From NCBI GenBank assembly GCA_963756155.1, contig CAVWMQ010000010.1, forward strand, positions 95,672 through 159,671: a stretch of DNA of 64,000 nt, in the 5' to 3' direction. A program made the position numbers and the translations under genes. This stretch comes from an uncultured delta proteobacterium. Lineage in GTDB: Bacteria > Desulfobacterota > Binatia > Binatales > Binataceae. The notes beneath the pieces were generated by a model that had not been told where the DNA came from, ran no database searches, and was given only the letters and a program-made list of their open reading frames with translations. Below, in pieces: positions 1 through 64,000 of the stretch. How positions within the stretch are numbered: position 1 is the first letter of the stretch; every line of letters begins with the position of its first letter.

Positions 1-1558
1 GACGATCGACGTGATCCGCAAAGTCTTCCCGCTGCGCACCTGCTCGGACGCGGTGTTTCGCAACCGCTCGCGGCCGTGCCTCGAATATCAGATCAAGCGA
101 TGCCTCGGGCCGTGCTGCCTGCCGGTCGATCGCGACGACTACGGCCGCCAGCTGCATGCCGCGCAGATGCTGCTGGAGGGGAAGAACCTCGAGCTGCTGC
201 GCGAGCTGCGCGAGCAGATGAAGGACCATGCCTCCCGCCTGGAGTTCGAGCAGGCGGCCAAGCTCCGAGATCGCGTGCGCGCGATCGAAAAGACCGTCGA
301 GCGGCAGACCGTGTTGCATCACTGGGGCATCGACGAGGACGTGTTCGGCCTCTATCGCGAGGGCGGCTTCATCGAGGCGATCGTCCTGATCGTACGCGGA
401 GGCAAGCTGACCAGCACCCTGGGATGGAGCTTTCAGGACCTCGAGTTCGCCGACCAGGACGTGATGGCCGATTTGCTCACACAGTACTACTCCGGCGCGC
501 GCGGGATTCCCGACGAAGTCATCCTGGGCTTCGAGCTCGAAGATGCCGAGGTGCGCGCGGAGCTGCTCTCAGAGCGGCGTGGAAAGAAATGCGCGATCAT
601 CGTGCCGCAGCGTGGCGAGAAGCTCCGGCTGCTCGAGATGGCTAACGACAACGCGCGCCAGAGCTTCGCCTCGCGGCGCGACAACGAGCTCACTCGCGAA
701 CGGATGCTCGAGGAGCTGCGCGCCAAGCTTCATCTGCGCAACACCCCCAAGCGCATCGAGTGCTACGACATCTCCAATCTGCAGGGCTCGATGGTGGTGG
801 GATCGCAGGCGACTTTCGACGAAGGCGAGCCGCGCAAGGATCTCTACCGGCGCTACCGGATCCGCAGCATCGAGGGTCAGGACGACTTCGCCAGTCTCTA
901 CGAGGTGCTCAAGCGGCGCCTGGAACGCGCGATCCGCGAACACGAGTACCCCGACCTGTGGGTGATCGACGGCGGCAAGGGCCAGCTCAACGTCGCGCTC
1001 GAGGTGCTGCGCGAGTGCAAGCTGCTCGACCAGATCGATTGCGTTTCGCTCGCCAAGCAGCACGTGCTGAACGATCGGCGCCAGAAGGAAGTCAGCAAAT
1101 CAGAGGAGCGGGTGTTCCTGCCCAATCGAAAAGATCCGATCGTGCTCGCGAAGAACTCGACGGCGTTGTTCCTGCTGGTCCGGATCCGCGACGAGGCGCA
1201 TCGCTTCGCGATCACCTACAACCGCGAGCTGCGCCGGCGCGCTCGGCTACGCTCGATGCTCGACGATATCGAGGGCGTGGGGCCGGTGCGCCGTCGCGCG
1301 CTGCTGCGGCACTTCGGCAGTCTCAAGCGGATTCGCGAGGCGAGCGTCGATGAGATCGCGGAAGTGAAGGGGCTCAATAGCGAGATCGCGGCCCGGGTTC
1401 GGCGGCATCTGGAGGAGATGGCGTCGCTACTCGATCGCGAAGAGCGCGAAGACGCGGAACTGTCCGCGCCCGGCGCGCCCGCTGAGCTTGCTGCGCCGAT
1501 CGAATCGGCGGACCCTGCCGTCGTTCCGCCGCCTGCTTCATCCTCGACTGAAAACTAA
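1..1558 (+). CDS. uvrC: excinuclease ABC subunit C (UvrC), 5' end cut by the window edge
   Basis: ORF 11..1558 stays open to the window start. The translation has UvrC-typical stretches (FPLRTCSD, CLEYQIKRCLGPC) and C-terminal helix-hairpin-helix repeats (GVGPVRRRALLRHFGSLKRIREASVDEIAEVKGL). Confidence 0.93.
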   Translation, partial: TIDVIRKVFPLRTCSDAVFRNRSRPCLEYQIKRCLGPCCLPVDRDDYGRQLHAAQMLLEGKNLELLRELREQMKDHASRLEFEQAAKLRDRVRAIEKTVERQTVLHHWGIDEDVFGLYREGGFIEAIVLIVRGGKLTSTLGWSFQDLEFADQDVMADLLTQYYSGARGIPDEVILGFELEDAEVRAELLSERRGKKCAIIVPQRGEKLRLLEMANDNARQSFASRRDNELTRERMLEELRAKLHLRNTPKRIECYDISNLQGSMVVGSQATFDEGEPRKDLYRRYRIRSIEGQDDFASLYEVLKRRLERAIREHEYPDLWVIDGGKGQLNVALEVLRECKLLDQIDCVSLAKQHVLNDRRQKEVSKSEERVFLPNRKDPIVLAKNSTALFLLVRIRDEAHRFAITYNRELRRRARLRSMLDDIEGVGPVRRRALLRHFGSLKRIREASVDEIAEVKGLNSEIAARVRRHLEEMASLLDREEREDAELSAPGAPAELAAPIESADPAVVPPPASSSTEN

Positions 1559-1582
1559 CGGCCGCGCCGCATTTGACTCGCG

Positions 1583-1621
1583 TTAACCACACGGTTAATT
1601 ACGAATTAACCAGACGGTTAA
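1583..1621. promoter_or_regulatory. putative TetR operator array (three overlapping perfect palindromes)
   Basis: TTAACC-N4-GGTTAA (1583-1598), GGTTAATT-N3-AATTAACC (1593-1611) and TTAACC-N4-GGTTAA (1606-1621). The array lies about 40 bp upstream of the tetR start, in an otherwise GC-rich intergenic region. Confidence 0.5.
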
Positions 1622-1658
1622 TCCTCCGGGCCGAGCAAAATTCCCGGGACCGAGGCGA

Positions 1659-2357
1659 GTGACTATGGCCGCGATACGTGATCTGGCACGCACCCGGGAG
1701 AAGATCCTCGCGGCCGCGCTCGCCGAGTTTTCGGCCAAGGGGTTCGCGGGCGCCCGGACCCAGGCGATCGCGCGCCGCGCCCGCGTCAACAAGCGCATGC
1801 TCTACTACTGCTTCGGCGCCAAGCAGGATCTCTATCGCGAGGTGATGCGCGCGAAGATCGCCGACAAAGCGGGCGCTATCGAGTCGTCGCCGGAGGACTT
1901 CGCGCAGGCGCTGCTCCATTGGTACGAAGTCGGCTGCAACGATCTGGACTGGGTGCGGATGCTCGAGTGGGAGGCGCTCGGCAGCGGCCGCGCGCGCCTG
2001 ATCGCCTATCGAGAGCGCCGCCAACTGTTTCAGAAGGCGGTGGCCAGGCTCCGCCGCTCGCAGGTCCGCGGGCGGATCCCCGCCGGCGCCGATCTCACGC
2101 AACTGTTCATCTCGATGATCGCGCTCACGACGTTCCCCATCGCGTTTCCGCAGATGACGCGGTTGGTAAGCGGCGTTGGTCCCAACCATCCGCGTTTTCT
2201 CCGCAAGCGGCTGCAATTTTTGCGCTGGCTCGGCGAGCGTATCTGCGCGCCCGGCGCGGCAGCCAAGCCCGTCCCACCGCCAGTGCGACGAGCGCACGCA
2301 GCGCTTCCCGCCCGACGCACCCCGCGTCCCGGCGCCGGTCTGGCGGTTCGGTCCTGA
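1659..2357 (+). CDS. TetR/AcrR family transcriptional regulator
   Basis: N-terminal TetR helix-turn-helix signature (REKILAAALAEFSAKGFAGARTQAIARRARVNKRMLYYCFG). It lies directly upstream of an MFS efflux gene. An ATG at 1665 is an alternative start. Confidence 0.9.
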   Translation: MTMAAIRDLARTREKILAAALAEFSAKGFAGARTQAIARRARVNKRMLYYCFGAKQDLYREVMRAKIADKAGAIESSPEDFAQALLHWYEVGCNDLDWVRMLEWEALGSGRARLIAYRERRQLFQKAVARLRRSQVRGRIPAGADLTQLFISMIALTTFPIAFPQMTRLVSGVGPNHPRFLRKRLQFLRWLGERICAPGAAAKPVPPPVRRAHAALPARRTPRPGAGLAVRS

Positions 2358-2389
2358 CTATCCTCCGATGATTTTGAGATGAGTTTGCG

Positions 2390-4009
2390 ATGAGCGCCGC
2401 AGCAGTCACCGATGCCGCGCTGCTCGACCGTCAGCGCCTCGAGCGCGAGTGGCGCTCGCGGCACAACCGCTGGATCGTCGCGATGACGGTGACGCTCGCG
2501 ACCTTCATGGAAATCCTCGACACCAGTATCGCGAATGTCTCACTGCCCCATATCGCGGGCGGTCTGTCCGCCGGTATCGATGAAAGCACCTGGGTGCTGA
2601 CGTCGTACCTGGTCTCCAACGCGATCGTTCTCCCGATCAGCGGATGGTTCTCCAATTTTTTCGGTCGCAAGCGATTCTACATGGCCTGCGTTGCGATGTT
2701 CACGATGAGTTCGTTTATGTGTGGTCTCGCGCCGTCGCTCGCGATGCTGGTGTTCTTCCGTGTGCTCCAAGGCGCTGGCGGCGGCGGGCTGCAGCCGAGC
2801 GAGCAGGCAATTCTCGCCGACACCTTCACGCCCGAGGAATTCGGGATGGCGTTTGCGGTCTATGGGATGGCGATCGTGCTAGCACCGGCCATCGGGCCCA
2901 CACTCGGCGGCTACATTACCGACCACCTCAACTGGCGCTGGATCTTTTTCATCAACGTGCCGGTCGGGATCATCTCACTGCTCCTAAGTTACCGTGTGGT
3001 CGAGGATCCACCCTGGATCAAAGAGGAGGTCCGCACGCGCAAGTCAGCGTGGGGCATTGACTATATTGGTTTCGGTCTGGTCGCGGTCGGCCTTGGATGC
3101 CTCCAGGTGGTGCTCGACAAGGGGCAGCGCGACGACTGGCTGCAGTCGCAATTCATCATCGGCTTCTCCCTGATCTCCGCGATTGCGCTGGTCGCCTTCG
3201 TATTCTGGGAGCGCACCGTCGAGACGCCGGTGGTCAACCTGCGGCTGTTCAAGGAACGCACTTTTGCGATGACCAACCTGATGATGTTCATGGTCGGCGT
3301 CGCGCTGTTCGGAACCACCGTCCTGCTGCCGCAATTTCTGCAACAGCTCATGGGCTACACCGCCGAGCAGGCCGGGATGGTGCTGTCGCCGGGCGGCTTC
3401 GCGATCATCTTGCTGATGCCGATAGTCGGCGCGCTGGTCACCCGCGTCGACGCGCGCTGGCTCATCGGAATCGGCTTCCTGATGATGGCGCTGGCGCTGT
3501 TCAAGATGACTAACCTCGATCAGCAAATCGATTTCCGCACCGCGATGATGTACCGCGTCTACCAGTCAATCGCGCTCGCCTTCCTGTTTGTGCCGATCAC
3601 CACGATGGCCTACGTTGGCATCCCGCAGGAGCAGAACAACACCGTGTCGGGAATGATCAACCTGTCGCGCAATATCGGCGCGAGCGTGGGAATCTCAGTG
3701 GTCGAGACCATGATCGCGCGGCGCTCGCAGTTTCATCAGAACCGCTTGATAACCCGCCTGACGCCGTACGACATGCCGCTGCGCGAGGCGACGCGCGGCC
3801 TCGGCGCGCAATTGTCTCATCGCGGCGTCGTGGGCCCCAGCGCGGTGAGCCAGGCGTACGGCGCGATTTACCAGGGGGTCATTGGGGCTGCGACCATGCA
3901 GGCGTATATCGACGCCATCTGGGCCATGGGGGTCGCGTGCCTGTTCATGCTGCCGCTGGTTTTCTTGATGAAGAAGAATGAGCCGGGCAAAGGCATGCGC
4001 GCACATTAG
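2390..4009 (+). CDS. MFS transporter, DHA2 (EmrB/QacA-like) drug efflux family
   Basis: 539-aa polytopic membrane protein. The N-terminus (WIVAMTVTLATFMEILDTSIANVSLPHIAGGL) and overall length are typical of EmrB-type 14-TMS exporters. It is paired with the TetR gene. Confidence 0.9.
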   Translation: MSAAAVTDAALLDRQRLEREWRSRHNRWIVAMTVTLATFMEILDTSIANVSLPHIAGGLSAGIDESTWVLTSYLVSNAIVLPISGWFSNFFGRKRFYMACVAMFTMSSFMCGLAPSLAMLVFFRVLQGAGGGGLQPSEQAILADTFTPEEFGMAFAVYGMAIVLAPAIGPTLGGYITDHLNWRWIFFINVPVGIISLLLSYRVVEDPPWIKEEVRTRKSAWGIDYIGFGLVAVGLGCLQVVLDKGQRDDWLQSQFIIGFSLISAIALVAFVFWERTVETPVVNLRLFKERTFAMTNLMMFMVGVALFGTTVLLPQFLQQLMGYTAEQAGMVLSPGGFAIILLMPIVGALVTRVDARWLIGIGFLMMALALFKMTNLDQQIDFRTAMMYRVYQSIALAFLFVPITTMAYVGIPQEQNNTVSGMINLSRNIGASVGISVVETMIARRSQFHQNRLITRLTPYDMPLREATRGLGAQLSHRGVVGPSAVSQAYGAIYQGVIGAATMQAYIDAIWAMGVACLFMLPLVFLMKKNEPGKGMRAH

Positions 4010-4263
4010 ACGACTGGAACCGGCGCCGCGCGACGGCGCATAATCGAGGAGTCGCAGCGGCCGGAACTCGAAGTTTAGCTTCGATTCGACGCTGCGCGAA
4101 AAGGGGGCAGTGGGCGATCGCAGCAGCGTCCACGTCGCAAGCGCTGGCAGATCAGGGCGCGGCCGAAATTTCCGGCCGCATCGCCACGCGAATTCCCGCA
4201 TCGCGCGCGCTCAGCGTCGTTGAGCGCCTGCCGCCGATCTACGCAGTCGCGATCGCGATCGCA

Positions 4264-6747
4264 ATGGGCGACGGTCTAGGCAACTTTCGTCTCGCAACTC
4301 CACCCGCGATCGCCGCGGCACTCGCTATCGCTGCGGCGCTGACATTCATCGGCGCTCGGCGCTCGCTCGGCCTGGTCTTCGCTTACCTCGCGATCGTCGC
4401 CAGCGCGACGATTCCCGCGTTTCAGCTTCTCAGTCCGCCGCCGAATTCCTCGAGCATCCGCATTTTCCCCGACGGCGCCGAGCTCACCGTCGAGGGGAGG
4501 CTCGTGCGCGAGACCGAGCGGATGCCCGATCTGACCCGGCTCTATGTCGCCGTCACGCGCGCCGGCTACGTAGGTCGCGAGCTGAGCTCTGCCGCCGGCT
4601 TGATCCGTGTCGCCGTACTGGCTCCGGGAGCTGGACCGTACAGACTTGGCGACGACGTCCGTCTCACATCGCGGCTGCGTTTTCCGCGCAACGACGGCAA
4701 TCCCGGCGAATTCGACTACGAGGGTTTCATGGCGCGCGAGGGGATCGCCGCGACGATGACCGTGCGCGCTGCCAAAGGCGGACCCCCCGGCATCGAGGTG
4801 ATCGGCTACCATCCGCGTTTTCCCGCCTCGCATATCGAGGCGATCCGCGATCGCATCGGTGCATTCATCGACGCGAATCTGCCGTGGCCCGAGCGCGCCG
4901 AGATGCGCGCGCTTGTGATTGGCGACCGCGATGGAATCGACGATCGCATCCGCAACGAATACGCGCGCACGGGCATGGCGCATCTGCTCGTGATCTCGGG
5001 GTTGCACTTGAGCTTCGTCGCGGCCGCGGCATTCGCTCTCGTCCGCCTTGTCATGATGCTCGCGCCGGGACTGGCCAGCCGCGGCTACGCCAACAAGGCC
5101 GCCGCGATCGGCGCTGCGCTCGTGGTATGCGCCTACGCCTCGATTGCGGGCCATCACGTATCGACTGTGCGCGCGCTGGTGATGGTGCTCGCGTACATGT
5201 TCGCGGTCGTGATCGATCGCGCGCGCGAGGCGCTGGCGAGCCTGGCGCTCGCGGCAATCGTGATTTGCATCGCAATCCCGGGGTCGACCGCCGACATCGG
5301 TTTCCAGCTCTCGTTCGTTTCGGTGATCGCGATTATACTTGGGATGCAGCGCTTCACGGGCTGGTATCAGCGCCGCGATGCGGCGCTCAGGCTTCCGGGC
5401 GAGACGCGCTCGCGTTCTTCGGCCGCCGCTTTGGGCCTGCTCGGCTACCTCGCGGTTTCATTCTGGGCGCTGACCGGCACTGCGCCGCTCACGGCATTTC
5501 ATTTCAACCAGTTCTCGATCATCGGAATCGTTGCGAACGCGGTGGTAGTGCCGATCATGGGCTTCGCCGCCACGCTCAGCGGACTCATCGCCGCCGCGCT
5601 GAGTTTCATCTGGATGCCAGCGGCGCGCGCGTGCCTGTGGTTCGCGGGCCAATGGCTTAGGCTCGGCAACACGCTCGCGGGTTGGTTCGTTGAATGGCCG
5701 CTGGCGTGGTCGCGCATTTTCACGCCGACGCTGCTCGAGCTGGCCCTCGCATATACGCTGCTGATGATGTGGCTTGCGTCGCCGATCAAGCCTCCGGTCC
5801 CGCCAACGCTCCATCCCGATCGCGATGCGGGCACCGCGCGACGCATCGGCTGGCGCTTTGCGGTCACCGTTGCGATTGTCGCGGCGCTCGGCGTGGACGC
5901 GGGATGGTGGATCCGCGATCGCTACTTCAATCCCGGGCTGCGCGTGACGTTTCTCTCGGTGGGCGAGGGCGACGGCGCAGTGATTCGCTTCCCAGGCTCC
6001 GCAGTGATAGTCGTCGACGCGGGCGGAGCGTATGCCGGTTACGACAGCGGCGAGCGGATCGTCGCGCCATTTCTATGGTCGCGGAAAATCATGCACGTCG
6101 ACTATATCGTGATGAGCCATCCCGACCTCGACCATTTCGGCGGCCTCGGCTTCATCGCGGAGAACTTCGCTCCAAGTGCGTTTTGGAGTACCGGCGCGAC
6201 CAGTTCCGACGTTGCCTTTCCTGAGTTGCTTAAGGCCCTCAAGCGGGAGCGGGTGCCAATGCGGCTGGTCGATTCCGCGGTGCCTCCGATGCGCCTGGGC
6301 GGCGTCGCCATCAAGGTGCTGAGTCCGGCCACTGCGGCTAGTTCCTCTGATCTTAGTGCCAACAACGCCTCGATGGTGCTTCGCTTCGATTTTCCGGGCG
6401 CCTCGTTCCTGTTCACCGGCGACATCGAGACGCCCGCGGAGCGCACTCTCGTCGAGAGGTACGGGGCCAGTCTAGCCGCGACGGTGCTGAAGGTGCCGCA
6501 TCACGGCAGCGCCACCTCGTCGACGGCGGCGTTCATCGAGGCCGTCCATCCGGCGTTCGCGGTCATTTCAGACGGCTACCAGAACCGCTTTCAATTCCCC
6601 TCCCAGGACGTGGTCGATCGCTATCGCCAGAGCGGCGCAACCGTCCTCCGCACCGACCAGGACGGAGCAGTCATCGCGGAAGTTCGAGACGGCGCCCTGT
6701 CGGTGCAAACCGGTCGCGGCATCGCGCCGATACCAGTTTCAAAATGA
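4264..6747 (+). CDS. comEC: DNA internalization-related competence protein ComEC/Rec2
   Basis: 827 aa. It has a central polytopic competence domain and a C-terminal metallo-beta-lactamase domain (IVMSHPDLDHFGG ... VLKVPHHGS). Confidence 0.9.
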   Translation: MGDGLGNFRLATPPAIAAALAIAAALTFIGARRSLGLVFAYLAIVASATIPAFQLLSPPPNSSSIRIFPDGAELTVEGRLVRETERMPDLTRLYVAVTRAGYVGRELSSAAGLIRVAVLAPGAGPYRLGDDVRLTSRLRFPRNDGNPGEFDYEGFMAREGIAATMTVRAAKGGPPGIEVIGYHPRFPASHIEAIRDRIGAFIDANLPWPERAEMRALVIGDRDGIDDRIRNEYARTGMAHLLVISGLHLSFVAAAAFALVRLVMMLAPGLASRGYANKAAAIGAALVVCAYASIAGHHVSTVRALVMVLAYMFAVVIDRAREALASLALAAIVICIAIPGSTADIGFQLSFVSVIAIILGMQRFTGWYQRRDAALRLPGETRSRSSAAALGLLGYLAVSFWALTGTAPLTAFHFNQFSIIGIVANAVVVPIMGFAATLSGLIAAALSFIWMPAARACLWFAGQWLRLGNTLAGWFVEWPLAWSRIFTPTLLELALAYTLLMMWLASPIKPPVPPTLHPDRDAGTARRIGWRFAVTVAIVAALGVDAGWWIRDRYFNPGLRVTFLSVGEGDGAVIRFPGSAVIVVDAGGAYAGYDSGERIVAPFLWSRKIMHVDYIVMSHPDLDHFGGLGFIAENFAPSAFWSTGATSSDVAFPELLKALKRERVPMRLVDSAVPPMRLGGVAIKVLSPATAASSSDLSANNASMVLRFDFPGASFLFTGDIETPAERTLVERYGASLAATVLKVPHHGSATSSTAAFIEAVHPAFAVISDGYQNRFQFPSQDVVDRYRQSGATVLRTDQDGAVIAEVRDGALSVQTGRGIAPIPVSK

Positions 6748-6979
6748 AATGGACCCGGTTATGATAATCAAGACTGGAGCGGAGTAGGGAGCACGCGCGC
6801 CTCACTGGCGATGGGGGGCCGCTCGATTTGACCCTGCCATGCGTTTGCGCCTTGGCGGGGGCGGGGTTGACGAATTTTCAGGCCTGTGGGAAACTCCGAT
6901 TCGAAACCAGTACGACCCTCGTCGCATATTCTTGGCGGCGTTCGTCCTATCGAAGCACCCATCGTTCGGAGGAACATTA

Positions 6980-7423
6980 ATGGCTGAGCAGGCTCAGGCA
7001 GCAACTAACGGCGGACCGCGTCCGATCGTTCCTTTTCTGAAACTCGATCCCAAACCCCATCTGGTCGGCATCAAGTGCTCCGCGTGCGGAGCAATCTTTC
7101 TGGACGCCAAGCGGGTCGCATGCTCAAAATGCGGCGCCACCGGGAAATTCGGTCCGATCGATCTCTCGCAGAAGGGCAAGGTCTACGTCTTCTCCGTGGT
7201 CCATCAGTCCTTCCCCGGCATCAAGACTCCCTATGTAACCGCGATCGTCGATCTGCCCGAGGGCGTCAGCGTGCGCGCCAACCTGGTCGACGTGGTTCCC
7301 GAGCAGTTGCAGAAGGAGCCCAACAAGTATTTCGATATGCCGGTAGAGATGGTCACCAACGTGGTCGCCAAAGATCGCGAAGGCCATGACGTGGTGTCAT
7401 TCGCGTTTCGGCCGAGCAAGTAA
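6980..7423 (+). CDS. Zn-ribbon / OB-fold protein (DUF35 family)
   Basis: Internal ATG at 6980 preceded by GGAGG. It has a CxxC...CxxC ribbon (CSACGAIF..CSKCGAT) followed by OB-fold sequence. This protein family is a known partner of thiolase-like proteins. Confidence 0.85.
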   Translation: MAEQAQAATNGGPRPIVPFLKLDPKPHLVGIKCSACGAIFLDAKRVACSKCGATGKFGPIDLSQKGKVYVFSVVHQSFPGIKTPYVTAIVDLPEGVSVRANLVDVVPEQLQKEPNKYFDMPVEMVTNVVAKDREGHDVVSFAFRPSK

Positions 7424-7549
7424 CCATCGCGTGAAGTTGAAGGCCGCAAGCATTTGATGCGGCCATTTGAAAAGACGACGAACAGTTAGACGACGAACCA
7501 ATTAGACGACGGACTCAGGCCGCGTGCCGGGCCGCCAGGAGGATTCTAG

Positions 7550-8713
7550 ATGAGAAACGTATACGTGCTTGGCACCGGGATGATTAAGTTCGGGCGCTAT
7601 CCCGAAAAGACCGTTCCGGAACTCGGCGGCGCGGCCGCACTGGAGGCGCTGAAGGACGCCGGAATCGCGATCAAGGACGTCGAGATGTTCGCCTGCGGAA
7701 ATCTCTACCAGTCCAACGCGATGGTGGGTCAGCGCATTCTGCAGCAAATCGGCCAGACCGGCATACCCGTCATAAACGTCTCCAACGCCTGCGCGACCGG
7801 CTCGACCGCTTTCCGCGAGGCATTCTTTGCGGTCGCCTCGGGGATGTACGACATCTCGCTGGCGGTCGGCGTCGAACAGATGGGCAAGCAGGGATTGCTC
7901 GGCGGTGGCGGCGGCGGAACCGACCCGGCCTACTCAACTGAGGGCAAGGTCGGCTCGGGCCTGATGCCCGCGGTGTTCGGGCAGGCCGGCATCGAGCACA
8001 TGCGCAAGTACGGCACCAAGATGGAACACTTTGCCAAAATCTCGGTGAAGTCCCACAAGCATGCGACCCGCAATCCGTATTCGCAGTACCGCAACGAGGT
8101 ATCGCTCGAAGACGTGATGAACGCGCGCATGGTCGCCTATCCCAACACTCTCTATATGTGTTGCCCGACGGGTGATGGCGCAGCGGCCGCGATTCTGGTC
8201 AGCGAGGACAAGCTGAAGCAGCTTGCCGGCGGCCGCAAGCGCGCGAAAGTCGCGGCCTCGGTGCTCACCTCGGATCCGTGGACCGATCGCGATCTCACGC
8301 TGCCCGACGTCAGCACGCTGACCCAGCGCGCCGCCAAGAAGGCCTACGAGATGGCGGGAGTCAGCCCTAAGGACGTGAGCCTGACCGAGCTTCATGACTG
8401 CTTCGCGACCGCGGAGCTGGTGCACTACGAAAACCTGTTCCTGTGCGGAACTGGCGAGGCCGGCAAGTTTATCGACGAGGGCGGCGGTGTGCATCCCGAC
8501 TTCGGCGGCAAGAGCCCCGTCAACGTGTCAGGCGGCCTGCTTTCCAAGGGGCATCCGCTAGGCGCAACGGGCGTCGCCAACATCTGCGAAGTGGTGTGGC
8601 ATCTGACCCAGGACGAGCGCGCCAAGGAGCGCCAGGTCCCCAACGCCAAGGTCGGCGTGGCGCACGTAATCGGGCTCGGCTCGGCGTGCACCATCCACGT
8701 GCTGACTGTATAA
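7550..8713 (+). CDS. thiolase-like acetyl-CoA acetyltransferase (SCP-x/nonspecific lipid-transfer type)
   Basis: 387 aa. Thiolase motifs are present (NVSNACATGSTAF active-site Cys region; C-terminal GHPLGATG and GLGSAC). Confidence 0.88.
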   Translation: MRNVYVLGTGMIKFGRYPEKTVPELGGAAALEALKDAGIAIKDVEMFACGNLYQSNAMVGQRILQQIGQTGIPVINVSNACATGSTAFREAFFAVASGMYDISLAVGVEQMGKQGLLGGGGGGTDPAYSTEGKVGSGLMPAVFGQAGIEHMRKYGTKMEHFAKISVKSHKHATRNPYSQYRNEVSLEDVMNARMVAYPNTLYMCCPTGDGAAAAILVSEDKLKQLAGGRKRAKVAASVLTSDPWTDRDLTLPDVSTLTQRAAKKAYEMAGVSPKDVSLTELHDCFATAELVHYENLFLCGTGEAGKFIDEGGGVHPDFGGKSPVNVSGGLLSKGHPLGATGVANICEVVWHLTQDERAKERQVPNAKVGVAHVIGLGSACTIHVLTV

Positions 8714-8746
8714 GTTGAAGTAACGCCTAATCGGCACTCCGAAAGA

Positions 8747-8775
8747 GGGCCGCCCGAAAAGGCGGCCCTTTTTCT
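8747..8775 (+). terminator. Rho-independent terminator after the thiolase gene
   Basis: GGGCCGCC-cgaaaa-GGCGGCCC is a perfect 8-bp GC stem followed by TTTTTCTTT. It begins 34 nt after the stop codon. Confidence 0.6.
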
Positions 8776-8847
8776 TTCCCGATCGGACCAATAGATTTAA
8801 TTTTTCAGACGCGAGGTTCTCGACGCTTCCAGGACGCGGGTTCTCCA

Positions 8848-9747
8848 ATGTCGAAAAGTGAAACCACCGAACGCGAAGTGACCACTGCCGAAAGGCTCGG
8901 CTATCCGTCCGCCGCGCGCCTGTTGATCGTCAACGCAGACGACTTCGGGATGTGTCACGACGAAAACGAGGCGACTATCGAGGGCCTGACCTCTGGGCTC
9001 TTCACCTCCTCGACCATCCTTGTCACCTGCCCGTGGTTCGAGGAGGCGGCCGAGTTCGCGCGCCGGAACTCCGGCGCCGACCTGGGAGTGCATCTGACAC
9101 TCAACAGCGAATGGGAGCGCTACAAGTGGGGGCCTGTGCTGGGCGCGAAGACGGTCCCTTCGCTCGCCGATGAGCGCGGCTATCTGTGGCCCGACGTGCC
9201 CAGCGTGTATGCGAATGATCGCCTCGACGAGGTGGAAGCCGAGCTCCGCGCCCAGATCGAAAAGGCGCTGGCGGCCGGAATCGACGCGAGCCACCTCGAT
9301 TGCCACATGGGCCCGCTCCATCTGCGCGGCGACTATCACGAAATCTACGCGCGCCTCGCGCGCGACTACCGGCTTCCCATTCGGCTCACGCCGCGCAAGT
9401 TCATGCGGCGGATGGGGTTCGCCACGATTCTCGACGCCCTCGATCGCGAGGGGATTCTTTATCCGGATAATTTCCTGGTGCATCCGCAGCGCCGCCCCGA
9501 CGACACCGAAGCGTTCTGGACCGAAACGATTCGCAATCTCCGCCCCGGCATTTCCGAGGTCTATTGCCATCCGGGCTACGCGCGCGCCGAACTGAACAGT
9601 TGCGCGAACGACGCGGCTCAGCGCGAAGCCGACTTCCGCTATTTCACGTCCGAGGAGGCTCGCCACCTGCTCGCAGACGAAGGAATCGAGCTAATCGGCT
9701 ATCGCAAGCTGCGCGACGCGATGCGCGCGGCACCGGCGCGTGCCTGA
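8848..9747 (+). CDS. ChbG/HpnK (YdjC-like) carbohydrate deacetylase family protein
   Basis: N-terminal LLIVNADDFGMCHDENEATIEG is the YdjC-family signature. It also has the GVHLTL and HLDCHMG metal-site-like motifs. Confidence 0.85.
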   Translation: MSKSETTEREVTTAERLGYPSAARLLIVNADDFGMCHDENEATIEGLTSGLFTSSTILVTCPWFEEAAEFARRNSGADLGVHLTLNSEWERYKWGPVLGAKTVPSLADERGYLWPDVPSVYANDRLDEVEAELRAQIEKALAAGIDASHLDCHMGPLHLRGDYHEIYARLARDYRLPIRLTPRKFMRRMGFATILDALDREGILYPDNFLVHPQRRPDDTEAFWTETIRNLRPGISEVYCHPGYARAELNSCANDAAQREADFRYFTSEEARHLLADEGIELIGYRKLRDAMRAAPARA

Positions 9748-9774
9748 GCCGAGCGCGATCAAACGGAAACCAAA

Positions 9775-11031
9775 TTGGAACTCACCAGGCTAAGAGGATT
9801 CCGCGACCTTATCGGGGTCGACGCTCGCGCGATGAGTATGGTCGAGGATCGCGCCCGCGAGCTGGTGTCGCGCTACGGATTCCACGAGATTCGCGTGCCG
9901 ATTCTCGAGCGCAGTGAACTCTACCGGCGCACCAGCGGCGAGACTTCCGACATCGTCGAGAAGCAGATGTACGTGTTCAACGACAACGACGAGGCGCATA
10001 CCTCGGTTGCGCTGCGCCCAGAGGGCACGGCCGGCGTCGCGCGCGCATACATCGAAGCGGGCCTTGACCGTAGCGATCCCGAGCAGCGCTTTTTCTATAC
10101 CGGTCCGATGTTCCGGCGCGAGCGCCCGCAGAAAGGCCGCTACCGTCAGCACTACCAATTTGGTGTCGAGGTGTTCGGGCGCGCCGACCCGGCCTGCGAC
10201 GCCGAACTGCTGATCATGATCGATGCGCTGAGCCGCAGCCTCGATCTCACGTTCAGCTTCGAGCTGAATTCGATCGGAGACGCAAACTGCCGCCCCGCGA
10301 TTCGCGAGGCAGTGCTGAAATGGGGCCGCGCGCATCTGGGCGAGCTCTGCGATGACTGCCACCATCGCCTTGAGCGCAATCCGCTGCGCCTGCTCGACTG
10401 CAAAAACGACGCGAAGCTGATGGAGTCCGCGCCCAAGACCCTCGACTACCTGTGCGAGCCGTGCCGTGCGCACTTCGAGACGGTGACTGCCCTGCTGGAC
10501 GCGGCCGGCGTCACTCACGTCCTGAATCCGCGCCTGGTCCGCGGGCTGGACTACTACACACGCACCACTTTCGAGGTGATCGCGAGCGGCCTTGGCGCGC
10601 AGAGCACCGTGGTCGCGGGCGGCCGCTACGACGGGCTCATCGAGGCGCTGGGCGGCGCGCCGGTTGCGGGAATCGGCTTTGGACTGGGCCTCGATCGGAT
10701 GGCGCTGCTACTAGCCGACGCGGGCCACGCGCCTGCCGTGTTGCCCGACGCGGCTATAATCGCGCTCGGCCCCGACGCTACACGGCGCGCCGTGACGCTC
10801 GCGCAAGCCCTGCGTGCCGCAAATCTCCGCGTCGAACTGCTCTCACCGGAGCGCAAGCTGAAGGCGCTGCTCAATCGCGCCGACAAGATCGGCGCGCGCT
10901 TCGCGGTAATCATCGGCGACAACGAACTGGCGCGCGGTGTTGCGCAACTCCGCGATTTGCGCAAAAGCGAGCAACGCGAGATCGCGCTCGACGACGCGGC
11001 GGCGGCAATCGCAAACGGTGGCCAAGACTGA
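9775..11031 (+). CDS. hisS: histidine--tRNA ligase
   Basis: 418 aa with a TTG start. Class II HisRS motifs are present (GFRDLIG, FHEIRVPILE, MFRRERPQKGRYRQHYQFG, GGRYDGL) plus a C-terminal anticodon-binding domain. Confidence 0.95.
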   Translation: MELTRLRGFRDLIGVDARAMSMVEDRARELVSRYGFHEIRVPILERSELYRRTSGETSDIVEKQMYVFNDNDEAHTSVALRPEGTAGVARAYIEAGLDRSDPEQRFFYTGPMFRRERPQKGRYRQHYQFGVEVFGRADPACDAELLIMIDALSRSLDLTFSFELNSIGDANCRPAIREAVLKWGRAHLGELCDDCHHRLERNPLRLLDCKNDAKLMESAPKTLDYLCEPCRAHFETVTALLDAAGVTHVLNPRLVRGLDYYTRTTFEVIASGLGAQSTVVAGGRYDGLIEALGGAPVAGIGFGLGLDRMALLLADAGHAPAVLPDAAIIALGPDATRRAVTLAQALRAANLRVELLSPERKLKALLNRADKIGARFAVIIGDNELARGVAQLRDLRKSEQREIALDDAAAAIANGGQD

Positions 11032-11173
11032 CTATCCACCACGCGAACCATGAACCGATCCAGCGAGACGGCTGTTTCGCGGCTCGCCACGCGCAGGTAT
11101 CCTGCATCGATACGCGCGGCGTCTAGTATCAGTACTCCAGGCTCCTCAGGAGCATGATGCCAGCCAACTTCTA

Positions 11174-12967
11174 ATGCCCAACGACGAACGCTATTCGCCG
11201 CTGCCGCCGTGGCAGCGCACTGATTATTGCGGCGCACTACGCGCCAGTGACACCGGCCGAGAAGTCGCGCTGTGGGGATGGGTGCAGACCCGGCGCGACC
11301 ACGGCGGGCTCATCTTCATCGACCTTCGCGACCGCGAGGGAATCGTTCAGCTAGTCTTCAATCCGGAAATCAACCGCGTCGCACATCAGGCAGCGGAGAA
11401 GGCGCGCGCCGAGTTTTATATCGCCGCCAAGGGCAAGGTCGTCCGCCGCGCCGAAGGAACCGCCAACGCCGACCTTCCGACCGGCGAGATCGAAATCGTG
11501 GTCAGCGAGTTCGAGGTGCTCAACACCTCGCCGCCGCCGCCGTTTCCCATCGGTGACGGCGAGGCCGCCGCCGAGGAGATTCGGCTCAAGTATCGCTACC
11601 TCGATCTCCGCCGTCCGGCGATGCAGTTGAATCTGCGCCGCCGCCATCTCGCGCTCAAGGCGGTGCGCGACTATCTCGACCGCAACGGCTTTATCGACGT
11701 CGAGACGCCGATCCTTTTCAAATCGACGCCCGAAGGCGCGCGCGATTACCTGGTTCCAAGCCGGGTCAACCCGGGGAAGTTCTACGCACTGCCGCAATCG
11801 CCACAAATCCTGAAGCAGGTGCTGATGATTGGCGGCTTCGACCGCTACTACCAGATCGCGCGATGCTTCCGCGACGAGGACCTGCGCGCCAATCGCCAGC
11901 CCGAGTTCAGCCAGATCGATATCGAGATGACCTGTCCGCGTCCCGAAGACGTGATGTCGGTCGCCGAAGGAATGATCGCGTCGGTGTATCACAACGTGCT
12001 CGGCGTCGAGGTCGGGCCGCCGTTCACCAAGATGCCGTACGCGGAGGCGATGGAGCGATTCGGAATCGACAAGCCCGACCTGCGCTTCGGACTCGAGCTC
12101 CGGAATCTCACCGAGTCGTTCGCGGGCACCTCGTTCAAGGTTTTCGCCGAGGTACTCGGCCGCGGCGAAGGCGTCTATGGGATCGCGGTTCCGGGAGCGC
12201 ATCAATTAAGCCGTCGCGAGCTCGACGAAACGGCCGAGGCGCTGCGCTCGCGCCACGGCCTCGGTCTGGCATGGGCAAAGGTGGGCGAGGGCGGATGGCA
12301 GGGGCCGATCGCAAAGCACCTCGGCGACGCGGAGCGCGCGAGAGCCGCTGCTGCTGCACAGCTCGGCGCCGGCGACACGCTGCTGATGGTCGCGGGAGCG
12401 CCCGCCAAGGTGCGGCCAGTGCTCGGCGATCTTCGGCTTCAGCTCGGCGACAAGTTTAACCTGCGCGAGAGCGGTGCGCTCAAGTTTCTATGGGTCGTCG
12501 ACTTTCCGCTGTTCGAGTTCAGCGAAGAAGACCGCCGTCTGGTCTCCGTCAACCATCCCTTCACTTCGCCGCATCCCGACGACCTCGACCTGCTCGAAAG
12601 CGAGCCGCTCAAGGCGCGCGCGATCGCCTACGACATGGTGCTCAATGGCCAGGAGCTCGGCGGCGGCTCGATTCGTATTCATTCCCGCGAACTTCAGCTA
12701 AAAGTATTCGAGTTGCTCGGTTTCACGCGCGAGGAAGCGATGGATCGTTTCGGGTTCCTGGTCGACGCGCTCGGCTACGGCGCTCCTCCGCACGGCGGAT
12801 GCGCCTTCGGCGTCGATCGAATTTGCATGATGCTGTGCGGGACCGACTCGCTGCGCGACGTGATCGCGTTTCCCAAGACACAGAAGGCGGTCGACCCGAT
12901 GAGCGGCGCGCCCTCGGAAGTCAGCGCCCGCCAGCTCAAAGAGCTCTCGATCAAGGTGATCTCATGA
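11174..12967 (+). CDS. aspS: aspartate--tRNA ligase
   Basis: 597 aa. It has an N-terminal OB fold, the motif QIARCFRDEDLRANRQPEFSQIDIEM, and C-terminal GGGSIRIH and PPHGGCAFGVDR. Confidence 0.95.
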   Translation: MPNDERYSPLPPWQRTDYCGALRASDTGREVALWGWVQTRRDHGGLIFIDLRDREGIVQLVFNPEINRVAHQAAEKARAEFYIAAKGKVVRRAEGTANADLPTGEIEIVVSEFEVLNTSPPPPFPIGDGEAAAEEIRLKYRYLDLRRPAMQLNLRRRHLALKAVRDYLDRNGFIDVETPILFKSTPEGARDYLVPSRVNPGKFYALPQSPQILKQVLMIGGFDRYYQIARCFRDEDLRANRQPEFSQIDIEMTCPRPEDVMSVAEGMIASVYHNVLGVEVGPPFTKMPYAEAMERFGIDKPDLRFGLELRNLTESFAGTSFKVFAEVLGRGEGVYGIAVPGAHQLSRRELDETAEALRSRHGLGLAWAKVGEGGWQGPIAKHLGDAERARAAAAAQLGAGDTLLMVAGAPAKVRPVLGDLRLQLGDKFNLRESGALKFLWVVDFPLFEFSEEDRRLVSVNHPFTSPHPDDLDLLESEPLKARAIAYDMVLNGQELGGGSIRIHSRELQLKVFELLGFTREEAMDRFGFLVDALGYGAPPHGGCAFGVDRICMMLCGTDSLRDVIAFPKTQKAVDPMSGAPSEVSARQLKELSIKVIS

Positions 12968-13749
12968 GCGTCCTGCGCATAGCCGCGATGGGACTGCTCG
13001 CGGGATTGCTGGCGCTGCTCGCCGGATGCGCCGCGGTCGCCACCAACATCGCTCAAGGAGCCAACGACACGATCCAGGGCATCGCCAGGAGCCACGATCT
13101 TCAGACGCACGCGGTACGCTCGATCAAAACTGTTTCGGTGAACCGGATCGCGGTGATGCCGCTGCTCGACGCGCCGCCGCTCGGTGGCGAGCCGCTCGAA
13201 GGCAACGGCGCCGAGGCCGTCACCGCCGAGCTCTACAGCCAGGTTTCGATCGCCGGCGGATGGGAAGTCATCCCGTCTGATGACGTCGAGGCCGCGATGC
13301 AGAAGATGCCGCCGACCACGCCCGACAATCTCGACGAGAACGCGCTCCAGCTCGCGCACGAGGTTTCCGCCGACGGCGTGTTGTACGGAAGAGTCGAGCG
13401 CTACAAGGAGCGCGTCGGTCTCGACTACGCCGCGGCAAGTCCGGCCGCGGTGACGTTCTCGCTCAAGTTCCTCGACTACAAGTCCAAGCAGGTCATCTGG
13501 TCGGCGAAGTTCAACAAGTCACAGAAGGCGCTCTCGCAGAACATCTTCGACCTCGCGAATTTCGTGCAGCACTCGGCGCGATGGGTTCGCGCGCACGAGA
13601 TCGCGCTCGAAGGCGTCACCCAGGCGGTCGCCGACTTGCACGGCAGCCTCAACCTGCAGAACAACTCGAAGCATTTCGAGGCCGGCAGCTATGGCGAGCT
13701 GAAATCCGGCCAACAGCGCTTCACGTCGGGAACCCAGGGAATTTTCTGA
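12964..13749 (+). CDS. lipoprotein of unknown function (possibly DUF799/GNA1162-like)
   Basis: The ATG at 12964 overlaps the aspS stop codon (ATGA). A signal peptide with a lipobox is present (LLALLAGC). The longer track ORF starting at 12490 is out-of-frame read-through of aspS. Confidence 0.75.
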   Translation: MSVLRIAAMGLLAGLLALLAGCAAVATNIAQGANDTIQGIARSHDLQTHAVRSIKTVSVNRIAVMPLLDAPPLGGEPLEGNGAEAVTAELYSQVSIAGGWEVIPSDDVEAAMQKMPPTTPDNLDENALQLAHEVSADGVLYGRVERYKERVGLDYAAASPAAVTFSLKFLDYKSKQVIWSAKFNKSQKALSQNIFDLANFVQHSARWVRAHEIALEGVTQAVADLHGSLNLQNNSKHFEAGSYGELKSGQQRFTSGTQGIF

Positions 13750-13772
13750 TTGCACTTGCGTGCCGGCGCTCG

Positions 13773-14879
13773 CTATCCCCACGGCGAGTGCGGCTTCAGC
13801 CGCAGCGATTCCGCGACTGCCGGATGCACCACCTTGCCGTCCCACGTATTCAGCCCGTGGCGAATCGCGATACTGTGGCGGCCCGCCGCGAGCACGCCCT
13901 GATCCGCGATCTCCAAGGCGTATGACAACGTCGCGTTGGTGAGCGCGTAGGTCGAGGTGTGCGGCACCATCGCAGGCATGTTGGTCACACAATAGTGCAC
14001 CACGCGGTCGCGGATGAAAATCGGACGCGCGTGCGTGGTCGGCCGCGACGTCTCCGCGATCCCGCCCTGGTCGATCGACAGGTCCACGATCGCCGCGCCG
14101 GGCCGCATCTTGCGCACCATCGCAGTCGTGATCAGGCGCGGCGTCCGCGCCCCCGCCACCAGCACCGTACCGATCACCAGGTCGGCCTGCGTGATTTCCT
14201 CTTCCAGCGTCGCGCGGTTCGACATCACGGTGGTGACGTGGCCGCCGAGCAGGTCGCTCAAGTAGCGAAGCCGCGTCGGATTGATGTCCATGATGGTGAC
14301 GTCGGCGCCGACGCCCGAGGCGACGCGGCACGCATTCACGCCCGCGATTCCGCCGCCCACGATCACCACCTTGCCCGGCCTCACTCCCGACGCGCCGCTA
14401 AGCAGAACTCCGCGCCCGCCGCTGCGCGCCTGCAGGCACCACGACCCGGCCTGGATCGCGAGGCGGCCGGCGACTTCGCTCATCGGCGCGAGCAGCGGCA
14501 GGCTCCCGTCTTCGAGCTGGATCGTTTCGTAGCCGACCGCGGCGACGCGACGGCGCAACAGCTCGCGGGTCAGCCGCTTGTCGGGCGCCAGATGCAGATA
14601 AGTGAACAGGATCAGCCCGGGGCGCATCAGCCGATACTCCGGCACCTGCGGCTCCTTAACCTTCAGTACCATGTCGGCGCGCTTCCACACCGCCGCCGCG
14701 TCGCGCATGATCGCCGCGCCCGCGCCGCGATAGTCGTGGTCGCTGAAGCCGCTGCCCGCGCCCGCACCGCTTTGCACGATCACGCGATGCCCGTGCAGGC
14801 GGAATGCGGCTGCGCCCGCGGGCGTCATCGAGACCCGCCGCTCGTCGGACTTAATCTCGGTGGGAACTCCGACAATCAT
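13773..14879 (-). CDS. ald: alanine dehydrogenase
   Basis: Start taken at MIVGVPTEIKSDERRVSMTPAG, the canonical Ald N-terminus. An NAD-binding motif (VVIVGGGIAGVNA) is present. Confidence 0.92.
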   Translation of the reverse strand: MIVGVPTEIKSDERRVSMTPAGAAAFRLHGHRVIVQSGAGAGSGFSDHDYRGAGAAIMRDAAAVWKRADMVLKVKEPQVPEYRLMRPGLILFTYLHLAPDKRLTRELLRRRVAAVGYETIQLEDGSLPLLAPMSEVAGRLAIQAGSWCLQARSGGRGVLLSGASGVRPGKVVIVGGGIAGVNACRVASGVGADVTIMDINPTRLRYLSDLLGGHVTTVMSNRATLEEEITQADLVIGTVLVAGARTPRLITTAMVRKMRPGAAIVDLSIDQGGIAETSRPTTHARPIFIRDRVVHYCVTNMPAMVPHTSTYALTNATLSYALEIADQGVLAAGRHSIAIRHGLNTWDGKVVHPAVAESLRLKPHSPWG

Positions 14880-15003
14880 GCTGCCATCATTTTTCACCGG
14901 TGATGCCGGATGCAACCGTGGTCACGCCGGATGCAATCGTCATCGCACGCATTCAGTCAAGGGATAACGTCGCGGAATCGCGCACGCCGCCGCGATCCGG
15001 AAC

Positions 15004-15032
15004 TTGACAACCGCTACCCTCCGCTCTTTAAC
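15004..15032 (+). promoter_or_regulatory. possible sigma70-type promoter for gcvH
   Basis: TTGACA (15004-15009), a 17-bp spacer, then TTTAAC (15027-15032), about 90 nt upstream of the gcvH ATG. This is a pattern match only. Confidence 0.3.
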
Positions 15033-15124
15033 CTCATTAGTGATATCGCGAATCGCCGTGCGGCGAAGTTTTCGCGCCGGCGGAATCGACTTGCGCGAAT
15101 CCAGGATTGATACGGGGAGGCGTC

Positions 15125-15514
15125 ATGGAAATCCCACAGGGGCTCAAGTATTCGAAGGAGCATGAGTGGGTCGCAACCGAGGACTCGACCGCGACAATCG
15201 GCATCACCGATCACGCCCAGGACCAGTTGGGCGAGATCGTGTACATCGAACTTCCTTCGGTGGGCGACAAAATCAGTAAAGACGATCCATTCGGCGTGGT
15301 CGAGTCCGTCAAGGCGGTCTCCGACATCTATGCGCCGGTCAGCGGTACGGTTATCGAGATCAACGAAGAACTGCCCGAGAGTCCCGAGGTCGTCAACGAG
15401 GATCCCTACGGCGATGGCTGGCTCATCAAGGTCAAGATGAACGACGCCACCGACCTCGAAGATCTGATGGACGGCGAAGAATATGCCGAGTTGATCGCGC
15501 GCGAGAAGGAATGA
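15125..15514 (+). CDS. gcvH: glycine cleavage system protein H
   Basis: ATG at 15125 preceded by GGGGAGG. The lipoyl-lysine motif VESVKAVSDIYAP is present. No gcvT or gcvP gene is nearby. Confidence 0.93.
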   Translation: MEIPQGLKYSKEHEWVATEDSTATIGITDHAQDQLGEIVYIELPSVGDKISKDDPFGVVESVKAVSDIYAPVSGTVIEINEELPESPEVVNEDPYGDGWLIKVKMNDATDLEDLMDGEEYAELIAREKE

Positions 15515-15520
15515 TCGCGG

Positions 15521-16948
15521 CTAGGCGCCCGGCTCCGCAGGCGCCGCGGGCGCAACCGGCTCCGCCTTGGTGACCGATATCCTGAGCTTCGCCACCTGGG
15601 CGGGCGGGTCGATAAAGATCAGAAGGATCGGCGCCGACTTGTCGGGCTGCAGCGCGAAGTTCTTCTGCGGGTCGAGCCGTTGCAGAAACTCGATTTCGCG
15701 GGGCGTCATCTCGCCGATCATTTTCGAGGACAAGCTGTTCCCGCAGAACGACGCCTGCCCGGCCAGCTCGCGCTGCGTCCCGTCGAGCAAATCGACCGCG
15801 ACCTGCACCACGTGAAGCGGGTGCGAGCCCACGTTCTGCGCGCTCCCGGTGATCACCAGCGCGCGATGCCCGCCCTTGAGCGTGCGATACTCGGCCTGCA
15901 CGCCACTCAGCGCCACCAGCATCGCGGGGAGAATCGGCCGCTCGAGATGCTCGCGCATGACCGGGAGCTCGCCGAGCAGCCGCGCGCTGGCCGCCGGCGC
16001 CCCGCAGATCACCATGCTGACCACGCCGAATCCCACCGCGAAAATAAAAAACAGCAACAGGAACGCGCCCGACTTGTGCAGGCTTCCGCTGTTGGTGACA
16101 TAGGCGACGTCGGGGTCGGGAACGTATGTGCGCTCGACGGCGTCGGACGCCTGCGGCTGTCCGAAGTCGTCACCCTCCATGATCGGATCGGGCTCTTCAA
16201 TCGACAGGATCGGGCGCCGGCGCTTGCGCGCCGGCTCGGGCTCCGGCTGCGGCTCGCCGACCTCCCAGCGGTCGTCGTCGGGTGGGCGGAAATCCTCGTC
16301 AGCTTCCGGCTCGTGAACCGGGCCTGCCGACTCCTGGCTGAAATCGAAGGCGAGATTTTCGCCCGCGTCCGCCGCCTCGGTATTGCGCTCGAAGGAGCGC
16401 TCCAGCCGCGCGAACGGATCGTCGACCGCCGCCGCTCGCTTGACGCTCGCGGCGGCGGCCGGCGCCGATGCGGGCGTCTCCGCCTCGAGGTCGCGCGCGG
16501 GCGTTCGTCGAGTCTCATACCGCGGCGCGGTGTCCTCGACGTTTCCCGCCGCGGCCTCCGGCCGCGGCGCGACCGCGGCGCCCCGCTGGTCGCGCGACGG
16601 CCGCATTTGCGGCCGCCGCACGACCAGCTCCGCGTCCTGCGCGTCCTCCGCGGCGGCCCGCGACGCGACGCCGCTGCGCGGCGCCGCGTCGCCGGCCGCC
16701 GCGCTGCCCCCCGCCTCCGCCTCGCCGCCCGAGGCGGCGTCGCTCCGCGACGCCGCCTCGGGCGCCGCGGCTGCCGCCGGGCGCTCCGCTCGCGCTACGG
16801 CCGCCTTGCGCGGCCGCAGCGCGAGCGGATCGGCGGTAAACACATGACCGCATCGCGAGCACTTGAAGGTCGGCGTATCCTCGGGCAGGACCCGCTCGTC
16901 GATCCGGTAGCGTGTGTGACAGCTAGTGCACTGAATTTCGATCATCAC
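15521..16948 (-). CDS. MJ0042-type zinc-ribbon protein with C-terminal DUF3426-like domain
   Basis: The N-terminus is IQCTSCHTRYRIDERVL..FKCSRCGHVF. A long Ala/Glu/Pro-rich linker and one TM segment (LLLFFIFAVGFGVVSMVICG) follow, then a C-terminal beta-rich domain. Confidence 0.8.
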   Translation of the reverse strand: MMIEIQCTSCHTRYRIDERVLPEDTPTFKCSRCGHVFTADPLALRPRKAAVARAERPAAAAAPEAASRSDAASGGEAEAGGSAAAGDAAPRSGVASRAAAEDAQDAELVVRRPQMRPSRDQRGAAVAPRPEAAAGNVEDTAPRYETRRTPARDLEAETPASAPAAAASVKRAAAVDDPFARLERSFERNTEAADAGENLAFDFSQESAGPVHEPEADEDFRPPDDDRWEVGEPQPEPEPARKRRRPILSIEEPDPIMEGDDFGQPQASDAVERTYVPDPDVAYVTNSGSLHKSGAFLLLFFIFAVGFGVVSMVICGAPAASARLLGELPVMREHLERPILPAMLVALSGVQAEYRTLKGGHRALVITGSAQNVGSHPLHVVQVAVDLLDGTQRELAGQASFCGNSLSSKMIGEMTPREIEFLQRLDPQKNFALQPDKSAPILLIFIDPPAQVAKLRISVTKAEPVAPAAPAEPGA

Positions 16949-17057
16949 CCCACCTCACATCCGCCGCAAAAAATTAGCATACCGGCCGCGCGCACGCATC
17001 TGGGCCAATGGTGGCCCGCATGGCTATCACGGGGCGGAGCATGGTAGCGGAGTCAGG

Positions 17058-18182
17058 ATGCGAATTGCCCTCCTGACCCGGCGTTTCGATCCGCATGGCG
17101 GCGGCACCGAGCGCGATCTGATCGTGACGGCCGAGTTCCTGGCTCGTGCCGGGCACGAGATCACGATTTACGCCGACGAGATCCGGGGGCCGGCCGGAGA
17201 ATGGAAAGTGCGGCGCATCGGGCCGCGGATTCCGATCGGACGCGCGCTGTCGCTGATGCGCTTTGCCTATGGCGCCGCGCGCGTGGCGCGCCGCGACGGC
17301 GCCGAGCTGGTGATAAGTTTCGCGCGCGTTCTCGGCGCCGACGTGCTCCGCTCGGGGGGCAGCGCGCATGCCAGTTATCTGCGCGCCGCGCGCAATTGGC
17401 GCGGGCGCACGGGGACGGCCACGATGCGCCTGTCGCCGTATCATCAGGCCCAGATGCTGATCGAGCGCCGCGCGTTCACTTCGCCGCGGCTCAAGGTGGC
17501 GATCGCGGTCTCGACGCTGGTGCGCTACGAGCTGATTCGCGAGTTCGGCATCCCGCCGCAGTACACGGTGACTATTTATAATGGTGTCGATCTGGACCGC
17601 TTCAGACCCGCCGCCGACAACGACGATCGCGAGATCGTCCGCGCGCGCTACCGCATTCCGCTCGATGCGCGAGTGGTGATTTTCGTCGGCAACGGTTTCG
17701 CGCGCAAAGGACTAGGCTCCCTGATCGACGCATGGCCGACTCTGGCCGGACAGCCGTACCTGGTGGTGGTCGGGACCGATCGCAGCAGCGCCACCTTCGG
17801 CCGCCGCGCATATCAACTGGGCATCAGCCAACGGGTAGTACTCGCCGGCGCGCAGCCGAAGGTCGAGGCGCTGTTTCACGCGGCAGACGCGTTCGCGATG
17901 CCCTCGATGTTCGAGCCGTTCGGCAACGTCGTGATGGAAGCGATGGCGTCGGGGCTTCCAGTCTTGACCAGCGAGCAATCCGGCGTGCAGGAACTGGTGC
18001 CACGCGAGATGCGCCCGTTCGTGGTAGAGCATCCCGAAGACGCCTCCGAAGTAGCTCTCCGCTTGAGCCTGCTACTCGACACCGGCGAATCGCTGGGCAA
18101 GATCGCGCGCGCAACCGCCGAACAGTACCCATGGTCCCGCTACGGCAAGGAACTGGTAGCCCTGATCGAATCACTAGTGTGA
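17058..18182 (+). CDS. glycosyltransferase family 4 (GT-B, WaaG/RfaG-like)
   Basis: The E-x7-E region is present (MPSMFEPFGNVVMEAMASGLPVLTS). At 374 aa, the length is typical for this family. Confidence 0.88.
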   Translation: MRIALLTRRFDPHGGGTERDLIVTAEFLARAGHEITIYADEIRGPAGEWKVRRIGPRIPIGRALSLMRFAYGAARVARRDGAELVISFARVLGADVLRSGGSAHASYLRAARNWRGRTGTATMRLSPYHQAQMLIERRAFTSPRLKVAIAVSTLVRYELIREFGIPPQYTVTIYNGVDLDRFRPAADNDDREIVRARYRIPLDARVVIFVGNGFARKGLGSLIDAWPTLAGQPYLVVVGTDRSSATFGRRAYQLGISQRVVLAGAQPKVEALFHAADAFAMPSMFEPFGNVVMEAMASGLPVLTSEQSGVQELVPREMRPFVVEHPEDASEVALRLSLLLDTGESLGKIARATAEQYPWSRYGKELVALIESLV

Positions 18183-18240
18183 GCGAAGGCTGCCGCGGTG
18201 AGTGCAGGGGTCAGCCGCTGGCTTGTCTATCGAATGACAA

Positions 18241-19095
18241 TCACTGACGGATCACATCGAGCATGCCCCGAGCCACCGCCAGCCGCCGCTCCTCGCGCGC
18301 GATACGCTCCGGCGCCGCGCCAGCCGCATGCGCGACGATCAGCCGCGCCCACGCGATCGCGACCTTGCCGAGCACTTCATTGGCCGTGTGATTCTCATGG
18401 ATCATGCGGCAGCGTCCGCGCTCGCGCGCGATCCGGATAAAGCGTTCGCGATCGGCGCGCGCGGGATCGACTTCGTGAAAGACCACCGCCGCGGGCGCGT
18501 AGCCGATTCGCAGTCCAGCACGCCGGAAGCGCTGCGACATCTCGGTTTCCTCCTCATGGCCGCCGGCGCCCGGCCCGAGCCGCTCGTCGAACGGGCCGAC
18601 CTGCTTCAGCGCCGAGGCGCGGAAGGCCATATTCGCGCCGAGCACGCCGCGCACTTCGATTACATCTTCGCCGTGATCGACGATCGGCAGGTCGAGATAG
18701 ATCCATTGCGGGCCGACTTTCTTAAGCGGATCCTCCGCGGCGAGGATTCTGCCCTTCATCGCGCCGAACTCCGGATGCGAGCGGAAAAACTCCTCGACCG
18801 CGTCCAGATAAGCGGGCGCGACGGTGAGATCGTCGTCGAGCATGACGATTATTTCGCCTTGCGCCTGCGCGATCGCGCGATTCTGAATCCGGCACTTGCC
18901 GGCGCGCGGCTCGTGGAGCCGGGTCAGCGGCGCGACCGATTCGATCACCTTGGGAAGCGGCACCGGCGCGGGCGTTCCATTCTCGGCGACGATTATCTCG
19001 CGCTCGCCGGCGACGAGCTGTGGCGCGAGACTCGCGATCAGCCGCGCGAGCGAGCCGGCACGGTCGTGAGTGGCGATTATGACCGAGGTCTTCAA
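18241..19095 (-). CDS. glycosyltransferase family 2
   Basis: N-terminal TSVIIATHDRAGSL and the DxD motif (VMLDDDL) are present. Confidence 0.88.
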   Translation of the reverse strand: MKTSVIIATHDRAGSLARLIASLAPQLVAGEREIIVAENGTPAPVPLPKVIESVAPLTRLHEPRAGKCRIQNRAIAQAQGEIIVMLDDDLTVAPAYLDAVEEFFRSHPEFGAMKGRILAAEDPLKKVGPQWIYLDLPIVDHGEDVIEVRGVLGANMAFRASALKQVGPFDERLGPGAGGHEEETEMSQRFRRAGLRIGYAPAAVVFHEVDPARADRERFIRIARERGRCRMIHENHTANEVLGKVAIAWARLIVAHAAGAAPERIAREERRLAVARGMLDVIRQ

Positions 19096-19128
19096 TGCCG
19101 CGTTGTCAGCATGGATGCGCGCCGCGGT

Positions 19129-19851
19129 TCACTGCCGCGGGGCGCTGCCGCCGCTATCGACTTTCCGAAATCGCATCACGATATTCTCGTCCATCAGCAG
19201 GCTCGCGCTGGTCATGAAGCCGAACAGCTCGCGATTGATCGCGCGCTGGGAGGGGTCGCGCACGCCGCGCACGTAGAGCATCCAGGAAAAGCCGTACACC
19301 GCCGGAAAAAAGATCGGCGCGAAAATTCGCGCGCGCGGCTTGCGCCGGCTGTGCCCGAGCGCGTCCATGCGAAGGCCCATGCCGTAGCACATCCAATGGA
19401 AATCGTTGAGGCCCATCACGTGCCAGTTGCGCCCGTCCTCGACCCGGTAGCGATAGGGGAGGGGAGCGCGGCGCCCTTTGTAGAAGCCGCTCAGCAGGTA
19501 ATGGATTCGCGAGGTGATATTGAGCCGGTTGGGCGTGGACAGAATCGCGACGCCGCCGGGCTTGAGCACGCGCGCGATTTCGCGCAGCACGTGCGGGATA
19601 TCGGGCAGATGCTCGACGACTTCGAGCATCATGACGAGATCGAATTTCCCGGCGCGGAACGGCAGATCGTGATTGAGGTTGGCGGCGACCCACCCGGCGC
19701 GCCGCGTATGGTACTCGGTGGAGACCACGCGCCATCCGCGCTCCGAGAGCATCCGGCTCGACAGCCCGTCGCCGGCGCTGAGGTCGAGTGCGAGCGATAC
19801 CTCGGCAGGCGCGGGCACCAGTTCGATCGCACCGCGAACCCGCTCACTCAT
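19129..19851 (-). CDS. class I SAM-dependent methyltransferase
   Basis: Motif I (ALDLSAGDGLSS) and the post-I/II region (VLKPGGVAILSTPN) are present. It lies immediately downstream of the GT2 gene on the same strand. Confidence 0.85.
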   Translation of the reverse strand: MSERVRGAIELVPAPAEVSLALDLSAGDGLSSRMLSERGWRVVSTEYHTRRAGWVAANLNHDLPFRAGKFDLVMMLEVVEHLPDIPHVLREIARVLKPGGVAILSTPNRLNITSRIHYLLSGFYKGRRAPLPYRYRVEDGRNWHVMGLNDFHWMCYGMGLRMDALGHSRRKPRARIFAPIFFPAVYGFSWMLYVRGVRDPSQRAINRELFGFMTSASLLMDENIVMRFRKVDSGGSAPRQ

Positions 19852-19894
19852 CGTGAATAAGGATTCTCACCGCCCGCCGCCCCCATCTCAATAC

Positions 19895-20147
19895 GGCAGG
19901 CAGGGGTGACCCCTGCACCCACTACCCGGACCGGCTCCGTTGTCGCCGGGGAAGAATCATGGTGGATGAGCGCCCGGCTCAATACGCCCATCTTGAGTGC
20001 AGGCCGCAGCAGTCCCTTCGGCAGGCATGGGACCAGCCGGTATCTCGATACAAGCCGTCAGCATGGATCACGCACCTTCCTCCGCCGGCGACGAAGGAGC
20101 CGGCTTCTTGTGTAGGTAGTGGGTGCAGGGGTCACCCCCTGCCCGCC
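19895..20147. repeat. MITE-like element / long nested inverted repeat
   Basis: The outer arm 19899-19926 (GGCAGGGGTGACCCCTGCACCCACTACC) is the reverse complement of 20115-20143 apart from one extra G. An inner arm pair at 19931-19949 and 20085-20103 matches 17 of 19 positions. No credible ORF lies inside the element. Confidence 0.5.
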
Positions 20148-20207
20148 TTGAATCGAGGGGCGGCGCCGGTTAAACCCTAGGTTCCTGTATTCGAGTCGCA
20201 CGCGCGT

Positions 20208-20293
20208 GCGAGAGTGGCGGAACGGCAGACGCGCAAGGCTCAGGACCTTGTGAGCGCAAGCTCGTGGGGGTTCAAGTCCCCCCTCTCGCACCA
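20208..20293 (+). tRNA. tRNA-Leu (anticodon CAG), class II with long variable arm, CCA encoded
   Basis: Hand-folded cloverleaf: acceptor stem GCGAGAG/CTCTCGC, anticodon stem-loop CAAGG-CTCAGGA-CCTTG, T arm GGGGG-TTCAAGT-CCCCC, and 3' ACCA. It closely resembles E. coli tRNA-Leu(CAG). Confidence 0.95.
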
Positions 20294-20341
20294 GATCCCA
20301 ATCCTGCGTTGACGAACCGCGCTAGGCCCCTGACCGCAGAA

Positions 20342-20755
20342 CTACATCGGAGGTTTGCCGCCGGCGCCGGAGTCCCCGCCGCTGGGCGCTGCACCCGAAT
20401 CGCCGCCAGCAGGAGCTGCACCGCCACTGGGAGCTGCACTGGTGTCTCCGCTGGGCGCGGCGGCGCCAGTATCTCCGCTCGGCGCAGCTCCGGTCTCCGC
20501 GCCGCTCGGCGGCGTGCCTGATTCCATCGAACCGCCTGGGATCACGCCGGTGGCGTGACAACTCGCCACGTCGGCTTCGCTGGCCCCGATCGCCGAGGCT
20601 ATCTCCGAATTCGACCGTCCGGACTGCGCCTGCAGCCGGACCACGTTGCAATCGACATGATTGGTGCTCATCGAGCTGCAGCCGGCCATTCCCCCCGCGA
20701 GCAGCAGCGCCCCAACAGCAGTCCCGGCTGCGAACCTCAGGCAGGATTGAAGCAT
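20342..20755 (-). CDS. small lipoprotein with C-terminal low-complexity (AAPSGD-like) repeats
   Basis: Start taken at MLQSCLRFAAGTAVGALLLAGGMAGC, which has a lipobox. The C-terminal third is an imperfect tandem repeat (GAAPSGDTGAAAPSGDTSAAPSGGAAPAGGDSGAAPSGGDSGAGG). Confidence 0.6.
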   Translation of the reverse strand: MLQSCLRFAAGTAVGALLLAGGMAGCSSMSTNHVDCNVVRLQAQSGRSNSEIASAIGASEADVASCHATGVIPGGSMESGTPPSGAETGAAPSGDTGAAAPSGDTSAAPSGGAAPAGGDSGAAPSGGDSGAGGKPPM

Positions 20756-20896
20756 GAGAGATCCCCTCGCTCGACGAAATTCGGTCCCCACCGTCGAGCC
20801 ATGCGCAAGATATTATCGGCGCCGAAATATTACAAGGCGCGATCGTTTTGTACCGATCCGAAGCGCCATTACAATCAAGAGTACGTTAATTTATTA

Positions 20897-21105
20897 AAAA
20901 GCGCTTCAAAAAAATTCGCCCAGCCGCTGAAAAGCCAACGCCCGGCACAACCCGCGCGCGCATTTCGATCCGGCGCCGCGCTAGCAACCGCATCAGCGAC
21001 CAGAATCCACGCACCGAAACCTCGACGACGTTTCGGCGTCCGGAATGTCGAAGGGAAGCGCGAAACCCATCTGGGTTTCGCCCGGCTGAGATCAAGTCGT
21101 CCCTG
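20897..21105 (+). repeat. about 210-bp dispersed repeat, copy A
   Basis: It aligns by hand to 25519-25729 at roughly 80-85% identity in direct orientation. Both copies keep the hairpins CCGAAAC..GTTTCGG and GCGAAACCCA..TGGGTTTCGC. Confidence 0.8.
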
Positions 21106-21188
21106 ACGGCGCCTTGGGCCGCCATGTAGTCCTTGGCTAACGCCGGTGATAAGACGTGAGGCGGTCGCTCTCTCAGAGGGATCACGCG

Positions 21189-24100
21189 ATGCGCTGCACG
21201 AAGTGCGGCATCGACAATGCCGCAGGTTCGAGATTCTGTAATCAGTGCGCGACGCCGCTCAGCCGGGTGTGTCCAAAGTGCGCTCATCTGAACGCGCCTG
21301 ATGCGAAGTTCTGCGCGGAGTGCGCCGCATCGCTGACTTCGGACGTATCGAAATCCACCGCAAGCACTTCTTCAACGTCAGCGGTGCGGATCGCGCCGGA
21401 GCAGACCGATTCTGAGGTCGCCGACGGCGAGCGCAAGACGGTCACCGCGCTGTTCGCGGACATCAAGGGCTCGACCGAGCTGGAGCAGGACCTCGATCCT
21501 GAAGAGGCGCGCGCGATCGTCGATCCTGCGCTCAAGCTGATGATCGACGCGGTGCACCGCTACGACGGCTACGTGGTGCAGTCCACCGGCGACGGGATTT
21601 TCGCGATGTTCGGCGCGCCGCTCGCGCACGAGGACCATCCGCAGCGCGCCATTCATTCCGCCATGCGGATGCAGGACGAGGTCCGCCGCTACGCCGACCG
21701 CTTGCGCGCCGAAGGGCGTGCGCCGCTGCAGATACCGGGTCGGCGCGAACACCGGCGAAGTAGTGGTGCGATCGATACGCACCGGTGAAGCCGAAGACCG
21801 AGTACACCGCGATTGGGCATCCGGTGAACCTGGCGTCGCGGATGCAGACGCTTGCCAATCCCGGCTCGACCGTGATCGCGGAGAGTACGCGCAAGCTGGT
21901 CGAGGGATATTTCACGCTCAAGTCGCTGGGCGCTTCGCGGGTCAAAGGCGTCAGTGAGCCGGTGAATGTTTACGAAGTCATCGGCCTCGGGCCCTTGCGC
22001 ACGCGCCTTCAGCGGGCGGTAGGGCGCGGGCTGGTGAAGTTTGTCGGCCGCAATCGCGAGATGGACACCCTGAAGCACGCGGCCGAGCAGGCCAGGGCGG
22101 GGCACGGGCAAATCGTCGCCGCGATGGCGGAGCCGGGAGTCGGCAAGACGCGCTTGTTTTACGAGTTCAAGGCGACTTCACAATCCGGCTGGATGGTGCT
22201 GGAGACGTTTTCGGTCTCGCACGGCAAGGCGTCTGCGTTTTTGCCGGTGATCGATCTGCTCCATGGCTACTTCAAGATCACCGGCGATGACGACACGCAC
22301 GCACGGCGCGTCAAGGTCAACGGCACGGTGCTCACGCTCGATCGCGCGCTGGAAGACACACTGCCGTATCTGTTCGGGCTGCTGGGAATAGTGGAAGGCG
22401 ACGACCCGCTTGGCCAAATGGATGCGCAGGTCCGAAAAGCGCGCACGCTGGACGCGATCAAGCGCATCCTGCTGCGCGAGTCGCTCAACCAGCCGCTGAT
22501 GGTCGAGTTCGAGGACCTGCACTGGATCGATGACGAGACGCAGGCGCTGCTCAACCTGCTCGCCGACTCGATCGGCACCGCGAAGATCCTGCTGCTGGTG
22601 AACTATCGGCCCGAATACTCGCATCAGTGGAACAGCAAGACCTACTACACGCAGTTGCGGCTCGACCCGCTCGGCAAAGAATCGGCCGAGGAAATGCTCT
22701 CGTCTCTGATCGGAGACGGCAAGGATCTGATCCCGCTGAAACGTCTCATCATCGAGAAGACCGAGGGCACGCCGCTGTTCATGGAAGAGGCCGTGGACAT
22801 GCTGCTGGAAGAGGGCGCGCTGGTGCGCAACGGCACGGTGAAGCTTGCCCGGTCGCTGAACCAGCTAAAGATTCCGCCAACGGTGCAGGACATCCTGGCC
22901 TCGCGTATCGATCGTCTGGCGCCGGACGCGAAGGATCTGCTGCAGACGCTGGCGGTGATCGGAATGGAATTCCCGTTCGGCCTGGTACAAAGGGTGGTCC
23001 CAAAATCGGAAGACGAGCTGGACCGCTTACTGCATGCTCTGCAGCTCGCCGAGTTCATCTACGAGCAGCCGGCAGCGGGCGAAAGCGAGTACATCTTCAA
23101 GCACGCGCATACGCGGGAAGTCGCGTACAACTCCCTGCTCAACGAGCGCAGAAAGCTCCTTCACGAACGGATTGGTTCTGCGATTGAAGCGTCATTCGCT
23201 CAATCAATCGATGATCATCTGAGCCAGCTTGCTCACCATTACAGTCGCAGCTCGAACGTCGAAAAAACGGTCGAGTACCTGGACCGCGCAGGGCGGCAGG
23301 CGATCATGCGCGGTGCCTTCAAGGAAGGCGAGCTCTATGTGAGGCAGGCGATCGCCGCGCTGCGCACGGCACCCGAAACCCCTGAGCGCACAAACCGGCA
23401 ATTCATTCTCCAGAACGCACTCTGTCAGGCGCTCTTCATGACGAGCGGCTTCACCACGGATGAGACTGTGCAGGCGACCCGGCGCTTGCTGGAGCTGGGC
23501 GAAAAAACTGGCGACCCGGAGCAACTCATCGCCGCGCTGAGGTCCGTTTGGCTCTCGACCTCTTCGCAGGGCGATTGGACCGCCGCCCAGCAGATCGCCG
23601 AACGACTAATAGAGACTGCCCAGCGCTGCGGGAATCGCTACGGTCTGGCCACGGCCCACTACTATCAGGGATGGTTCTTCATGATTCGTGGCGAGCTGAC
23701 TCGGGCAATGCAACATTTCGAGGCGACGATCGCGTCATACCGCGATGCTGACTTCTACGGGGACATCTGGAACTCTCGGGTCGGGGCGCTGGCGCGGATG
23801 GGTGCGGTGTTGTGGCATTTGGGGTTCGCCGATCAGGGTCGCGCGAAAATGCGTGAAGCGATTTCCTCGGCCGAGCGCTTGAAGGCTCACGGAAGTATGG
23901 CGGTCGTGCTCGTGCACGCCAGCCTTCTGTACATAGGTTTACGCGAGCACGCCAAGGTGGATGAATATGCCGCACGTCTGTTCACTCTCGCGAGCGAACA
24001 ACAACTCCCCCAATTTGTTACCGGCGCTGCGGTTGTTCGCGGATGGGCATTGGCCGAGCTGGGTCAGATTGAGGAAGGCCTCGCGCTGATTCGCCCAGGA

Positions 24101-24526
24101 CTCGATTCCAACCCGAGGCTCGTCCTCTGGGGGCCGACGTATTTGACAGCGTTGAGCGGGGTGCAGGCGCGCGCCGGTCAATTGGAAAAGGCACTGGCCA
24201 CGATCGAGCAAGCCTTCGCTACGGTTGGGGAAGAGCAACTCTATTTGCCGGGTGTGTTGTGGTGGCGCGGCGAGTTGCATCTGCGGCTTGCCGATGAAAC
24301 CAAGGCGGCCGGTGATTTCCGGGAAGCGATCGCCGTGGCCCGGCGCATTGGCTCGAAAGCATTCGTGCTGCGCGCGACGACGAGTCTCGCGCGGCTAATC
24401 GTCAGGCAAGGCAATCGCGACGAGGCGCGCGCAATGCTCGCGGACATCTACAATCAATTCACCGAAGGCTTCGACACCGCCGACCTGAAAGACGCCAAGT
24501 CCCTGCTCGCCGAGCTAAGGGAGTAG
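21189..24526 (+). pseudogene. zinc-ribbon / class III adenylate-guanylate cyclase / AAA (STAND-type) ATPase / TPR protein, interrupted by two +1 frameshifts as assembled
   Basis: The N-terminus has a double zinc ribbon (MRCTKCG..FCNQCA..CPKCAH..FCAECA). The cyclase core is split over three frames: ..APLQI (ORF 21156..21788), RVGANTGEVVVRSIRTGE (ORF 21718..21957), and KTEYTAIGHPVNLASRMQ onward (ORF 21785..24526). A Walker A motif (AEPGVGKTRL), a long helical region and TPR repeats follow. Confidence 0.85.
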
Positions 24527-24547
24527 CGGCCCCGCCGGGAGGATCTC

Positions 24548-25393
24548 ATGTACGCGAACATTAACGGACTGAAGATTCACTACCTGATTGAGGGCTCTGG
24601 GATCCCATGCGTGATTCCGAGTCTGGCGAGGACTCGGATTTACGAACGGACGTTTTCCGCGAACTTGAGACGGCATCTTAAGCTCGTGTTCGTGGAACTT
24701 CGCTCGAATCGGTCGGACGTGGGTGACATCGGGTCAACGACTCTCGATTCGATCGTCGACGATATCGAGCGGCTGCGGGCCGAACTCAAGCTTGAGCGTA
24801 TCGCAATACTTGGGCATTCGGGACACGGGTTTCTCCCACTGCGCTTCGCGACCCGGTATCCGGAGCGGATTTCGCATGCAGTCCTGGTCGGCGCGGCTCC
24901 CGAATTTCACACGGCGCGGCTTACTGCCGAATGGGAGAAGTACTGGGAGATAGTCGCGTCGAAGGAGCGCAAAGACTTGCTCGCGCGCAACCTGGTGCGC
25001 GTGAAACCGGTGTTGAGCCGCGCTACCGCTGACGAGGCGATCGCTCTTAACTACGCGGCCAACGGTCCGTTGTTCTTTTACGACGCTCATTTCGATTGTA
25101 CGGGCCTGTGGGAGGGTCACGCGAATAACGCCGAACTGTATCGGCGGTTCTGGGGCCCGGGCGGAGAATTTTCGCGGTTCGATCTGGCGGTGGAATTTCC
25201 GAAGGTAAAATGTCCAGTGCTGATTGCGTCGGGCGTTTTTGATTTCGGCACGATTCCCACCGCGTGGCACGGGGTCAAGGACAAGCTCGCCAATCACGAG
25301 TACCGCGTATTCGAGAAGAGTGGACACTATCCACAAATGGAAGAGCAACGCCTGTTCGATGAAACCCTGGTCGAATGGCTGAAGCGCAATTGA
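24548..25393 (+). CDS. alpha/beta hydrolase (proline iminopeptidase-like)
   Basis: It has the nucleophile elbow ILGHSGHG and a C-terminal GHYPQMEE region containing the His. GC content is visibly lower than in the flanking core genes. Confidence 0.85.
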   Translation: MYANINGLKIHYLIEGSGIPCVIPSLARTRIYERTFSANLRRHLKLVFVELRSNRSDVGDIGSTTLDSIVDDIERLRAELKLERIAILGHSGHGFLPLRFATRYPERISHAVLVGAAPEFHTARLTAEWEKYWEIVASKERKDLLARNLVRVKPVLSRATADEAIALNYAANGPLFFYDAHFDCTGLWEGHANNAELYRRFWGPGGEFSRFDLAVEFPKVKCPVLIASGVFDFGTIPTAWHGVKDKLANHEYRVFEKSGHYPQMEEQRLFDETLVEWLKRN

Positions 25394-25518
25394 ACTTCTA
25401 CAATGAACTCTTCGCGCGGAAGTGCCGATTTCGTTGAACTGCCTCAACAAGAAAGAGGCTCGGCCAATTGAGTTTGAGCTGACTCAAGTTCAGCAGCGAA
25501 GCAGCGAAGGAGTATTGC

Positions 25519-25729
25519 AAAAGCGCTTCAAAAAAATCGCGCCAAGCCGCTGAAAAGCAGCCGTCCGGCACAACCCGCGCGCATTTCGATCCGGCGCCGC
25601 GGTAGCAACTCCACCAACGTCCACGATCGACGCACCGAAACCTCAACGAGGTTTCGGCGTCCGCGAATAGTCGAAAGGGAAGCGCGAAACCCAGTTTGGG
25701 TTTCGCTTGACTGAGATCAATGTGCCTTG
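25519..25729 (+). repeat. about 210-bp dispersed repeat, copy B
   Basis: Direct-orientation copy of 20897-21105. It ends about 100 nt upstream of the valS start. Confidence 0.8.
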
Positions 25730-25827
25730 TCCATCATCCCCCCGACGCCTAATCCGCGCTTGAGACGCGCGCCACACGTCAATATGATTTTGAGTTCGGG
25801 CGCGCCGCGCCCTTTCTATTTGACTTG

Positions 25828-28538
25828 ATGCCGGAGCCCCGTTTGGAACTCGCCAAAACATACGACCCCAAAGCCGCGGAACAACGATGGTTCCAGCTCT
25901 GGATCGATCTCGGCTACTTCAAAGCCGATCCCGCGCGCCAGGGCGCCCGCCGCGACGCGCACGGCAATGACTACTTCTCGATCGTCATTCCGCCGCCCAA
26001 CGTCACCGGACAGCTTCATCTCGGCCACGCGCTCAATCACACCCTGCAGGACATCATCGTGCGCACGCGCCGGATGCAGGGCTTCAACACCCTGTGGCTG
26101 CCCGGGAATGGATCACGCCGGCATCGCGACCCAGAACGTGGTCGAAAAGCAGATCGCCAAGGACGGCAAAAACCGCCATCAGCTCGGCCGCGATCTGTTC
26201 GTGCGCCGGGTATGGGAATGGAAAGAAACCTACGGCGGCAAAATCCTCGAGCAGGATCGCCGCCTCGGCGCGTCACTGGACTGGAGCCGCGAGCGCTTCA
26301 CCCTCGATGCCGGCCTCTCGCGCGCGGTGAGCAAGGTCTTCGTCGACCTGTACCGCAAGGGACTCATCTATCGCGACCGCCGGCTGATCAACTGGTGCCC
26401 GCGATGCGAGACGGCGCTCTCCGATCTGGAAGTCGAGCACAAGGACGCGCAGGGGCATCTCTATTACATCCGCTATCCCTTCAGCGACGGCAGCGGCACG
26501 ATAACCCTGGCGACCACGCGGCCCGAGACGATGCTGGGTGATACGGCGGTGGCCGTTCATCCTGACGACAAGCGCTACGCCGCGATCGTGGGCAAGAAGA
26601 TCCGGCTCCCGCTGATCGGCCGCGAAATTCCGATCATCGCGGATGCCGCCGTCGATCCCAACTTCGGCACCGGCGCGGTGAAGATCACGCCCGCGCACGA
26701 CTTCAACGACTTCGAAATCGGCCGGCGCCATCAGCTCGAACAGATCAGCGTGATGGACACGCGCGCGCACATGAACGAGAACGCCGGGCCGTACCGCGGG
26801 CTCGATCGCGAGGAATGCCGCCGCAGAATCATCGACGATTTGAAGAGCGCCGGGCTGCTCGAAAAAATCGAACCGCATCAGCTCGCGGTCGGCACCTGCT
26901 CGCGATGCGACACGGTGGTCGAGCCGATGATCTCCGAGCAATGGTTCATGCGCGTCAAGGAGATGGCGGAGCGCGCGATGCAGGCGGTGCGCGACGGCCG
27001 CACCAACTTCCATCCCAAGTTCTGGGAGAACACGTTTTTCAACTGGCTGGAAAATATCCACGACTGGTGCATCTCGCGCCAGCTATGGTGGGGGCATCGC
27101 ATTCCGGCCTATCGATGCCAGCGATGCGAGCATCTGATGGTCGCCGAAGAGCGCCCGCCGAAATGCGAGGAGTGCGGCGGCACCGACCTGGTTCAGGACG
27201 AAGACGTGCTCGACACCTGGTTCAGCTCCGGGCTGTGGCCGTTCTCGACGCTCGGATGGCCCGACGACACGCCGGAGCTGCGCCGCTACTACCCGACCAG
27301 CCTGCTGGTAACCGCGCACGACATAATTTTTTTCTGGGTTGCGCGGATGATGATGCTCGGGCTCGAGTTCATGAACGACGTGCCGTTCCGCGACGTTCTG
27401 ATCACTGCGCTGGTGCGCGACGAGTACGGCAAGAAGATGACCAAGTCGAAGGGCAACGTGGTCGACCCTATCGATTTGATGGAGCAGTACGGCACCGACG
27501 CGTGCCGCCTCACCTTCGCGCAGTTATCGGCCCAAGGCCGTGAAGTGATTCTCTCGCACGATCGTTTCGCGGCCTCGCGCGCGTTCGCAAATAAAATCTG
27601 GAACGCCGCGCGCTTCGTGATGATGAATCTCGAAGGCGCGCCCGAACCGCTGGCGCCGGTCGCGACCGCGAAGCTCGGGCATGGCCGAGCGATGGATCCT
27701 GAGCCGGCTCGACGCGGCGATCGAGGAAGTGAGCGGCGCTATCGATCGCTTCGAGTTCAACGTGGCGGCGATGGCGATTTACCAGTTTATCTGGCACGAA
27801 TTCTGTGACTGGTATATCGAACTGTCCAAGGAGCCGCTGAAGGCCGGCGGCGAGCGCCGCGACGCGGCGCGCTACGTGCTGGTCACCGTCTTCGACCGGA
27901 TGTTGCGCCTGCTGCATCCGTTCATGCCGTTCATCTCCGAGGAAATCTGGCAGGTGCTTCACCCGTACCTGAGCGAAGCGGACGGATCCGCGCTGAGTCC
28001 GCACTTGGTGATTGCGAAATGGCCCGAGCGCGCGCCCGCCAATCCGCTCAGCCAGGCGGAAGCGGCCGCGATGGGGCACTGTATCGAGGTGACAGAGGCG
28101 ATCAACTCGCTGCGCTCGCTGCTCGGATGGCATCCCGGCCAACGCGCCCGCGCCAAGATCAAATTCCTCGATTCGGTCGAAAGCACCGAGCTGGAAAGCT
28201 GGCGATTTTATTGCGACACGCTGGCCAAAAGCGAAATCGAACCGCTCACCAGTGAGTTCGATGATCATAAGTGGGTTGCGCTGGACCTGGGATGGGGCAA
28301 AGTGTGGGTGCAAGCCCCGGAAAATTTCGACGTGACCAAAACCCGCAACTCGTTCGCCAAAAAGCTCGCCGAGGTCCAGGCTCATCTCACGCGTCACGAG
28401 GCCCGAATCAAGGATGCGGGTTTTTTTGAGCGGGCCAGCCAGGAAGCGAAGGACGAAACGTTGAAGCGAATCGAGGATCTCAAGTCTGAGGAAAAGACCC
28501 TGAAGGGACAATTGCAGCAACTGGAAAGCGTCGGTTGA
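25828..28538 (+). pseudogene. valS: valine--tRNA ligase, interrupted by two +1 frameshifts as assembled (probably intact in vivo)
   Basis: Three consecutive ORFs (25825..26541, 25967..27808, 27681..28538) join into one ValRS: HIGH region PPPNVTGQLHLGHAL, ..TLWLPG|MDHAGIATQ.. (break near 26101-26108), KMSKS region KMTKSKGN, ..AKLG|(M)AERWILSRL.. (break near 27676-27681), and a C-terminal coiled coil. Confidence 0.9.
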
Positions 28539-28542
28539 TGAG

Positions 28543-29403
28543 ATGGAACTGCTTCATCAGATCGATCTCACTGACCTGCTGAGACGCGCGCTTGTCGAGG
28601 ATCTCGGGCAGGGCGACGTCACCACCGCCGCCACCGTAAATTCCGGACAGCGCGGACGCGCCAAAATCACGGTCAAGGAACCGCGCATGATTCTGTGCGG
28701 CGGCCCGATTCTCGTGCAGGTGTTCGCGCTCGCCGGCGCGGGCCCCAACCTTACTTTTCTCGCGCCGGAAAGCGTCGAGCTCAAGGCGGGCGATCGGATC
28801 GCGCAAATCGACGGGACGCTGGCCGGGATGCTGATCGGCGAGCGCGTCGCGCTCAATTTCGTGCAGCTCCTGTCGGGCATCGCGACGCTGACGCGCAAAT
28901 ACGTCGACGCCGTCGCGGGCACTGGCGCGAAAATAATCGACACCCGCAAAACCCATCCGGGTCTGCGCGCGATCGAGAAATACGCGGTGCGCGCGGGCGG
29001 CGGCTTCAACCATCGCTTCGGCCTCGATAGCGGCATCCTGATCAAGGACAACCACATCGCGGCGGCCGGCTCGGTCAAAGAGGCGATCGAGCGCACGCGC
29101 CGGCTCGCTCCGCATTCGCTGCGCGTCGAGGTCGAATGCGAGACGCTCGCGCAGGTCAGCGAGGCGCTCGAGGCGCGCGCGGACGCGATCCTGCTCGACA
29201 ACATGGCGCTCGCCGACCTGCGTCGCGCGCGCGAGATGACGCGCGAGACGGGACACGGCAAAGTGATGCTCGAGGCGTCGGGGGGAGTGACGCTCGAGAC
29301 TGTGCGCGCGATTGCCGAGACGGGAGTCGACGTGATTTCAATAGGCGCGCTCACGCATTCGGCGCCTGCAGTAGACATCAGCATGAGGATTGAAGCAGTC
29401 TGA
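28543..29403 (+). CDS. nadC: nicotinate-nucleotide diphosphorylase (carboxylating) / quinolinate phosphoribosyltransferase
   Basis: 286 aa. NadC-typical stretches are present: LVEDLGQGDVTT, ERVALNFVQLLSGIAT, DTRKTHPGLR, ILLDNM. Confidence 0.93.
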   Translation: MELLHQIDLTDLLRRALVEDLGQGDVTTAATVNSGQRGRAKITVKEPRMILCGGPILVQVFALAGAGPNLTFLAPESVELKAGDRIAQIDGTLAGMLIGERVALNFVQLLSGIATLTRKYVDAVAGTGAKIIDTRKTHPGLRAIEKYAVRAGGGFNHRFGLDSGILIKDNHIAAAGSVKEAIERTRRLAPHSLRVEVECETLAQVSEALEARADAILLDNMALADLRRAREMTRETGHGKVMLEASGGVTLETVRAIAETGVDVISIGALTHSAPAVDISMRIEAV

Positions 29404-29439
29404 ATCGCAACCGGCGCCCGTCCGCACCTCAGCCGTTCA

Positions 29440-30240
29440 ATGAATTCGCCTTACCAATCGATTGAGCGTGGAGAGTCAGGCCGCGGTCACGTGGGCTGGC
29501 GGATCCATTACTTCGAGGAAACCGACTCGACCCAGGCGATCGCGCGCGAACTTGCCGCCCAGGGCGCGGCCGAGGGCACCGTCGTCATCGCGGAGCAGCA
29601 GACCGCCGGGCGTGGCAGGATGGGCCGATCGTGGCATTCGCCGCCCGGTGTCAACCTCTATATGACGATAATCCTGCGTCCGAGGTTGACACTCGGCGAG
29701 GTGCCGCGGCTCAGTTTGGTCGCGGGAGTCGCGGCGGCCGAGGCGATCGAGCCGATCGCGCCGGGGATGGTTTCGCTCAAATGGCCCAATGATATATGGC
29801 TTCGCGGCAGGAAGGCCGGCGGGATGATAGCGGAGGCGGTGACCGATTCGAGCCAGAGGCTAACGTCGGTACTCTTGGGCATAGGCATCAATGTCAACCT
29901 GGTCGCCCTCGACATCCCGGAGGACCTCCGCCCCAAAGCGACCTCGATCCGAATCGCGACGGGGCGGCCATGCGATCGAATTGCGCTGGCCGACGCACTT
30001 TTTAATCTGCTCGACACTCGCTATATGGAGACGCAGGCGATGGGCTTCGCGGCGGTCCGCCCGCATTGGGAGCGCTACTCGGCGCTCACCGGCAAGCGGG
30101 TCGCGATCGTCGACGCGGGCCGCCGCGAGACTGGCGTCGTCAAGGGAATCGACGCCGACGGCGCGCTACTGCTCGATACCGGCGCTGCGCTGGTGCGAAT
30201 CGTCGCCGGCGATGTTACGATCGAAGGTGCTTACGATTAA
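29440..30240 (+). CDS. birA: biotin--[acetyl-CoA-carboxylase] ligase (group I, no N-terminal HTH)
   Basis: It has the GRGRMGRSWHSPPG biotin-binding loop and the KWPNDI motif. Confidence 0.9.
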   Translation: MNSPYQSIERGESGRGHVGWRIHYFEETDSTQAIARELAAQGAAEGTVVIAEQQTAGRGRMGRSWHSPPGVNLYMTIILRPRLTLGEVPRLSLVAGVAAAEAIEPIAPGMVSLKWPNDIWLRGRKAGGMIAEAVTDSSQRLTSVLLGIGINVNLVALDIPEDLRPKATSIRIATGRPCDRIALADALFNLLDTRYMETQAMGFAAVRPHWERYSALTGKRVAIVDAGRRETGVVKGIDADGALLLDTGAALVRIVAGDVTIEGAYD

Positions 30241-30337
30241 TTTGTAACGATCAAGTAACCGGTAGATAAATCGCTTCGCCGCAGGCGTCGCGCTCCGGAC
30301 TCGGCCTCGCGCGCGAAGCGCCAGAGAGGTAGCAGCT

Positions 30338-32440
30338 ATGGCTGTCGAGGAAATCGGGCGGCTCAGGACCATCGCGATCGTCGGCCAGGGCGGCACCGGC
30401 AAGACCCAGCTCGCCGAGGCGATGCTGTTCACCGCCGGTGCGATCAACCGCCTCGGCCGTCCCGACGACGGCAGCGCGGTGATGGACTTCGAACCGGAGG
30501 AACTCCATCGCCACGTTTCGATCAGCTCCACGTTTCATCATCTTAACTGGAAAAAGACCGAAGTCATCCTGGCCAACACGCCCGGCTACGGCGCGTTCCT
30601 GCCCGATACCGTCGCGACTCTGCGCGCGGTCGACGGCGTGGTGCTGCTGATCAGTCCCGGCAATGACACCAAGGTCGAGTCGGAAAAAATCTGGGAGGCG
30701 ATTTCCGAGCTCGGCCTCCCGCGCATCGCTTTCGTCTCGCGACTGGATCGCGAGCGCGCGAGTTTCGACAACGCGCTCAGGGACCTCGAGAAGACGCTCG
30801 GTGCGAAGCCGGTCGTGATGACGCTGCCGATCGGCGAGGAGCTCGGCTTTCGCGGCGTGGTCGACGTGCTCGCGATGAAAGCGCTCGTGTACGGCGACAC
30901 CTCGGGCAGGCCCAAGGAAGAGGAACTCAGTGGCGAACTCAAGACGCGCGTGGAGGCGGCCCGCAATGCGCTGTTCGAGACGGTCGCCGAGTCCGACGAC
31001 GCGCTGCTCGAGAAATATCTCGACCAGGGATCGCTCGAGGAAGAGGAAGTGCGCACCGCGCTCCACGCCGGCGTCCGGGCGGGCACGCTGACTCCCGTGT
31101 TCTGCGGCTCGGGCACCAAGAATATCGGCGTCGGCCCGCTGCTCGATGCGATTAACGTGCTGATGCCAGCGCCCAACGAGCGCCCCGCCGTAAAGGGGCA
31201 GCACTCCTCGACCGGCGAGCCGGTCGAGCGCGCCGCCGATCCCGGCGCGCCATTCGCGGCACTGGTATTCAAATCAGTGATCGATCCGTTCGCCGGCAAG
31301 CTTTCGATCTTTCGCGTGGTCTCCGGCAAGGCGCTCAGCGATGCGACGGTTTACAACGCCGCCCGCGAGTCACGCGAGCACTTCGGTCAGTTGCTGCGCC
31401 TGGAAGGCAAGAAGCAGGCGCCCCTTGCCATCGCGCTCCCCGGTGAGATCGTCGCGGTCGCCAAGCTCAAGGACACCACCACCGGCGACACGCTATGCGA
31501 CGAGAAAGCTCCCCTGCTGTTGGCGCCGATCCCGCGGCCGACGCCGGTTATCTCGTTCGCTATTCGCCCCAAGACCAAGAGCGACGAGGAGAAGTCCTCG
31601 GCCGCGATGCACAAGCTGCTCGAGGAGGATATCGCGCTCGAGATGCATCGCGATCCCCAGACCCACGAAATCATCCTGTCGGGCACCGGCCAGATGCATA
31701 TCGAGGCGACCGTCGAGAAGCTCAAACGTAAATTTAATGTAGAGGTTGAACTTCAGTCGCCCAAGGTCCCCTACAAGGAAACCCTCAAAGGACGCGCGGA
31801 AGCGCAGGGAAAGTATAAGCGCCAGTCGGGCGGCCGCGGGCAGTACGGCGACTGCTGGCTCAAGGTCGAGCCGCAACCGCGCGGCAAGGGTTTCGAGTTC
31901 GTCGACGAAATCGTCGGCGGCGTGATTCCGCGCAACTTCATTCCGTCGGTGGAAAAGGGCGTGCGCAGCACACTCAACGAAGGCTTTCTCGCCGGATTTC
32001 CGGTGGTCGATATCAAGGTGACGGTCTTCGACGGCAGCTATCACGACGTCGACTCCTCGGATATGGCGTTTCAGATCGCCGCTTCGATGGGACTCAAGGC
32101 CGCGTTCGAAAAAGCCCGCCCGATCATCCTTGAGCCAATTCTGGAACTCGCCGTAGCCTGTCCCGACGAATGCATGGGCGAGGTGATCGGCGACCTCAAT
32201 GCGCGCCGCGGCAAAGTCCTGGGAATGGATCGCAAGGGCCAGAGCCAGGTCATCAAGGCACGGGTGCCGATGTCGGAAGTGCTCAAGTACGCGCCCGACC
32301 TGCGCTCCATCACCTCGGGACGCGGATCGTTCGAGCAGCATTTCTCGCACTACGAGGAGGCCCCTCCGCAGATCGCCGAAAAGATCATCAAGGAGACTCA
32401 TGCCGCGCGCGAGGCCGCCAAGGAACGCGCCCACGCCTAA
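30338..32440 (+). CDS. elongation factor G-like protein (divergent paralog with non-canonical G motifs)
   Basis: 700 aa with full five-domain EF-G colinearity. However, G1 reads GQGGTGKT, DTPGH reads NTPGY, and NKxD reads SRLD. Confidence 0.9.
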   Translation: MAVEEIGRLRTIAIVGQGGTGKTQLAEAMLFTAGAINRLGRPDDGSAVMDFEPEELHRHVSISSTFHHLNWKKTEVILANTPGYGAFLPDTVATLRAVDGVVLLISPGNDTKVESEKIWEAISELGLPRIAFVSRLDRERASFDNALRDLEKTLGAKPVVMTLPIGEELGFRGVVDVLAMKALVYGDTSGRPKEEELSGELKTRVEAARNALFETVAESDDALLEKYLDQGSLEEEEVRTALHAGVRAGTLTPVFCGSGTKNIGVGPLLDAINVLMPAPNERPAVKGQHSSTGEPVERAADPGAPFAALVFKSVIDPFAGKLSIFRVVSGKALSDATVYNAARESREHFGQLLRLEGKKQAPLAIALPGEIVAVAKLKDTTTGDTLCDEKAPLLLAPIPRPTPVISFAIRPKTKSDEEKSSAAMHKLLEEDIALEMHRDPQTHEIILSGTGQMHIEATVEKLKRKFNVEVELQSPKVPYKETLKGRAEAQGKYKRQSGGRGQYGDCWLKVEPQPRGKGFEFVDEIVGGVIPRNFIPSVEKGVRSTLNEGFLAGFPVVDIKVTVFDGSYHDVDSSDMAFQIAASMGLKAAFEKARPIILEPILELAVACPDECMGEVIGDLNARRGKVLGMDRKGQSQVIKARVPMSEVLKYAPDLRSITSGRGSFEQHFSHYEEAPPQIAEKIIKETHAAREAAKERAHA

Positions 32441-32522
32441 GGCCCTTGCGAGCAGCGGCCCAATCCCCCGCCCGGACGGGTATTGCTGATGCGCGCAGTC
32501 GGATAGACTCTCTCCGAGGCTT

Positions 32523-32744
32523 ATGCCGCCGCTCGGAAAAGGACTGATCGTCGTCGGGCTCATCCTGGTCGTGGCGGGAGTCGCGGTATGGGTGTTGCCG
32601 TCGATTCCTTATGCGGGCCGGCTAGGGCGGCTGCCCGGTGACATCTACATCAAGCGGGACAACTTCACGCTTTACTTTCCACTCACCACCGGAATCCTGA
32701 TTAGCGTCGTACTCACAATCCTGTTGTCGCTGATGAGGCGATGA
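32523..32744 (+). CDS. DUF2905 family small membrane protein
   Basis: 73 aa with two hydrophobic helices and the central GRLPGDIYIKRDNFTLYFP motif. Its stop codon overlaps the next gene's start (ATGA). Confidence 0.75.
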   Translation: MPPLGKGLIVVGLILVVAGVAVWVLPSIPYAGRLGRLPGDIYIKRDNFTLYFPLTTGILISVVLTILLSLMRR

Positions 32745-34978
32745 CGGTGGCCGATGAGACGAAGCTGAGCACGCATCGGCTCGCGGAGCGCAAGCGGCGC
32801 CGCCGCGAGCTGATCGCCGTCGGCATCGCGGCCGCGACGCTGGTCGCCTTCGTGCTGGCGCAGACCGAGCTTCCGCCGCTGACCCGGCATACGTCGCTGG
32901 TCTCCAACCTCGCGGTCATCACGCTCTTCAATTTGAGCTTCCTGCTCCTGGGCCTGTTGCTGTTCCTGGTCGGGCGCAATCTCGCCAAGGTCATCTTCGA
33001 GCGCCGCCGCGGACTCATCGGCTCCAAGTTCCAGGTCAGGCTGGTGGCCGGCTTTATCGCCGTGGCGCTGGTACCGAGCGCTTTCCTGCTCTATGTGTCC
33101 GGCGTTTTTCTGCACGCTGATATCGGTAGCTGGTTCAATCCCGAGTACGAGCAGGTGCTCGACGACTCGCTCGAGATCGCAAAGACTTATTACCTGAACT
33201 CCGCGAACAACGCGTCGCACTTCGCGCGCGTACTGGCTGAGGAGGTCGCCAAGCACGACCTGCTCTCGACCGCCAAGCGCCCCGCGCTCCGCGATTACAT
33301 CGAGAAGCGCCAGCAGGAGTACAACCTCGGCACCATCGAGGTGTTCTCCAAGGATCGCAAGCTGCTGCTGCTTGCGCTGAGCCCCAAGACTCCGACCGGG
33401 GTCGGCGTGTCGCCCGACTCAACGCTGATTTCCGAAACGCTGAAAGGGCAGGCGATGACGCGCACTGATCGCCTCTCGCGTTCCGACGTGGTGCGCGGCT
33501 CCGCGCCGATTTATTCCTCGACCGATTCCGACCAGGTGCTGGGCGCGGTGGTGGTCGACTACTTTCTGCCCACCAGCCTCGCCACTCGCGCGACCGACAT
33601 CTCGCGCACCTCGGAGGACTACTTCCAGCTGCGCATCCTGCGCCAGCCGATTCTCAACAGCTATCTGCTGGCCCTGGTGCTGATCGGCCTGGTGGTAGTG
33701 ACGCTCTCTAGCTGGTTCGGGATGTACCTAGCGCGCGGAATCACCGGGCCGATCAAACTACTCGCGCAGGGCACCGAGGCGATCGCCGCGGGAAATCTGA
33801 ACTACCAGATTCCCGAGGTCGGCGACGACGAACTCGGCCGGCTGGTCGATTCGTTCAACCAGATGACCACCGACCTGCGCGTCTCCGGCGCCGAGCTCGA
33901 GCGCCGCCGCCGCTACACCGAGACGCTGCTCCGCAACGTGTCGGCCGGCGTCGTCGGGCTGGACGCGCAAGGGCACGTGACGGCGATAAATCCCTGCGCG
34001 GAGCGGTTGCTGGGGATGGCCGCCGCCGACCTGGTCGGGCGCAACTATGCGTTTGCGTTTCCGCCCGCGCTGGCCCGTGTACTGGAGGATATCTTTGCCT
34101 CCCCGACGCGCCCGCGCGAGGTGCGCGCGACCATCAAGCTGGACTCCAACAGCAACGGCGACAGCGAGCTGATGATGACCGCGAGCCCGCTGGCCGAAGG
34201 CGCCGACGAACCCGGCGGAATGGTGCTGTTCTTTGAAGACGTTAGCCAGATCGCCAAGGTCGAGCGGATGGAAGCGTGGCGCGAGGTGGCGCGCCGCATC
34301 GCGCACGAAATAAAAAATCCGCTCACTCCGATCCAGCTCTCCGCCGAGCGCCTGCGCCGCCAGCTTGGCGGCCGCGACGGCGGACCGTCAGCGCTGGTCG
34401 ACGAATGCACCCGCACCATCATCGGCGAGGTCGAAGATCTCAAACGCCTGGTGAACGAATTCTCCGGCTTCGCACGAATGCCGCATCTCAATCCGCTCCC
34501 CGGCGATCTCAACGCGCTGGCCGCCGAGACGGTCGCGAATTTCCGCGAGGCAAATCCCAACGTCGAGTTCTCGGTCGCGCTAGACCCGGCGCTGCCGCTC
34601 ATCGCGATCGATCGCGAGGCGGTGAAGCGCGCCCTGGTCAACCTGCTCGACAACGCGGTCGCAGCGACCACCACGTACAACGGCAATCGCAATGGCGACC
34701 GGCCGCGAATCGAGCTTCGCACCACACTCAAACCGGATAAGGTGGTGCTCGAGATCGCGGACAACGGACCTGGGATCGAGCCGCGGCTTCGCACCCGCGT
34801 TTTCGAGCCGTACTTTTCCAGCAAGAAGGGCGGCACCGGACTCGGCCTCGCGATCGTCTCCGCGATCATCTCGGATCATCGCGGCTTCGTCCGTGTCGAC
34901 GACAACCAGCCGCACGGAAGTAGATTCATCGTCGAGTTTCCGCTAAAAGAGCAGCAACTCGCCAAGGCAACGGGCTGA
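32741..34978 (+). CDS. ntrY: NtrY-like sensor histidine kinase (TM-HAMP-PAS-HisKA-HATPase)
   Basis: 745 aa. It has an N-terminal multi-TM region, a HAMP domain (GDDELGRLVDSFNQMTTDL), a PAS region, the H-box HEIKNPLTPIQLSAERL, the N box DNAVAA, and the G box GTGLGLAIV. Confidence 0.9.
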   Translation: MTVADETKLSTHRLAERKRRRRELIAVGIAAATLVAFVLAQTELPPLTRHTSLVSNLAVITLFNLSFLLLGLLLFLVGRNLAKVIFERRRGLIGSKFQVRLVAGFIAVALVPSAFLLYVSGVFLHADIGSWFNPEYEQVLDDSLEIAKTYYLNSANNASHFARVLAEEVAKHDLLSTAKRPALRDYIEKRQQEYNLGTIEVFSKDRKLLLLALSPKTPTGVGVSPDSTLISETLKGQAMTRTDRLSRSDVVRGSAPIYSSTDSDQVLGAVVVDYFLPTSLATRATDISRTSEDYFQLRILRQPILNSYLLALVLIGLVVVTLSSWFGMYLARGITGPIKLLAQGTEAIAAGNLNYQIPEVGDDELGRLVDSFNQMTTDLRVSGAELERRRRYTETLLRNVSAGVVGLDAQGHVTAINPCAERLLGMAAADLVGRNYAFAFPPALARVLEDIFASPTRPREVRATIKLDSNSNGDSELMMTASPLAEGADEPGGMVLFFEDVSQIAKVERMEAWREVARRIAHEIKNPLTPIQLSAERLRRQLGGRDGGPSALVDECTRTIIGEVEDLKRLVNEFSGFARMPHLNPLPGDLNALAAETVANFREANPNVEFSVALDPALPLIAIDREAVKRALVNLLDNAVAATTTYNGNRNGDRPRIELRTTLKPDKVVLEIADNGPGIEPRLRTRVFEPYFSSKKGGTGLGLAIVSAIISDHRGFVRVDDNQPHGSRFIVEFPLKEQQLAKATG

Positions 34979-35044
34979 AGGGCCGCGCGCAACTGCGCGC
35001 ATCGCGCATCTCAGCAATAAAGTTCCTATAGAGAGAGCATTGAA

Positions 35045-36322
35045 GTGAACGAAACCGTGTTGGTGGTGGATGATGAGGAGCGGATTCGATCCTCAATTCG
35101 CGGCATCCTGAGCGACGAGGGCTTTCGCGTGGTCGAGACCGGCGACGCGCCCGCGGTGATCGATCTGATCGCGCGCGAGCATCCCGCGATCGTCCTGCTC
35201 GACGTGTGGATGCCCGACCTCGACGGCATCGAGCTGCTGCGGCGGATCAAATCTGAACAGCCACAGGTGCCGGTGATAATGATTTCCGGCCACGCGAATA
35301 TCCAGAGCGCGGTAGCGGCGACCAAGCTCGGCGCCGCGGATTTCATTCAGAAGCCGTTTTCGGTCAGCGGATTGCTCGCATCGATCGCGCGCGCCCTCGA
35401 CGACGGGCAGCCTGCCGCGCAGGTGGCGAGCGCGCCGGCGCAGGAGAGCGCCGGCGTCGCGAATCGCAAACAGACCTCGCGGCTCGGTGCGCGACCGCAG
35501 CGCACCATCGCGCGATCGATCGTGATGGGCGGGCAGGGGCTCCACACCGGGCTCAAGACCGGGGTGATTCTGCATCCCGCGCCCACCGGCTCCGGAATCG
35601 TGTTCTCCTCGCTCGCCGATGAAACCGCGGTCGCCGCCTGTCTGGAGAACGTCAGCGACACCGGTTACAACACCACGCTCACCAGCGGCGGACGCTCGGT
35701 GCGGACTGTCGAGCATCTGATGTCCGCGCTGCACGCATTCGGGATCACCAACCTGCTGATCAAGACCGATGACGAGGTCCCGGCGCTCGACGGCTCCGCG
35801 CTGGAATTCTGCCGCCAGCTCACCGAAGCCGGCGTGACCGATCAGGATCGGACCGTCGAACCGATCCGAATCACCAAACCGATCGTGATCGGCGAGGAGG
35901 GCGAAGGATGCGAGTTCATCCGCATCGAGCCCGCCGACGTGCTGACTATCGACTACACGCTCGACTATCCGGAGCCGGTCGGCATCCAGCGCGTGCATTT
36001 CGAGCTGTCCTCACCCGAGTCATACACGCGCGAGATTGCGCCGGCACGCACCTTCACTTTCGTCAAGGAGTTTCGCAAGCTCTGCGAGATGGGACTGGGA
36101 GCGGGCGGGCGCCTGGACAATCTGATCCTGGTCGACGAGGTCAAGGTGGTGAACACCACGCTGCGCTTTCCCAACGAATTTGCGCGCCACAAGGTGCTCG
36201 ATCTGATCGGCGACCTCTACCTGTTTGGACGGCCGATCGTCGGGCATGTCACCGCGTCGAAGACCGGACACTCGGACAACCTGGCGATGGTGAAGGCGAT
36301 CCGCGGCTCGCTCGCAGCATAG
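35045..36322 (+). CDS. lpxC: response-regulator receiver domain fused to UDP-3-O-acyl-N-acetylglucosamine deacetylase (REC-LpxC)
   Basis: GTG start. The REC motifs VVDDEE, LLDVWMPDLDG, MISGH and IQKPF are present. After a linker of about 40 aa comes an LpxC domain with TVEHL, ARTFTF, RHKVLDLIGDL and KTGHS. Confidence 0.9.
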   Translation: MNETVLVVDDEERIRSSIRGILSDEGFRVVETGDAPAVIDLIAREHPAIVLLDVWMPDLDGIELLRRIKSEQPQVPVIMISGHANIQSAVAATKLGAADFIQKPFSVSGLLASIARALDDGQPAAQVASAPAQESAGVANRKQTSRLGARPQRTIARSIVMGGQGLHTGLKTGVILHPAPTGSGIVFSSLADETAVAACLENVSDTGYNTTLTSGGRSVRTVEHLMSALHAFGITNLLIKTDDEVPALDGSALEFCRQLTEAGVTDQDRTVEPIRITKPIVIGEEGEGCEFIRIEPADVLTIDYTLDYPEPVGIQRVHFELSSPESYTREIAPARTFTFVKEFRKLCEMGLGAGGRLDNLILVDEVKVVNTTLRFPNEFARHKVLDLIGDLYLFGRPIVGHVTASKTGHSDNLAMVKAIRGSLAA

Positions 36323-36395
36323 GACGCACCGCGCATCACCCAAATCGAGCGCGCTATGGGACCGTCGCGCGAGATCGTCGAGTGACACCGTCTAA

Positions 36396-37139
36396 ATGGA
36401 CCTCAACGGCAAAGTAGCCCTGGTCACCGGCTCCGGGCGCCGGGTCGGCAAGACGATCGCTCTCGCATTGGCGGAGCGCGGAGCCACCCTCGCGATCCAC
36501 TATCGCAGCTCGCAAGCCGAAGCCGACGGGGTCGTCGCCGAAATCGCCGGCCAGCACGGAAAACCCGGCAACGCAACCGTGTTTCACGCCGACCTCGAAA
36601 AGGTCGCCGACATCGAAGTGATGATCACTGCGGTGCTCGCCGCCTTCGGCCGCATCGACGTGCTGGTCAATTCCGCGTCGATTTTTTATCGCAAGCCGAT
36701 CGAGGAAGTGACCGAGCGCGACTGGGACGTGAACCTCAACACCAACCTGAAGGCGCCGTTCTTTCTGGCCAAGTTCGCGGGCGCCGCGATGCGCCGGCAG
36801 GGCGCTGGCAAAATCGTGAACATCGGGGACTGGGCCGGGATACGGCCGTATAATAACTATCTTCCCTACGTGGTCTCCAAGACCGGGATTCTCGGGCTCA
36901 CCAAAGCTCTGGCGAAAGCGCTCGCGCCGGAGGTGCAGGTCAATTGCGTGGCGTTGGGCCCGGTGATGGCGCCCGAGGAATATGGCGCTGACGAGATCGC
37001 GCGGATGGTCGCCGGCACGCTGACCAAAAAGATGGGCACGCCGGAGGACGTCGCGCGCGCGGTGCTGTTTTTCTGCGAGGGCACCGATTTCGCGACCGGC
37101 GCGACGCTGGTCCTCGACGGCGGCCGCCTGATCGCGTAG
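36396..37139 (+). CDS. SDR family oxidoreductase (pteridine-reductase/FolM-like)
   Basis: It has the TGSGRRVG cofactor motif and the catalytic YxxxK (YVVSK). At 247 aa it is a classical SDR. Confidence 0.88.
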   Translation: MDLNGKVALVTGSGRRVGKTIALALAERGATLAIHYRSSQAEADGVVAEIAGQHGKPGNATVFHADLEKVADIEVMITAVLAAFGRIDVLVNSASIFYRKPIEEVTERDWDVNLNTNLKAPFFLAKFAGAAMRRQGAGKIVNIGDWAGIRPYNNYLPYVVSKTGILGLTKALAKALAPEVQVNCVALGPVMAPEEYGADEIARMVAGTLTKKMGTPEDVARAVLFFCEGTDFATGATLVLDGGRLIA

Positions 37140-37143
37140 CGCC

Positions 37144-37851
37144 TTGAAAGATTTCCGCGTCACTCCGGTTCCATCGCGCGTCGCGGTGCTCGCCAGCGGC
37201 GGGCTCGACAGCAGCGTACTGCTGGGCGAGGTGGCGCGGCGCGGCCGGCGCGTGTTTCCCGTTTACGTGCGCGCGGGTCTCAAATGGGAGGACGCCGAGC
37301 TAGCCGCGCTGCGCCGTTTTCTGCGCGCGCTCGGGCGCAAAAATATCGAGCCCGTCACTGTCCTGCGTTTGCCTACAGATGACATCGCCGCCCATCACTG
37401 GAGCGTCACCGGGCGCAACGTCCCCGGCTATCGCGCCGCGACTGCGTCGAACTACATCGCGGGCCGCAACTTGAGCCTGCTCGCCAAGGCTGCCGTGTTT
37501 TGCGCGCTCAGGCGGATCGGGGAGATCGCGATGGCGCCGCTGGAGAGTAATCCTTTTCCAGATGCGCGCCCGGAATTCTTCCGCTCCTTCGAGCGCACCG
37601 CGGAACTCGGCCTGAGACTGAGCTTGCGCGTCACGACGCCCTTTCTCGGCCTCACCAAGGCGCAAGTGATCCAGCGCGGCAGCTTGCTTCCGCTCGAGCT
37701 GACGCTCTCATGCGCGCGGCCGCGCGGCGCGCTCCAATGCGGCTCGTGCACCAAGTGCGCCGAGCGTATCGAGGCGTTCGCAGCGTCCGGCGTCGACGAC
37801 CCCACCCGCTACGCGCATCGCCCGCGGCCGGCGCGGGCGCATATCGCTTGA
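37144..37851 (+). CDS. QueC-like PP-loop ATPase (divergent 7-cyano-7-deazaguanine synthase family)
   Basis: TTG start 4 nt after the SDR stop codon. It has the PP-loop SGGLDSS and a C-terminal Cys cluster (SCARPRGALQCGSCTKCAERIEAF) like the QueC zinc site. The usual DYGQRH region is not recognisable. Confidence 0.8.
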   Translation: MKDFRVTPVPSRVAVLASGGLDSSVLLGEVARRGRRVFPVYVRAGLKWEDAELAALRRFLRALGRKNIEPVTVLRLPTDDIAAHHWSVTGRNVPGYRAATASNYIAGRNLSLLAKAAVFCALRRIGEIAMAPLESNPFPDARPEFFRSFERTAELGLRLSLRVTTPFLGLTKAQVIQRGSLLPLELTLSCARPRGALQCGSCTKCAERIEAFAASGVDDPTRYAHRPRPARAHIA

Positions 37852-37874
37852 ACGCAGCGGCGGCTCGAGCTACT

Positions 37875-38957
37875 TTACGACTCGCTGCCGGGCGGCTTGC
37901 GGTATTCGATTTTGCTCTTTTTCGCGAGTTGCTTGAGCATCGCCTTGACCACCGCTTCCTCGTTGAACGAAAGCAGTGCCATCGCGATCTTCGACTGGAC
38001 TTCACTCAACGGTGCTATCGTCGTTCCGCGCCGTGCCGTCACCAGGATGAAGCTGGGGCCCATGTTGGAGGTAAATACCGGCGTGAGATGCCCGACCGGC
38101 GTCGTGAAGACCTGTTTGTCCACGCTGGGAGGAAGCTGGCCGGGGCGAAAGTAGCCGAGGTCTCCGCCCTTCGCAGCGGACTCGGTGTCGTCAGAGTCCT
38201 TGCGGGCCAGTGCGGCGAAGTCCTTGGTCTTCAGCGCCTCGGCGTAGAGTGCCTGGATCTTTTTATCCGCCGCTGCCGTCTGTGCGTCCGTTGCGTCGGG
38301 CGGGAGCTTGACGGCGATGTGCGAGATCCGGACCTCGCCGGGATCTTTCACGAAGCGGTCTTTGTGCTCGTCGTAGTACTGCTGGATTTGCTGCGGGGTC
38401 GGCGTCACGTGATGCGCGCGGAACTCCTCATCGAGCATCTTCTCGACCTCGAGCATGCCCCGCGCCACGTCCATCAAGTCCGCGTCCGGCGCGCTGCCCG
38501 CCTCCTGGACCGTCTCACCGCTCGCGCCCGCGACCTGGAACTCGCGCGCGCGTTGCGCCACCTCGGCGTCGGGAATCGTTATCTTGCGGCGCTGCGCTTC
38601 CTGCAGCAGCAGCTCGCGGTTGATCAGATTTTCGGTCGCGTCTTTCCACACGGCGTTGGTTTCTTCGGTCGAGGTTGCGTTGATGAGCTGCGCCTCGGTT
38701 TTCGAATATTCGTCGATCTGGGTGACGGTGATCGGAGTTCCATTGACCATCACCACGACCGGATCCTTCGCATTCGGCTTGACCATCGGAACGATTCCGA
38801 GAAAGCGCTGCTGCCAGCTCAGATTTGATTCCCCGAGCGTCTGCGGGCCGGGAAGACTGTCGGCATGCGCCGCGGGCGCGAGCATCAGCGCGAGTACGGC
38901 CAGCGCAAGTGCCGCGGCCTGCGGGGCGGGCGCGACAGTCCTAAGTCGTGTCCTCAT
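37875..38957 (-). CDS. peptidylprolyl isomerase (SurA/PpiD-like, parvulin domain)
   Basis: Start taken at MRTRLRTVAP..LMLAPAAHA, which carries a signal peptide. The parvulin motif GGDLGYFRPGQLPPSVDKQVF...GPSFILV is present. Confidence 0.85.
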   Translation of the reverse strand: MRTRLRTVAPAPQAAALALAVLALMLAPAAHADSLPGPQTLGESNLSWQQRFLGIVPMVKPNAKDPVVVMVNGTPITVTQIDEYSKTEAQLINATSTEETNAVWKDATENLINRELLLQEAQRRKITIPDAEVAQRAREFQVAGASGETVQEAGSAPDADLMDVARGMLEVEKMLDEEFRAHHVTPTPQQIQQYYDEHKDRFVKDPGEVRISHIAVKLPPDATDAQTAAADKKIQALYAEALKTKDFAALARKDSDDTESAAKGGDLGYFRPGQLPPSVDKQVFTTPVGHLTPVFTSNMGPSFILVTARRGTTIAPLSEVQSKIAMALLSFNEEAVVKAMLKQLAKKSKIEYRKPPGSES

Positions 38958-39055
38958 CGCCTGATCCTTGTGCTCATCAGCGAACCCATATTGAATCAGT
39001 TCAATCCGGTTGGGGCGCACGCAACGCCGCGCTACGCCCCGGCCGCCAACTCCCG

Positions 39056-39241
39056 ATGGCGCAGCTTCGTTCCGCATGCCTGGTGGTCGCGATAATCGCG
39101 AGCATCTGTGCGTTGATCTCGGTCGTGGTCCTGTTCTTCGCGATCGAGCCTCCGTTCCTGGTGTCGATTTTCATTGCCTCGGGCGCTATCGCGATTGCAT
39201 GCTTCCTGATCGCCGGCGCCACCGCATACTTCATCGAATAA
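39056..39241 (+). CDS. possible small two-TM membrane protein
   Basis: A 61-aa ORF starting at an internal ATG with two hydrophobic helices (LVVAIIASICALISVVVLFFAI; VSIFIASGAIAIACFLIAGA). No homology evidence is available. Confidence 0.3.
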   Translation: MAQLRSACLVVAIIASICALISVVVLFFAIEPPFLVSIFIASGAIAIACFLIAGATAYFIE

Positions 39242-39243
39242 GC

Positions 39244-40026
39244 TCACGCACTGGACTCAGGCTGGGCGCGTTCCGGAACCATCGCGGGCGCATAAGCGGT
39301 GTTGCACGGCGCCCCGGGCGCGAACCAATGCTCGACGTGTCCGGGCTCGGTGCCGAGGAAAATCAGGCTGGAGGAGCGAGTGCCGTAGCCGTCGAGGTGG
39401 AGGCATAGCGAATTGGGCCGGTCGCCGCCGCGCGAGTCGAGCTGGGTTTCGTGATCGGCGAGAATCGCGCCTAGCTCGTCCTGCATCGCGACCGGATCGC
39501 GGCGGAACTCGGCGTGCTCGCCCAGGCGCGCGAACTTGCTGTAGGAGCGGCTGATCTTCGGACATTCGAAATCGTCGACGTCGAGATTGGTCAGCAGGTG
39601 AAGGCCAGGCGTCAGCGGCACCATCGCGATCACGCCGTCGCGATTGTGCGCGACCCAGGCTTCCTCACGCGAGGCGATCAACAGGTTAAACGGATTGTAG
39701 TCGCTGCCGCGCTGCGCGCGCGCGAAGCGGGCCGCGTCGGCGGCGTTACGCTGGCCGAGCGCATCCAGGCATAGCAGCCCGCGCGAGCGAACGTCGGGAT
39801 TGGCGCCCTCGACCGCACGACGGTTGAGCAACCCGGCCACCACTCCATACTCGTTGATTCCGAGCCACGTGCCGCCTGCCTTCAGATCCTTTCCACCGAC
39901 GACGTGCGGATGATGCGCGAGCGTGGTCGGGTTGCCGGCCGGACGCGCCAGGAACTCATCGCGATTCGCCGCTATCACGACCGGATAGCTGCGGGTCACT
40001 TTGAAATAAATCGCCAGCGTACACAT
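39244..40026 (-). CDS. NRDE family protein (TANGO2/DUF833-like)
   Basis: Start taken at MCTLAIYF, the Met-Cys start typical of this family. The eponymous motif VIAANRDEF is present. Confidence 0.85.
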   Translation of the reverse strand: MCTLAIYFKVTRSYPVVIAANRDEFLARPAGNPTTLAHHPHVVGGKDLKAGGTWLGINEYGVVAGLLNRRAVEGANPDVRSRGLLCLDALGQRNAADAARFARAQRGSDYNPFNLLIASREEAWVAHNRDGVIAMVPLTPGLHLLTNLDVDDFECPKISRSYSKFARLGEHAEFRRDPVAMQDELGAILADHETQLDSRGGDRPNSLCLHLDGYGTRSSSLIFLGTEPGHVEHWFAPGAPCNTAYAPAMVPERAQPESSA

Positions 40027-40099
40027 CACCTTCATAATTGGCAGGAGCGGACGCTCCTCAGCAAGGGGCAATACGCAATCGTTCTGGTACACTTTTGCT

Positions 40100-41344
40100 G
40101 TGGCGGCGCACCCTCTCGAGAAGGCCCATTTCGACGTGATTCTGATCGGCGCCGGCGTGATCGGCAGCTCGGTCGCGATGGGCTTGGCGGAGCGCGGGCT
40201 CAAGGCGCTCGCGGTCGATATCGACCTTAGCGGGCGCCTGAGCTCGAGTGAGAAAAACGCCGGCGGCGTGCGCGCCACCTGGTGGCAGCGCGTCAATATC
40301 GCGCTGTGCCGCGCCTCGATCGAGTACTACGAACGGGTGCGCGACGAAGTCGGGTTCCGCCAGAAGGGCTACTTGTGGCTCTACGGCGACGACACCTGGG
40401 ACAAGGCGCGCGAGCATCTGACGATTCAGCGCGAGCTCGGACATCCGATCGAAGCGCTGACTGCCGCCGAGGTGAATCGCCGCTTTCCGGAGATCGACCA
40501 GCTCGAGGGAATCGCGGGCGCGACCTTCTCGCCCGCCGACGGGCTCATCAATCCGAACCTGCTCAAGGAGCACTACCGGGCGCGCGCGCGTGCGGCGGGC
40601 GCGCAATTTCTCGACCGCACTTTCGTGCTCGCGATCGAGCCGGGCGGCTCCGAGGTGCGAATTCAATGCTGGCAGGCCGACGATGCGCTGAGCGACGCCG
40701 AACTCACGCGGATGATGACGCAAGATCCACCGGTAGAGCCGGGGCAGGGAGAATCCGAGACCGGGCGGCTGTTGGAGCTGCGCGCGGATTCGATCGTGAT
40801 CACCGGCGGCGCATGGTCGCCGCTCGCGCTCAAGCTGCTCGGACTCAGGAACTGGAGCCAGCCGGTTCGCCGCCAGGTCTGCATCGTTGACAGCCGCGTC
40901 ACCAACCTCGCGCAATACGGGATGATCGTCGACACCTCGGGCGTATACTTTCACAACGAGGGGCCGCACATCCTGGCTGGATACTCGCCGCGCGAGGAGC
41001 CGCCCGGCTATCACTTCAACTACGACGGCGAGCAATTTTTCCTTAACGAGATTTGGCCGCGAATGTTCGCGCGGATGAGCTCGATGGAGCGGCTGAAGCA
41101 CGTCACCGGATGGGCCGGGCTGTACGAGGTCTCGCCGGATCGCAGCGCGATCGTAGGGCGCGCGATGGCGCGGGTGTTCGAGGCGCACTCGTTCAGCGGC
41201 CGCGGCGTGATGCAGTCCTACGGGGCGGGGCAGGCGCTCGCCGACCTGATCGCGACGGGCAGCTACGGCCGCTTCGACGCGAGCGCGCTCTCGCGTGATC
41301 GCTTCGAGACCGGTGCGCAAGTCTGGGAAGAGCTGCACATCTGA
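40100..41344 (+). CDS. FAD-dependent oxidoreductase (DAO family, sarcosine/glycine oxidase-like)
   Basis: GTG start. The dinucleotide-binding motif DVILIGAGVIGSSVAMGLAERG is present. The protein is 414 aa. Confidence 0.88.
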   Translation: MAAHPLEKAHFDVILIGAGVIGSSVAMGLAERGLKALAVDIDLSGRLSSSEKNAGGVRATWWQRVNIALCRASIEYYERVRDEVGFRQKGYLWLYGDDTWDKAREHLTIQRELGHPIEALTAAEVNRRFPEIDQLEGIAGATFSPADGLINPNLLKEHYRARARAAGAQFLDRTFVLAIEPGGSEVRIQCWQADDALSDAELTRMMTQDPPVEPGQGESETGRLLELRADSIVITGGAWSPLALKLLGLRNWSQPVRRQVCIVDSRVTNLAQYGMIVDTSGVYFHNEGPHILAGYSPREEPPGYHFNYDGEQFFLNEIWPRMFARMSSMERLKHVTGWAGLYEVSPDRSAIVGRAMARVFEAHSFSGRGVMQSYGAGQALADLIATGSYGRFDASALSRDRFETGAQVWEELHI

Positions 41345-41474
41345 TCTCGCCCGCGACCTGCAAAATCGCATCGCAAGCCCATGAAAACCGCGCGATGGGT
41401 TTGTCTCCCAGTCGTATATAATCGCTCGGTCCGGGGGACGCGGCGGGCATAGGGCGTCACCGGCACTGGCGACG

Positions 41475-44400
41475 ATGATCTGTAATTCATGCGGATGTCC
41501 GAACGCAGCCGATCGCAAATTCTGCGGTGGATGCGGAAAGACGCTCGTGCCCGCAAGTGGCGCGTCGCGAGCGCAAGCGGCGCCGCAGTCGTCCGGCGCG
41601 GCATCGCAAACCTCGATCATATGCAACGCGTGCGGATGTCCCAACGACGCGGGCCGCAACTTCTGCGGCGGATGCGGCGCGGCGCTCGCAGTCGCATGCC
41701 CGTCGTGCGGCGCGCCGCATCGCGTCGAAGAGCGATACTGCGGCGCGTGCGGCAAATCGTTGGACGGAGCGAAGTCGGGATCGGCAGGGGCGTCGTCGCA
41801 ACCCTCGACGCTGTCCGCGGGAGCGTCGTCCGCGGCGCAGTCGCCGATGCCCACTTCGATCGCCGGCGGCCGCTATCGCGTGCTCCAGCTGCTCGGCGAA
41901 GGCCGCAGCAAGGTCGTCTATCTCGCGCATGACGCCGCGATCGATCGCGACGTCGCCATCGCACTGTTCAAGATCGATCAACTCGACGAAGCCGGTCGCG
42001 AGCGCACCAGCCGCGAGGCGCGCGCGATGGGCCGCCTCGGCGAACATCCGCACATCGTCAACATTTACGACATCGGAGAGGAGGCCGGCCGGCCGTACAT
42101 CGTCAGCCAGTACATGCCCGGCGGCTCGGTCGACGATTTGATTAGGCGCCGCGGCCGGCGCGGGCTCGCGCTCGACGACGCGATCCGGATCGCGACGGAG
42201 GTGGCCGACGCGCTCGACTATGCGCACTCGCGCGGCGTGATTCATCGCGACCTCAAGCCCGCCAATGTTTTCATCGCGCAGAACGGGCAGAGCATGCTCG
42301 GCGACTTCGGCCTCGCGATCGCGCCCGACCAGTCGCGACTCACCGTGCAGGGCATGATGGTCGGCACCGTCGCGTACATGCCGCCCGAGCAAACGCTCGG
42401 CAAGCCGCTGGAGCCGCGCAGCGATCTCTACTCGCTCGGCGCGATGCTGTTCGAGATGCTGACGGGACGGCCGCCGTTCATCGGCGACGATCTGATGGCG
42501 ATTCTCACGCAGCACGTGAGCGCTGCGCCGCCCGTGCCGTCGTCGATCGCGCCCGAGGTGCCGCGCGCGCTCGACGACTTGGTGCTGCGGATGCTCGCGA
42601 AGACGCCGGAGGCGCGGCCCGCGAGCGCGGCGACGGTGCGCGATCAGTTGCGCTCGATGACGTCGGCACCGCCGGCGGCGATCGACGTGATCGCATCGAC
42701 GGTCATGATCGAGCGGCCGAACCTGCGCGCGCAGTCGGCGCCCGACGGCACCGTCAGCATTTTATTTTCGGACGTCGAGAATTCCACGATCATGACCGAG
42801 CGCCTGGGCGACCTTCGGGCGGCCGAAGTGATGGGCGTGCACAATCGGATCATACGCGACCAGGTTGCCAAACAGCAGGGTTTCGAAGTCAAGGCGATGG
42901 GTGACGGCTTCATGATCGCCTTTGCCAGCGCAAGACGTGCCTTGAATTGCGCTATCGGCATCCAGCGTGCCTTGGCTGACTATTGCCGCGATAACCCCGG
43001 CGTACCGATTCGCGTGCGGATCGGGATCAACATGGGCGAGGCGATCCAGGAGGAGGGCGATTTCTTCGGCAAGGCCGTGATCCTCGCCGCGCGCATCGGG
43101 GCGGCCGCCAAGGCCGGCGAAATCCTGGTCTCACCGACGGTCAAAGAGGTGACCCAGAGCGCCGGCGATCTCCGCTTCGACGACGGCCGCGAGATGCAGC
43201 TCAAGGGCCTGGCCGGCAACTATCGCGTCTATCGCGTGAAGTGGGCCGCCGGCGAGCAGAACTGTCCGCGATGCGCCCGGCCGCTGCCCCCCGGCTCCGA
43301 CGAATGTCCGTTCTGCACCGCGAGCACTGCGCGAGGCCCCGTGTCGACCGAACCTAGTATCGCGGCGGCCGACACTCGCGCCGTCCGGCGCCGCGACCGG
43401 GTGCGGAGTCCGACGCGCCGCTGGATCGTGCTTGCGATCATCGCCGTCGTCGTGATCAGAGGCGCGTTCGCCGGCCACGGGTTTTTTCACGATCAGCAGC
43501 AGACCCCCAAACAGGCGCCGGAGAACTTGCAATCCGGATCGCCGGCCCCAGCCCCGGCTGCGATCGCGCCGAATGCTGCGACTGCCGCGCCGAATCCGCA
43601 AGTCGCCGCGATCGCTCCGGCTCCCGCGGCGTCCGAGCTGCAGGAGACGACCAGCAACGGCTTCGCTCCGAAGAACGCGGTCGTCGAGCTCAACCATTTG
43701 CGCCGCGCCGCCGGACTGCTCGCCGTCCTCGGCGACCCAGCGGCGCACGAGGCCAACGTGATCCGCGCGCGCAAGGTGCTCGATAAGTACGAGGAGGACC
43801 ACGGCTCGGCGTCGCAGGGCGAGACCGGCTCCGCCGCGATGCCCGATCTGAACGATCGCATTGTCGGACGTCCTACGTACGGGCCTGACGGGCTTGGCGC
43901 CGCGCCTACCGCCTTCGTGTTCAAGGGCCTGGGCCGGCGCTTCACCGGCGCCGAGATCCTCAATCGCATGGCGGCGATGCCGTTCGCGGCGCTCAGGTTT
44001 CTCGATCCGCAACTCGCCGAAATCGGATTTGGCAGCGCGTGCTCGAAGGGCGAATGCTGCGCGCTGGTCACGATGCAGCGCGGCCTGGCGAAGCCGCTCA
44101 GGATCAAGATGTTCGTGGCGACCGAGCGCGATCGCACCTGGAATGCCGCGCTCGGTCCGATACCGCCGACGCGCGGCCGGCTGAAGATGCCGGTTGAATT
44201 TCCGCCGCCGGGCGCGGCGACCACGACGCTCGCGTATCGCGGCGGCGACTGGCCCAATCCGATCGCGGTGTGCCCCGGCTACGCGCTGCCGACCGGTCCG
44301 GCGGTGATCCTCGAACTCGGCGCGGGATCAAACGGCGCGGACGATCCTCTGATCTCGAGTCATTTGATCACGCGCGCCGGCGCCGAGGTGCCCAACTGCC

Positions 44401-44600
44401 TGGTACGGCCGTCCGCGTTTCGCAAGGCCAACGAGCTGTGGGGGCAGGCCGCGCGCGGATTTCTGAGCGGCGCCGGAGCGGTGATGCTGATCCCGCGCGA
44501 GCCGCTGGTGCCCGGCAGCTCCTACACCGTCTCGATCACCGCCGACTCGACGCCGTACACGTGGTCGTTCACTGCCGCGTCAGCGCCGGCGGCGCCGTAA
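41475..44600 (+). CDS. multidomain signalling protein: zinc ribbons - Ser/Thr protein kinase - class III nucleotidyl cyclase - zinc ribbon - TM - periplasmic domain
   Basis: 1041 aa. It has CxxC..CxxC ribbons, kinase motifs HRDLKPANV, DFG and TVAYMPPE, cyclase motifs ILFSDVENST, KAMGDGFMIAF and RIGINMGE, a CPRC..CPFC ribbon, the TM helix WIVLAIIAVVVI, and a C-terminal region of about 370 aa. Confidence 0.9.
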   Translation: MICNSCGCPNAADRKFCGGCGKTLVPASGASRAQAAPQSSGAASQTSIICNACGCPNDAGRNFCGGCGAALAVACPSCGAPHRVEERYCGACGKSLDGAKSGSAGASSQPSTLSAGASSAAQSPMPTSIAGGRYRVLQLLGEGRSKVVYLAHDAAIDRDVAIALFKIDQLDEAGRERTSREARAMGRLGEHPHIVNIYDIGEEAGRPYIVSQYMPGGSVDDLIRRRGRRGLALDDAIRIATEVADALDYAHSRGVIHRDLKPANVFIAQNGQSMLGDFGLAIAPDQSRLTVQGMMVGTVAYMPPEQTLGKPLEPRSDLYSLGAMLFEMLTGRPPFIGDDLMAILTQHVSAAPPVPSSIAPEVPRALDDLVLRMLAKTPEARPASAATVRDQLRSMTSAPPAAIDVIASTVMIERPNLRAQSAPDGTVSILFSDVENSTIMTERLGDLRAAEVMGVHNRIIRDQVAKQQGFEVKAMGDGFMIAFASARRALNCAIGIQRALADYCRDNPGVPIRVRIGINMGEAIQEEGDFFGKAVILAARIGAAAKAGEILVSPTVKEVTQSAGDLRFDDGREMQLKGLAGNYRVYRVKWAAGEQNCPRCARPLPPGSDECPFCTASTARGPVSTEPSIAAADTRAVRRRDRVRSPTRRWIVLAIIAVVVIRGAFAGHGFFHDQQQTPKQAPENLQSGSPAPAPAAIAPNAATAAPNPQVAAIAPAPAASELQETTSNGFAPKNAVVELNHLRRAAGLLAVLGDPAAHEANVIRARKVLDKYEEDHGSASQGETGSAAMPDLNDRIVGRPTYGPDGLGAAPTAFVFKGLGRRFTGAEILNRMAAMPFAALRFLDPQLAEIGFGSACSKGECCALVTMQRGLAKPLRIKMFVATERDRTWNAALGPIPPTRGRLKMPVEFPPPGAATTTLAYRGGDWPNPIAVCPGYALPTGPAVILELGAGSNGADDPLISSHLITRAGAEVPNCLVRPSAFRKANELWGQAARGFLSGAGAVMLIPREPLVPGSSYTVSITADSTPYTWSFTAASAPAAP

Positions 44601-44685
44601 TGGGTTTCCTCGATGTTGCTGCGCGTGATATTGGATTTGGACTGCGCCGGTGCGTGGGTGACGCCGCTACCGTCGAGGAGGGTTG

Positions 44686-45645
44686 ATGTTTTCATCGATC
44701 GAGGATGTCATCGAAAGATTCGCCAGCAACAATTATATCGCGAGCCGGCGAATCGCGACCGTCATCTACCTGGCCGCCGAGCTTAAAAAGCCCGTGCTGG
44801 TCGAGGGCCCCGCTGGTGTCGGCAAGACCGATCTCGCCAAGGTACTCGCGCTCGCGCTCGGCTTCGAACTGATTCGGCTGCAGTGTTACGAGGGCCTGGA
44901 TGAGGGCAAGGCGCTGTACGAATGGGAGTATGCCAAGCAGCTTCTGTACACGCAGATTTTGAAGGACAAGATCGGCGAGGTGCTGGTCGGCGCGCGCGGG
45001 CTCAAGGAAGCGGTCGACATGATCGCGAAGGAAGACGACGTGTTCTTCTCCGAGCGCTTCGTGCTGCCGCGCCCGCTGTTGAAAGCGATCTCGAGTCCGC
45101 AGCCGTCGGTGCTGCTGATCGACGAGATCGACAAGGCCGACGCGGAGTTCGAGGCGTTCCTGCTCGAGTTGCTGTCCGATTTCCAGGTCACCGTGCCGGA
45201 GCTCGGCACGCTGAAGGCCAAGCATATCCCGCTGGTGGTGCTGACCTCGAACAACGCGCGCGAAATGTCCGACGCGCTCAAGCGCCGCTGCCTGCATCTG
45301 TATATCGACTTCCCGGATCGCGCCCAGGAGCTTGCGATCATCAAGATCAAGGCGCCCGAGGCGGCGCAGAAGCTCGCCGAGGAAGTCGTGACGGTGGTGC
45401 AGTCGCTGCGCAAGCTCGATCTCAAGAAAGCCCCGGGCATCAGCGAGACGCTGGACTGGGTGAAGGCGCTGACCCTGCTCAACGTGCAGACGCTCGACCA
45501 GGAGCTGGTCAACGAGACGCTCGACACGATCGTGAAGTACGAGGGCGACGTGCGCAAAGCGCAGGAAGAGTTGAAGGACTACGTGCGGCGGGTGCGCGCG
45601 CGCCGCGGCACCGAGGCGGGCAGCGACAAGGACCTGCTGAACTGA
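44686..45645 (+). CDS. MoxR-family AAA+ ATPase (CoxD-like)
   Basis: ATG at 44686 (TTG at 44683 is an alternative) follows GAGGAGG. Walker A (GPAGVGKT) and Walker B (VLLIDEIDKA) motifs are present. The protein is about 319 aa. Confidence 0.92.
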   Translation: MFSSIEDVIERFASNNYIASRRIATVIYLAAELKKPVLVEGPAGVGKTDLAKVLALALGFELIRLQCYEGLDEGKALYEWEYAKQLLYTQILKDKIGEVLVGARGLKEAVDMIAKEDDVFFSERFVLPRPLLKAISSPQPSVLLIDEIDKADAEFEAFLLELLSDFQVTVPELGTLKAKHIPLVVLTSNNAREMSDALKRRCLHLYIDFPDRAQELAIIKIKAPEAAQKLAEEVVTVVQSLRKLDLKKAPGISETLDWVKALTLLNVQTLDQELVNETLDTIVKYEGDVRKAQEELKDYVRRVRARRGTEAGSDKDLLN

Positions 45646-45659
45646 TCGAGTCATAAACG

Positions 45660-47072
45660 ATGGAAGAAAAGCTCGTCGAATTTGCAAATCTGCTCCGCGA
45701 GAACGGCGTGCGCGTCTCGCTGGCGGAGACGCTCGACGCGTTCTTCGCCTCGGAAGTGACCGGCCTTGGCGAGCGCGACGCGTTCCGGTCGGCATTGCGC
45801 GCCACCATGGTCAAGCGCGCCTCGGAGCTGCCGGTTTTCGAGGAGCTGTTCGACATTTATTTTTCCGGCCTGGGCGAGATCATCAAGCAGGCCAGCCAGG
45901 CGGTGCAGAACGCGCTCTCGATGTCTGACCAGGAATTCCAGAAGTTCCTGGAACAGGTCGAGGAGATGCTCAAGAAAGAGGGCAAGAACCTCTCCGATCT
46001 CGCCAAGAAACTCCTGCAGAACAACTCCGGCGAGATGGAGCGGCAGATCCGCGACGCCGCGCGCGCGGTGCGCCTGAAGGGAATCGAGCGCACCATCGAG
46101 GAGAACTATTTCGCGCGCGCGCTCGCGCGTCAGCTCGGGCTGGACAAGATCGAAGCGGAGATCCGGGAGCTGCGCGAGCAGCTCGAGAAGATGGACATCG
46201 GCTCGGCGCTGCGCGGCAAGCTCGAGGAGTACCTGGAGCGGCGGCTCAAGGCGCTCGACGACATCATCCGGCGCTACGTGCGGATGGAGCGCGAGAAGCG
46301 CGACATCAAGCAGAAGGAAGATCCGCGCTTCAACCAGATCGGCGAGAAGAGCTTCTACTACCTGACCGAGGAAGAGCTGCGGAAGATGAACGAGGCGGTG
46401 ACGCGCCTGGCGCAGCGCCTCAAGAACGTGATCACGATCCGGCGCAAGCGCGCCAAGAAGGGCCGCTTCGACATCAAGCGCACCCTGCGCCAGAACATGG
46501 AGAACGGCGGGGTGCCGTTCAAGCTGCGCTTCGAGCGGCGCAAGAAGGAAAAGCCGCAGGTGCTGATCCTGTGCGACGTGTCGGATTCGGTGCGCAACGC
46601 CTCGCGCTTCATGCTGCAGTTCGTGTACTCGCTGCAGGATCTGTACTCGCGGGTGCGCAGCTTCATTTTCGTGTCCGACATCGGCGAGGTCACCGAACAT
46701 TTCCGCAACAACGACGCGAAGGAGGCGCTCGACGTCGCGCTCAAGGGCGACGTCATCAACGTCTACGCGCATTCCAATTTCGGCTATGCGTTCCGCAACT
46801 TCGTGGCCGACCATCTTGGTGCCGTGAACAAGCGGACTACCGTGATCGTGCTTGGTGACGCGAGGAATAACTACAACTTGCCACACGACTGGTGCCTGCG
46901 CGAAATCCGCCAGCGCGCCAAGCGGGTCATCTGGCTCAATCCCGAAAGCCGCAACACCTGGGGTTTCGGCGACAGCGAGATGGAACGCTATGCCGTGCAT
47001 TGCGATCTGGTGGAAGAGTGCCGCAATCTCAACCAGCTCTACCGGGTGATCGATCGCCTGGTCGCCGCCTGA
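45660..47072 (+). CDS. VWA domain protein (CoxE-like)
   Basis: It has the MIDAS motif LCDVSDSV and the C-terminal stretch VIVLGDARNNY..VIWLNPE typical of CoxE-type VWA proteins. It starts 15 nt after the MoxR gene. Confidence 0.9.
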   Translation: MEEKLVEFANLLRENGVRVSLAETLDAFFASEVTGLGERDAFRSALRATMVKRASELPVFEELFDIYFSGLGEIIKQASQAVQNALSMSDQEFQKFLEQVEEMLKKEGKNLSDLAKKLLQNNSGEMERQIRDAARAVRLKGIERTIEENYFARALARQLGLDKIEAEIRELREQLEKMDIGSALRGKLEEYLERRLKALDDIIRRYVRMEREKRDIKQKEDPRFNQIGEKSFYYLTEEELRKMNEAVTRLAQRLKNVITIRRKRAKKGRFDIKRTLRQNMENGGVPFKLRFERRKKEKPQVLILCDVSDSVRNASRFMLQFVYSLQDLYSRVRSFIFVSDIGEVTEHFRNNDAKEALDVALKGDVINVYAHSNFGYAFRNFVADHLGAVNKRTTVIVLGDARNNYNLPHDWCLREIRQRAKRVIWLNPESRNTWGFGDSEMERYAVHCDLVEECRNLNQLYRVIDRLVAA

Positions 47073-47206
47073 TAACGTGGCTCGCCGCCACGCGCGCCCG
47101 GGTTCGGTTGACCACGAGGCGTGTTTGGGCCAAGATATTTTCCGGAAGAGACGCGCCGCGCCCGCAATCTCGCGCACTGCAGAAGCGCCCTCCAGCGAGC
47201 TCGAAT

Positions 47207-47740
47207 ATGGCTGTGGATAGAAAAGACTACATCCTGATGATGGTCGGGGGGATTACGGTCGAGCCCAACAGCAAGACGCCGGTAGTGGTGCTGAAAGATC
47301 CCGACAACAAGCTCAATCTGCCGATCTGGATCGGCCCGCTGGAAGGACAGGCGATCGCGATCGAGCGCGAGGGCGTCAAGCCGCCGCGTCCGATGACTCA
47401 CGATCTGATCCGCAACCTGCTCGCCGAATTCGGCGCGACTGTCGAGTCGGTAGAGATCACCGATCTGCGCGACCAGACCTATTTCGCGCGCATCCAGCTC
47501 AAGACCCGCGAGGGCAGGGCGCTCGGACTCGACTCGCGCCCCTCGGATGCGATCGCGCTCGCGCTGCGGACCAACTCGCCAATCTACGTCGCCAAGAAAG
47601 TGCTCGAGGACTCCAGCGAGTTGCAGGAGACGCAGGGCGAGTCGAGCTCCGCGGATCAGAACCTGGCCAGCGTCTCGCGCGACAAGTGGGCCGAGATTCT
47701 CGAGCGGATGTCGCCCGAGGACTTCAAGTACAAGATGTGA
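47207..47740 (+). CDS. bifunctional nuclease family protein (DUF151/BFN)
   Basis: Internal ATG at 47207. Motifs present: PVVVLKD..LPIWIGPLEGQAIA, RPMTHDL, DSRPSDAIALALR. Confidence 0.88.
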   Translation: MAVDRKDYILMMVGGITVEPNSKTPVVVLKDPDNKLNLPIWIGPLEGQAIAIEREGVKPPRPMTHDLIRNLLAEFGATVESVEITDLRDQTYFARIQLKTREGRALGLDSRPSDAIALALRTNSPIYVAKKVLEDSSELQETQGESSSADQNLASVSRDKWAEILERMSPEDFKYKM

Positions 47741-47801
47741 GCCGGGGCGCCCGCCCCACGCTCGACTGACGCTCGCCTGAGCGGCGCCGCCGCAAGCCGA
47801 C

Positions 47802-48554
47802 ATGCCGACCACCCATCGCAAGCTCAGCCGCAAGGAGCTCAAGCAGCCCGACGAGTTCATCACGCTCTTCGGGCAGGCGCAGGAATTCTTCGTCAATAAC
47901 CTGCGCCAGGTTTTCATCTCGGCGGGCGTGGTGGTCGGAGTCGCGGCGATCGCGTTTCTCGTCTACACCTACGAGCGCCATCGCGACACCGTCGCCGCCG
48001 ATCATTTCTATGCGGCGCTCTCGGCGCTCAACGCCAGGAATTACAAGGAGGCCGAGGACAGCTTCGCGAAGCTGGCCGACGCGGAGCCGGGACGCAGCCT
48101 CGGGCGTTTGGCGCGTTTTTATCTCGGCGAAACCTACCTCGCCGAGAACGATCTGCCGCGTGCGCGCGACGCGCTGGTTGAATTCCTGGCCGAAGAACAT
48201 GATCCGCTGTTCATGAACATGGCGCGCGCCGACCTGGCCGTTGTGTACGAACAAATGGGCGACTACGCCAAAGCCGCCAACGCCTATGCGCAGGCCGCCA
48301 GCGTGCCGGGACCGGAGCAGGTGAGGGCGGAGCTGGGAGTGGCGCGGATGCTCGCGAAGCAGGGCGATCAGGCCGCGGCGATCGAGAGCTACCGCCGCTT
48401 TCTGGACGAGCATCCGTTCGCGCCGCAGCGCCAGGACGTGATCGAATCGCTCGCGATGCTCGGTGCGCCGGCAGAGCCGCCCAAGCCGGGCAGCGGCGCG
48501 GTGATGCCGATCGTTCCGGGGCCAGCGCCCGCGTCAGCCTCAGCGCCGCATTAA
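47802..48554 (+). CDS. membrane-anchored TPR protein (YfgM-like)
   Basis: It has an N-terminal cytoplasmic tail, one TM segment (VFISAGVVVGVAAIAFLVY), and then TPR-like repeats. Confidence 0.8.
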   Translation: MPTTHRKLSRKELKQPDEFITLFGQAQEFFVNNLRQVFISAGVVVGVAAIAFLVYTYERHRDTVAADHFYAALSALNARNYKEAEDSFAKLADAEPGRSLGRLARFYLGETYLAENDLPRARDALVEFLAEEHDPLFMNMARADLAVVYEQMGDYAKAANAYAQAASVPGPEQVRAELGVARMLAKQGDQAAAIESYRRFLDEHPFAPQRQDVIESLAMLGAPAEPPKPGSGAVMPIVPGPAPASASAPH

Positions 48555-48597
48555 AATCAGACCTGACTTAAAATTGAATTAGAACGGGGCGCGCGCG

Positions 48598-49570
48598 CTA
48601 GCGCGACGCGTGCGCCGTCTGCGCCAGTTCCGAGCCCACCACGAAATCGAGAATGCGGTCGTCGGGCAGGCCGAAGACCGGGATTCCGTTGATGAAGAAC
48701 GACGGCGTCGAGTTGACGCGCGCCGCGGTCGCATCGGCAACGTCCTGCTTGATGCGCTCGGGCGCGCTGGTGCCGGCGATGCAGGCGTTGAGCGTCTTGT
48801 CGTCAAGCTTGAGGCTCGAGGCGAGGTCGTCGATATGCTGCTGCAGATTGGCGGTGCTGATGCTGCCTTGCTTGTTATAGAAGTGTCGCGCGAAATCCCA
48901 GAACGCATCGGGGTTCTGCAGCCGCGCGCATTCCGCGGCGAGCGCGGCCTTGTATGCCCACGGATGACCGTTGATCGGATAGTACTTGAAGATGACGCGG
49001 ACCTGTCCCTTGTAGGTCGAATTCTCCAGCGTCTCGACCAGGCCGAACGCATGCGCGCAGAAGGGGCATTCGAAGTCGGCGAACTCGATCACCGTCACGG
49101 GTGCATTGGCCGGTCCCAGCGATCGGGCGATCCTCGAGATGCATCCCGCTGACATTCATGCGGCCCCACGGATCTTTGGAAAGGTCGAGCATCTGCTTTG
49201 AGGGATCGACGATCAGGGCCTTGGTCTGATCCTTATCGACAAACAGGACCACTGTGGTGCTCTGGCCCTTGTCGTTGGAGACCATTACCGGGCGGGCGAA
49301 CATGCCGGGGAAGGGCGACTGCACCATCGGGCCGAGCTTGATTTCATCGGGACTCGGAATCTTGAAGCGCCGCTGCAGGTAGGTCTTGAGCGCCGCGTCG
49401 CGCGCAGGATCGGCGGGGACCGTGACGACGCTGGCGTTTGCCGGCGCGTCAGGTGAGGCGGCAGCGGCGATCCGCGCGCGAGATGCGACGCCGATCGCGA
49501 TCGCGGCGCAAAAAATCACCGCCGCAGGAATGAATCGAAGACGGCCGCAATGGAGGTGAAGTATCGGCAT
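48598..49570 (-). pseudogene. DsbA-family thioredoxin-fold protein, one +1 frameshift as assembled
   Basis: ORF 48875..49684 holds the signal/TM segment and N-terminal domain (..DPWGRMNVSGMHLEDRP). ORF 48598..49155 holds the rest (SLGPANAPVTVIEFADFECPFCA..). They join across a break near 49120-49126. The CPFC active site is intact. Confidence 0.8.
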
Positions 49571-49733
49571 GAATCGTCCCATAATCCGCCAATGATACGG
49601 GGCGTGGGCGCAATGTTCCAGCACCCATCGAAAGTGGCCGCAAGTGCGCCAATCCAGGCGGCGCACTTCGGCTTCGTCGTTCACTTCCGTTTTTGTGAAA
49701 CCCCCGGCTCATGGACTGTCCGTCGAGCGAAGG

Positions 49734-50441
49734 CTACGCGGGCCTCGATCGAGTCCATCCGCAGTAGCCGATCACGCAAACGAAGCCGAGTGCCACGGCG
49801 GTCATGGAGGTGTCGGCGGCAATGTGGATCGGGGCGAACGCCCATATTGCCGCATAGGCCAGCCCCGCGAGAGCGAATGCCCAGCCGGCGACGCGCTGAA
49901 CAGATTGGCCTCTGGCCGAATGTTGCGAAACCGATTTGGGAATGACGTTCGCGTAGAACACCAGAACAAGGCCGGCCAGCACCATGGTCCCGCGCACGGG
50001 CACGTCGGCGCCCACGACGCCGAACTTCCTGGCATAGGCGAGGCTGGCCGAGACCGCGAGCAACAGTCCGGCGAGCGCCAAGCTGGATGTGATCCGATTA
50101 GTCATCATGAGATGCCTCCTTCTTACCGTTTTTATCTTCTTTATCCGGGGGTTCGTTTCGGCCGGTGCGCCATTGGAATCCGAGCCCAAACCAAACGTGT
50201 TCGCGAAGCCCATCAGGGCGTCTTCGAGCACCGAGAGTTTCAGATGGTAGATGACCAACTTGCCGGACTTCTCGGCATGGACGAGGTTGGCCTCGCGCAA
50301 GACTGCGAAGTGGGCCGACATGGTCGGTTTGGAGACCGCAAAGTGATCGGAGAGGTCGCCGGCGGTCTTCGGCCCTTTTCGCAGCAGTTGGAGCACGCGG
50401 CGGCGAGTGGGATCGGAGAGAGCTTTGAAGACGCCGGCCAT
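49734..50441 (-). CDS. ArsR/SmtB-family HTH regulator fused to a 4-TM membrane domain
   Basis: The N-terminus FKALSDPTRRRVLQLL..GDLSDHFAVSKPTMSAHFAVLREANLV is an ArsR winged helix-turn-helix. It continues without a stop codon into about 120 aa of hydrophobic helices. An internal MM at about residue 112 could also serve as a start. Confidence 0.8.
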   Translation of the reverse strand: MAGVFKALSDPTRRRVLQLLRKGPKTAGDLSDHFAVSKPTMSAHFAVLREANLVHAEKSGKLVIYHLKLSVLEDALMGFANTFGLGSDSNGAPAETNPRIKKIKTVRRRHLMMTNRITSSLALAGLLLAVSASLAYARKFGVVGADVPVRGTMVLAGLVLVFYANVIPKSVSQHSARGQSVQRVAGWAFALAGLAYAAIWAFAPIHIAADTSMTAVALGFVCVIGYCGWTRSRPA

Positions 50442-50550
50442 GCATTGATATTTAGCTAATCATCTAACTGTTGTCAAGTGGCTGGACGCAGCGGTGGGAT
50501 CTTCGATAGTGGGTCAGTTCGAAATCAGCTTCAGATGGAGGGCAGCATCG

Positions 50551-51070
50551 GTGGCGGAATCAGGTGACTTCAGTCTGCAGGCACTCTACGAAGCGCTCGA
50601 CGCGCAGCGGCAGGCGCGTGGACTCTCGTGGTCGGGTGTGACGAGAGAAATGCATCAGGCACCTGAGCGTCCTGCAAGGCGTCGGCTGAGCGCGTCTACA
50701 GTGGCGGGCATCGGAAGCAGGTCAGGTAGCCGAGGGAGACGGCGTACTGGCGATGCTGCGCTGGCTGAATCGGTCACCGGAGAGTTTCGTGCCGGGCCAT
50801 CAGGAGTCGGACGAGATCAGAGCGCGTCTGCCGGACATTCCCAAGGGCAAATTCTTTCGCTTCGACACCATGAAGCTCTATGCAGCGCTCGACGCTCGCC
50901 GCATCGAGAGAAACATGACCTGGCCACAAGTCGCACAGGAGGCCGGTACCGGCACGTCGAGCCTGATACGCCTGTCGCGAGGAGGGCGGACGGTGTTCCC
51001 CGGCGTGATGCGAATAGTCAGATGGCTGGAGCGCCCAGCCGCAGACTTCACGCGGGTAACGGATGTTTAA
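50551..51070 (+). pseudogene. hypothetical protein made of two tandem ~80-aa repeats, one +1 frameshift as assembled
   Basis: Repeat 1 (LQALYEALDAQRQARGLSW..., frame of ORF 50494..51111) continues in the frame of ORF 50753..51070 (..GDGVLAMLRWLNRSPESF). Repeat 2 reads KLYAALDARRIERNMTW...GVMRIVRWLERPAADF. The break lies near 50716-50724. The start codon is uncertain. Confidence 0.45.
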
Positions 51071-51205
51071 TGATGCGCCATCACTTGCTGCCCAATTACA
51101 AGTTCGCATAAGAAATATTATGTCAACTTGATGATCAGGATCGCGAAGCTCGCCAACCCCTTGCGGCCGTGATGGATCGCGCATTTCGAGGGCACTAACG
51201 GAGCG

Positions 51206-51850
51206 TCATTTGCGGGTGGTGCGGGCGGAAGGGCCTGGGCTGTTTGGGCCGGGTGTGGACTCGCGGCCCATCGCGCGCAGCGCGCGGCGGGCGTTGAAAT
51301 TTCGCGGCTCGAGTTGCAGGACGCGATCGTATGCGGCGATCGCGGGGACGCTGCGCCCCAGGCGGGCCGAGTATTTTCCGATCGCGAGCAGGACTGCGAC
51401 GTTGTCGGCGCCGAGCTCGCGGGCGCGCTGCAGGGCGGTCAGCGCTTCGAGCAGGCTGCCCCGCTCGCCGAGAGCAAATCCGAGGCCCGCGAGCGCATCG
51501 GCGTTGAGCGGATCCATGTCGAGCGCGTCGCGATACCTCGCGGCGGTGTTCCGGCGCACGCCCTTGGCTTCCAGATCGCGCGCCAGCGCAACTAATTTCC
51601 CCGCTTCTTCGGGCCAGCCGCGCGATTCCACTTCGACTTCGATCTGATCGCGCGAGACCTGCGCCTTGATGATCTTTACTTTGGCGCCGAGGTAATCGCG
51701 CAGGCGCGTGATGATCTCGTCGTCGCGGCCGTCGGGCGGCTCGAGAAACACGATGCCGAGCGGGCCGCCGATGTGGTCCTCGCGGCGGATCACTATCGAG
51801 CGGCGTTCGCGGAGCTTGAGGCCGGGCCGCGCGCCGTCAGACACGTTCAT
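51206..51850 (-). CDS. TPR repeat protein
   Basis: The C-terminal half has TPR-like repeats (ADALAGLGFALGERGSLLEALTALQRA..). The start is uncertain and overlaps the end of the upstream dGTPase gene. Confidence 0.7.
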   Translation of the reverse strand: MNVSDGARPGLKLRERRSIVIRREDHIGGPLGIVFLEPPDGRDDEIITRLRDYLGAKVKIIKAQVSRDQIEVEVESRGWPEEAGKLVALARDLEAKGVRRNTAARYRDALDMDPLNADALAGLGFALGERGSLLEALTALQRARELGADNVAVLLAIGKYSARLGRSVPAIAAYDRVLQLEPRNFNARRALRAMGRESTPGPNSPGPSARTTRK

Positions 51851-52997
51851 CGGGGTCGAACAACTTGCGATATTCATCGAGCGCGAAACGATCGGTCATC
51901 CCGGCGATGTAGTCGGCGACGATTCGCGGCACCGCCTCGCCGTCGCGCTGGCCGCGGGTGAGCACATGCTCGGGCATCTGGCGCGGGTCGTCCATATAGG
52001 CCTCGAACAGGCGCGCGAGCACCCTGCCCGCTTTGCCGGTCATCCGGCTGACGCGATAGTGGCGATAGAGGCGGTCGCGCATGATCTGCTTGAGGGCCTC
52101 GACCTGCGCGCCCATCGCGGGACTGAAGCCGACCAGCGCCCTGCCCGCCTGGCGCACGTCGTCGAGGTTTTTGATTTTCGAGCGCTCCAGCTCGGCGTCG
52201 ATTTGCTTCATCAGGTCGGTCGACATCGCGTCGATCATGCGGATGACGGTCTGGTAGCGGGTGACGCGCGGCTCGGCGGCAGGATTCGCCGTCAGCGCGG
52301 CGCCGGCGGCGTCGCGATAGAGCGCGGAGGGGTTCAAGTCGTCGACCGAGAGCATCGCGGCGGTGAGGCCGTCGTCGACGTCGTGCGCGAGGTAGGCGAT
52401 TTCATCGGCGAGGTCGACGACCTGCGCCTCGAGGCACGGGAACGTCGCGGCGTCGAATTCCTGGGCCGCGGGACGCTCGCGGAAATTCGAGTGCTTGATG
52501 ATTCCCTCGCGCACTTCGAAGCTGAGGTTGAGGCCGCGAAAATTCGGATAGCGGATTTCGATCCAGTCGACGGTGCGGAGGCTCTGCGCGTTGTGGTCGA
52601 AGCCGCCGTAGGGTTGCATCAGCTTGTTCAGGACCTGCTCGCCGGCGTGGCCGAAGGGAGTGTGGCCGAGGTCGTGCGCGAGTGCGACAGCCTCGGCGAG
52701 TTCCTCGTTGAGGCCGAGCGCGCGCGCGACGGTGCGGGTAATCTGCGCGGCCTCGAGGGTGTGGGTGAGGCGGGTGCGGTAGTAGTCGCCCTCGTGATTG
52801 ACGAACACCTGGGTCTTGTACTCGAGGCGCCGGAACGCGGCGGAATGGATGATGCGATCGCGGTCGCGCTGGAAGACGGTGCGGATGGGATGCTCGGGCT
52901 CGGGGAAGCGGCGGCCGCGGCTGGCGCGCGACAGCATCGCATAGGGCGCGAGGGTGTGCGCCTCAACCTCCTCGAGCTCCACCCTGGTCCGCAACAT
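51837..52997 (-). CDS. dgt: deoxyguanosinetriphosphate triphosphohydrolase-like protein (HD domain)
   Basis: 386 aa. Motifs present: FQRDRDRIIHSAAFRRLEYKTQVF, RLTHTLEAAQI, and AHDLGHTPFGHAGE (HD motif). Confidence 0.92.
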   Translation of the reverse strand: MLRTRVELEEVEAHTLAPYAMLSRASRGRRFPEPEHPIRTVFQRDRDRIIHSAAFRRLEYKTQVFVNHEGDYYRTRLTHTLEAAQITRTVARALGLNEELAEAVALAHDLGHTPFGHAGEQVLNKLMQPYGGFDHNAQSLRTVDWIEIRYPNFRGLNLSFEVREGIIKHSNFRERPAAQEFDAATFPCLEAQVVDLADEIAYLAHDVDDGLTAAMLSVDDLNPSALYRDAAGAALTANPAAEPRVTRYQTVIRMIDAMSTDLMKQIDAELERSKIKNLDDVRQAGRALVGFSPAMGAQVEALKQIMRDRLYRHYRVSRMTGKAGRVLARLFEAYMDDPRQMPEHVLTRGQRDGEAVPRIVADYIAGMTDRFALDEYRKLFDPDERV

Positions 52998-53110
52998 AGT
53001 TCGATCGCGCTTCGCGTCACGCGCCGATCACGATGCTACCACGGCGGATTGGACGCTCGAAGCGCGATCGCGGTGAGCGCTCAACAGGAACACGGAACTG
53101 CGCGGGGGTG

Positions 53111-53139
53111 CTTCATCGCGCGCGACGGGTCTCCTATAA
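53111..53139 (+). promoter_or_regulatory. possible promoter for rlpA
   Basis: A perfect TATAAT at 53134-53139 with a weak -35 element (TTCATC) 17 bp upstream. It lies about 60 nt before the proposed rlpA start. This is a pattern match only. Confidence 0.3.
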
Positions 53140-53196
53140 TCGTGCGCGGTGGTGGAAGTGGGTCAGGTGGGTGGAGTGAATTTCCGCGCGCTGGTG

Positions 53197-53871
53197 ATGC
53201 GCGTCGCGCTCGCGGCCGTCGCGGGGCTCGCGTTCGTGGCGTGCTCGACGTCAAGTGTGCCTGCGCCAGAGCGCCCTGCCCTCGCGCCGATCGCTGCGCC
53301 CGGCGCGCCGCCTGCTCGCCCCGGATCGATCATCGGAACCGCGTCATGGTACGGGCCGGGCTTCAACGGCCGTCCCACCGCCAGCGGCAGGATTTATGAT
53401 CAGGAAGAACTGACGGCGGCCTCGGAGCTGTTCGTGCTGGGGACGCGGGTGATGGTCACGCGGCTGGATACCAACCGATCGGTAGAGGTGACGATCAACG
53501 ATCGCGGGCCGTATGCGAAGGGGCGCAAGATCGATCTGTCGCACAAGGCGGCGGTGGTGCTCGGCATGATCGGGCCGGGCACGGCGCGGGTGCGGATGGA
53601 CGTGCTGAGCGCGCCGCCGGGCTCGCGGGCGGCGGGCAGTCCGATGATCTACTTCGTTCAGATCGGATCGTTCTCGCGCTCGGGCAACGCCGATCGGCTT
53701 CGCAGCCGGCTGGCGAGCTACTATCCCGACGTCCGCGTCGATCAGCTTGATGCAGGTCAACGGCGATATTACCGTGTGCGGATGGGTGCGTTTACGACAC
53801 GTGCCGCGGCTGAGCAGCGCGCCAGTTCCAGCGCCCGCTTCGGGCTCCCGATTGTGATCGTGAGTGAATGA
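53197..53871 (+). CDS. rlpA: septal ring lytic transglycosylase RlpA family lipoprotein with SPOR domain
   Basis: A lipobox is present (LAFVAC). The DPBB region reads GTASWYGPGFNGRPTASG..VTINDRGPY. The C-terminal SPOR domain reads YFVQIGSFS...YYRVRMGAF. The start could instead be 53149 or 53176. Confidence 0.88.
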   Translation: MRVALAAVAGLAFVACSTSSVPAPERPALAPIAAPGAPPARPGSIIGTASWYGPGFNGRPTASGRIYDQEELTAASELFVLGTRVMVTRLDTNRSVEVTINDRGPYAKGRKIDLSHKAAVVLGMIGPGTARVRMDVLSAPPGSRAAGSPMIYFVQIGSFSRSGNADRLRSRLASYYPDVRVDQLDAGQRRYYRVRMGAFTTRAAAEQRASSSARFGLPIVIVSE

Positions 53872-55208
53872 AAGACCGGGCGGCCGCATCTCCGGGGGCA
53901 GCCTGGCGGCGCCTCTGGCCGCTGGCCGCGTGCGCTTTTCTTTTGTCAGCGTGCGCGTACGAGCTGGTGAGCGGCGGCCAGGTCAATCAGCTTCAAGCCG
54001 CGAAGATCGAAGCCGGCATCCAGCAACTGCGGCAGTTGCCCTTCAAGAGCAAGGTGCCGCTGGTCGTCAAGACTCCCGACGAGGTCGAGAAACTGCTGGT
54101 CGCCGACATGGCGCGCGATACCACCGACGATCAGTTCGAAGTCGATGGCGCGGCGGGCGCGCTGCTCGGGCTGTACCCGGTGGGAATCGATCTGAAGGCG
54201 GCGACGCTCAAGCTGCTGAAGAGCCAGGTCGCGGGCTTCTACGATCCGCATCAGAAGCAGATGGTGCTGGTCGAGGGAGGATCGAATCTTGGGTTCTGGA
54301 GCGGCACCACCGAGTTCCTGGTGCAGCGCGACGTGGTCGGCGAGTTGCTGCTCGCGCACGAGTTGACGCACGCGCTGCAGGATCAGAACTTCGGCATCGA
54401 GCAGAGCCTCGACAAAGTCAAGAACGACGACGACCGAGCGCTCGCGCTCAAGTGCGTGATCGAGGGCGACGCGACGCTGGCAGGGTTCGCATACGTGATG
54501 GGCGGGATGAGCGACGCCACCGCCGATACGCTGGTCGATCATCTGCAGGACCTGCCGCAGGCGTTCGCGGCGGAATCCGCGGACACGCCGGAGGGGCTCA
54601 GCGCGCCGCTGCTGTTTCAGTATTCGCAGGGCGCGAGCTTCGTCGCGGAGGCGTACCGGCGCGGAGGATGGGCGGGGGTCGACGCGCTGTATCGCAATCC
54701 GCCGCAATCCAGTCATCAGATCATCCACCCGGCGTTCTACTTCGATCGCCCTGCCCCGCCGCTCAATGTTTCGATCGGCGGCTATCAGAGCGTGATGGCG
54801 GGATGGACCAAGGCGGACGAGGACACTTATGGCGAGCTGCTGCTGCGCACGATCCTGGAGCGCAACCTGGGCAAGGACTCGTACGACGTCGACCTGGCGC
54901 GGCTGTGGGCCGGCGATCACATGGTCATCCTGCAGGAGGGGCGCGGGCTCACCGTGATCTGGATGCTCGCGTTCGACGACCAGCAGACGGCGAGCCATTT
55001 CGCGGAGGTGTACGCGACGCTGCTCGATCGGCTGCTCGACGGCGTCACCGAGCATCGCATCGACTACCGCGGCAACGCGGTGCTGGTGCTGATCGGCGAA
55101 GGCGCGCAATATTTCAACACGCTGGCGCCGTCGATCTGGAGCGCCAGCCGAATCGATTCGCGTCCAGCGGGCGGGGTGGTCGAATCGGCTGACTCGCAGT
55201 CACCGTAG
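53868..55208 (+). CDS. putative secreted/lipoprotein zinc metalloprotease-like protein (HExxH), paralog 1
   Basis: The ATG overlaps the rlpA stop codon (ATGA). It has a lipobox (FLLSAC) and the motif LLLAHELTHALQDQNFG. It is colinear with the next gene along its full length. Confidence 0.8.
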   Translation: MKDRAAASPGAAWRRLWPLAACAFLLSACAYELVSGGQVNQLQAAKIEAGIQQLRQLPFKSKVPLVVKTPDEVEKLLVADMARDTTDDQFEVDGAAGALLGLYPVGIDLKAATLKLLKSQVAGFYDPHQKQMVLVEGGSNLGFWSGTTEFLVQRDVVGELLLAHELTHALQDQNFGIEQSLDKVKNDDDRALALKCVIEGDATLAGFAYVMGGMSDATADTLVDHLQDLPQAFAAESADTPEGLSAPLLFQYSQGASFVAEAYRRGGWAGVDALYRNPPQSSHQIIHPAFYFDRPAPPLNVSIGGYQSVMAGWTKADEDTYGELLLRTILERNLGKDSYDVDLARLWAGDHMVILQEGRGLTVIWMLAFDDQQTASHFAEVYATLLDRLLDGVTEHRIDYRGNAVLVLIGEGAQYFNTLAPSIWSASRIDSRPAGGVVESADSQSP

Positions 55209-55244
55209 AACGATCGCGCGCAATCGCAAATAATACGGGGCCGC

Positions 55245-56552
55245 ATGACTAGAGAATCCGCGGCGGGGTTCGGCACGCCGGCGATCGGCGCGCTGTTGGT
55301 GCTGGCGAGCGTCGCGATCGCGAGTGCGCAGACCACAGTCCTCGGCCCCGACGATACCGCGCGCGTCCGCGATCGCGTCCAATCGATGCGCGGGCTCAAG
55401 TTCAGCAGCAAAGTTCCAATCTCGTACCTCACCGTCGGCCAGGTGCAGGCGCGATTCAAGGCGGAGTTCGCGCGCGAGGTCACCGAGGAGCAGCTCGCGA
55501 CCTCAGTCGAAGAAAACAAGATGATCGGGCTCTACCCCGCCGACTTCAAAGTCGACATGGATCGCATGGCGACGGTGGGGATGGAGTTGGCGGGCTTCTA
55601 CGACTCGCGCCGCAAGGACCTGGTTATAGTCGATCGCCCGCTGAGGGTCGCGGTTCCCGAGCGATTGCGCGACGCCGTCGAGATGTACGAGAAGCTCGAG
55701 ACCGCCGGCGTGCTCGCGCACGAGTTCACGCATGCGCTTCAGGATCAGAACTACGATATCGGAACCACGCAGCAGCATAACAAAAGCAACGACGATCGCG
55801 AGCTGGCGTTCAAGGCGGTCGTCGAGGGTGACGCGACGCTCTCCGGCTTCGGCGTGGTGTTTGGACGGTTGGATGACGCCACGATGGACTACTTTCTTTC
55901 CCATCTTCAGGAGATCGCGCCGGTGTTCATGGCGCGCACCGAGGGGATGCCGCGCGCGATAATCGAGCCGATGATGTTCGAGTACTTCGACGGCGCGCGG
56001 TTCGTCGCGGAAGCATTTCATCGCAAGGGCTGGCCGGGGGTGAACGCGTTGTTCACCAAGCCGCCCCAATCAACTCAGCAGATCCTGCATCCGGAGCTGT
56101 ACTTTGAGACACCCACCGCGCCGAAGATCGTGAAGCTCGCAGGCTACGAGAAGAGCCTCCACAACTGGACCAAGGAGGACGAGGACACTTACGGCGAGTT
56201 GCTGATCAAGATCATCCTGGAGCGCACCATGGGTGAGTCGACGCCTTACGTCCAGGCCGCGAGCAAGTGGAGCGGCGATCGAATAATCGCGCTGGCCAAA
56301 GGCAAGTCGGTCACAGTTTTGTGGATGATCGTGTTCCGCGACCGCGACTCCGCCGACAACTTCGCCCGCCTCTACCCGCGCGTCCTCGACAAGGTCCTGC
56401 CCAGCTCGACGGCGCGCCGCGTCGAAGAGCGCTCCAACGTGGTGCTCGCGATGATTGGCGATGGCGCGATTCGCTCGCAGCAGTTTCTTCCCGAGGTGTG
56501 GAAACAGAGCACCGTCGACGGTGCGGCGATCCCGGCGTCACCGCATCCGTAG
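55245..56552 (+). CDS. putative secreted zinc metalloprotease-like protein (HExxH), paralog 2
   Basis: A signal peptide is present (LLVLASVAIASA-Q). It has the motif VLAHEFTHALQDQNYD and shares blocks with paralog 1 (VEGDATLxGF, FxAEAxxRxGWxGV, YGELL). Confidence 0.8.
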   Translation: MTRESAAGFGTPAIGALLVLASVAIASAQTTVLGPDDTARVRDRVQSMRGLKFSSKVPISYLTVGQVQARFKAEFAREVTEEQLATSVEENKMIGLYPADFKVDMDRMATVGMELAGFYDSRRKDLVIVDRPLRVAVPERLRDAVEMYEKLETAGVLAHEFTHALQDQNYDIGTTQQHNKSNDDRELAFKAVVEGDATLSGFGVVFGRLDDATMDYFLSHLQEIAPVFMARTEGMPRAIIEPMMFEYFDGARFVAEAFHRKGWPGVNALFTKPPQSTQQILHPELYFETPTAPKIVKLAGYEKSLHNWTKEDEDTYGELLIKIILERTMGESTPYVQAASKWSGDRIIALAKGKSVTVLWMIVFRDRDSADNFARLYPRVLDKVLPSSTARRVEERSNVVLAMIGDGAIRSQQFLPEVWKQSTVDGAAIPASPHP

Positions 56553-56569
56553 ATCGCGAACCCGTTCGT

Positions 56570-57094
56570 CTATCGGCGTTTCGCTTCGGCAGCCGCGGAG
56601 CCGGCCAGCTTCGCGTGCGCCTTCTCCAGAAGCTCGCGCTCGTTTTTGTAGCTCGCACGGCGGATCGCTTTGTCGATCGGCAGCCAGAGGACTTCGGCGG
56701 TCTCGGCATCATGCGCCGACGCGTCGCCACCGGTATGCGCCATCAGGAAGTAATGTACCCGCTTGAAGATTCGCACCAGCGGCCCGCCGTCGGGCTCGCG
56801 CCAGGAGAAAACGTAAGAGACGACGCCGAGCGGCTCGACGCCCCCGACTTCGAGGCCGGTCTCCTCGCGAGCCTCGCGCATCGCGGCGTCGATCGCCTGT
56901 TCGTCTTTCTCGAGATGCCCCTTCGGCAGCGTCCAGCGGTCGTCGGAGCCGGCGGGCCTGATGAGCACAACTTCAAGTGTTCCTTTAGGATCGCGCCGCC
57001 AGATGACTCCGCCGGCCGAGACTTCGCGGCGCCGCTCGATGTCAGCGGACGAGCCCTTCTGATTTTTTGGCGAAGGGCCTTTAGGCGACGTCAC
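56570..57094 (-). CDS. NUDIX hydrolase
   Basis: The Nudix box GHLEKDEQAIDAAMREAREETGLE is present. The start is taken at the GTG/TTG at 57094/57097, overlapping the recG stop codon. The longer track ORF runs into recG. Confidence 0.85.
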   Translation of the reverse strand: MTSPKGPSPKNQKGSSADIERRREVSAGGVIWRRDPKGTLEVVLIRPAGSDDRWTLPKGHLEKDEQAIDAAMREAREETGLEVGGVEPLGVVSYVFSWREPDGGPLVRIFKRVHYFLMAHTGGDASAHDAETAEVLWLPIDKAIRRASYKNERELLEKAHAKLAGSAAAEAKRR

Positions 57095-59267
57095 CAAGAC
57101 TGAACCCCAGCGAAAGCATCCGTTTGAGCGCGACGCGCGCGCCCGCCGAGGCGGGACTGTCGAGCGCGGGGTCGCGTGCGAGCCATCGCTCGGCCAGCGC
57201 GCGCGCCCGCTCAATTGTTTGATGGTCGCGCACGAAGTGCACGAACTTTAGCGGCAGCGCGCCGGCTTGGCGAGCACCCAGTAAGTCGCCAGGTCCGCGC
57301 ATCCTGAGATCCGCCTCGGCGACCGCCGCGCCGCTCGTGCTCGCAGTCATGATCTGCAGGCGCTCGAGCGCCGGCGCGTCGGCGCCACGCGACGCGACCA
57401 GGCAGCATCGCGACGCCCACTCGCCGCGCCCTACCCGGCCGCGCAGTTGATGCAGTTGCGCGAGTCCGTAGCGCTCCGCCGCGATTACCACCATGACGGT
57501 CGCCTCGGGCACGTCGATTCCGACTTCTACAACGGTGGTCGATACCAGCGCGTCGAGCGCACCATCGCGAAACTCCCGCATGACCCGGTCCTTCTCCGCC
57601 GAGCGCATGCGGCCGTGCAGCAAGCCGACCTTGAAGCCCTTGAGAGCGCCGCCGCCAAGCCGCTCCGCCATCGCGATCACCGAGCGCAGATCCTCCTCGT
57701 CCTCCGTCTGGTCGCCGTCGATCAGCGGCAGGATGTAATAGGCGCGGCGACCGGCGCTCAGTTCCTCGCGCACTATTTCGTGAACGCGCTCGAGGGCGTC
57801 TTCGGCGAAAATTTCGGTCGCGATCGGTGTTCTGCCCGGCGGCATCTCGTCGAGAAACGAAACATCGAGGTTCGCAAACAGGCTCATCGCGAGGCTCCGC
57901 GGAATCGGCGTTGCCGTCATCATCAGCACATTCGCTTGCGGCCCAAGCGCTTTGAGCCGCGCGCGGTCGAAGACGCCGAAACGATGCTGCTCGTCGATGA
58001 TCCCGAGACCGAGGCTGCGAACTCGCACCGTTTCCTGGATCAGCGCCTGCGTGCCGAAGGCCATCGCGATCGCGCCCGAGGCAAGTCCGCGCAGTAGTTG
58101 CGTGCGCGCCGACCCGGTCACCTTGCCGGTGAGCAGCGCGCTCGAAATCCCGAGGCGTCCGCACAGGCGCGTGAAACTGCGCTGATGCTGTTCGGCGAGG
58201 AGCTCGGTCGGCGCCATCATCACGGCCTGATGCCCGCATTCGATGGCGCGGAGCGCAGCCCAGAACGCGACGATGGTTTTTCCACTGCCAACGTCGCCCA
58301 TCAGCATGCGGTTCATCTGCGAGCTCGTCGCGAGGTCGGCGCTTATCTCGTCGATCGCGTGATGTTGTGCGGCGGTGAGCTTGAACGGTGCTTCCGCGAG
58401 CAAACGCTCAGTGAGCTTGCCGGCGCCGTCCAGCGCGATTCCGGCGCGACGAGCCGCGCGCTTGCGCTCGATCGCCAGCGCCAGTTCAAACGCGAACAAT
58501 TCATCGAACGCCAACGCTCGGTGCGCCGGCGTTGCGCCCAACCTGAGCGCGTCGAGATCAGCGTCGGCCGGGGGGTTGTGCAAAAAGGACAGCGCCTGGT
58601 GAATCGGCAACATTTCCGCGCCAGGATCACTTTCGCGCAGGCTGTCGGGTAGAGCGCCGTGAATCGCATCGCCGAGTTGGTCGAGAGTTTGCGTGATCAG
58701 GCTCGCAAACAGGCGCTGGCCGACGATGGCGGGCAGCCGATAGACGGGGCGTATCGGCTGCGGTTCGGCGGCTGCGAGCACCTGGATTTCGGGATGCACG
58801 ATCTCCAGTCCACCGCCCGGCGTCATCGACACGCGGCCGCATGCGAGCACCCGATCGCCGCCGGGGAGGTGGCCCCGCATATACGACGGCAAGTTAAACC
58901 ATACGAGGCGGATTGCATCGCGACCCGGCCGCCCGCGCGTGCCTGGCCCAGCAGATTGTGCGGGAAATGGTGCCGTGAGCCAGCCGGTCGCGAGCCGGCG
59001 CCACCGCGCGCCCGGCATCGGCCGTTCGGTGATCGCCGACATGTTGCCTTCCACGACGGCGATCATCCCGGGCTTGAGAGCCAGCATCGGGGTGCGGATG
59101 CGCCAGTCCTGGTAGCGCGCTGGAAGATGAAAAACGAGATCCGCGGCGGTTGCGATTCCGCGCTCGGCCAGCGCCTCGGCGCGCTTGGGTCCGATTCCCG
59201 CCATCGCGGCGACGGGAGTATCGGCGTGCAGGGATGCGAGCGTTGGAGGTGAGACGACCCTGGCCAT
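57081..59267 (-). CDS. recG: ATP-dependent DNA helicase RecG
   Basis: 728 aa. It has an N-terminal wedge/OB region, Walker A (GDVGSGKT), the DEQH box (IIDEQHRFG), and C-terminal helicase motifs (QLRGRVGRG). Confidence 0.93.
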   Translation of the reverse strand: MARVVSPPTLASLHADTPVAAMAGIGPKRAEALAERGIATAADLVFHLPARYQDWRIRTPMLALKPGMIAVVEGNMSAITERPMPGARWRRLATGWLTAPFPAQSAGPGTRGRPGRDAIRLVWFNLPSYMRGHLPGGDRVLACGRVSMTPGGGLEIVHPEIQVLAAAEPQPIRPVYRLPAIVGQRLFASLITQTLDQLGDAIHGALPDSLRESDPGAEMLPIHQALSFLHNPPADADLDALRLGATPAHRALAFDELFAFELALAIERKRAARRAGIALDGAGKLTERLLAEAPFKLTAAQHHAIDEISADLATSSQMNRMLMGDVGSGKTIVAFWAALRAIECGHQAVMMAPTELLAEQHQRSFTRLCGRLGISSALLTGKVTGSARTQLLRGLASGAIAMAFGTQALIQETVRVRSLGLGIIDEQHRFGVFDRARLKALGPQANVLMMTATPIPRSLAMSLFANLDVSFLDEMPPGRTPIATEIFAEDALERVHEIVREELSAGRRAYYILPLIDGDQTEDEEDLRSVIAMAERLGGGALKGFKVGLLHGRMRSAEKDRVMREFRDGALDALVSTTVVEVGIDVPEATVMVVIAAERYGLAQLHQLRGRVGRGEWASRCCLVASRGADAPALERLQIMTASTSGAAVAEADLRMRGPGDLLGARQAGALPLKFVHFVRDHQTIERARALAERWLARDPALDSPASAGARVALKRMLSLGFSLGDVA

Positions 59268-59325
59268 CGGCGAGCTGTTCTGCGATTCGCGCCAAGGCGG
59301 CGCGCGGTTTTCTCCGGCGCGGCGG

Positions 59326-62542
<3,217 letters not shown>

Positions 62543-62543
62543 G

Positions 62544-63731
62544 TCAGCGTTCCTCTTCGGCAGCGATCCGATCGAGCGAATCGGCGCCGTGGCGCGGAAA
62601 AGCCTCGACCAGCCGCTTGAAACGCGCGAACAGGTAGCTTGCGTCGTGCGGTCCGGGCGAGGCCTCGGGATGATATTGAACGGAGAAAAATGGCACCCCG
62701 GCGCCGCGCAGACCCTCGACGGTCTTGTCGTTCAAGTTCAAATGCGACAGCTCCGCGCGTCCTTGGAGCGAATCCGAGTTGACCGCGAAGCCATGATTCT
62801 GGGAGGTGATTTCGACCCGCCGCGTGCGCAAATCCATCACCGGATGGTTCGCACCGTGATGGCCGAAATCGAGCTTGTAGGTAGTCCCACCTAGCGCCAA
62901 GCCCAGAATCTGATGGCCGAGGCAGATACCGAAAATGGGTTTCTCGCCCAGCACTCCGGCGACGGCCGCGGTCGCATAAGGGAGTGCGGCGGGATCGCCG
63001 GGGCCGTTGGAGAGAAAAACTCCATCGGGATTGAGCGCGAGAATTTCTTCGGCGCTGGCAGTCGCGGGCAGGACGCGGACGCGGAAGCCGGTCGCGACCA
63101 GGCGGCGCAAAATGTTGAGCTTGATTCCGTAGTCGATCGCGACGACCAGCGGCGCATCGCGGCGTTGAGCCGCGGCGGCGCGCCGATAGCCGTGTCCCAG
63201 TTCCCAATCGCCAAGGTCCCAATCATACGGCGCCGGGCAAGTCACTTCGCGCACCAGGTCGCGGCCGATGAGGCCGGGGGACGCCTTGGCTTTTGCGCGC
63301 AGCGAGTCGGGGTCGAGATCGGCGCTGGAAATGATCGCCTCCTGCGCGCCGTGGGTGCGGATGTGGCGGACCAGTGCGCGGGTGTCGATTCCCTCGATTC
63401 CGACCACGCCGGCCTCGGCAAGGTATTCGCCAAGCGCCATCTCGGAGCGCCAGTTGGAAGGCCGCGCCCAGTACTCGCGAACGATAAACCCTTCGACGTA
63501 GACCCGGCGTGACTCGGCGTCCTCGCGATTGATTCCGACGTTGCCGATTTCCGGGTAGGTCATGCACACGAGCTGGCCTTTGTACGAAGGGTCGGTAAGG
63601 ACTTCCTGGTAGCCGGTCATCGCGGTGTTGAACACGACCTCGCCGACCGCCTCGCCGACGGCGCCGAACGAGCGGCCGCGAAAGATTCGCCCGTCGGCCA
63701 GTGCCAATATTGCTTCGCGCGCGCCGCTCAC
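62544..63731 (-). CDS. carA: carbamoyl-phosphate synthase small (glutamine amidotransferase) subunit
   Basis: 395 aa. The N-terminus is typical of CarA ([17 protein letters not shown]), and the GATase active site is present (FGICLGHQ and HxE region). Confidence 0.95.
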
Positions 63732-64000
63732 GACCGTCCCGCTTCCTTCACGCCGCTCGATTTCTTCAGCTCAGCCTTGCGACCGTCGTAAACGATCTCG
63801 CCCGCAACAATTGTCATGACCGCCCTACCCTTCAAGCGCCGCCCCGCGAACGGAGTGTTGCGGCTCCTGGAATGAAACCGCTCCGGCTCCACCGTCCAGA
63901 TCAAATCCGGATCGACCAAGGTTATGTCGGCGAGCGCTCCTGTGGCCAACGTGCCGGCACCCGCTTCCATGCGCAGCAGCGCCGCAGGATTGAGGGACAT
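63728..64000 (-). CDS. pyrC: dihydroorotase, C-terminal fragment (gene continues beyond the window)
   Basis: The ORF is open at the window end. The tail sequence ([12 protein letters not shown]....[28 protein letters not shown]) is typical of class I dihydroorotases. It overlaps the carA start by 4 nt. Confidence 0.85.

Follow-up and report, generated by a model that had tools for sequence, protein, structure and literature searches.

In one lineage of Binataceae, comparison with syntenic loci indicates that about 4.9 kb of DNA (20846–25753, plus strand; ends known to ~30 nt) was inserted between a small lipoprotein gene and valS, with two direct repeats at its extreme ends. All coordinates refer to the window, by which we mean the whole 64-kb stretch of DNA analysed here, from a soil bacterium of the Binataceae. 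The core of each repeat belongs to a double-hairpin family of REP/BIME/REPIN-like type that is abundant and mosaic in Candidatus Binataceae MAGs; this repeat family itself was previously undescribed, while the REP-like kind is already known. Our preferred reading, held with moderate confidence, is that the repeats are duplicated insertion ends, each finishing in a dispersed REP-like core, and represent recombination scars with a putative Campbell-type origin and later gene conversion.

The repeats occupy 20897–21105 (copy A, the left terminal repeat) and 25519–25729 (copy B, the right), both on the plus strand. Aligned with MAFFT and blastn, they are direct repeats with 86.3% identity over 204 columns (21 mismatches, 6 gap openings, E 9.7e-63), and in blastn their homology ends sharply on either side. 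The original prediction had placed their full-length identity at roughly 80–85%; the repeats are real, and their global alignment score of 142 is far above that of shuffles (−18 ± 6). Each is ~205 bp long, with a 5′ part of ~120 nt followed by a 3′ core of ~85 nt, and the expectation that they are non-coding is supported. Both end about as far upstream of plus-strand starts as had been claimed (85–100 nt), copy A at 84 nt from the ATG of the cyclase-STAND gene (21189) and copy B at 99 nt from that of valS (25828). The 64-kb window holds two copies of the 205-nt repeat, and these are the only two that covariance model R1 matches in it (copy A with 58 bits at 21008–21091, copy B with 79.5 bits at 25629–25716). 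The junctions are backed by independent assemblies (the JGI contig of strain L117, and short-read contigs from Logan), which shows that the structure did not arise from misassembly.

The core consists of two related palindromes, H1 and H2, arranged as H1–spacer–H2, with 10-bp stems and loops of 2–3 nt; the H1 consensus is CYGAAACCTC/GAGGTTTCRG, and H2 is GCGAAACCCA/TGGGTTTCGC. In copy A, H1 (CCGAAACCTCG/CGACGTTTCGG; 21014–21036, unstranded, as are the hairpin features below) has arms at 21014–21024 and 21026–21036, and two substitutions make its stem weaker than in copy B or in strain L117. It is followed by H2 (GCGAAACCCA-TC-TGGGTTTCGC; 21060–21081, arms 21060–21069 and 21072–21081), with GGGAAGC just before it. 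The core of copy B (25635–25706) is a REPIN-like doublet of H1 (25635–25657; arms 25635–25644 and 25648–25657) and H2 (25684–25706; arms 25684–25693 and 25697–25706), in which the H1 and H2 arms form an inverted pair with 28 nt between them and 81% complementarity across 21 nt. The two predicted hairpins are present, including the 10-bp H1 stem of copy B and the H2 stems, identical in the two copies around different loops (TC vs. GTT).

Outside the window, the core recurs across Binataceae MAG loci. The exact H2 pattern matched at least 116 loci, mostly in Binataceae MAGs, and the covariance model gave 133 matches in Binataceae loci; per-genome counts come from other MAGs (at least 18 H2-pattern loci in CAVVEB01, at least 21 in JBGPNU01, and at least 8 in CAWDLC01), the source genome itself being covered over the 64 kb only, with its two copies. 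The family alignment held 17 H1–H2 copies plus the window copies. Across 20 copies, 97% of stem cells are paired, and some compensatory changes are seen, both in H2 (C-G to U-A in nine copies, A-U to G-C in two) and in H1 (U-A to C-G in four). H1 or H2 also occurs fused to other recurrent modules, at least three of them, making the family mosaic. With a crude home-made gene caller, 57 of 65 family copies lie outside called ORFs, copies occur in either orientation relative to genes, and 15 of the 18 with a called gene within 60 nt come immediately after the stop codon of a gene that is convergent with them.

REP, BIME, and REPIN elements are short GC-rich extragenic palindromes present in tens of copies per genome in Enterobacteria and Pseudomonas (Bertels & Rainey 2011, PMC3116915; PMC3337134). 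The Binataceae repeat family has their traits of a stem-loop palindrome, many extragenic copies per genome, and combination into inverted doublets with a short spacer and into mosaics with other modules (PMC3116915; PMC3337134), and it also shares a copy number that differs strongly between related genomes, a frequent position just past stop codons, and stems that are kept while loops vary. Unlike these elements, it has no sequence similarity to described REPs, its host phylum (Binatota) is uncultured, and no associated RAYT was found in ~1.7 Mb of Binataceae loci, where tblastn with E. coli RayT, a query from a divergent group of proteins, returned nothing below E 0.4. The predicted REP/MITE-like nature of the repeats holds for the core, a REP-like dispersed repeat, but not for the terminal inverted repeats and target-site duplication of MITEs, which were not found. 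Window copies further differ from described REPINs in their private 120-nt extension and their direct pairing around genes. This 5′ part was found solely in copies A and B and in copy A of strain L117, and since no other family copy was found to carry it, the 205-nt unit is not simply the dispersed element.

The evidence for insertion comes from six syntenic loci (L123–L128), the closest cassette-free relatives, which are distant (valS 76–80% identical at the amino-acid level). Their tRNA-Leu to valS interval is without the block: they have in common with the window tRNA-Leu and the genes flanking it, the lipoprotein gene, the promoter blocks on both sides, and valS-nadC-birA, but neither of the repeats and neither the cyclase-STAND nor the hydrolase gene. 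The insertion splits the spacer that separates the divergent promoters of the lipoprotein gene and valS, whose blocks are 16–46 nt apart in the six loci vs. 4910 nt in the window. On the left, the last native sequence is the promoter-like block of the lipoprotein gene (20800–20843, minus strand; CATGCGCAAGATATTAT...TTACAAG), conserved in L123–L128, and on the right the first is a valS promoter-like site (25754–25827, plus strand; TTGAGA-17-TATGAT at 25760–25788), with a GC hairpin and T run 3′ of it at 25798–25820. The repeats lie 53 nt (left) and 24 nt (right) from these native blocks. The original suggestion of an inserted, excisable cassette is borne out for insertion, the bracketed DNA being missing from six syntenic loci, but eight metagenome runs, a test of low power, yielded neither a solo nor an excised junction. 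The insert is lower in GC than the window (60.5% vs. 64.3%), but the drop is modest and valS itself is at 60–63%.

Integration linked to the tRNA is not supported. Between tRNA-Leu(CAG) (20208–20293) and copy A lies the native small lipoprotein gene (20342–20755, minus strand; lipobox LAGGMAGC), in the left flank outside the insert and with 74% identity to the syntenic ORF of L124. Because this gene and its promoter intervene, the tRNA is not the insertion site. The 3′ 26-mer of the tRNA occurs once at up to 3 mismatches, so there is no tRNA-derived repeat, and Pfam found no integrase in the insert. As in tRNA-linked islands, a lower-GC accessory block lies near a tRNA gene between direct repeats; unlike in such islands, an integrase is missing, and the repeats are 205 bp long, diverged, and unrelated to the tRNA 3′ end.

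The cargo comprises the cyclase-STAND gene (21189–24526, plus strand), preceded by a conserved leader (21112–21188, plus strand) common to paralogues on other contigs, and, 21 nt downstream, an alpha/beta-hydrolase gene (24548–25393, plus strand) whose homologues are named 'proline iminopeptidase' by JGI. The cyclase-STAND protein joins a double zinc ribbon, a class III nucleotidyl cyclase (Pfam Guanylate_cyc catalytic domain), an AAA_16 STAND NTPase, and MalT-like TPRs. Its gene is in two frames in the window, with 1-nt insertions near 21736 and 21793, and is intact in strain L117 (1111 aa); valS is also frame-broken in the window (at 26107 and near 27680), and the frameshifts in both genes look like assembly indels. 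Class III cyclase-ATPase-TPR multidomain proteins are known, for example the mycobacterial Rv0386 type, which has the same cyclase, AAA_16 STAND, and MalT-like TPR fusion; the window protein differs in having the N-terminal double zinc ribbon and in being without a LuxR HTH domain. Unlike Rv0386-type and Pycsar proteins, it is one member of a massive expansion of paralogues among soil bacteria, with more than 8000 homologues at E<1e-30 (57–74% identity), several paralogues per contig, and varied metabolic or transport genes next downstream.

This expansion bears on the idea, raised in the original prediction, of an antiviral role for the cassette, as a STAND/cyclase defence module within a small defence islet, which we consider extremely unlikely. 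The combination of a cyclase effector-like domain, a STAND NTPase, and TPRs does recall Avs-type logic, the DNA is accessory and lower in GC, and the cyclase domain, homologous to PycC, is matched by the PADLOC PycC models (best E 1.3e-13). However, those matches are limited to the generic class III cyclase domain, PADLOC having no match for the STAND-TPR part, nor for the hydrolase beyond E 3e-3, and the insert holds no cyclic-nucleotide-binding (Pycsar) effector gene. A family of this size, with multiple paralogues per contig beside varied neighbours, is typical of signal-transduction expansions, and a defence role would leave the repeats unexplained.

The repeats had also been proposed to be an sRNA or 5′-leader family, and their sequences offer some support for a structured cis-regulatory RNA or sRNA gene that would control or accompany the cyclase-STAND gene and valS: both copies precede a plus-strand start codon by 84–99 nt in the same orientation, stems are conserved while loops vary, with some compensatory changes, and folding z-scores are −1.7 and −2.4. 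We nevertheless judge this very unlikely. Only tRNA passes in an Rfam search of the window; neither copy matches a family, T-box and other aaRS leaders included, even at E≤10, and relaxed scans of both gave sub-threshold chance matches only. The reverse strand scores nearly as high with the covariance model, because the element is dyad-symmetric, and family copies have no fixed orientation to genes, those close to a called gene mostly following a convergent stop codon. In addition, the conserved promoter of valS is found downstream of copy B, and valS is regulated in relatives that have no such element; cyclase paralogues on other contigs retain the leader with no repeat before it; and strains that are 97% identical overall differ by 16% in the 5′ 120 nt. 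Like REP elements, the hairpins probably work at the level of DNA or transcript 3′ ends, forming a barrier or terminator and offering a substrate for recombination; they are probably not a regulatory RNA dedicated to the cyclase gene or to valS.

In comparison with strain L117, which is 97% identical to the window overall, divergence is concentrated in copy A. The two copies A have 84% identity inside the repeat vs. 95–98% in the immediate flanks; for copy B, short-read contigs of related strains show ~99% conservation. At 20 columns, L117 copy A is the same as window copy B, and the 16% divergence of copy A, lying in this copy-B-like patch, points to gene conversion, through which copies A and B appear to have exchanged sequence. 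Some of the copy A differences could be long-read assembly errors, given the indel errors at other places in the window. A further hairpin-repeat structure (19895–20147), at a distance of 700 nt, is polymorphic between 97%-identical strains, which indicates that such repeats are dynamic in this lineage.

Since REP-like repeats prefer intergenic spacers, the bracketing of the cargo might be a coincidence, with copies A and B inserted independently and the cassette arriving by an unrelated route. Members of the family do fill many intergenic spacers in either orientation, and per-genome copy number can be high; against this, copies A and B have in common a 120-nt extension unseen elsewhere, point in the same direction, and reach to within a few tens of nt of either end of the insert, and the 64 kb holds no further copies. 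We regard independent insertion as unlikely.

According to the recombination-scar reading that we prefer, a resident repeat copy in the promoter spacer would have recombined homologously, in a Campbell-type event, with a copy carried by a repeat-cyclase-hydrolase segment that was circular or had been transferred in some other form. The spacer would thereby have been split by the leader, the cyclase-STAND gene, and the alpha/beta-hydrolase gene, and copies A and B would have undergone conversion afterwards; movement of a repeat-flanked unit would be an equivalent alternative. We infer the Campbell-type step, having observed neither a donor locus nor a resident solo copy. In Campbell-type integration and in IS26-style translocatable units, an insert without its own integrase is flanked by two direct copies of a common sequence, which can later homogenise or recombine out. 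The window insert, in which no mobility gene was found, has the same arrangement; unlike in those systems, the common sequence is a non-coding hairpin repeat instead of an IS or gene, no donor circle is seen, and the copies are 14% diverged.

The repeat-flanked unit could itself be mobilisable, whether as a transposon (composite, MITE-like, or REPIN-flanked) or as an excisable cassette. It would then be moved in trans by an enzyme that is encoded at another site and recognises the hairpins, for example a RAYT-type Y1 transposase or a recombinase. Direct repeats at the very ends of the inserted DNA, the REPIN-like core, and the dynamic hairpin repeat at 19895–20147 would all fit, but we find this doubtful. 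No inverted repeat joining the two ends of the 205-nt unit was found, and direct reading of the outer junctions showed no direct target-site duplication. The absence of an E. coli RayT homologue from the loci searched, and of an excised junction from the low-power metagenome test, also weighs against it, as does the identity of just 86% between the copies; no second genomic context of the flanked unit was found, and cyclase and hydrolase homologues elsewhere are without the repeat. MITE-flanked composites, such as the MITE-bracketed integrons of Acinetobacter, are bounded by MITEs that have terminal inverted repeats, and target-site duplications accompany the unit as a whole. The window unit is similar in having two direct, small, non-autonomous repeats around cargo without its own transposase, and differs in having neither such inverted repeats nor a target-site duplication.

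An improbable version of this idea is that REPIN-like direct copies bound cargo that is excised and re-inserted as a unit, either through repeat-targeted recombination or through an enzyme, RAYT-like or of another kind, that acts in trans. If true, this would be an undescribed mode of gene movement in Binatota, in which abundant REP-like repeats would act as landing pads and handles for accessory cassettes.

Copies A (20897-21105) and B (25519-25729) are real direct repeats in the same orientation, as proposed in the original prediction, and are 86.3% identical in an alignment (MAFFT, blastn; E 1e-62) that spans 204 columns and contains 21 mismatches and 6 gap openings. Their global alignment score is 142, compared with -18 ± 6 for shuffled sequence, and the similarity ends sharply on both sides of each copy. 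Both of the hairpins described from the sequence are present: H1 (CCGAAACCTC/GAGGTTTCGG) has a 10-bp stem in copy B that is weakened by two substitutions in copy A, and H2 (GCGAAACCCA/TGGGTTTCGC) has stems that are identical between copies, with loops TC and GTT. No ORF common to the two copies was found, in agreement with a non-coding element, and a third copy in the 64-kb window was found neither with motif and repeat searches nor with an unfiltered covariance model. All four junctions were recovered in independent assemblies, namely L117 (a JGI contig from a strain 97% identical to the window) and the Logan contigs assembled from short reads of four soil metagenomes, and therefore the repeat arrangement is not an assembly artefact.

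The repeats lie at the extreme ends of lineage-specific DNA, which follows from the spacing of two conserved promoter-like blocks and the order of features between them. A ValRS scan of metagenomes led to six syntenic Binataceae loci (L123-L128, 76-80% amino-acid identity), which have in common with the window the upstream genes and tRNA-Leu(CAG), followed by a small minus-strand lipoprotein gene (74% identical to window 20342-20755) and its promoter-like block (CATGCGCA.GATATTA...TTACAAG), a valS promoter-like block (GCTTGAGA-17-CAATATGAT, usually then a GC hairpin with a T run), and valS, nadC, and birA in that order. Between the two blocks there are 16-46 non-conserved nt in the six relatives and 4910 nt in the window, where they are occupied by 53 nt, copy A, the cyclase leader, the cyclase-STAND gene, the hydrolase gene, 125 nt, copy B, and 24 nt. 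The tRNA-Leu to valS interval of all six relatives is thus free of the cassette and of either repeat copy, and the proposal that the repeats bracket inserted DNA holds. The lower GC content noted by eye amounts to a modest difference (60.5% in the insert and 57% in the hydrolase gene, against 64.3% in the window). Use of the tRNA gene as the insertion site was rejected, because the conserved lipoprotein gene and promoter block stand between tRNA-Leu and the insert. The arrangement also differs from a tRNA-island att site in having no tRNA-derived repeat, and no integrase or transposase was found in the insert. We consider it unlikely that the insert is a repeat-flanked unit mobilised in trans.

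The possibility that the repeat is a regulatory RNA (a 5' leader or sRNA), entertained in the original prediction, appears very unlikely. The valS promoter and its hairpin lie downstream of copy B and are conserved in relatives without the element, and the cyclase-STAND gene is preceded by ~80-95 nt of its own, a region common to paralogues on other contigs. In addition, the repeat matches no Rfam family, with nothing relevant for any of its parts at the gathering threshold or, for both copies, at E<=10. A scan for sigma-70 promoters and terminators gave no promoter within or around copy A but did recover the valS promoter-like site beyond copy B, and H2 was terminator-like in copy B on the minus strand only. 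A T-box or aaRS leader at copy B was rejected on the same valS promoter and hairpin in repeat-free relatives, and no T-box was detected at the valS upstream region. That region (25760-25820) contains a promoter-like TTGAGA-17-TATGAT directly followed by a GC hairpin and T run (GGGCGCGCCGCGCCC-TTTCTATTT) before the start codon; a promoter-like site with hairpin and T run is also present upstream of valS in three of the syntenic loci (L124, L126, and L127), and the hairpin could be a leader terminator or attenuator in Binataceae.

The two parts of the repeat have very different distributions. The 5' ~120 nt (AAAAGCGCTTCAAAAAAAT...CGCGCGCATTTCGATCCGGCGCCGCG) were found only in copies A and B and in copy A of L117, and were absent from 116 genome loci, metagenome valS loci, loci of cyclase and hydrolase homologues, and Logan contigs from the window's own population. 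Searches of viral contigs with two motifs of this part and the H2 motif gave nothing or bare, non-extending 17-mer chance matches, and nothing matching the repeat was found among collected plasmids and phages. The exact H2 hairpin, on the other hand, occurs at 116 or more loci among GTDB genomes (one genome per species), mostly in Candidatus Binataceae/Binatus MAGs, some of them named "uncultured delta proteobacterium", with at least 18 loci in CAVVEB01, at least 21 in JBGPNU01, and at least 8 in CAWDLC01. In other species, two multi-megabase contigs carried one or two H2 matches each, among the matches listed. The H1-spacer-H2 layout of the window copies (~85 nt) was found in 17 family copies, and GGAAGC stands directly 5' of H2 in nearly all Binataceae copies. 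Elsewhere, H1 or H2 is fused to other recurrent modules (TTCTAACAGG-hairpin-GCATC, GGGTGCAGGGGTCACCCCTGCCC, or a CGACTGCGAGGCG... block), and the family is therefore a BIME-like mosaic. According to a crude gene caller, 57 of 65 family copies, of either orientation, do not fall within a called ORF, and where a gene is within 60 nt of H2, the copy directly follows the stop codon of a gene convergent with it in 15 of 18 cases.

H1 and H2 are themselves related palindromes arranged as an inverted pair; their complementarity over 21 nt is 81%, and the spacer between them is 28 nt long. The covariance model matches the window copies on the forward strand with 79.5 and 58 bits and on the reverse strand with 52 and 32 bits; the element has dyad symmetry, and which strand would be transcribed does not follow from its structure. 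Covariation was seen in part. In H2, compensatory changes were counted among copies not chosen by exact pattern (C-G>U-A in nine, A-U>G-C in two), and in H1 a U-A>C-G change occurs in four copies, so both stems are maintained across the family; otherwise the copies are too similar to reveal covariation, a near-identity more in keeping with recent spread than with an RNA of ancient origin. A middle helix of the family consensus (CTTCC/GGAAG) is not formed in the window copies. In its structure the family agrees with REP/BIME/REPIN elements, the comparison being drawn from REPIN biology (PMC3116915, PMC3337134), and the multi-copy mosaic hairpin core bears out this side of the predicted REP/MITE-like character; the MITE side fails, as terminal inverted repeats are absent from the 205-nt unit. 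No cognate RAYT was found by tblastn with RayT in limited sequence around the loci. The top-ranked papers in a taxon-name search of the Binatota/Binatia/Binatus literature, at the level of titles and abstract openings, contained no description of such repeats, and to that extent the family is apparently undescribed.

The 10-bp stem of H2, with loop TCGA, also occurs in a different, high-copy element of ~110 nt in the Xanthobacteraceae MAG SPRUCE 697 (loci L005, L022, L023, L025, L038, L046, L047, L085, L087, L092, L100, L102, L103, L107, and L116), and locus L057 likewise carries it. This element has terminal inverted repeats (TAGGATGGGT...ACCCATCCTA) and a second hairpin (GGCGAAATCGG..CCGATTTCGCC), and represents a separate MITE-like family, found in an alphaproteobacterial MAG, whose two-hairpin "CGAAA" design is similar.

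Comparison with L117 shows that the repeats have continued to change. Identity to L117 is 95-98% in the immediate flanks of copy A but 84% within copy A itself, and in 20 columns, among them those of the spacer, the H2 loop, and the H1 stem (intact in L117), copy A of L117 has the state of window copy B; copy B is ~99% conserved in the window's population. Such a copy-B-like cluster in strains that are 97% identical is best explained by gene conversion between the repeat copies, although errors in the assembly of the window may account for some of the differences in copy A. The window contains frame breaks in the cyclase-STAND gene (two frames) and valS (three frames). Relative to L117 and short-read contigs, single extra bases are seen near 21736 and 21793 and, in valS, at 26107, with a further frame-breaking insertion at ~27680, and the cyclase-STAND protein of L117 is intact (1111 aa). 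Because an essential gene is broken in a long soil-MAG contig, these single-base insertions are most likely long-read assembly errors, i.e., assembly noise rather than pseudogenes, and other small indels, including those between the repeat copies, therefore warrant caution. Upstream of tRNA-Leu and 700 bases from copy A, there is also a ~253-nt structure (19895-20147) with long inverted arms of ~60 nt (19895-19954 and 20080-20147, including a perfect 24-nt pair), for which a different Binataceae repeat module (GGGTGCAGGGGTCACCCC) is the building block. L117 has other sequence in place of the right half of this structure, and 135 nt are skipped here in some short-read contigs. The element is REPIN/MITE-like and polymorphic between strains, and its half-absence in L117 means that repeats of this system vary on a strain time-scale.

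Taken as a whole, we favour, with somewhat better than even confidence, the reading that recombination at a dispersed hairpin repeat created a repeat-flanked insertion. The exact route is held less firmly. The likeliest would be a Campbell-type crossover in which a copy already resident in the promoter spacer recombined with one carried by a circularised or transferred segment of repeat, cyclase, and hydrolase, so that the shared repeat sequence was duplicated; the copies would later have diverged and been partly re-homogenised. That two independent repeat insertions coincide at the ends of the insert seems quite improbable. The idea of an excisable cassette found no echo in eight soil metagenome runs (depth ~4x), among which no cassette-skipping joint, whether an excised or a solo allele, was seen. 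REP elements are transcript-end barriers or terminators and recombination substrates, and by analogy the hairpins here probably act in the same ways. We assign a low probability to REPIN-like repeats being handles for moving gene cassettes.

The cargo itself belongs to an enormous paralogous family. The cyclase-STAND protein is composed of a double zinc ribbon, a class III cyclase, AAA_16, and MalT-like TPR, and has at least 8000 homologues at E<1e-30, the best 120 of which are 57-74% identical, the window's own fragment aside. Up to three paralogues occur on one contig, with different metabolic or transport genes downstream. A defence islet, as conceived in the original prediction, is not evident and is extremely unlikely, since PADLOC matches are limited to the generic cyclase domain and the homologues have varied neighbours. 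The hydrolase is found downstream of a STAND gene or its remnants in several lineages, which suggests a functional pair, probably with a signalling or metabolic role; an exact-protein look-up found neither the window hydrolase nor the STAND fragment on record. The ~80-95-nt upstream region common to paralogues (window 21112-21188; ~650-729 and ~5920-6000 in loci L202 and L203) has the pattern ..GGCGCCTT..TAGTCCTTSGC..CYGGTGATARGA..GAGGCGGTCG.., is preceded by unrelated sequence on other contigs, and is matched by many Logan contigs in different contexts; its role may be that of a promoter or 5' UTR element specific to the family. Logan depth in soil metagenomes at 21420-21740, 22440-22650, and 24320-24690 is hundreds to thousands of times that of the rest, because very many paralogues of this architecture exist in soil communities. 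In two JGI loci (L120/L121; Ga0599169_0000035, Ga0599193_0000637), a 78%-identical hydrolase homologue adjoins a phage-type integrase and an ArdC-like gene, with RNase H-like, SNF2 helicase, and MmeI-type methyltransferase genes downstream and a stray 64-nt copy of a STAND gene 3' end 3.5 kb upstream of the hydrolase; elsewhere, then, classical mobile or defence DNA also carries homologues of the hydrolase.

For annotators, hairpins of this kind are neither riboswitches nor att sites. The apparently undescribed repeat family belongs to an uncultured, globally distributed soil phylum, and the window offers a clean natural example of hairpin repeats placed where an integrase-less insertion begins and ends, with indications that gene conversion is still going on. 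Should the repeats prove to be causally linked to the insertion, dispersed hairpins of this kind would go some way towards explaining how conserved housekeeping neighbourhoods take up accessory genes in the absence of classical mobile-element machinery.

Follow-up and report, generated by a model that had tools for sequence, protein, structure and literature searches.

The 64,000 nt stretch of Binataceae DNA analysed here (the window) carries, at positions 30338-32440 of the forward strand, an intact open reading frame (ORF) for a 700-amino-acid protein with the five domains of elongation factor G (EF-G). The N-terminus of the predicted product, MAVEEIGRLR, is kept in orthologues. The gene and its immediate surroundings comprise the following features.

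29440-30240, + strand: birA (biotin-protein ligase), conserved upstream neighbour (Pfam; synteny)
30324-30329, + strand: Shine-Dalgarno-like GAGAGG, 8 nt 5′ of the ATG (sequence reading)
30338-32440, + strand: very probable EFG II (EF-G2-type) paralogue of elongation factor G, 700 amino acids (ORF, Pfam, NCBIfam, AF2)
32523-32744, + strand: 73-amino-acid membrane ORF, DUF2905-like (a label taken from the sequence-only reading), conserved downstream neighbour, with an NtrY-type kinase next (synteny)

Five Pfam domains (GTP_EFTU, EF-G_D2, EFG_III, EFG_IV and EFG_C) span residues 8-682, and HMMER aligns residues 5-685 colinearly with Thermus thermophilus EF-G at a score of 615 bits. An earlier reading of the sequence only had described a product colinear with EF-G through all five domains, which both analyses confirm; the domain IV and V blocks that it cited are found in the translation. 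The AF2 model (pLDDT 91.4) superposes best on the active form of EF-G, the ribosome-bound factor in 7n2v (TM 0.94), and also on ribosome-bound Mycobacterium smegmatis (Msm) EF-G2 in 9k0z (TM 0.84).

The order of genes at the locus is nadC, birA, the EFG II gene, the DUF2905-like ORF, the NtrY-type kinase gene and REC-LpxC, so that the position outside the str operon given by the sequence-only reading is borne out by the neighbours. The arrangement nadC-birA-EFG II-DUF2905-ntrY is kept across Binataceae, and the linkage to birA holds at all 21 family-level loci that retain the upstream flank. A promoter and terminator scan of positions 28400-33000 gave nothing exceeding shuffled expectation. 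The sole listed carriers of the segment 29400-32800 are soil-metagenome DNA contigs, an observation with no bearing on expression.

A canonical EF-G gene, which the same reading had proposed to look for elsewhere, resides in the str operon. Contig 1 of this Binataceae genome (G000) carries rpoC-rpsL-rpsG-fusA-tuf, on a contig other than that of the EFG II gene. The product of this fusA has the canonical motifs AHIDAGKT, RGITI, DTPGHVDF and NKMD and is 40% identical to the EFG II protein, which is therefore an EF-G paralogue and not the sole EF-G of the genome. Both factors are present in most relatives. Two genomes (G025 and G033) apparently have EFG II alone, but they are only 82-84% complete, and in a third (G023) fusA is present, split over frames; we claim no genome that has EFG II only.

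G-domain motifs and family membership

The G domain of the protein carries these motifs.

30383-30406, + strand: G1 (P-loop) GQGGTGKT, residues 16-23 (alignment to Thermus EF-G)
30509-30523, + strand: G2 (switch I) RHVSI, residues 58-62, with the Mg-binding Thr replaced by Ser, an EFG II hallmark (alignment)
30575-30598, + strand: G3 (switch II) NTPGYGAF, residues 80-87, with Asn80 for the Mg/water Asp and Tyr84 for the catalytic His
30737-30748, + strand: G4 SRLD, residues 134-137, with the guanine-specifying Asp137 retained
31106-31123, + strand: G5 region GSGTKN, residues 257-262 (motif tables)

In the HMMER alignment the first four are paired with AHIDAGKT, RGITI, DTPGHVDF and NKMD of Thermus EF-G. 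The computed alignment reproduces exactly the deviant motifs that had been read by eye, and restores neither Asp and His at G3 nor NKxD at G4; measured against the switch II His, AHIDAGKT, RGITI and NKxD of canonical EFG I, all four motifs deviate. The P-loop pattern GxxxxGK[ST] is intact, although three residues of AHIDAGKT (His, Ile, Asp) are replaced. Among 145 distinct full-length Binatia orthologues GK[ST] is invariant, the change of the G1 His to Gln is class-wide, Tyr84 is present in 144, SRLD in 130 and Asp137 in 143. Most orthologues have RH[IV]SI at G2, and a minority of Binataceae orthologues have RG[IV]TI.

These features point to EFG II, a subfamily defined by Margus, Remm and Tenson (2011, PMC3150367) and named 'EFGII' by Atkinson (2015, PMC4342817). 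The residues diagnostic of type I, in 1WDT numbering, are Gly16, Leu25, Ser61, Thr291, Gly333 and Lys/Arg352 (Margus 2011, PMC3150367). In the Binataceae protein Gly16, Leu25, Ser61, Gly357 (333), Lys376 (352) and Lys494 (471) match exactly, Lys494 at the EFG II type II position, and Ser313 stands conservatively for Thr; Gly16, the EFG II state, is shared by 113 of 148 family representatives. Together with these residues, the five-domain architecture, the coexistence with a str-operon EFG I and the relaxation of RGITI to xxxSx (here RHVSI) agree with the subfamily description. The DxPG at G3 and NKxD at G4 that are also part of it are absent (NTPG and SRLD), although these are general GTPase features and do not discriminate the subfamily. 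A FastTree phylogeny of 161 sequences provides the placement that the sequence-only reading had called for: the Binatia clade (support 99-100) lies 14 nodes deep within a radiation of His-less proteins, the EFG II radiation, and canonical EFG I forms a separate clade with support 100. This tree was built without the named EFG II references 1wdt, 9k0z and 7uvp, whose motifs were read from HMMER alignments. We conclude that the protein very probably belongs to the EFG II (EF-G2) subfamily, as its orthologue in Binataceae.

Most of the altered motifs had been taken as peculiar to this protein, a view that does not survive comparison with the family. In a sample of 150 sequences, each representing one cluster at 50% identity, the position of the catalytic His is occupied by Tyr in 65, Phe in 33, Asp in 12 and His in 9, so that about 140 of the 150 lack His. 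G4 is likewise variable, with Asn in 120, Ser in 14 and Thr in 12 at its first position and Lys in 94 and Arg in 22 at its second. The changes of Ala to Gly at G1, Thr to Ser at G2 and His to Tyr at G3, and the variation of Asn and Lys at G4, are family-wide in EFG II and recur in the solved EF-G2 proteins of Thermus, Mycobacterium and the Bacteroides type, and the finding is largely ordinary apart from the switch between Asp and Asn at G3.

Profile scores refine this assignment. The best NCBIfam model is NF009381 (PRK12740.1-5, elongation factor G subfamily), with 907.4 bits against a cut-off of 583. Scores for the EF-G2 equivalog NF009377 (592 bits, cut-off 890) and the Bacteroidetes EF-G2 model NF058620 (506 bits, cut-off 1000) are below threshold, and as judged by these models the protein is not an equivalog of either EF-G2 lineage. 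It narrowly passes TIGR00484 (EF-G; 685.6 against 659.4), and for this reason its orthologues are annotated simply as 'elongation factor G', a pipeline label that would hide two functionally different EF-Gs in Binatia. As a counterpoint to EFG II, full-length comparison gives the protein a higher score with canonical Thermus EF-G (615 bits) than with any solved EFG II protein (414-463 bits); within the G-domain core the two differ little (98 versus 83-92 bits).

Membership in the same EF2 superfamily, and the label TetQ given by depositors to the solved Bacteroides-type EFG II chains, might suggest a ribosomal protection protein of the Tet(M)/Tet(O) kind that confers antibiotic resistance. Such an identity is highly improbable: the protein scores 290.8 bits with the NCBIfam tet_protect model (cut-off 775), its domain IV loops resemble those of EF-G, and the G′ subdomain and the colinearity match EF-G. 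We regard this candidate as ruled out by the HMM scores.

Domain IV, selection and the Asp/Asn switch at G3

Two loops of domain IV form the parts of the protein predicted to reach the decoding centre.

31808-31849, + strand: domain IV loop 1 GKYKRQSGGRGQYG, residues 491-504, decoding-centre tip, invariant across Binataceae orthologues
32030-32068, + strand: domain IV loop 2 DGSYHDVDSSDMA, residues 565-577, with the conserved tip His569 (motif reading)

His569, Val571 and Asp572 are invariant in the orthologue alignment, and column entropy over the 145 Binatia sequences is minimal in domains III to V. Between genomes of the family, EFG II is 69-79% identical, versus 79-87% for EFG I. Change is fastest in the G domain (61-74% identity, versus 77-87% in EFG I), and domain IV shows the same degree of conservation in both factors. 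From these comparisons, purifying selection on the EFG II gene is clear.

The rapid evolution of the G domain, together with at least one near-complete class-level genome (G030) that lacks the gene, could be read as the signature of a decaying, GTPase-dead duplicate, an incipient pseudogene or an assembly artefact. This reading is hardly conceivable in view of the intact 700-codon frame, the invariance of GK[ST] and near-fixation of Tyr84 and Asp137, the retained synteny, a domain IV conserved like that of the essential EFG I, and the confident structure prediction; the conservation data effectively refute it. The deviant motifs are kept in orthologues, a point that the sequence-only reading had proposed to check, except that Asn80 is shared by 70 of the 145.

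Position 80 is Asp in the other 75 Binatia sequences, with at least six switches between the two residues, and Asp in all 148 representatives outside the clade. One close orthologue of the Asp type (P0003) is 85% identical to the protein. The Asn codon is AAC, and since Asn recurs in a same-genus genome and in 70 distinct sequences from independent metagenomes, it is not a sequencing slip. The features specific to the clade are limited to this change of Asp to Asn and to the exact SRLD combination. The repeated switching suggests relaxed constraint on the Mg-water ligand in the Binatia clade. Asn is still able to hold an Mg-bound water, so Asn80 need not abolish the binding of nucleotide or Mg; in EF-Tu, the D80N substitution weakens GTP binding and is not known to abolish hydrolysis, and our literature search on EF-Tu D80N found no paper on that substitution.

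Given that the G3 Asp flips while the P-loop, the G4 Asp that specifies guanine and both decoding-centre loops are fixed, we would tentatively entertain the idea that Binataceae EFG II works entirely without Mg-dependent GTP hydrolysis. If so, the clade would be a natural mutational series in which GTP binding and contact with the ribosome prove necessary for EFG II function and hydrolysis does not. In any case, alternation at a G3 residue that is otherwise invariant among the sampled EFG II and EFG I proteins offers a natural comparison for the dependence of EFG II on Mg-coordinated hydrolysis.

Role on the ribosome

The protein retains the five-domain EF-G fold, the P-loop GxxxxGK[ST], the switch I Ser, the guanine-specifying G4 Asp and the domain IV loops. 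What is gone are the elements of canonical ribosome activation, namely the switch II His (Tyr), the P-loop Asp and Ile and, in G000, the G3 Asp (Asn). We consider it likely that these features together describe an EFG II factor that would bind both ribosomes and guanine nucleotide, lack the canonical hydrolysis driven by the His, and act as an alternative, slow translocase. Such an accessory second EF-G, coexisting with the canonical str-operon factor, would occupy the ribosomal A site in the manner of EF-G, would lack the canonical mode of hydrolysis, with its His positioned by the sarcin-ricin loop, and would most likely support slow translocation that is independent of hydrolysis or poor in it. 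When nutrients are scarce it would probably serve as an energy-saving translocase, a role reported for Bacteroides EF-G2 in the accounts cited below.

The motifs also favour, somewhat less firmly, the absence of a canonical ribosome-stimulated GTPase. The sequence-only reading had suggested as much from the joint loss of His and Asp. That suggestion is supported in part. Loss of the His is by itself no proof: for Thermus EF-G-2, which has Tyr at the catalytic position, both intrinsic and ribosome-dependent GTPase activity as well as translocation have been reported, so that sequence alone does not settle the matter of hydrolysis. This precedent, with motifs GHAGSGKT, DAPGYGDF and TKLD, is the basis for supposing that the Binataceae protein is a competent ribosome-dependent GTPase, a fairly ordinary second translocase that catalyses without the switch II His; the intact and conserved P-loop, switch I Ser and G4 Asp would allow for it. 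We nevertheless think it unlikely, for three reasons: the protein has in addition replaced the G3 Asp by Asn, at a position that is fixed in the rest of the family and alternates freely within the clade; H88Y by itself nearly abolishes the GTPase of canonical EF-G; and of the three EFG II proteins characterised so far, two lack GTPase activity, as far as the available accounts of them go.

One of these, Msm EF-G2 (Tyr98), has no ribosome-dependent GTPase and is described as a trap for post-translocated ribosomes; in Msm EF-G1, H88Y abolishes, or nearly abolishes, GTPase activity. The Binataceae protein may similarly be a brake that traps post-translocation ribosomes under stress and so slows protein synthesis, with no useful translocation or recycling, and we give this a modest chance. 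The two proteins share Tyr for His in switch II and a TKLD-type G4, and the AF2 model superposes on 9k0z, as described above. Identity is merely 36%, however, and the domain IV loops of Msm EF-G2 are reported to be shifted off the tRNA, whereas here both tip loops are canonical and invariant in the family, which points to preserved contact with the decoding centre.

In spirochaetes and mitochondria, EF-G paralogues are known to divide their tasks, and Binatota were once binned in Deltaproteobacteria, where spd-type EF-Gs occur, so that a recycling-specific factor that splits post-termination ribosomes with RRF, like Borrelia EF-G2 (spdEFG2) or mitochondrial EF-G2, also merits mention. It is very unlikely. 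Mitochondrial EF-G2 retains conserved G1-G5 motifs and the catalytic His, which the Binataceae protein does not; the diagnostic residues present are those of EFG II and not spd-type; the canonical str-operon EFG I is able to do both jobs; and Msm EF-G2, itself an EFG II, cannot recycle.

The slow, hydrolysis-poor translocase outlined above is plausible for oligotrophic soil life, and would link Binatota, a candidate phylum of abundant uncultured soil bacteria to which the EFG II subfamily is here extended, with the idea of cheap, slow EF-G2-type translation under energy limitation. Among the EFG II proteins characterised so far, the one from Bacteroides is a translocase and the one from Mycobacterium a ribosome brake, and to transfer either role to Binataceae is an extrapolation.

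Comparison with characterised EFG II proteins

The protein represents no new kind of system but a known, widespread subfamily. In common with EFG II as described by Margus et al. (2011, PMC3150367), it is a second EF-G beside a str-operon copy, has five domains including G′, relaxes RGITI to RxxSI (a variant listed for deltaproteobacteria), replaces the P-loop Asp with Gly, and combines a fast-evolving G domain with a conserved domain IV. It differs in that the published subfamily conserves DxPG at G3 and NKxD at G4, whereas about half of the Binataceae proteins have Asn at G3 and G4 is SRLD; in addition, the G1 His is Gln in Binatia and position 313 is Ser rather than Thr. Binatota were unsampled in 2011.

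The catalytic His is absent in all three solved EFG II proteins, whose switch II and G4 motifs are DAPGYGDF and TKLD in Thermus EF-G-2 (1wdt), DTPGYADF and TKLD in M. smegmatis EF-G2 (9k0z), and DCPGSDDF and NQLD in the Bacteroides-type chain (7uvp). The last of these (7uvp/8dmf) we take to be Bacteroides thetaiotaomicron EF-G2. Han and colleagues are said to describe a 26-residue region specific to EF-G2. The alignment of NF058620 with the Binataceae protein breaks after residue 516, which interrupts the match to the domain IV region of the Bacteroidetes model. The G2 motif also differs (YGYSV in Bacteroidetes EF-G2, RHVSI here), while the lack of the catalytic His (DCPGS) and a degenerate G4 (NQLD) are shared with this EFG II-type protein. 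B. thetaiotaomicron EF-G2 (fusA2, BT2167) allows translation to proceed independently of GTP, with induction when carbon is limiting, according to the account of Han et al. (2022, EMBO J) cited in PMC10294740 and to PMC6989115; in these accounts it is non-essential beside canonical EF-G, and its slow, hydrolysis-independent translocation under carbon limitation is our working model for the Binataceae factor.

M. smegmatis EF-G2 (MSMEG_6535; 9k0z/9k10) resembles the Binataceae protein in having Tyr for His (DTPGYADF), an [ST][KR]LD-type G4, a Gly-rich P-loop and a canonical EF-G1 alongside. It is about 36% identical, has QQRSV at G2, keeps the Asp at G3 and has domain IV loops reported as displaced, in contrast to loops that are canonical in sequence here. 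T. thermophilus EF-G-2 (TTHA1498; 1wdt/2dy1; Connell et al., 2007) shares the Tyr-Gly of switch II (DAPGYGDF versus NTPGYGAF), a similar G4 (TKLD versus SRLD) and a P-loop that begins with Gly. It differs in keeping the G3 Asp and the G1 His, in being 35 residues shorter (665 amino acids) and in being reported as an active GTPase and translocase.

Gene, genome and subfamily

The features discussed below are:

30338-32440, + strand: EF-G paralogue, an uninterrupted ORF of 700 codons
28543-34978: nadC, birA, the EF-G paralogue, a small membrane ORF and ntrY
25967-27808: ORF for the valS catalytic core
27681-28538: ORF for the valS anticodon-binding domain and C-terminal arm

The ATG of the paralogue follows a GAGAGG ribosome-binding site by 8 nt, and its product carries the Pfam domains GTP_EFTU, EF-G_D2, EFG_III, EFG_IV and EFG_C. 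Residues 5-685 are colinear with Thermus thermophilus EF-G (615 bits) in a HMMER alignment, which reproduces every motif substitution listed by a sequence-only reading of this DNA (see table). An AlphaFold2 model based on an alignment of 68 sequences (mean pLDDT 91.4, pTM 0.83) superposes best on ribosome-bound, active-state Escherichia coli EF-G (7n2v; TM 0.94, rmsd 1.9 Å), with TM values of 0.74 for Thermus EF-G-2 (1wdt) and 0.84 for Mycobacterium smegmatis EF-G2 (9k0z). The predicted fold is thus that of a complete EF-G.

The neighbours named by the same reading were confirmed. The gene lies outside the str operon, with nadC and birA upstream; downstream, a membrane ORF of 73 aa is followed by an NtrY-type kinase and a REC-LpxC fusion. 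The canonical fusA that it suggested seeking elsewhere is on contig 1 of the same genome, in the classical order rpoC-rpsL-rpsG-fusA-tuf; its product has the motifs AHIDAGKT, RGITI, DTPGHVDF and NKMD and is 40% identical to the window's protein, whose gene is therefore an accessory paralogue. Names of near-identical proteins place the host among uncultured Binataceae, phylum Binatota. The nearby valS (25967-28538) occupies at least two overlapping reading frames, which could reflect a frameshift or an assembly error.

Bacterial EF-Gs fall into EFG I, spdEFG1, spdEFG2 and EFG II, for the last of which diagnostic residues have been defined (Margus, Remm and Tenson, PMC3150367). Transferred through the Thermus alignment, these positions hold Gly16 (Ala in EFG I), Leu25 (Thr), Ser61 (Thr), Ser313 (Ile in EFG I, usually Thr in EFG II), Gly357 (Ala), Lys376 (Gly) and, in domain IV loop 1, Lys494. 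The G2 sequence RHVSI agrees with the RxxT/SI variant given for deltaproteobacterial EFG II (PMC3150367), and the P-loop Asp is replaced by Gly, as described for EFGII (Atkinson, PMC4342817). The top NCBIfam model is NF009381 (PRK12740.1-5; 907 bits, cut-off 583), and the generic EF-G model TIGR00484 is barely passed (686 against 659); cut-offs were not reached for the EF-G2 equivalog NF009377 (592 against 890), the Bacteroidetes EF-G2 model (506 against 1000) or tet_protect (291 against 775).

An exhaustive HMMER search covered 1.84 billion cluster representatives, and EFG II residues are common to about 140 of the best 150. In a tree of 161 sequences, which holds no named EFG II references, the five canonical sequences group as a clade (support 100), as do the 14 Binatia sequences (support 99-100); the latter clade sits 14 nodes deep within His-less sequences, and several branches in between have support of 97-99. 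From the diagnostic residues and this tree without named references, we conclude that the protein, whose subfamily the earlier reading had left to be placed, belongs to EFG II.

Motif changes within EFG II

Motifs of Thermus EF-G and the window's protein (HMMER alignment) and of solved EFG II proteins (printed alignments), in the order G1, G2, G3, G4
Thermus EF-G: AHIDAGKT, RGITI, DTPGHVDF, NKMD
Window's protein: GQGGTGKT, RHVSI, NTPGYGAF, SRLD
Thermus EF-G-2 (1wdt): GHAGSGKT, HRTTV, DAPGYGDF, TKLD
M. smegmatis EF-G2 (9k0z): GPSGGGKT, QQRSV, DTPGYADF, TKLD
Bacteroides-type chain (7uvp/8dmf): GSSGSGKT, YGYSV, DCPGSDDF, NQLD

Among the best 150 representatives, the catalytic His position (84) holds Tyr in 65, Phe in 33, Asp in 12, His in 9 (5 or 6 of them canonical EFG I) and other residues in the rest. 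Tyr also occupies it in two of the three solved EFG II proteins, and thus His-to-Tyr is the commonest family state; the change has been treated structurally as Tyr98 of mycobacterial EF-G2. At G4, residue 134 is N in 120, S in 14 and T in 12, and residue 135 is K in 94, R in 22 and Q in 11. The flagged substitutions are thus mostly EFG II traits. The depositors' label of 7uvp/8dmf is 'Tetracycline resistance protein TetQ'; their motifs and length of 718 fit Bacteroidetes EFG II (YGYSV variant, Margus 2011), not a Tet protein, and they are probably B. thetaiotaomicron EF-G2 structures.

The single conspicuous exception is Asn80: every one of the 148 aligned representatives among the best 150 has the G3 Asp, as do 7/7 class-level Binatia orthologues from other families. 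The 145 Binatia sequences divide at position 80 into 75 with Asp and 70 with Asn; seven changes are needed on the tree, at least six of them forced by well-supported branches, and the closest relatives outside the genus have Asp80. Asn80 is therefore real and recurrent, and apparently near-neutral in the clade. Such toggling is compatible with relaxed selection on the Mg-water ligand, but since Asn could keep that water, this is suggestive only. In the Binataceae EFG II alignment, a near-canonical switch I (RGITI/RGVTI, residues 58-62) occurs only with Asn80 (19 sequences) and never with Asp80, a pairing that may reflect shared ancestry or compensation within the Mg site.

Conservation among relatives

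We searched 41 related genomes, including that of the window. EFG II occurs in almost every member of the family (69-96% identity) and in the majority of the class's other families (48-57%), accompanied by an EFG I that is 39-44% identical to the window's protein; one class-level genome, 97% complete, has EFG I and yielded no EFG II. Apparent EFG II-only genomes proved to be incomplete or to have a frame-fragmented fusA. In one 8-contig relative (G023:C4:93382-95173, L071), canonical fusA matches in several pieces in differing frames, a pattern suggestive of indel errors or of gene breakage, and EFG II is intact. A class-level relative carries a third EF-G-like gene (G032:C10:46672-48771; 35% identity to the window's protein, 427 bits) in addition to an EFG I and an EFG II of its own.

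The order nadC-birA-EFG II-small membrane ORF-ntrY is kept throughout Binataceae (loci L017-L038), and we saw no functional link among these five genes; elsewhere in the class, some families have birA roughly 0.8 kb 5′ of EFG II, with space for one further gene. GK[ST] is found in all 145 distinct Binatia sequences, Tyr84 in 144, Asp137 in 143 and SRLD in 130. Of the variant that the sequence-only reading proposed to check in orthologues, Tyr84 and SRLD are largely kept and position 80 alternates. Between-genome identity within the family is 69-79% for EFG II versus 79-87% for EFG I. Divergence is quickest in the G domain; domain IV matches its EFG I counterpart in conservation, and its two tip loops show essentially no variation. 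The gene is under purifying selection; a decaying copy is ruled out by motif conservation in orthologues, synteny and domain IV conservation.

Proposed function and relation to known EF-G2 proteins

On alignment evidence, the guanine-nucleotide-binding elements are intact and conserved (P-loop, switch I Ser, G4 Asp), and the decoding-centre loops of domain IV are held with the strictness of a working translocase. By contrast, elements of canonical ribosome-activated hydrolysis are lost or changed (switch II His, P-loop Ile and Asp, G3 Asp). We infer that Binataceae EFG II would bind GTP and the ribosome without canonical His-driven hydrolysis. A slow alternative translocase is more likely than a pure brake, because the domain IV tip is so conserved.

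In mycobacterial EF-G1, H88Y almost abolishes GTPase activity. To the sequence-only reading, the combined loss of the His and the G3 Asp suggested a protein without canonical hydrolysis; both are indeed replaced, but loss of the His is insufficient by itself to show loss of hydrolysis, since GTP hydrolysis and translocation are both reported for Thermus EF-G-2, which shares this Tyr. For Bacteroides EF-G2, support of GTP-independent translation and strong induction by carbon limitation are reported. The reading's general picture, an EF-G paralogue whose GTPase chemistry is altered, was right, but most of the flagged changes are traits of a subfamily that is already described and widespread; what is new is that EFG II extends to Binatota, that G4 takes the form SRLD and that Asp and Asn alternate recurrently at G3.

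Follow-up and report, generated by a model that had tools for sequence, protein, structure and literature searches.

A Binataceae receiver–LpxC fusion protein with a predicted role in two-component control of lipid A synthesis

An uncultured soil bacterium of the Binataceae (phylum Binatota) encodes a protein in which an NtrX-like receiver (REC) domain is fused in frame to LpxC (UDP-3-O-acyl-GlcNAc deacetylase), directly downstream of the gene for an NtrY-type sensor histidine kinase. LpxC commits the cell to lipid A, represents the control point of lipopolysaccharide (LPS) synthesis and ranks among the major antibiotic targets; it is known to be regulated by proteolysis, by partner binding or through transcription. 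The arrangement described here points to direct action of a two-component signal on the synthesis of outer-membrane lipids. As the best explanation for the evidence as a whole, we propose, with a probability of roughly 0.6, that the protein is a response regulator derived from an NtrX::LpxC fusion, with LpxC as its output, which is phosphorylated by the upstream NtrY and thereby changes the level of active LpxC.

Architecture and spread of the fusion

The gene lies on the forward strand, like all other features described below, at positions 35045..36322 of the window, the 64-kb stretch of DNA analysed here. It starts with a GTG codon and encodes 425 aa, comprising a receiver, a linker and an LpxC domain. 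A sequence-only reading of this DNA had recognised the in-frame fusion, and Pfam models PF00072 and PF03331 indeed both match the predicted product. The receiver (aa 1-118; 35045..35398) matches Response_reg PF00072 over aa 5-114 with 109 bits (cutoff 30.2, E 1.9e-31) and meets the definition of this family in both its HMM score and its key residues, namely the acidic pair D9/D10, the phospho-acceptor D53 (35201-35203), the switch residues S81 and F100, and K103; the codons for D9, D10, D53, S81 and K103 were confirmed in the DNA. All six residues are invariant in 76/76 Binataceae sequences, and D10, D53, S81 and K103 remain so in 17 fusions at 32-53% identity, bearing out the earlier view of a complete receiver. 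Mean identity among the Binataceae loci amounts to 87% for the receiver, 76% for LpxC and 17% for the linker. Given this high conservation and the invariance of D53, S81 and K103 down to 32% identity, it is hard to explain the receiver as a relic.

The LpxC domain (aa 151-425 plus stop; 35495..36322) matches PF03331 over aa 152-419 (profile positions 1-266 of 268) with 281.8 bits (cutoff 27, E 7.9e-84), and exceeds the cutoff of the NCBIfam lpxC equivalog TIGR00325 (236.5 vs 187.25 bits), so that it belongs to the family by both models. Its motifs TVEHL, ARTFTF, RHKVLDLIGDL and KTGHS align to the solved LpxC structure of P. aeruginosa. The residues E223, H224, T336, H382, K383, D386, D390 and H409, confirmed at the codon level, correspond by our assignment to E. 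coli E78, H79, T191, H238, K239, D242, D246 and H265. With His79, His238 and Asp242 acting as the zinc ligands and Glu78, His265, Thr191 and Asp246 as the catalytic residues of the E. coli enzyme, both sets are complete (H224, H382 and D386; E223, H409, T336 and D390). The catalytic residues are invariant across 80 loci wherever sequence is present, and invariant or nearly so in the 17 divergent fusions. In the AlphaFold2 (AF2) model, pLDDT is mostly >85 in aa 150-425, and Foldseek matches the model to A. aeolicus LpxC with a target-normalised TM score of 0.94-0.95 and an rmsd of 1.7-1.9 A, as expected for an LpxC fold. The domain stops 6 aa past the Pfam match and therefore lacks the C-terminal extension found in E. 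coli LpxC. The claim of a full-length LpxC with intact zinc and acid/base residues thus stands, with deacetylase activity itself remaining inferred.

Both domains are connected by an Ala/Gln/Pro-rich linker (aa 119-150; 35399..35494) whose sequence is hypervariable and whose length is roughly constant. Its Ala/Gln-rich character had been noted before, at a length of about 40 aa that has to be corrected to about 32 aa. It is predicted to be disordered, with pLDDT <50 for aa 121-146 in the AF2 model and for aa 127-151 in that of a 49%-identical ortholog. In both proteins, the two domains on their disordered linker nevertheless reach a pTM of 0.83. Without a known interface, this value is only indirect evidence, yet it hints at a defined packing of the domains in the predicted structures.

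Receiver and LpxC are encoded in one frame without an intervening stop in 138/145 related loci, which come from independent short- and long-read assemblies and include closed Binatia chromosomes, and both domains are present in 120/120 of the best database protein clusters, at lengths of 420-446 aa. Elsewhere in the same contig, three long genes (valS, carB and a cyclase/AAA_16/TPR gene) are each broken up into ORFs that overlap and lie in different frames. Indel errors are thus plausible in this assembly, and a frameshift or mis-assembly might in principle have joined a separate response-regulator gene to lpxC. However, an error of this kind would not recur in the same frame across so many independent loci, and we regard an artefact as virtually ruled out; the absence of a stop or frameshift between the two parts, assumed in the sequence-only reading, holds here as well as in the related loci. 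Relatives of the fusion occur in 386 species genomes. The architecture is therefore common, one of two outcomes that would together have weakened the earlier interpretation. The other, a previous characterisation, did not materialise: a literature search found no paper describing a REC::LpxC fusion, so that the earlier statement that no characterised example was known remains valid.

The partner kinase and the gene neighbourhood

The gene upstream of the fusion (32741..34978) encodes a kinase of 745 aa with the five Pfam domains of the NtrY type, all scoring above their cutoffs: NtrY_N (30.2 bits, cutoff 23.2), HAMP (57.2 bits; 33728-33880), PAS (35.1 bits; 33920-34243), HisKA (42.5 bits; 34277-34480), with the phospho-accepting H522 at 34304-34306, and HATPase_c (78.7 bits; 34610-34948). 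Its H box (HEIKNPL), N box (NLLDNA), G1 box (DNGPG) and G2 box (GTGLGL) are intact. Four transmembrane-like segments are found at aa 21-39, 51-69, 92-110 and 299-317, the third and fourth being separated by a loop of ~190 aa. The kinase start overlaps by 4 nt (ATGA) with the end of a gene for a small DUF2905 membrane protein (32523..32744; 73 aa, two hydrophobic segments; PF11146, 82.1 bits). On its other side, a spacer of 66 nt (34979..35044), close to the 65 nt estimated before, leads to the fusion gene. It contains a GC hairpin, GCGCGCAACTGCGCGC, at 34985-35000 and a purine-rich stretch ahead of the GTG start. Perfect hairpins (≥6 bp) are present at the same place in 27/74 related loci, and their stems differ in sequence. 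A terminator scan (6 sites found vs 4.3 expected) revealed no terminator-like site in the spacer or in the other intergenic gaps.

The receiver thus has a cognate histidine kinase next to it, and this pairing is conserved. In 77/80 Binataceae loci, a kinase ortholog immediately precedes the fusion; one also adjoins it in nearly all other Binatia loci, including those of distant Binatia with unrelated flanks. Among relatives with longer architectures (see below), an NtrY ortholog with 38-41% identity over >700 aa precedes the fusion in 7/11 long-form loci, and no kinase was found nearby for some long and mid-length forms (L081, L086, L090, L204-L206). Of 80 Binataceae loci, 70 have the DUF2905 gene 5' of the kinase; jackhmmer detects it in 73 Binatia loci but in none of the 11 long-form loci of Thermodesulfobacteriota. 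We consider its product a candidate accessory partner of the kinase.

Downstream of the fusion follow genes for a pteridine-reductase-like SDR oxidoreductase (36396..37139; adh_short_C2, 150 bits; NF006598, 225 bits, under the cutoff of 288) and a QueC-like PP-loop ATPase (37144..37851; PF06508, 95.1 bits; TIGR00364, 70.4 bits, under the cutoff of 150.3). These genes had been included in a tentative five-gene operon, of which only the first three members are conserved as a unit: the SDR gene is present in 66/80 Binataceae loci and the QueC-like gene in 41/80, the loci L161-L163 also lack the SDR gene, and other genes take the place of both in more distant Binatia. DUF2905-NtrY-REC::LpxC forms the conserved module, whereas the genes for the SDR and the QueC-like protein are neighbours that vary between loci.

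Descent from an NtrX-type regulator

The fusion gene had been placed in the slot normally filled by an NtrX-type regulator, and its relatives support this assignment. Among the NCBIfam response-regulator models, NtrX fits the receiver best (125.8 bits), and the best PDB matches are 4d6x/5m7n, which we recognise as Brucella NtrX. Moreover, there are proteins in which a whole NtrX-like regulator is joined to LpxC (REC-AAA+-lid-HTH_8-LpxC), some of them encoded behind an NtrY ortholog, as well as intermediate forms with the architectures REC-AAA+-LpxC and REC-HTH_8-LpxC. These long and intermediate forms are found in Thermodesulfobacteriota, Nitrospinota and Entotheonellia, and their AAA+ and HTH domains are situated where the Binataceae protein has its linker. 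The N-terminal 450 aa of the long forms also have NtrX as their best model, over its full length, with at most 339.5 bits; the GAFTGA motif is present in 0/16 of them. No fusion reaches the NtrX equivalog cutoff (NF051870, 600 bits), and the Binataceae protein matches with its receiver only, lacking the AAA+ and HTH domains. These findings indicate derivation from an NtrX-like ancestor rather than membership in the family.

In a neighbour-joining tree, calculated without support values from sequences chosen by their similarity to the fusion query, all fusion LpxC domains form one clade, which stands apart from ordinary LpxCs and in which short forms are scattered among long ones. The only LpxC-only sequences close to this clade are fragments from contigs <1 kb and P0171, whose relatives turned out to be fusions. 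The AAA+ and HTH domains appear to have been lost repeatedly in independent lineages, the receiver never. This pattern fits a single ntrX::lpxC fusion followed by repeated AAA+/HTH loss. As judged from the sequences, the Binataceae protein is the reduced end of this fusion series, which is reported here for the first time.

Mechanism, alternatives and significance

Our analysis establishes what the domains are, that their catalytic and phospho-signalling residues are intact, that the fusion and its pairing with the kinase are conserved, and that the protein has NtrX ancestry. The mechanism it supports best is a direct control of LpxC, of its activity or its stability, by phosphorylation. This mechanism is inferred, as are the phosphotransfer, any effect on activity, the direction of this effect and the signal; there are no assay data for the deacetylase activity. 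In the proposed scenario, a whole NtrX-type regulator (REC-AAA+-HTH) would have fused to an lpxC gene lying 3' of it, giving rise to a response regulator with a lipid A enzyme as its output domain. In Binatia, the AAA+ and DNA-binding parts would then have been lost, leaving only the receiver, which a disordered stretch of ~30 residues connects to LpxC. Its cognate partner, the upstream NtrY-type membrane kinase (in Binatia together with DUF2905), would phosphorylate Asp53 and thus alter the amount of active LpxC in the cell. The likeliest route is a shift in the packing of the receiver on the deacetylase domain, as in CheB; receiver dimerisation or altered protein stability are alternatives. 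The more specific idea that NtrY senses the envelope state and, through phosphorylation of the covalently attached receiver, turns LpxC on or off is tentative, and we would place it slightly below even odds.

It is also conceivable that the two parts were fused for co-expression or localisation, without allostery. The receiver could then dock the enzyme on the membrane kinase, or it could serve NtrY as a phosphate sink, with another regulator as the real output of the kinase. LpxC catalysis would be unaffected by phosphorylation. Fusions of operon neighbours can indeed be selected for stoichiometry alone, and the long, disordered and hypervariable linker argues against rigid mechanical coupling. 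However, conservation is higher in the receiver than in the enzyme, D53, S81, F100 and K103 are invariant within Binatia, and the receiver persisted in all the lineages that independently dropped AAA+/HTH. Furthermore, the pTM obtained for both orthologs suggests a defined packing, and no NtrX-type DNA-binding regulator is encoded within the 64-kb window. On balance, we consider a fusion without allostery unlikely.

Somewhat more unlikely still is an accessory role, in which a separate housekeeping LpxC exists and the fused copy serves as a conditional isozyme or as a ligand-binding module, a trigger enzyme reporting the level of UDP-3-O-acyl-GlcNAc. The long forms keep their DNA-binding HTH, so that LpxC could there be the metabolite-sensing part of a transcription factor, and the separate clade of the fusion LpxC domains would also fit an old paralog. 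In Binatia, by contrast, the HTH is gone, leaving LpxC as the sole possible output; its catalytic residues, and not only those for binding, are all invariant, and it scores above the lpxC equivalog cutoff. The nature of the nearby LpxC-only sequences also speaks against a paralog, and lpxC is typically a single-copy gene. The 64-kb window contains no second lpxC, but a separate housekeeping copy elsewhere in the genome is not excluded. If there is one, the fusion would not itself be the committed step but an accessory isozyme.

The phospho-controlled LpxC that we favour would combine features of several known systems. CheB, a receiver-methylesterase, is the paradigm of an N-terminal receiver gating a fused C-terminal hydrolase. 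It shares with REC::LpxC the order of receiver, flexible linker and hydrolytic enzyme, making a packing mechanism plausible, but differs in enzyme fold and pathway, and packing in REC::LpxC is only hinted at by pTM. LpxC is also naturally fused to another domain in the bifunctional LpxC-FabZ protein (NF009667; 208 bits for the window protein, cutoff 465), whose partner is, however, a C-terminal fatty-acid dehydratase that provides metabolic coupling instead of signalling. The NtrY/NtrX systems of Brucella, Rhodobacter sphaeroides, Caulobacter and Sinorhizobium resemble the module in their kinase architecture (NtrY_N-HAMP-PAS-HisKA-HATPase), the kinase-then-regulator gene order and the receiver, which is closest to that of NtrX, the long fusion relatives having a full NtrX-like REC-AAA+-HTH part without GAFTGA. 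A functional connection to lpxC and to the amount of LPS exists as well: in alphaproteobacteria, including Caulobacter, lpxC transcription is repressed by NtrYX, and deletion of ntrYX in R. sphaeroides raises lpxC mRNA 8.8-fold and LPS about two-fold (PMC7240162, PMC12444477). NtrX, however, has DNA as its target and affects lpxC by way of transcription (indirectly in R. sphaeroides), whereas the window protein lacks AAA+ and HTH domains and carries LpxC itself as a covalently attached output. Similarly, D. vulgaris, from a related lineage, has a two-component regulator dedicated to lpxC, DVU2934 (with kinase DVU2931 and the HD-GYP regulator DVU2933), whose only mapped target is lpxC, but this regulator is a protein of its own that binds DNA and acts at the lpxC promoter (PMC3333781). 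In E. coli, LpxC is controlled through proteolysis by FtsH/LapB(YciM)/PbgA(YejM), again coupled to a membrane sensor of the envelope state, and other post-translational routes have been reviewed (PMC12444477). In model organisms, such control involves regulated proteolysis or partner binding, and two-component phosphorylation of LpxC has not been described.

To our knowledge, no member of the Binatia has been cultured. The proteins are nevertheless small, soluble-looking two-domain enzymes for which an established assay exists, making the hypothesis testable in vitro, and the fusion offers a testable handle on what NtrY senses. If correct, direct two-component phospho-control of the enzyme would constitute a fourth mode of LpxC regulation, and LpxC would become one more enzyme known to serve as the output of a response regulator. 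A Rosetta-stone link between NtrX and LpxC is provided by the series of fusions (NtrX::LpxC, REC-HTH::LpxC, REC::LpxC), which independently supports the published but mechanistically unexplained connection between NtrYX and LPS in alphaproteobacteria. If the hypothesis is correct, the series would also imply that NtrYX systems have regulated LPS production since ancient times as a core task, and this would account for the link between NtrYX and lpxC in this group, which has so far been indirect.

Integrity and domain composition of the REC::LpxC protein

The gene at positions 35045..36322 (+ strand) starts with GTG and encodes a protein of 425 aa (REC::LpxC), in which a full receiver domain (PF00072, aa 5-114, 109 bits) precedes an LpxC part that covers positions 1-266 of 268 of the PF03331 profile (aa 152-419, 281.8 bits) and scores 236.5 bits against the NCBIfam lpxC equivalog TIGR00325, above its cutoff of 187.25. 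Judged by these family tests, both of which are met, it is assigned to the LpxC and the receiver families. The sequence-only reading had proposed a complete receiver joined in frame to a full LpxC, which is borne out; the sole correction concerns the inter-domain linker, which comprises ~32 aa instead of the ~40 aa estimated. The catalytic motifs named there are all in register with P. aeruginosa LpxC, whose structure has been solved (in the alignment, TVEHL, ARTF(T/G)F, HK(V/I)LDxIGDL and K(T/S)GH), and the window DNA confirms the codons for D9, D10, D53, S81, F100 and K103 in the receiver and for E223, H224, T336, H382, K383, D386, D390 and H409 in the LpxC part. We take the latter set to be equivalent to E78, H79, T191, H238, K239, D242, D246 and H265, respectively, of E. 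coli LpxC. Production of free LpxC from an internal start was considered and rejected, as alignments of 80 Binataceae loci and of 17 divergent fusions contain no conserved methionine or start codon at the domain boundary.

Across the 80 Binataceae loci, mean identity amounts to 87% for the receiver, 76% for LpxC and 17% for the linker, whose length is roughly constant, and all phospho-signalling and catalytic residues are invariant wherever sequence is present. Even in 17 fusions of only 32-53% identity, D10, D53, S81, K103, E223, H224, H382, K383, D386, D390 and H409 remain invariant. An AF2 model built from a 76-sequence alignment (mean pLDDT 86.6) predicts both domains with confidence, with values below 50 for aa 121-146. 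Its LpxC part matches A. aeolicus LpxC with a target-normalised TM score of 0.94-0.95 (rmsd 1.7-1.9 Å) and P. aeruginosa LpxC with a TM score of 0.85-0.90.

Because three long genes in the same contig are broken into overlapping ORFs in different frames, an origin of the fusion by sequence or assembly error had to be excluded. In valS (25967-28538, +), the catalytic core (25967..27808) is separated from the anticodon-binding domain and C-terminal arm (27681..28538), suggesting an indel error or frameshift near 27.7 kb, and carB, encoding the large chain of carbamoyl-phosphate synthase (59326-62542, -), is split into 60887..62542 and 59326..61152. The third case, a zinc-ribbon/adenylate-cyclase/AAA_16/TPR gene (21156-24526, +) whose cyclase domain is spread over the ORFs 21156..21788 and 21785..24526, points to assembly indels. 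For the fusion, however, such an error is refuted by its relatives. The best 120 database clusters all contain both Pfam domains in proteins of 420-446 aa, with 72-81% identity to the window protein except for its own cluster (100%), and a relative is encoded in 386 species-level genomes. Moreover, in an explicit frame test of 145 loci from independent assemblies, closed chromosomes included, receiver and LpxC shared one stop-free frame in 138, in agreement with the earlier claim that neither a stop nor a frameshift separates them. The seven exceptions are three contig-edge truncations, two stand-alone LpxCs from unrelated phyla (L212, Fibrobacteraceae; L213, Elusimicrobium) and two broken loci, one with the domains in different frames (L091) and one with a stop and a fragmented kinase (L214).

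The kinase-fusion module and its surroundings

The NtrY-like kinase noticed close upstream (32741..34978, 745 aa) indeed has the domain set NtrY_N, HAMP, PAS, HisKA and HATPase_c (Pfam). It contains four TM-like segments, its H (H522), N, G1 and G2 boxes are intact, and 66 nt separate its end from the fusion gene. Its start is overlapped by a DUF2905 gene (32523..32744) through ATGA. DUF2905, the kinase and REC::LpxC form a conserved module: the kinase lies upstream of the fusion in 77 of the 80 Binataceae loci, the remaining three being contig edges, and DUF2905 in 70, and the triplet is intact in a 49%-identical Binatia lineage despite wholly different flanks (ruvCAB upstream; DUF2203 and queG downstream). 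The proposed five-gene operon thus holds for these three genes and fails for the SDR (36396..37139) and the QueC-like gene (37144..37851), which occur downstream in only 66/80 and 41/80 loci and are not conserved partners. No terminator-like sites were found in the intergenic gaps, and promoter and terminator scans yielded nothing above chance. A GC hairpin (GCGCGCAACTGCGCGC, 34985-35000) directly follows the kinase stop and may represent an mRNA element; among 74 related loci, only 27 have a perfect hairpin (>= 6 bp) at this position, and their stem sequences differ.

The remainder of the window consists of housekeeping genes; within the 64 kb there is neither a second lpxC or other lpx gene nor a DNA-binding regulator of the NtrX type. 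Upstream of the module lies a gene for an EF-G-like GTPase (30338-32440, +; 700 aa, all five EF-G domains), for which it is undetermined whether it represents the primary EF-G or a paralog; most Binataceae loci have this gene (71/80) and birA (54/80) upstream. Convergent with the module is a gene for a SurA-like periplasmic chaperone (37875-39077, -; SurA_N and PPIC rotamase), an envelope-related neighbour that is not universal (56/80). Queuosine-related genes follow the module in two unrelated contexts, as the divergent QueC-like gene of Binataceae, which scores below the TIGR00364 cutoff, and as queG (9164-10336 in locus L161 of the distant Binatia lineage), which may be coincidence.

Further afield, tandem paralogs (53868-55208 and 55245-56552, +; 446 and 435 aa) have signal-peptide-like N-terminal hydrophobic segments and share an HE(L/F)THALQDQN (HExxH) motif. 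They lack any Pfam match at E <= 1e-4 and may constitute an undescribed metalloprotease family. The large signalling proteins encoded at 41475-44600 (+) and 21156-24526 (+) have an N-terminal double zinc ribbon and an adenylate/guanylate cyclase domain in common, to which the former (1041 aa) adds a Ser/Thr kinase domain and the latter AAA_16 and TPR.

Taxonomic range and ancestry of the fusions

All named matches belong to Candidatus Binataceae or Binatus (phylum Candidatus Binatota, class Binatia), of which we know no cultured representative. A profile search identified another large group, annotated as Candidatus Binatia and 46-55% identical, so that the short form (REC-LpxC) appears to be class-wide. 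In one Binatia MAG, SMAG_U10078, two contigs each carry a REC::LpxC gene, which could reflect a genuine duplication, a mixture of strains or contamination.

When 1.84 billion representatives were searched exhaustively, many short fusions at 34-53% identity were recovered, along with proteins of 650-736 aa with a C-terminal LpxC. According to Pfam, these longer architectures include REC-Sigma54_activat-AAA_lid_14-HTH_8-LpxC (e.g. P0124), REC-AAA+-lid-LpxC (P0123, P0130) and REC-HTH_8-LpxC (P0138, P0142). A census of 165 sequences (the top 150 representatives and 15 cluster members) comprised 48 REC-LpxC proteins, including fragments, 10 REC-AAA-HTH-LpxC, 7 REC-AAA-LpxC and 7 REC-HTH-LpxC proteins, the last being one representative and six members of its cluster, as well as several N-terminally truncated forms. 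Long forms were found in Thermodesulfobacteriota MAGs (L081-L091) and Nitrospinota, and REC-HTH-LpxC in Candidatus Entotheonellia. In 7 of 11 long-form loci, the gene directly upstream encodes a complete NtrY ortholog (38-41% identity over > 700 aa); DUF2905 is missing from all 11 and was rejected as a universal NtrY partner. Six long or mid-length fusions (L081, L086, L090, L204-L206) lack an NtrY-type kinase in the flanking sequence retrieved and may be orphan regulators or partners of a distant kinase. Another long form, 45% identical to P0124 and of bacterial NtrX::LpxC type, comes from a contig of 3.1 kb placed in a Promethearchaeota archaeon bin (L082, JAIWHJ010000348.1); the contig is most likely bacterial and mis-binned.

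For the first 450 aa of P0124, whose cluster carries the JGI name NtrX, the best-scoring model is NtrX, matched over its entire length (339.5 bits; AtoC 310, NtrC 293), with a score that does not reach the equivalog cutoff of 600. The GAFTGA motif, whose absence is a hallmark of NtrX, is missing from each of 16 long forms. NtrX is also the best regulator model for the window receiver, which among PDB receivers matches 4d6x and 5m7n best, both of them Brucella NtrX. The fusion is not a member of NtrX, since the membership test is not met; it is derived from an NtrX-like ancestor. In a neighbour-joining tree of LpxC domains, all fusions group in a single clade that excludes the 67 stand-alone LpxCs and in which short forms are interspersed with long ones. 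This tree lacks support values and is biased toward the query in its sampling. The simplest reading is that ntrX and lpxC fused once, within an operon ntrY-ntrX-lpxC, and that AAA+ and/or HTH were later lost several times independently, the receiver being retained every time. Overall, we assign a probability of about 0.9 to the view that the receiver derives from NtrX, that the LpxC to which it is fused is catalytically competent and that NtrY is the paired kinase.

Possible phospho-control of LpxC

As we envisage it, NtrY, in Binatia together with DUF2905, would phosphorylate D53 of the fused receiver, which would in turn change the activity or abundance of LpxC. Direct phospho-control of LpxC activity or stability is the best-supported explanation, and one toward which we lean only slightly in the absence of biochemical evidence. 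A receiver that merely persists as a relic is unlikely given the strong constraint on this domain, its retention while AAA+ and HTH were repeatedly lost, and the conserved pairing with the kinase. The receiver could still mediate localisation or serve as a phosphate sink without allostery, which we consider unlikely. The AF2 model has a bearing on domain arrangement: its pTM is 0.83, as is that of an ortholog of 49% identity whose linker is unrelated, whereas we would expect roughly 0.65 for domains of 275 and 118 residues without a fixed relation. This hints at a defined receiver-LpxC packing, an inference from pTM alone, without coordinates or predicted aligned error. We find it distinctly improbable that the fusion is an accessory or sensor paralog beside a separate housekeeping LpxC. 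Among the nearest LpxC-only representatives, P0163 and P0185 were rejected as stand-alone LpxCs for coming from contigs < 1 kb, and P0171 because its relatives in 47 Binatia-type genomes are all in-frame fusions. In the absence of a whole-genome scan, such tracing does not exclude a distant lpxC paralog elsewhere in Binatia genomes.

Links between two-component regulators and lpxC have precedents. Deletion of ntrYX in R. sphaeroides raises lpxC mRNA 8.8-fold and increases LPS, and lpxC has no NtrX site in this species (PMC7240162). A 2025 review of lipid A regulation gives an about two-fold LPS accumulation for this mutant and describes repression of lpxC by NtrYX in Caulobacter as well as Rhodobacter, without using the words fusion, fused or receiver (PMC12444477). 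In D. vulgaris, lpxC is the sole mapped target of the regulator DVU2934 (PMC3333781). The direction of control in the fusion cannot be deduced; it is speculation that phosphorylation inhibits, as it would if the alphaproteobacterial logic, in which NtrYX lowers lpxC, were conserved. By analogy, the fusion may work like CheB, a comparison that remains inconclusive. No description of an LpxC-receiver architecture was found in open-access papers and bioRxiv, consistent with the initial statement that no characterised example was known, and a literature search for Binatota and lipopolysaccharide returned nothing relevant. The architecture is common in Binatia, and public databases already list it simply as LpxC, with no characterisation found. 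Its novelty would lie in a new enzymatic output for a response regulator and in a new, as yet only inferred, mode of LpxC control.

Follow-up and report, generated by a model that had tools for sequence, protein, structure and literature searches.

Bacterial Hanks-type kinases such as PknB, StkP, and PrkC place an N-terminal kinase domain in the cytoplasm and a C-terminal sensor outside it, joined by one transmembrane (TM) helix. They are of the RD type with a threonine in the activation loop, and kinases of the PknB type are activated by dimerization and trans-autophosphorylation. PknB has the canonical lysine on strand β3, a serine at the glycine-rich loop position discussed below, and PASTA sensors; it contains neither a cyclase nor zinc ribbons. 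In WNK kinases the catalytic lysine is rearranged, and the rearrangement has been linked to ion and osmotic sensing. Human WNK1 (PDB 5w7t and 6cn9) carries a lysine in the glycine-rich loop (GxGxxK) and a small residue other than lysine on strand β3. According to Kannan et al. 2007 (PMC1821047), the WNK lysine occupies the position of PKA G55, is needed for catalysis, and touches ATP, and WNKs are the sole functional ePK family without K72.

Fusion of a kinase to a class III cyclase is an established bacterial architecture, as documented by the curated NCBIfam model TIGR03903 ("TOMM system kinase/cyclase fusion protein"). Animal receptor guanylyl cyclases are single-pass proteins with a kinase-fold domain before a class III cyclase and a dimerization-dependent output, and class III cyclases must dimerize to be active. 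The transition-state asparagine is essential for catalysis in mammalian cyclases, according to the title of a work cited by PMC4215837. Ma1120 (PDB 4wp3 and 4wp9), a small standalone class III adenylyl cyclase of Mycobacterium avium, is active with an alanine (A164) in place of the asparagine and with the arginine (R168) kept, and the substitution A164N drastically lowers its activity (PMC4215837).

The gene analyzed here lies in a window of 64,000 nucleotides from a Candidatus Binataceae bacterium. In our reading (probability roughly 0.55), it encodes a dimerization-driven single-pass receptor with two most likely active outputs, a kinase and a cAMP-forming cyclase. According to the ORF listing of the window, a single ORF (41475..44600, + strand, ATG start) encodes 1041 residues, and its translation contains every motif quoted in the first-pass annotation. 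The domain order claimed there is borne out by a Pfam profile scan together with sequence features (Table 1). DZR/Zn_Ribbon profiles match three stretches within residues 1–96, Pkinase (PF00069) matches residues 134–387 (3.4e-49; 168.1 bits, cut-off 31.7), and Guanylate_cyc (PF00211) matches residues 422–586 (7.8e-18; 65.1 bits, cut-off 21.9). No Pfam match falls on residues 590–1041, and the fourth ribbon has no significant Pfam match of its own. Ribbons 1 and 2 are a tandem duplicate. The N-terminal ribbons are conserved from residue 1 (82% identity, dN/dS 0.22) in the ortholog of locus L001, which aligns over residues 1–1041 with 77% identity. The N-terminal two-thirds of the protein, comprising three zinc ribbons, the Ser/Thr kinase, the class III adenylyl cyclase, and the fourth ribbon, would be cytoplasmic, and the C-terminal third, in which a Pro/Ala linker leads to a degenerate CAP-like domain and then to an Ig-like domain, would be outside the cytoplasm.

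Table 1 Features of the kinase-cyclase gene and its product.
Feature	Residues	Coordinates	Strand	Basis
Three N-terminal CxxC..CxxC zinc ribbons, predicted cytoplasmic	1-96	41475..41762	+	Pfam DZR 1.1e-10, Zn_Ribbon_1 1.2e-9
Hanks-type Ser/Thr kinase domain, WNK-like active site	131-395	41865..42659	+	Pkinase; StkP, PknB
K146 codon, Gly-rich-loop Lys (GEGRSK), proposed relocated catalytic lysine	146	41910..41912	+	Conservation, WNK1 alignment
A163 codon, β3 position of the canonical catalytic Lys	163	41961..41963	+	Alignment to PknB K40, WNK1 C250
Class III nucleotidyl cyclase, Ma1120-like, ATP-type specificity residues	422-590	42738..43244	+	Guanylate_cyc; Ma1120
I536 codon, canonical transition-state Asn position (N-x-x-x-R)	536	43080..43082	+	Aligned to Ma1120 A164
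Fourth zinc ribbon CPRC..x12..CPFC, predicted cytoplasmic, membrane-near	597-616	43263..43322	+	Read from sequence
Single TM helix, N-in/C-out	650-671	43422..43487	+	Hydropathy, charge bias
Pro/Ala/Gln-rich extracytoplasmic linker	672-735	43488..43679	+	Composition; model pLDDT <50
Degenerate CAP/PR-1-like domain	736-900	43680..44174	+	Foldseek; homolog Pfam CAP matches
Ig-like β-sandwich domain, conserved Cys pair C933/C975	901-1038	44175..44588	+	Foldseek

The kinase domain matches StkP and PknB best (HMMER; 1e-50, 175 bits). The alignments set A163 (DVAIA) opposite the β3 lysine (DVAVK; K40 in PknB), confirming that the canonical lysine of the PF00069 VAIK motif is absent. Other catalytic elements are present, namely HRDLKPAN (residues 257–264), DFG (residues 277–279), and the αC glutamate E181, and, as in PknB, the kinase is of the RD type with threonine residues in the activation loop. 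Residue counts were taken over 240 relatives, 120 around the query and 120 centered on a Chloroflexota member. The third glycine of GxGxxG is a lysine, K146 in the window protein, in all 240 of them. The β3 column holds alanine (217), serine (19), glycine (3), or valine (1), and never lysine. G141, G143, E181, H257, R258, D259, K261, D277, and F278 are invariant, N264 is kept in 238 relatives, and G279 is likewise absent from only one or two. Canonical bacterial kinases that the scan also recovered (Bacilli PrkC-like, Brocadiia) combine GxGGMx with VA[VIL]K.

In an ungapped BLASTP alignment with WNK1 (29% identity, 80 bits), GEGRSKVVY..DVAIA of the window kinase is paired with nine residues of WNK1 followed by ..EVAWC, such that K146 coincides with WNK1 K233 (in GRGSFK) and A163 with WNK1 C250. 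The window kinase therefore carries the WNK signature, a lysine at the third glycine of GxGxxG and a β3 residue other than lysine. The β3 residue is cysteine in WNK1 and alanine or serine in the bacterial family. Unlike WNKs, which have DLG, the window kinase has DFG; it is part of a membrane receptor of a bacterium and shares its polypeptide with a cyclase, and nothing in it suggests chloride sensing. The closest relationship is not to WNKs, with 80 bits to WNK1 against 175 bits to StkP/PknB. Because the domain is much closer to PknB/StkP than to WNK1, the WNK-like trait appears convergent rather than inherited. The protein scores 289 with NF033483, below the cut-off of 450.

By analogy with WNKs and from its conservation, K146, on strand β2 in the glycine-rich loop, would contact ATP and pair with αC E181 in place of A163, and the kinase domain is most likely catalytically competent with K146 replacing the β3 lysine. 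The WNK arrangement would then have been reached independently inside the PknB-like lineage. The first-pass annotation had instead pointed to K166, three residues past the β3 position. We reject K166 as the compensating lysine: its column is lysine or arginine in relatives, and it is arginine in PknB, which has a normal β3 lysine.

The closest solved relative of the cyclase is Ma1120 (4wp3; 1.5e-46), and the similarity reaches the N-terminal ERPxL segment. I536 and R540 align to Ma1120 A164 and R168 in the N-x-x-x-R register, in agreement with the proposal that the transition-state asparagine is replaced by isoleucine. Both metal-binding aspartates, the substrate-specifying Lys/Asp pair, and the transition-state arginine are kept, as in Ma1120. 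Among 120 relatives, D433, D477, and R540 are present in all, and K473 and D529 in 116. The column of the missing asparagine contains isoleucine (87), valine (22), asparagine (10), or alanine (1). The window cyclase thus falls with Ma1120 in having a residue other than asparagine at the A164 position and the equivalent of R168; it differs in being part of a 1041-residue receptor and in having the bulkier isoleucine where Ma1120 has alanine. Ma1120 also has an asparagine two residues upstream (GRNVAMAAR). The window protein has an alanine there (GKAVILAAR; A534), so an asparagine displaced by two positions is rejected and neither register contains one. By analogy with Ma1120, the cyclase is most likely catalytically competent, belonging to a subgroup that works without the transition-state asparagine. 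Given the retained metal-binding aspartates, ATP-specifying Lys/Asp pair, and arginine, cAMP is the expected product. A second cyclase with PVNLASR, noted previously in the window, is indeed present at about 21153–24523, but appears to be split by a frameshift.

The first-pass annotation had offered two alternatives for the deviant residues, displaced catalytic residues or a scaffold of pseudo-enzymes. Displacement fits the kinase and fails for the cyclase, in which the asparagine is dispensable in the subgroup and nothing is displaced. The scaffold alternative is disfavored because the catalytic residues are invariant and because purifying selection is strongest on these two modules: dN/dS relative to the L001 ortholog is 0.13 in the kinase and 0.07 in the cyclase (92% identity), the most constrained module, against 0.34–0.46 in the ectodomain. 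To judge from the alignments, the absent β3 lysine and the absent asparagine look like conserved family traits with active precedents, not decay.

Residues 650–671 form the only hydropathy peak of the protein (KD 2.09, window 19). Eight Arg/Lys residues are present in the 15 residues before this segment and one in the 15 residues after it, a strong positive-inside bias. Standalone homologs of the C-terminal module have signal peptides. Together with the conserved Cys pair, these features support the earlier assignment of the C-terminus to the outside of the cytoplasm. The linker is 55% identical to that of the L001 ortholog. Structure prediction gives a folded ectodomain model of moderate confidence (AF2 pLDDT 71.5, pTM 0.74), for which a fold search returns CAP-like and Ig-like matches. 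For residues 736–900, Foldseek retrieves P14a and GAPR-1 (E about 5e-4, target TM 0.5–0.6), and of 50 homologs of the C-terminal module retrieved by a profile search, 43 match CAP (PF00188; best 6.8e-17), bearing out the faint CAP resemblance previously noticed by eye. The domain shares its fold and the N-terminal helix motif xLNxxR with the CAP/SCP/PR-1 superfamily and with bacterial secreted CAP + Ig-like proteins. In contrast to the superfamily, the window sequence itself has no PF00188 match even at E ≤ 1, nor at E ≤ 0.01 in the scan of the homologs, and its conserved His/Glu cavity residues are replaced by arginine. The family-conserved H, Y, N, E, and D correspond to R764, K767, K771, R795, and N830, with R764 and R795 in the His/Glu cavity columns; the kinase-fused proteins P0002–P0004 and P0159 have lost these residues as well. 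Therefore, a ligand is unlikely to be bound in the usual CAP cavity. For residues 901–1038, Foldseek retrieves the Ig-like domains of the L,D-transpeptidase LdtMt2. The Ig-like domain has the highest pLDDT in the model and retains the conserved P, C, G, W, and F columns. The extracytoplasmic C-terminus thus consists of a degenerate CAP/PR-1-like domain and, after it, an Ig-like domain.

Kinase and cyclase in one polypeptide had been considered uncommon, which is wrong for the zinc-ribbon-kinase-cyclase core: it has more than 7000 database matches, and TIGR03903 describes a related fusion. In relatives the core carries SPOR, DUF4019, Sel1, TonB_C, Kelch, TPR, or AAA_16/TPR modules; the only rare element is the fusion to the CAP/Ig ectodomain. 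Full-length kinase-cyclase relatives bear the names Binatota, Chloroflexota, and Actinomycetota, and the second sample also contains kinase fragments with Gammaproteobacteria and Thermoanaerobaculia names. In the first sample, every full-length relative has zinc ribbons and an asparagine-less class III cyclase in the same polypeptide. Membership in TIGR03903 itself is rejected: the score (144.3) is far below the cut-off (705.75), the match spans only positions 4–457 of the 1267 of the model, and the large relatives tested are also below the cut-off. Relatives of about 1470 residues, with a zinc-ribbon-kinase-AAA_16/TPR-cyclase order, have the same WNK-like kinase. Unlike these and TIGR03903, the window protein lacks AAA_16/TPR, is membrane-anchored, and has an ectodomain. 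Relative to animal receptor guanylyl cyclases, the window protein runs the other way across the membrane, its catalytic part preceding the TM helix. Its kinase retains all catalytic-loop residues, and its cyclase has ATP-type residues; the likeness considered is one of architecture and shared domain families.

Three other readings were weighed against an active receptor. The kinase domain could be a regulatory pseudokinase that binds ATP or dimerizes, gates the adjacent cyclase, and phosphorylates nothing. The β3 lysine is missing from the alignment with PknB and StkP, the usual sequence rule classes a kinase lacking any of three key catalytic residues, including this lysine, as a pseudokinase, and the kinase-then-cyclase order is that of animal receptor guanylyl cyclases with their kinase-homology domain. 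However, pseudokinases commonly lose the HRD aspartate, the catalytic-loop lysine and asparagine, the DFG aspartate, and the αC glutamate, all of which are kept without exception here save N264 in two relatives; the loop lysine is invariant at the exact WNK position; and the domain is of the PknB-like RD type with an activation-loop threonine. We consider this reading quite unlikely. Doubt about the cyclase carries more weight: the window copy could be weak or dead, mainly a dimerization or regulatory module for the kinase, with phosphorylation as the sole real output. With A534 and I536 it has no polar residue at either position, whereas position 534 is T, S, N, or H in 94 of the 120 relatives, and the asparagine is essential in mammalian cyclases by the cited title. 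Being non-polar at both sites, the window copy may be a poorer cyclase than its relatives. Yet the metal-binding aspartates, Lys/Asp pair, and arginine are retained in the most constrained module of the protein, alanine occurs at 534 in 25 of the relatives, and the work on Ma1120 (PMC4215837) indicates that the asparagine is dispensable, even harmful, in the subgroup. A weak or dead cyclase is therefore unlikely, though to be taken seriously.

Finally, the long ORF could be an assembly or gene-fusion artefact of separate kinase, cyclase, and secreted CAP-like genes, given that the C-terminal module is found mostly as standalone secreted proteins of 320–390 residues and that one database gene call (P0001) is truncated. 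Against this, the uninterrupted architecture recurs in L001, L076 (P0003), and L077 (P0004), three other independent assemblies with the same gene neighborhood (conserved TANGO2, DAO, and MoxR flanking genes), P0159 (1046 residues) has a similar length and a C-terminal CAP/Ig module at residues 731–1044, and GC3 in frame is 0.83 over the entire ORF. The same full-length architecture and neighborhood in the three loci indicate that the ORF is not an assembly artefact, and the fusion reading, effectively refuted, is scarcely credible. MoxR lies 3' of the kinase-cyclase gene in all four loci, and in the window and L001 a VWA gene follows MoxR. Between the kinase-cyclase gene and MoxR/VWA, neither a terminator nor a promoter-like site was found. 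MoxR/VWA as an operon partner is nevertheless rejected, the conserved order being equally explained by close relatedness. No FHA, PP2C, or cNMP-binding gene was seen near the kinase-cyclase gene.

For the receptor with two active outputs, we propose that the ectodomain associates in a ligand- or envelope-dependent manner. Because class III cyclases require dimerization, which also activates kinases of the PknB type, ectodomain association would turn on both outputs together, and the kinase may also tune the neighboring cyclase through phosphorylation. The apparently new element is the bacterial "with-no-lysine" kinase family: in the full-text literature searched, neither bacterial WNK-like kinases nor the zinc-ribbon-kinase-cyclase fusion family are described, though an earlier account may exist elsewhere. 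That a large multi-phylum family of bacterial PknB-like kinases evolved the WNK solution independently, moving the lysine from strand β3 to the glycine-rich loop, is a tentative proposal to which we give somewhat less than even odds. If true, functional "with-no-lysine" protein kinases would for the first time be known outside eukaryotes, contrary to the statement in PMC1821047 that among functional ePK families WNKs alone lack K72. If K146 is catalytic, relocation of the lysine to the glycine-rich loop evolved at least twice, and a simple bacterial system would be at hand for studying why the rearrangement arises. The rules "no β3 Lys = pseudokinase" and "no Asn = inactive cyclase" would misannotate thousands of bacterial proteins. 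The protein, from the poorly studied phylum Binatota, would offer a compact model in which one receptor combines protein phosphorylation and cAMP formation in one polypeptide with swappable sensor domains.

The target gene is a single open reading frame (ORF) of 1041 aa. Its translation contains every motif quoted in the first-pass annotation, and past residue 590 the Pfam scan gives no match. The hydrophobic helix is preceded by eight Arg/Lys residues within 15 positions and followed by one within 15, so an N-in/C-out topology is predicted. The gene is not an artefact, since its full architecture recurs in three other assemblies. A Candidatus Binataceae MAG (locus L001) encodes an ortholog 77% identical to the target, the match spanning residues 1–1041, and two more distant assemblies (L076, protein P0003; L077, protein P0004) encode the same architecture. 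A MoxR AAA ATPase gene (+) lies downstream of the target in all four loci and is followed by VWA_CoxE (+) in the window and L001. No terminator-like site separates the target from MoxR. Among the loci with upstream sequence (the window, L077, and L001), a TANGO2-like gene (−) and a DAO oxidoreductase gene (+) precede the target in the window and L077, and DAO is present in L001. Across the loci MoxR is 89–98% identical, as against 55–77% for the target.

Coordinates of the features, with dN/dS and identity from a codon-level comparison of the target with its ortholog at L001
Feature	Position	Strand	Pfam E-value	dN/dS	Identity
Target ORF	41475–44600	+
Three N-terminal zinc-ribbon stretches	aa 1–96		1.1e-10 (DZR)	0.22	82%
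Protein kinase domain	aa 134–387		3.4e-49	0.13	89%
Class III cyclase domain	aa 422–586		7.8e-18	0.07	92%
Fourth ribbon (CPRC..CPFC)	aa 597–616
One hydrophobic helix	aa 650–671
Fourth ribbon, juxtamembrane/TM, Pro/Ala linker				0.45–0.56	48–67%
CAP-like domain	aa 736–900 (43680–44174)			0.34	70%
Ig-like domain				0.46	76%
Conserved gene order (also L001, L076, L077)	39244–47072
Kinase-less relative	21153–24523	+
Its two reading frames, which split the cyclase domain	21153–21785; 21764–24523
NtrY-like HAMP/PAS histidine kinase	32705–34975
Receiver (aa 13–122)–LpxC (aa 160–427) fusion	35021–36319	+
Two adjacent ORFs	53868–55205; 55209–56549 (together 53868–56549)	+

HMMER alignments to StkP and PknB (1e-50) place the query DVAIALFK opposite PknB DVAVKVLR, indicating that the β3 Lys is truly replaced by Ala (A163), as had been proposed by eye. 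The Lys three residues further on (K166), to which the first-pass annotation also pointed, is an implausible substitute, the corresponding residue being Arg in PknB and Lys or Arg in relatives. In the Gly-rich loop of the target, GEGRSK(146)VVY, a Lys occupies the usual third-Gly site of GxGxxG. The Gly loop-to-β3 stretch of the query (GEGRSKVVYLAHDAAIDRDVAIA, 23 residues) aligns without gaps to WNK1, whose kinase sequence was confirmed to be identical to PDB 5w7t, indicating that K146 corresponds to WNK1 K233 and A163 to WNK1 C250. In WNKs (eukaryotic with-no-lysine kinases), the Lys is shifted from K72 to position 55, touches ATP, and is needed for catalysis; WNKs have been called the sole functional ePK family without K72 (Kannan et al. 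2007, PMC1821047). The target kinase scores 80 bits (29% identity) against WNK1 and about 175 bits against PknB. It is thus far nearer to PknB, indicating that the WNK-like arrangement is convergent.

The Gly-loop Lys is a family trait. It is present in 120/120 of the best relatives of the whole target protein (β3 residue Ala in 106, Ser in 14) and in 120/120 relatives centred on a Chloroflexota member (Ala in 111, Ser in 5, Gly in 3, Val in 1), a sample with source names from Dehalococcoidia, Acidimicrobiia, Actinomycetota, Gammaproteobacteria, and Thermoanaerobaculia. Neither sample shows any variation at E181, H257, R258, D259, K261, D277, or F278, and N264 and G279 deviate in one or two sequences each. 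Ordinary bacterial kinases from the same genome scan (Bacilli PrkC-like, Brocadiia) have the canonical GxGGMx and VA[VIL]K.

The closest solved protein to the target cyclase is Ma1120 of Mycobacterium avium (1.5e-46). In the N-x-x-x-R register, the Asn site of the query (GKAVILAAR) is occupied by I536, in agreement with the by-eye reading, and the Arg site by R540; Ma1120 (GRNVAMAAR) has A164 and R168 there. Ma1120 is reported to work as an adenylyl cyclase with Ala at the transition-state Asn site, its activity falling drastically in the A164N variant (PMC4215837). Among 120 relatives, the metal-binding D433 and D477 and the transition-state R540 are each found in 120/120, and the substrate-specifying K473 and D529 in 116/120 each. 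The canonical Asn position, 536, is Ile in 87, Val in 22, Asn in 10, and Ala in 1. Two residues upstream, position 534 is Thr in 35, Ala in 25, Ser in 24, Asn in 23, His in 12, and Asp in 1. The target has Ala at 534, leaving no polar side chain at either position, and its cyclase could therefore be weaker than those of most relatives.

Either catalytic module might be read as non-enzymatic. A KHD-like pseudokinase, lacking as it does the β3 Lys, is disfavoured by the invariance of the catalytic residues in the kinase relatives, and a purely structural role for this copy of the cyclase, with I536 at the Asn site, is disfavoured by the precedent of Ma1120. The strongest constraint in the target, measured as dN/dS against L001, falls on these two "defective" modules.

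For the C-terminal region, a word-indexed search gives about ten relatives, most of them standalone proteins of 320–390 aa with signal peptides, whereas a full HMMER profile run against 1.84 billion representatives matches 2538 clusters at E ≤ 1e-3, of which 751 reach E ≤ 1e-30. Pfam CAP (PF00188) matches 43 of 50 sampled homologs (best 6.8e-17), with no match in the target's own region. An AlphaFold2 model (pLDDT 71.5, pTM 0.74) matches solved structures in both halves: PR-1/P14a and GAPR-1 in the first (E about 5e-4, target TM 0.5–0.6) and, in the second, Ig-like domains from the L,D-transpeptidase LdtMt2. The faint CAP likeness noted at first pass is therefore real. Judged from its sequence, the target's CAP-like copy is degenerate: five polar columns of the family (His, Tyr, Asn, Glu, and Asp) are R764, K767, K771, R795, and N830, which would make the surface more basic. 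The remaining kinase-fused members show a similar loss at these columns, which most of the standalone secreted proteins do not. In the Ig-like half, the Pro, Cys, Gly, and Trp positions conserved in the family are retained, among them the Cys pair C933/C975. The module is also C-terminal in other long proteins, e.g. P0188 (903 aa) and P0135 (842 aa), and FHA domains occur in 2 of the 50 homologs. CAP plus Ig-like appears to recur as an extracytoplasmic module in bacterial signalling through Ser/Thr phosphorylation.

The zinc-ribbon–kinase–cyclase core is abundant (at least 7438 proteins at E ≤ 1e-10; 8000 candidates scored), and its CAP/Ig-bearing version is rare (P0001–P0004 and P0159). Among the best 120 core matches, read by eye, the core is joined to AAA_16/TPR STAND modules (about 1470 aa) in about 47, SPOR in about 31, DUF4019 in about 30, and Sel1, TonB_C, Kelch, and TPR in a few each. 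In the one STAND-type relative scanned (P0111), a cyclase is matched by the last part of the chain (residues 1309–1468), a location that would explain why none of the 47 aligns over the cyclase region. NCBIfam TIGR03903 is a curated kinase/cyclase fusion model, and the target and its large relatives match it only partially, with scores under the cut-off.

The window also contains a kinase-less relative of this signalling family (DZR zinc ribbon, class III cyclase, AAA_16, MalT-like TPR) that retains the canonical Asn (GHPVNLASRM). Its first frame runs off after '...APLQI', so the gene is apparently frameshifted, whether as a pseudogene or through misassembly. Elsewhere in the window, a response-regulator receiver is fused N-terminal to LpxC directly downstream of an NtrY-like histidine kinase; receiver-controlled LpxC, if so, would be an unusual route for control of lipid A synthesis. 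Two adjacent high-GC3 ORFs of about 446 aa each have no Pfam match at E ≤ 1e-5.

Kinase–cyclase fusions, active cyclases without the Asn, and PknB-like receptor topology are already known. In the literature available to full-text search, we found neither a family-wide WNK-type Lys relocation in bacterial Hanks kinases nor a fusion of a WNK-type bacterial kinase to a CAP/Ig ectodomain; either may have been described before. The most economical reading is that the target is a modular receptor cassette with an exchangeable sensor domain. The analysis establishes the residue registers, conservation, selection, topology signals, and fold class; we infer that the kinase and cyclase are catalytically competent, that the cyclase makes cAMP, and that both cytoplasmic enzymes depend on dimerisation. 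In this member, the divergent CAP/Ig ectodomain would govern the pairing of two chains, and with it both trans-autophosphorylation and the assembly of the two composite cyclase active sites.
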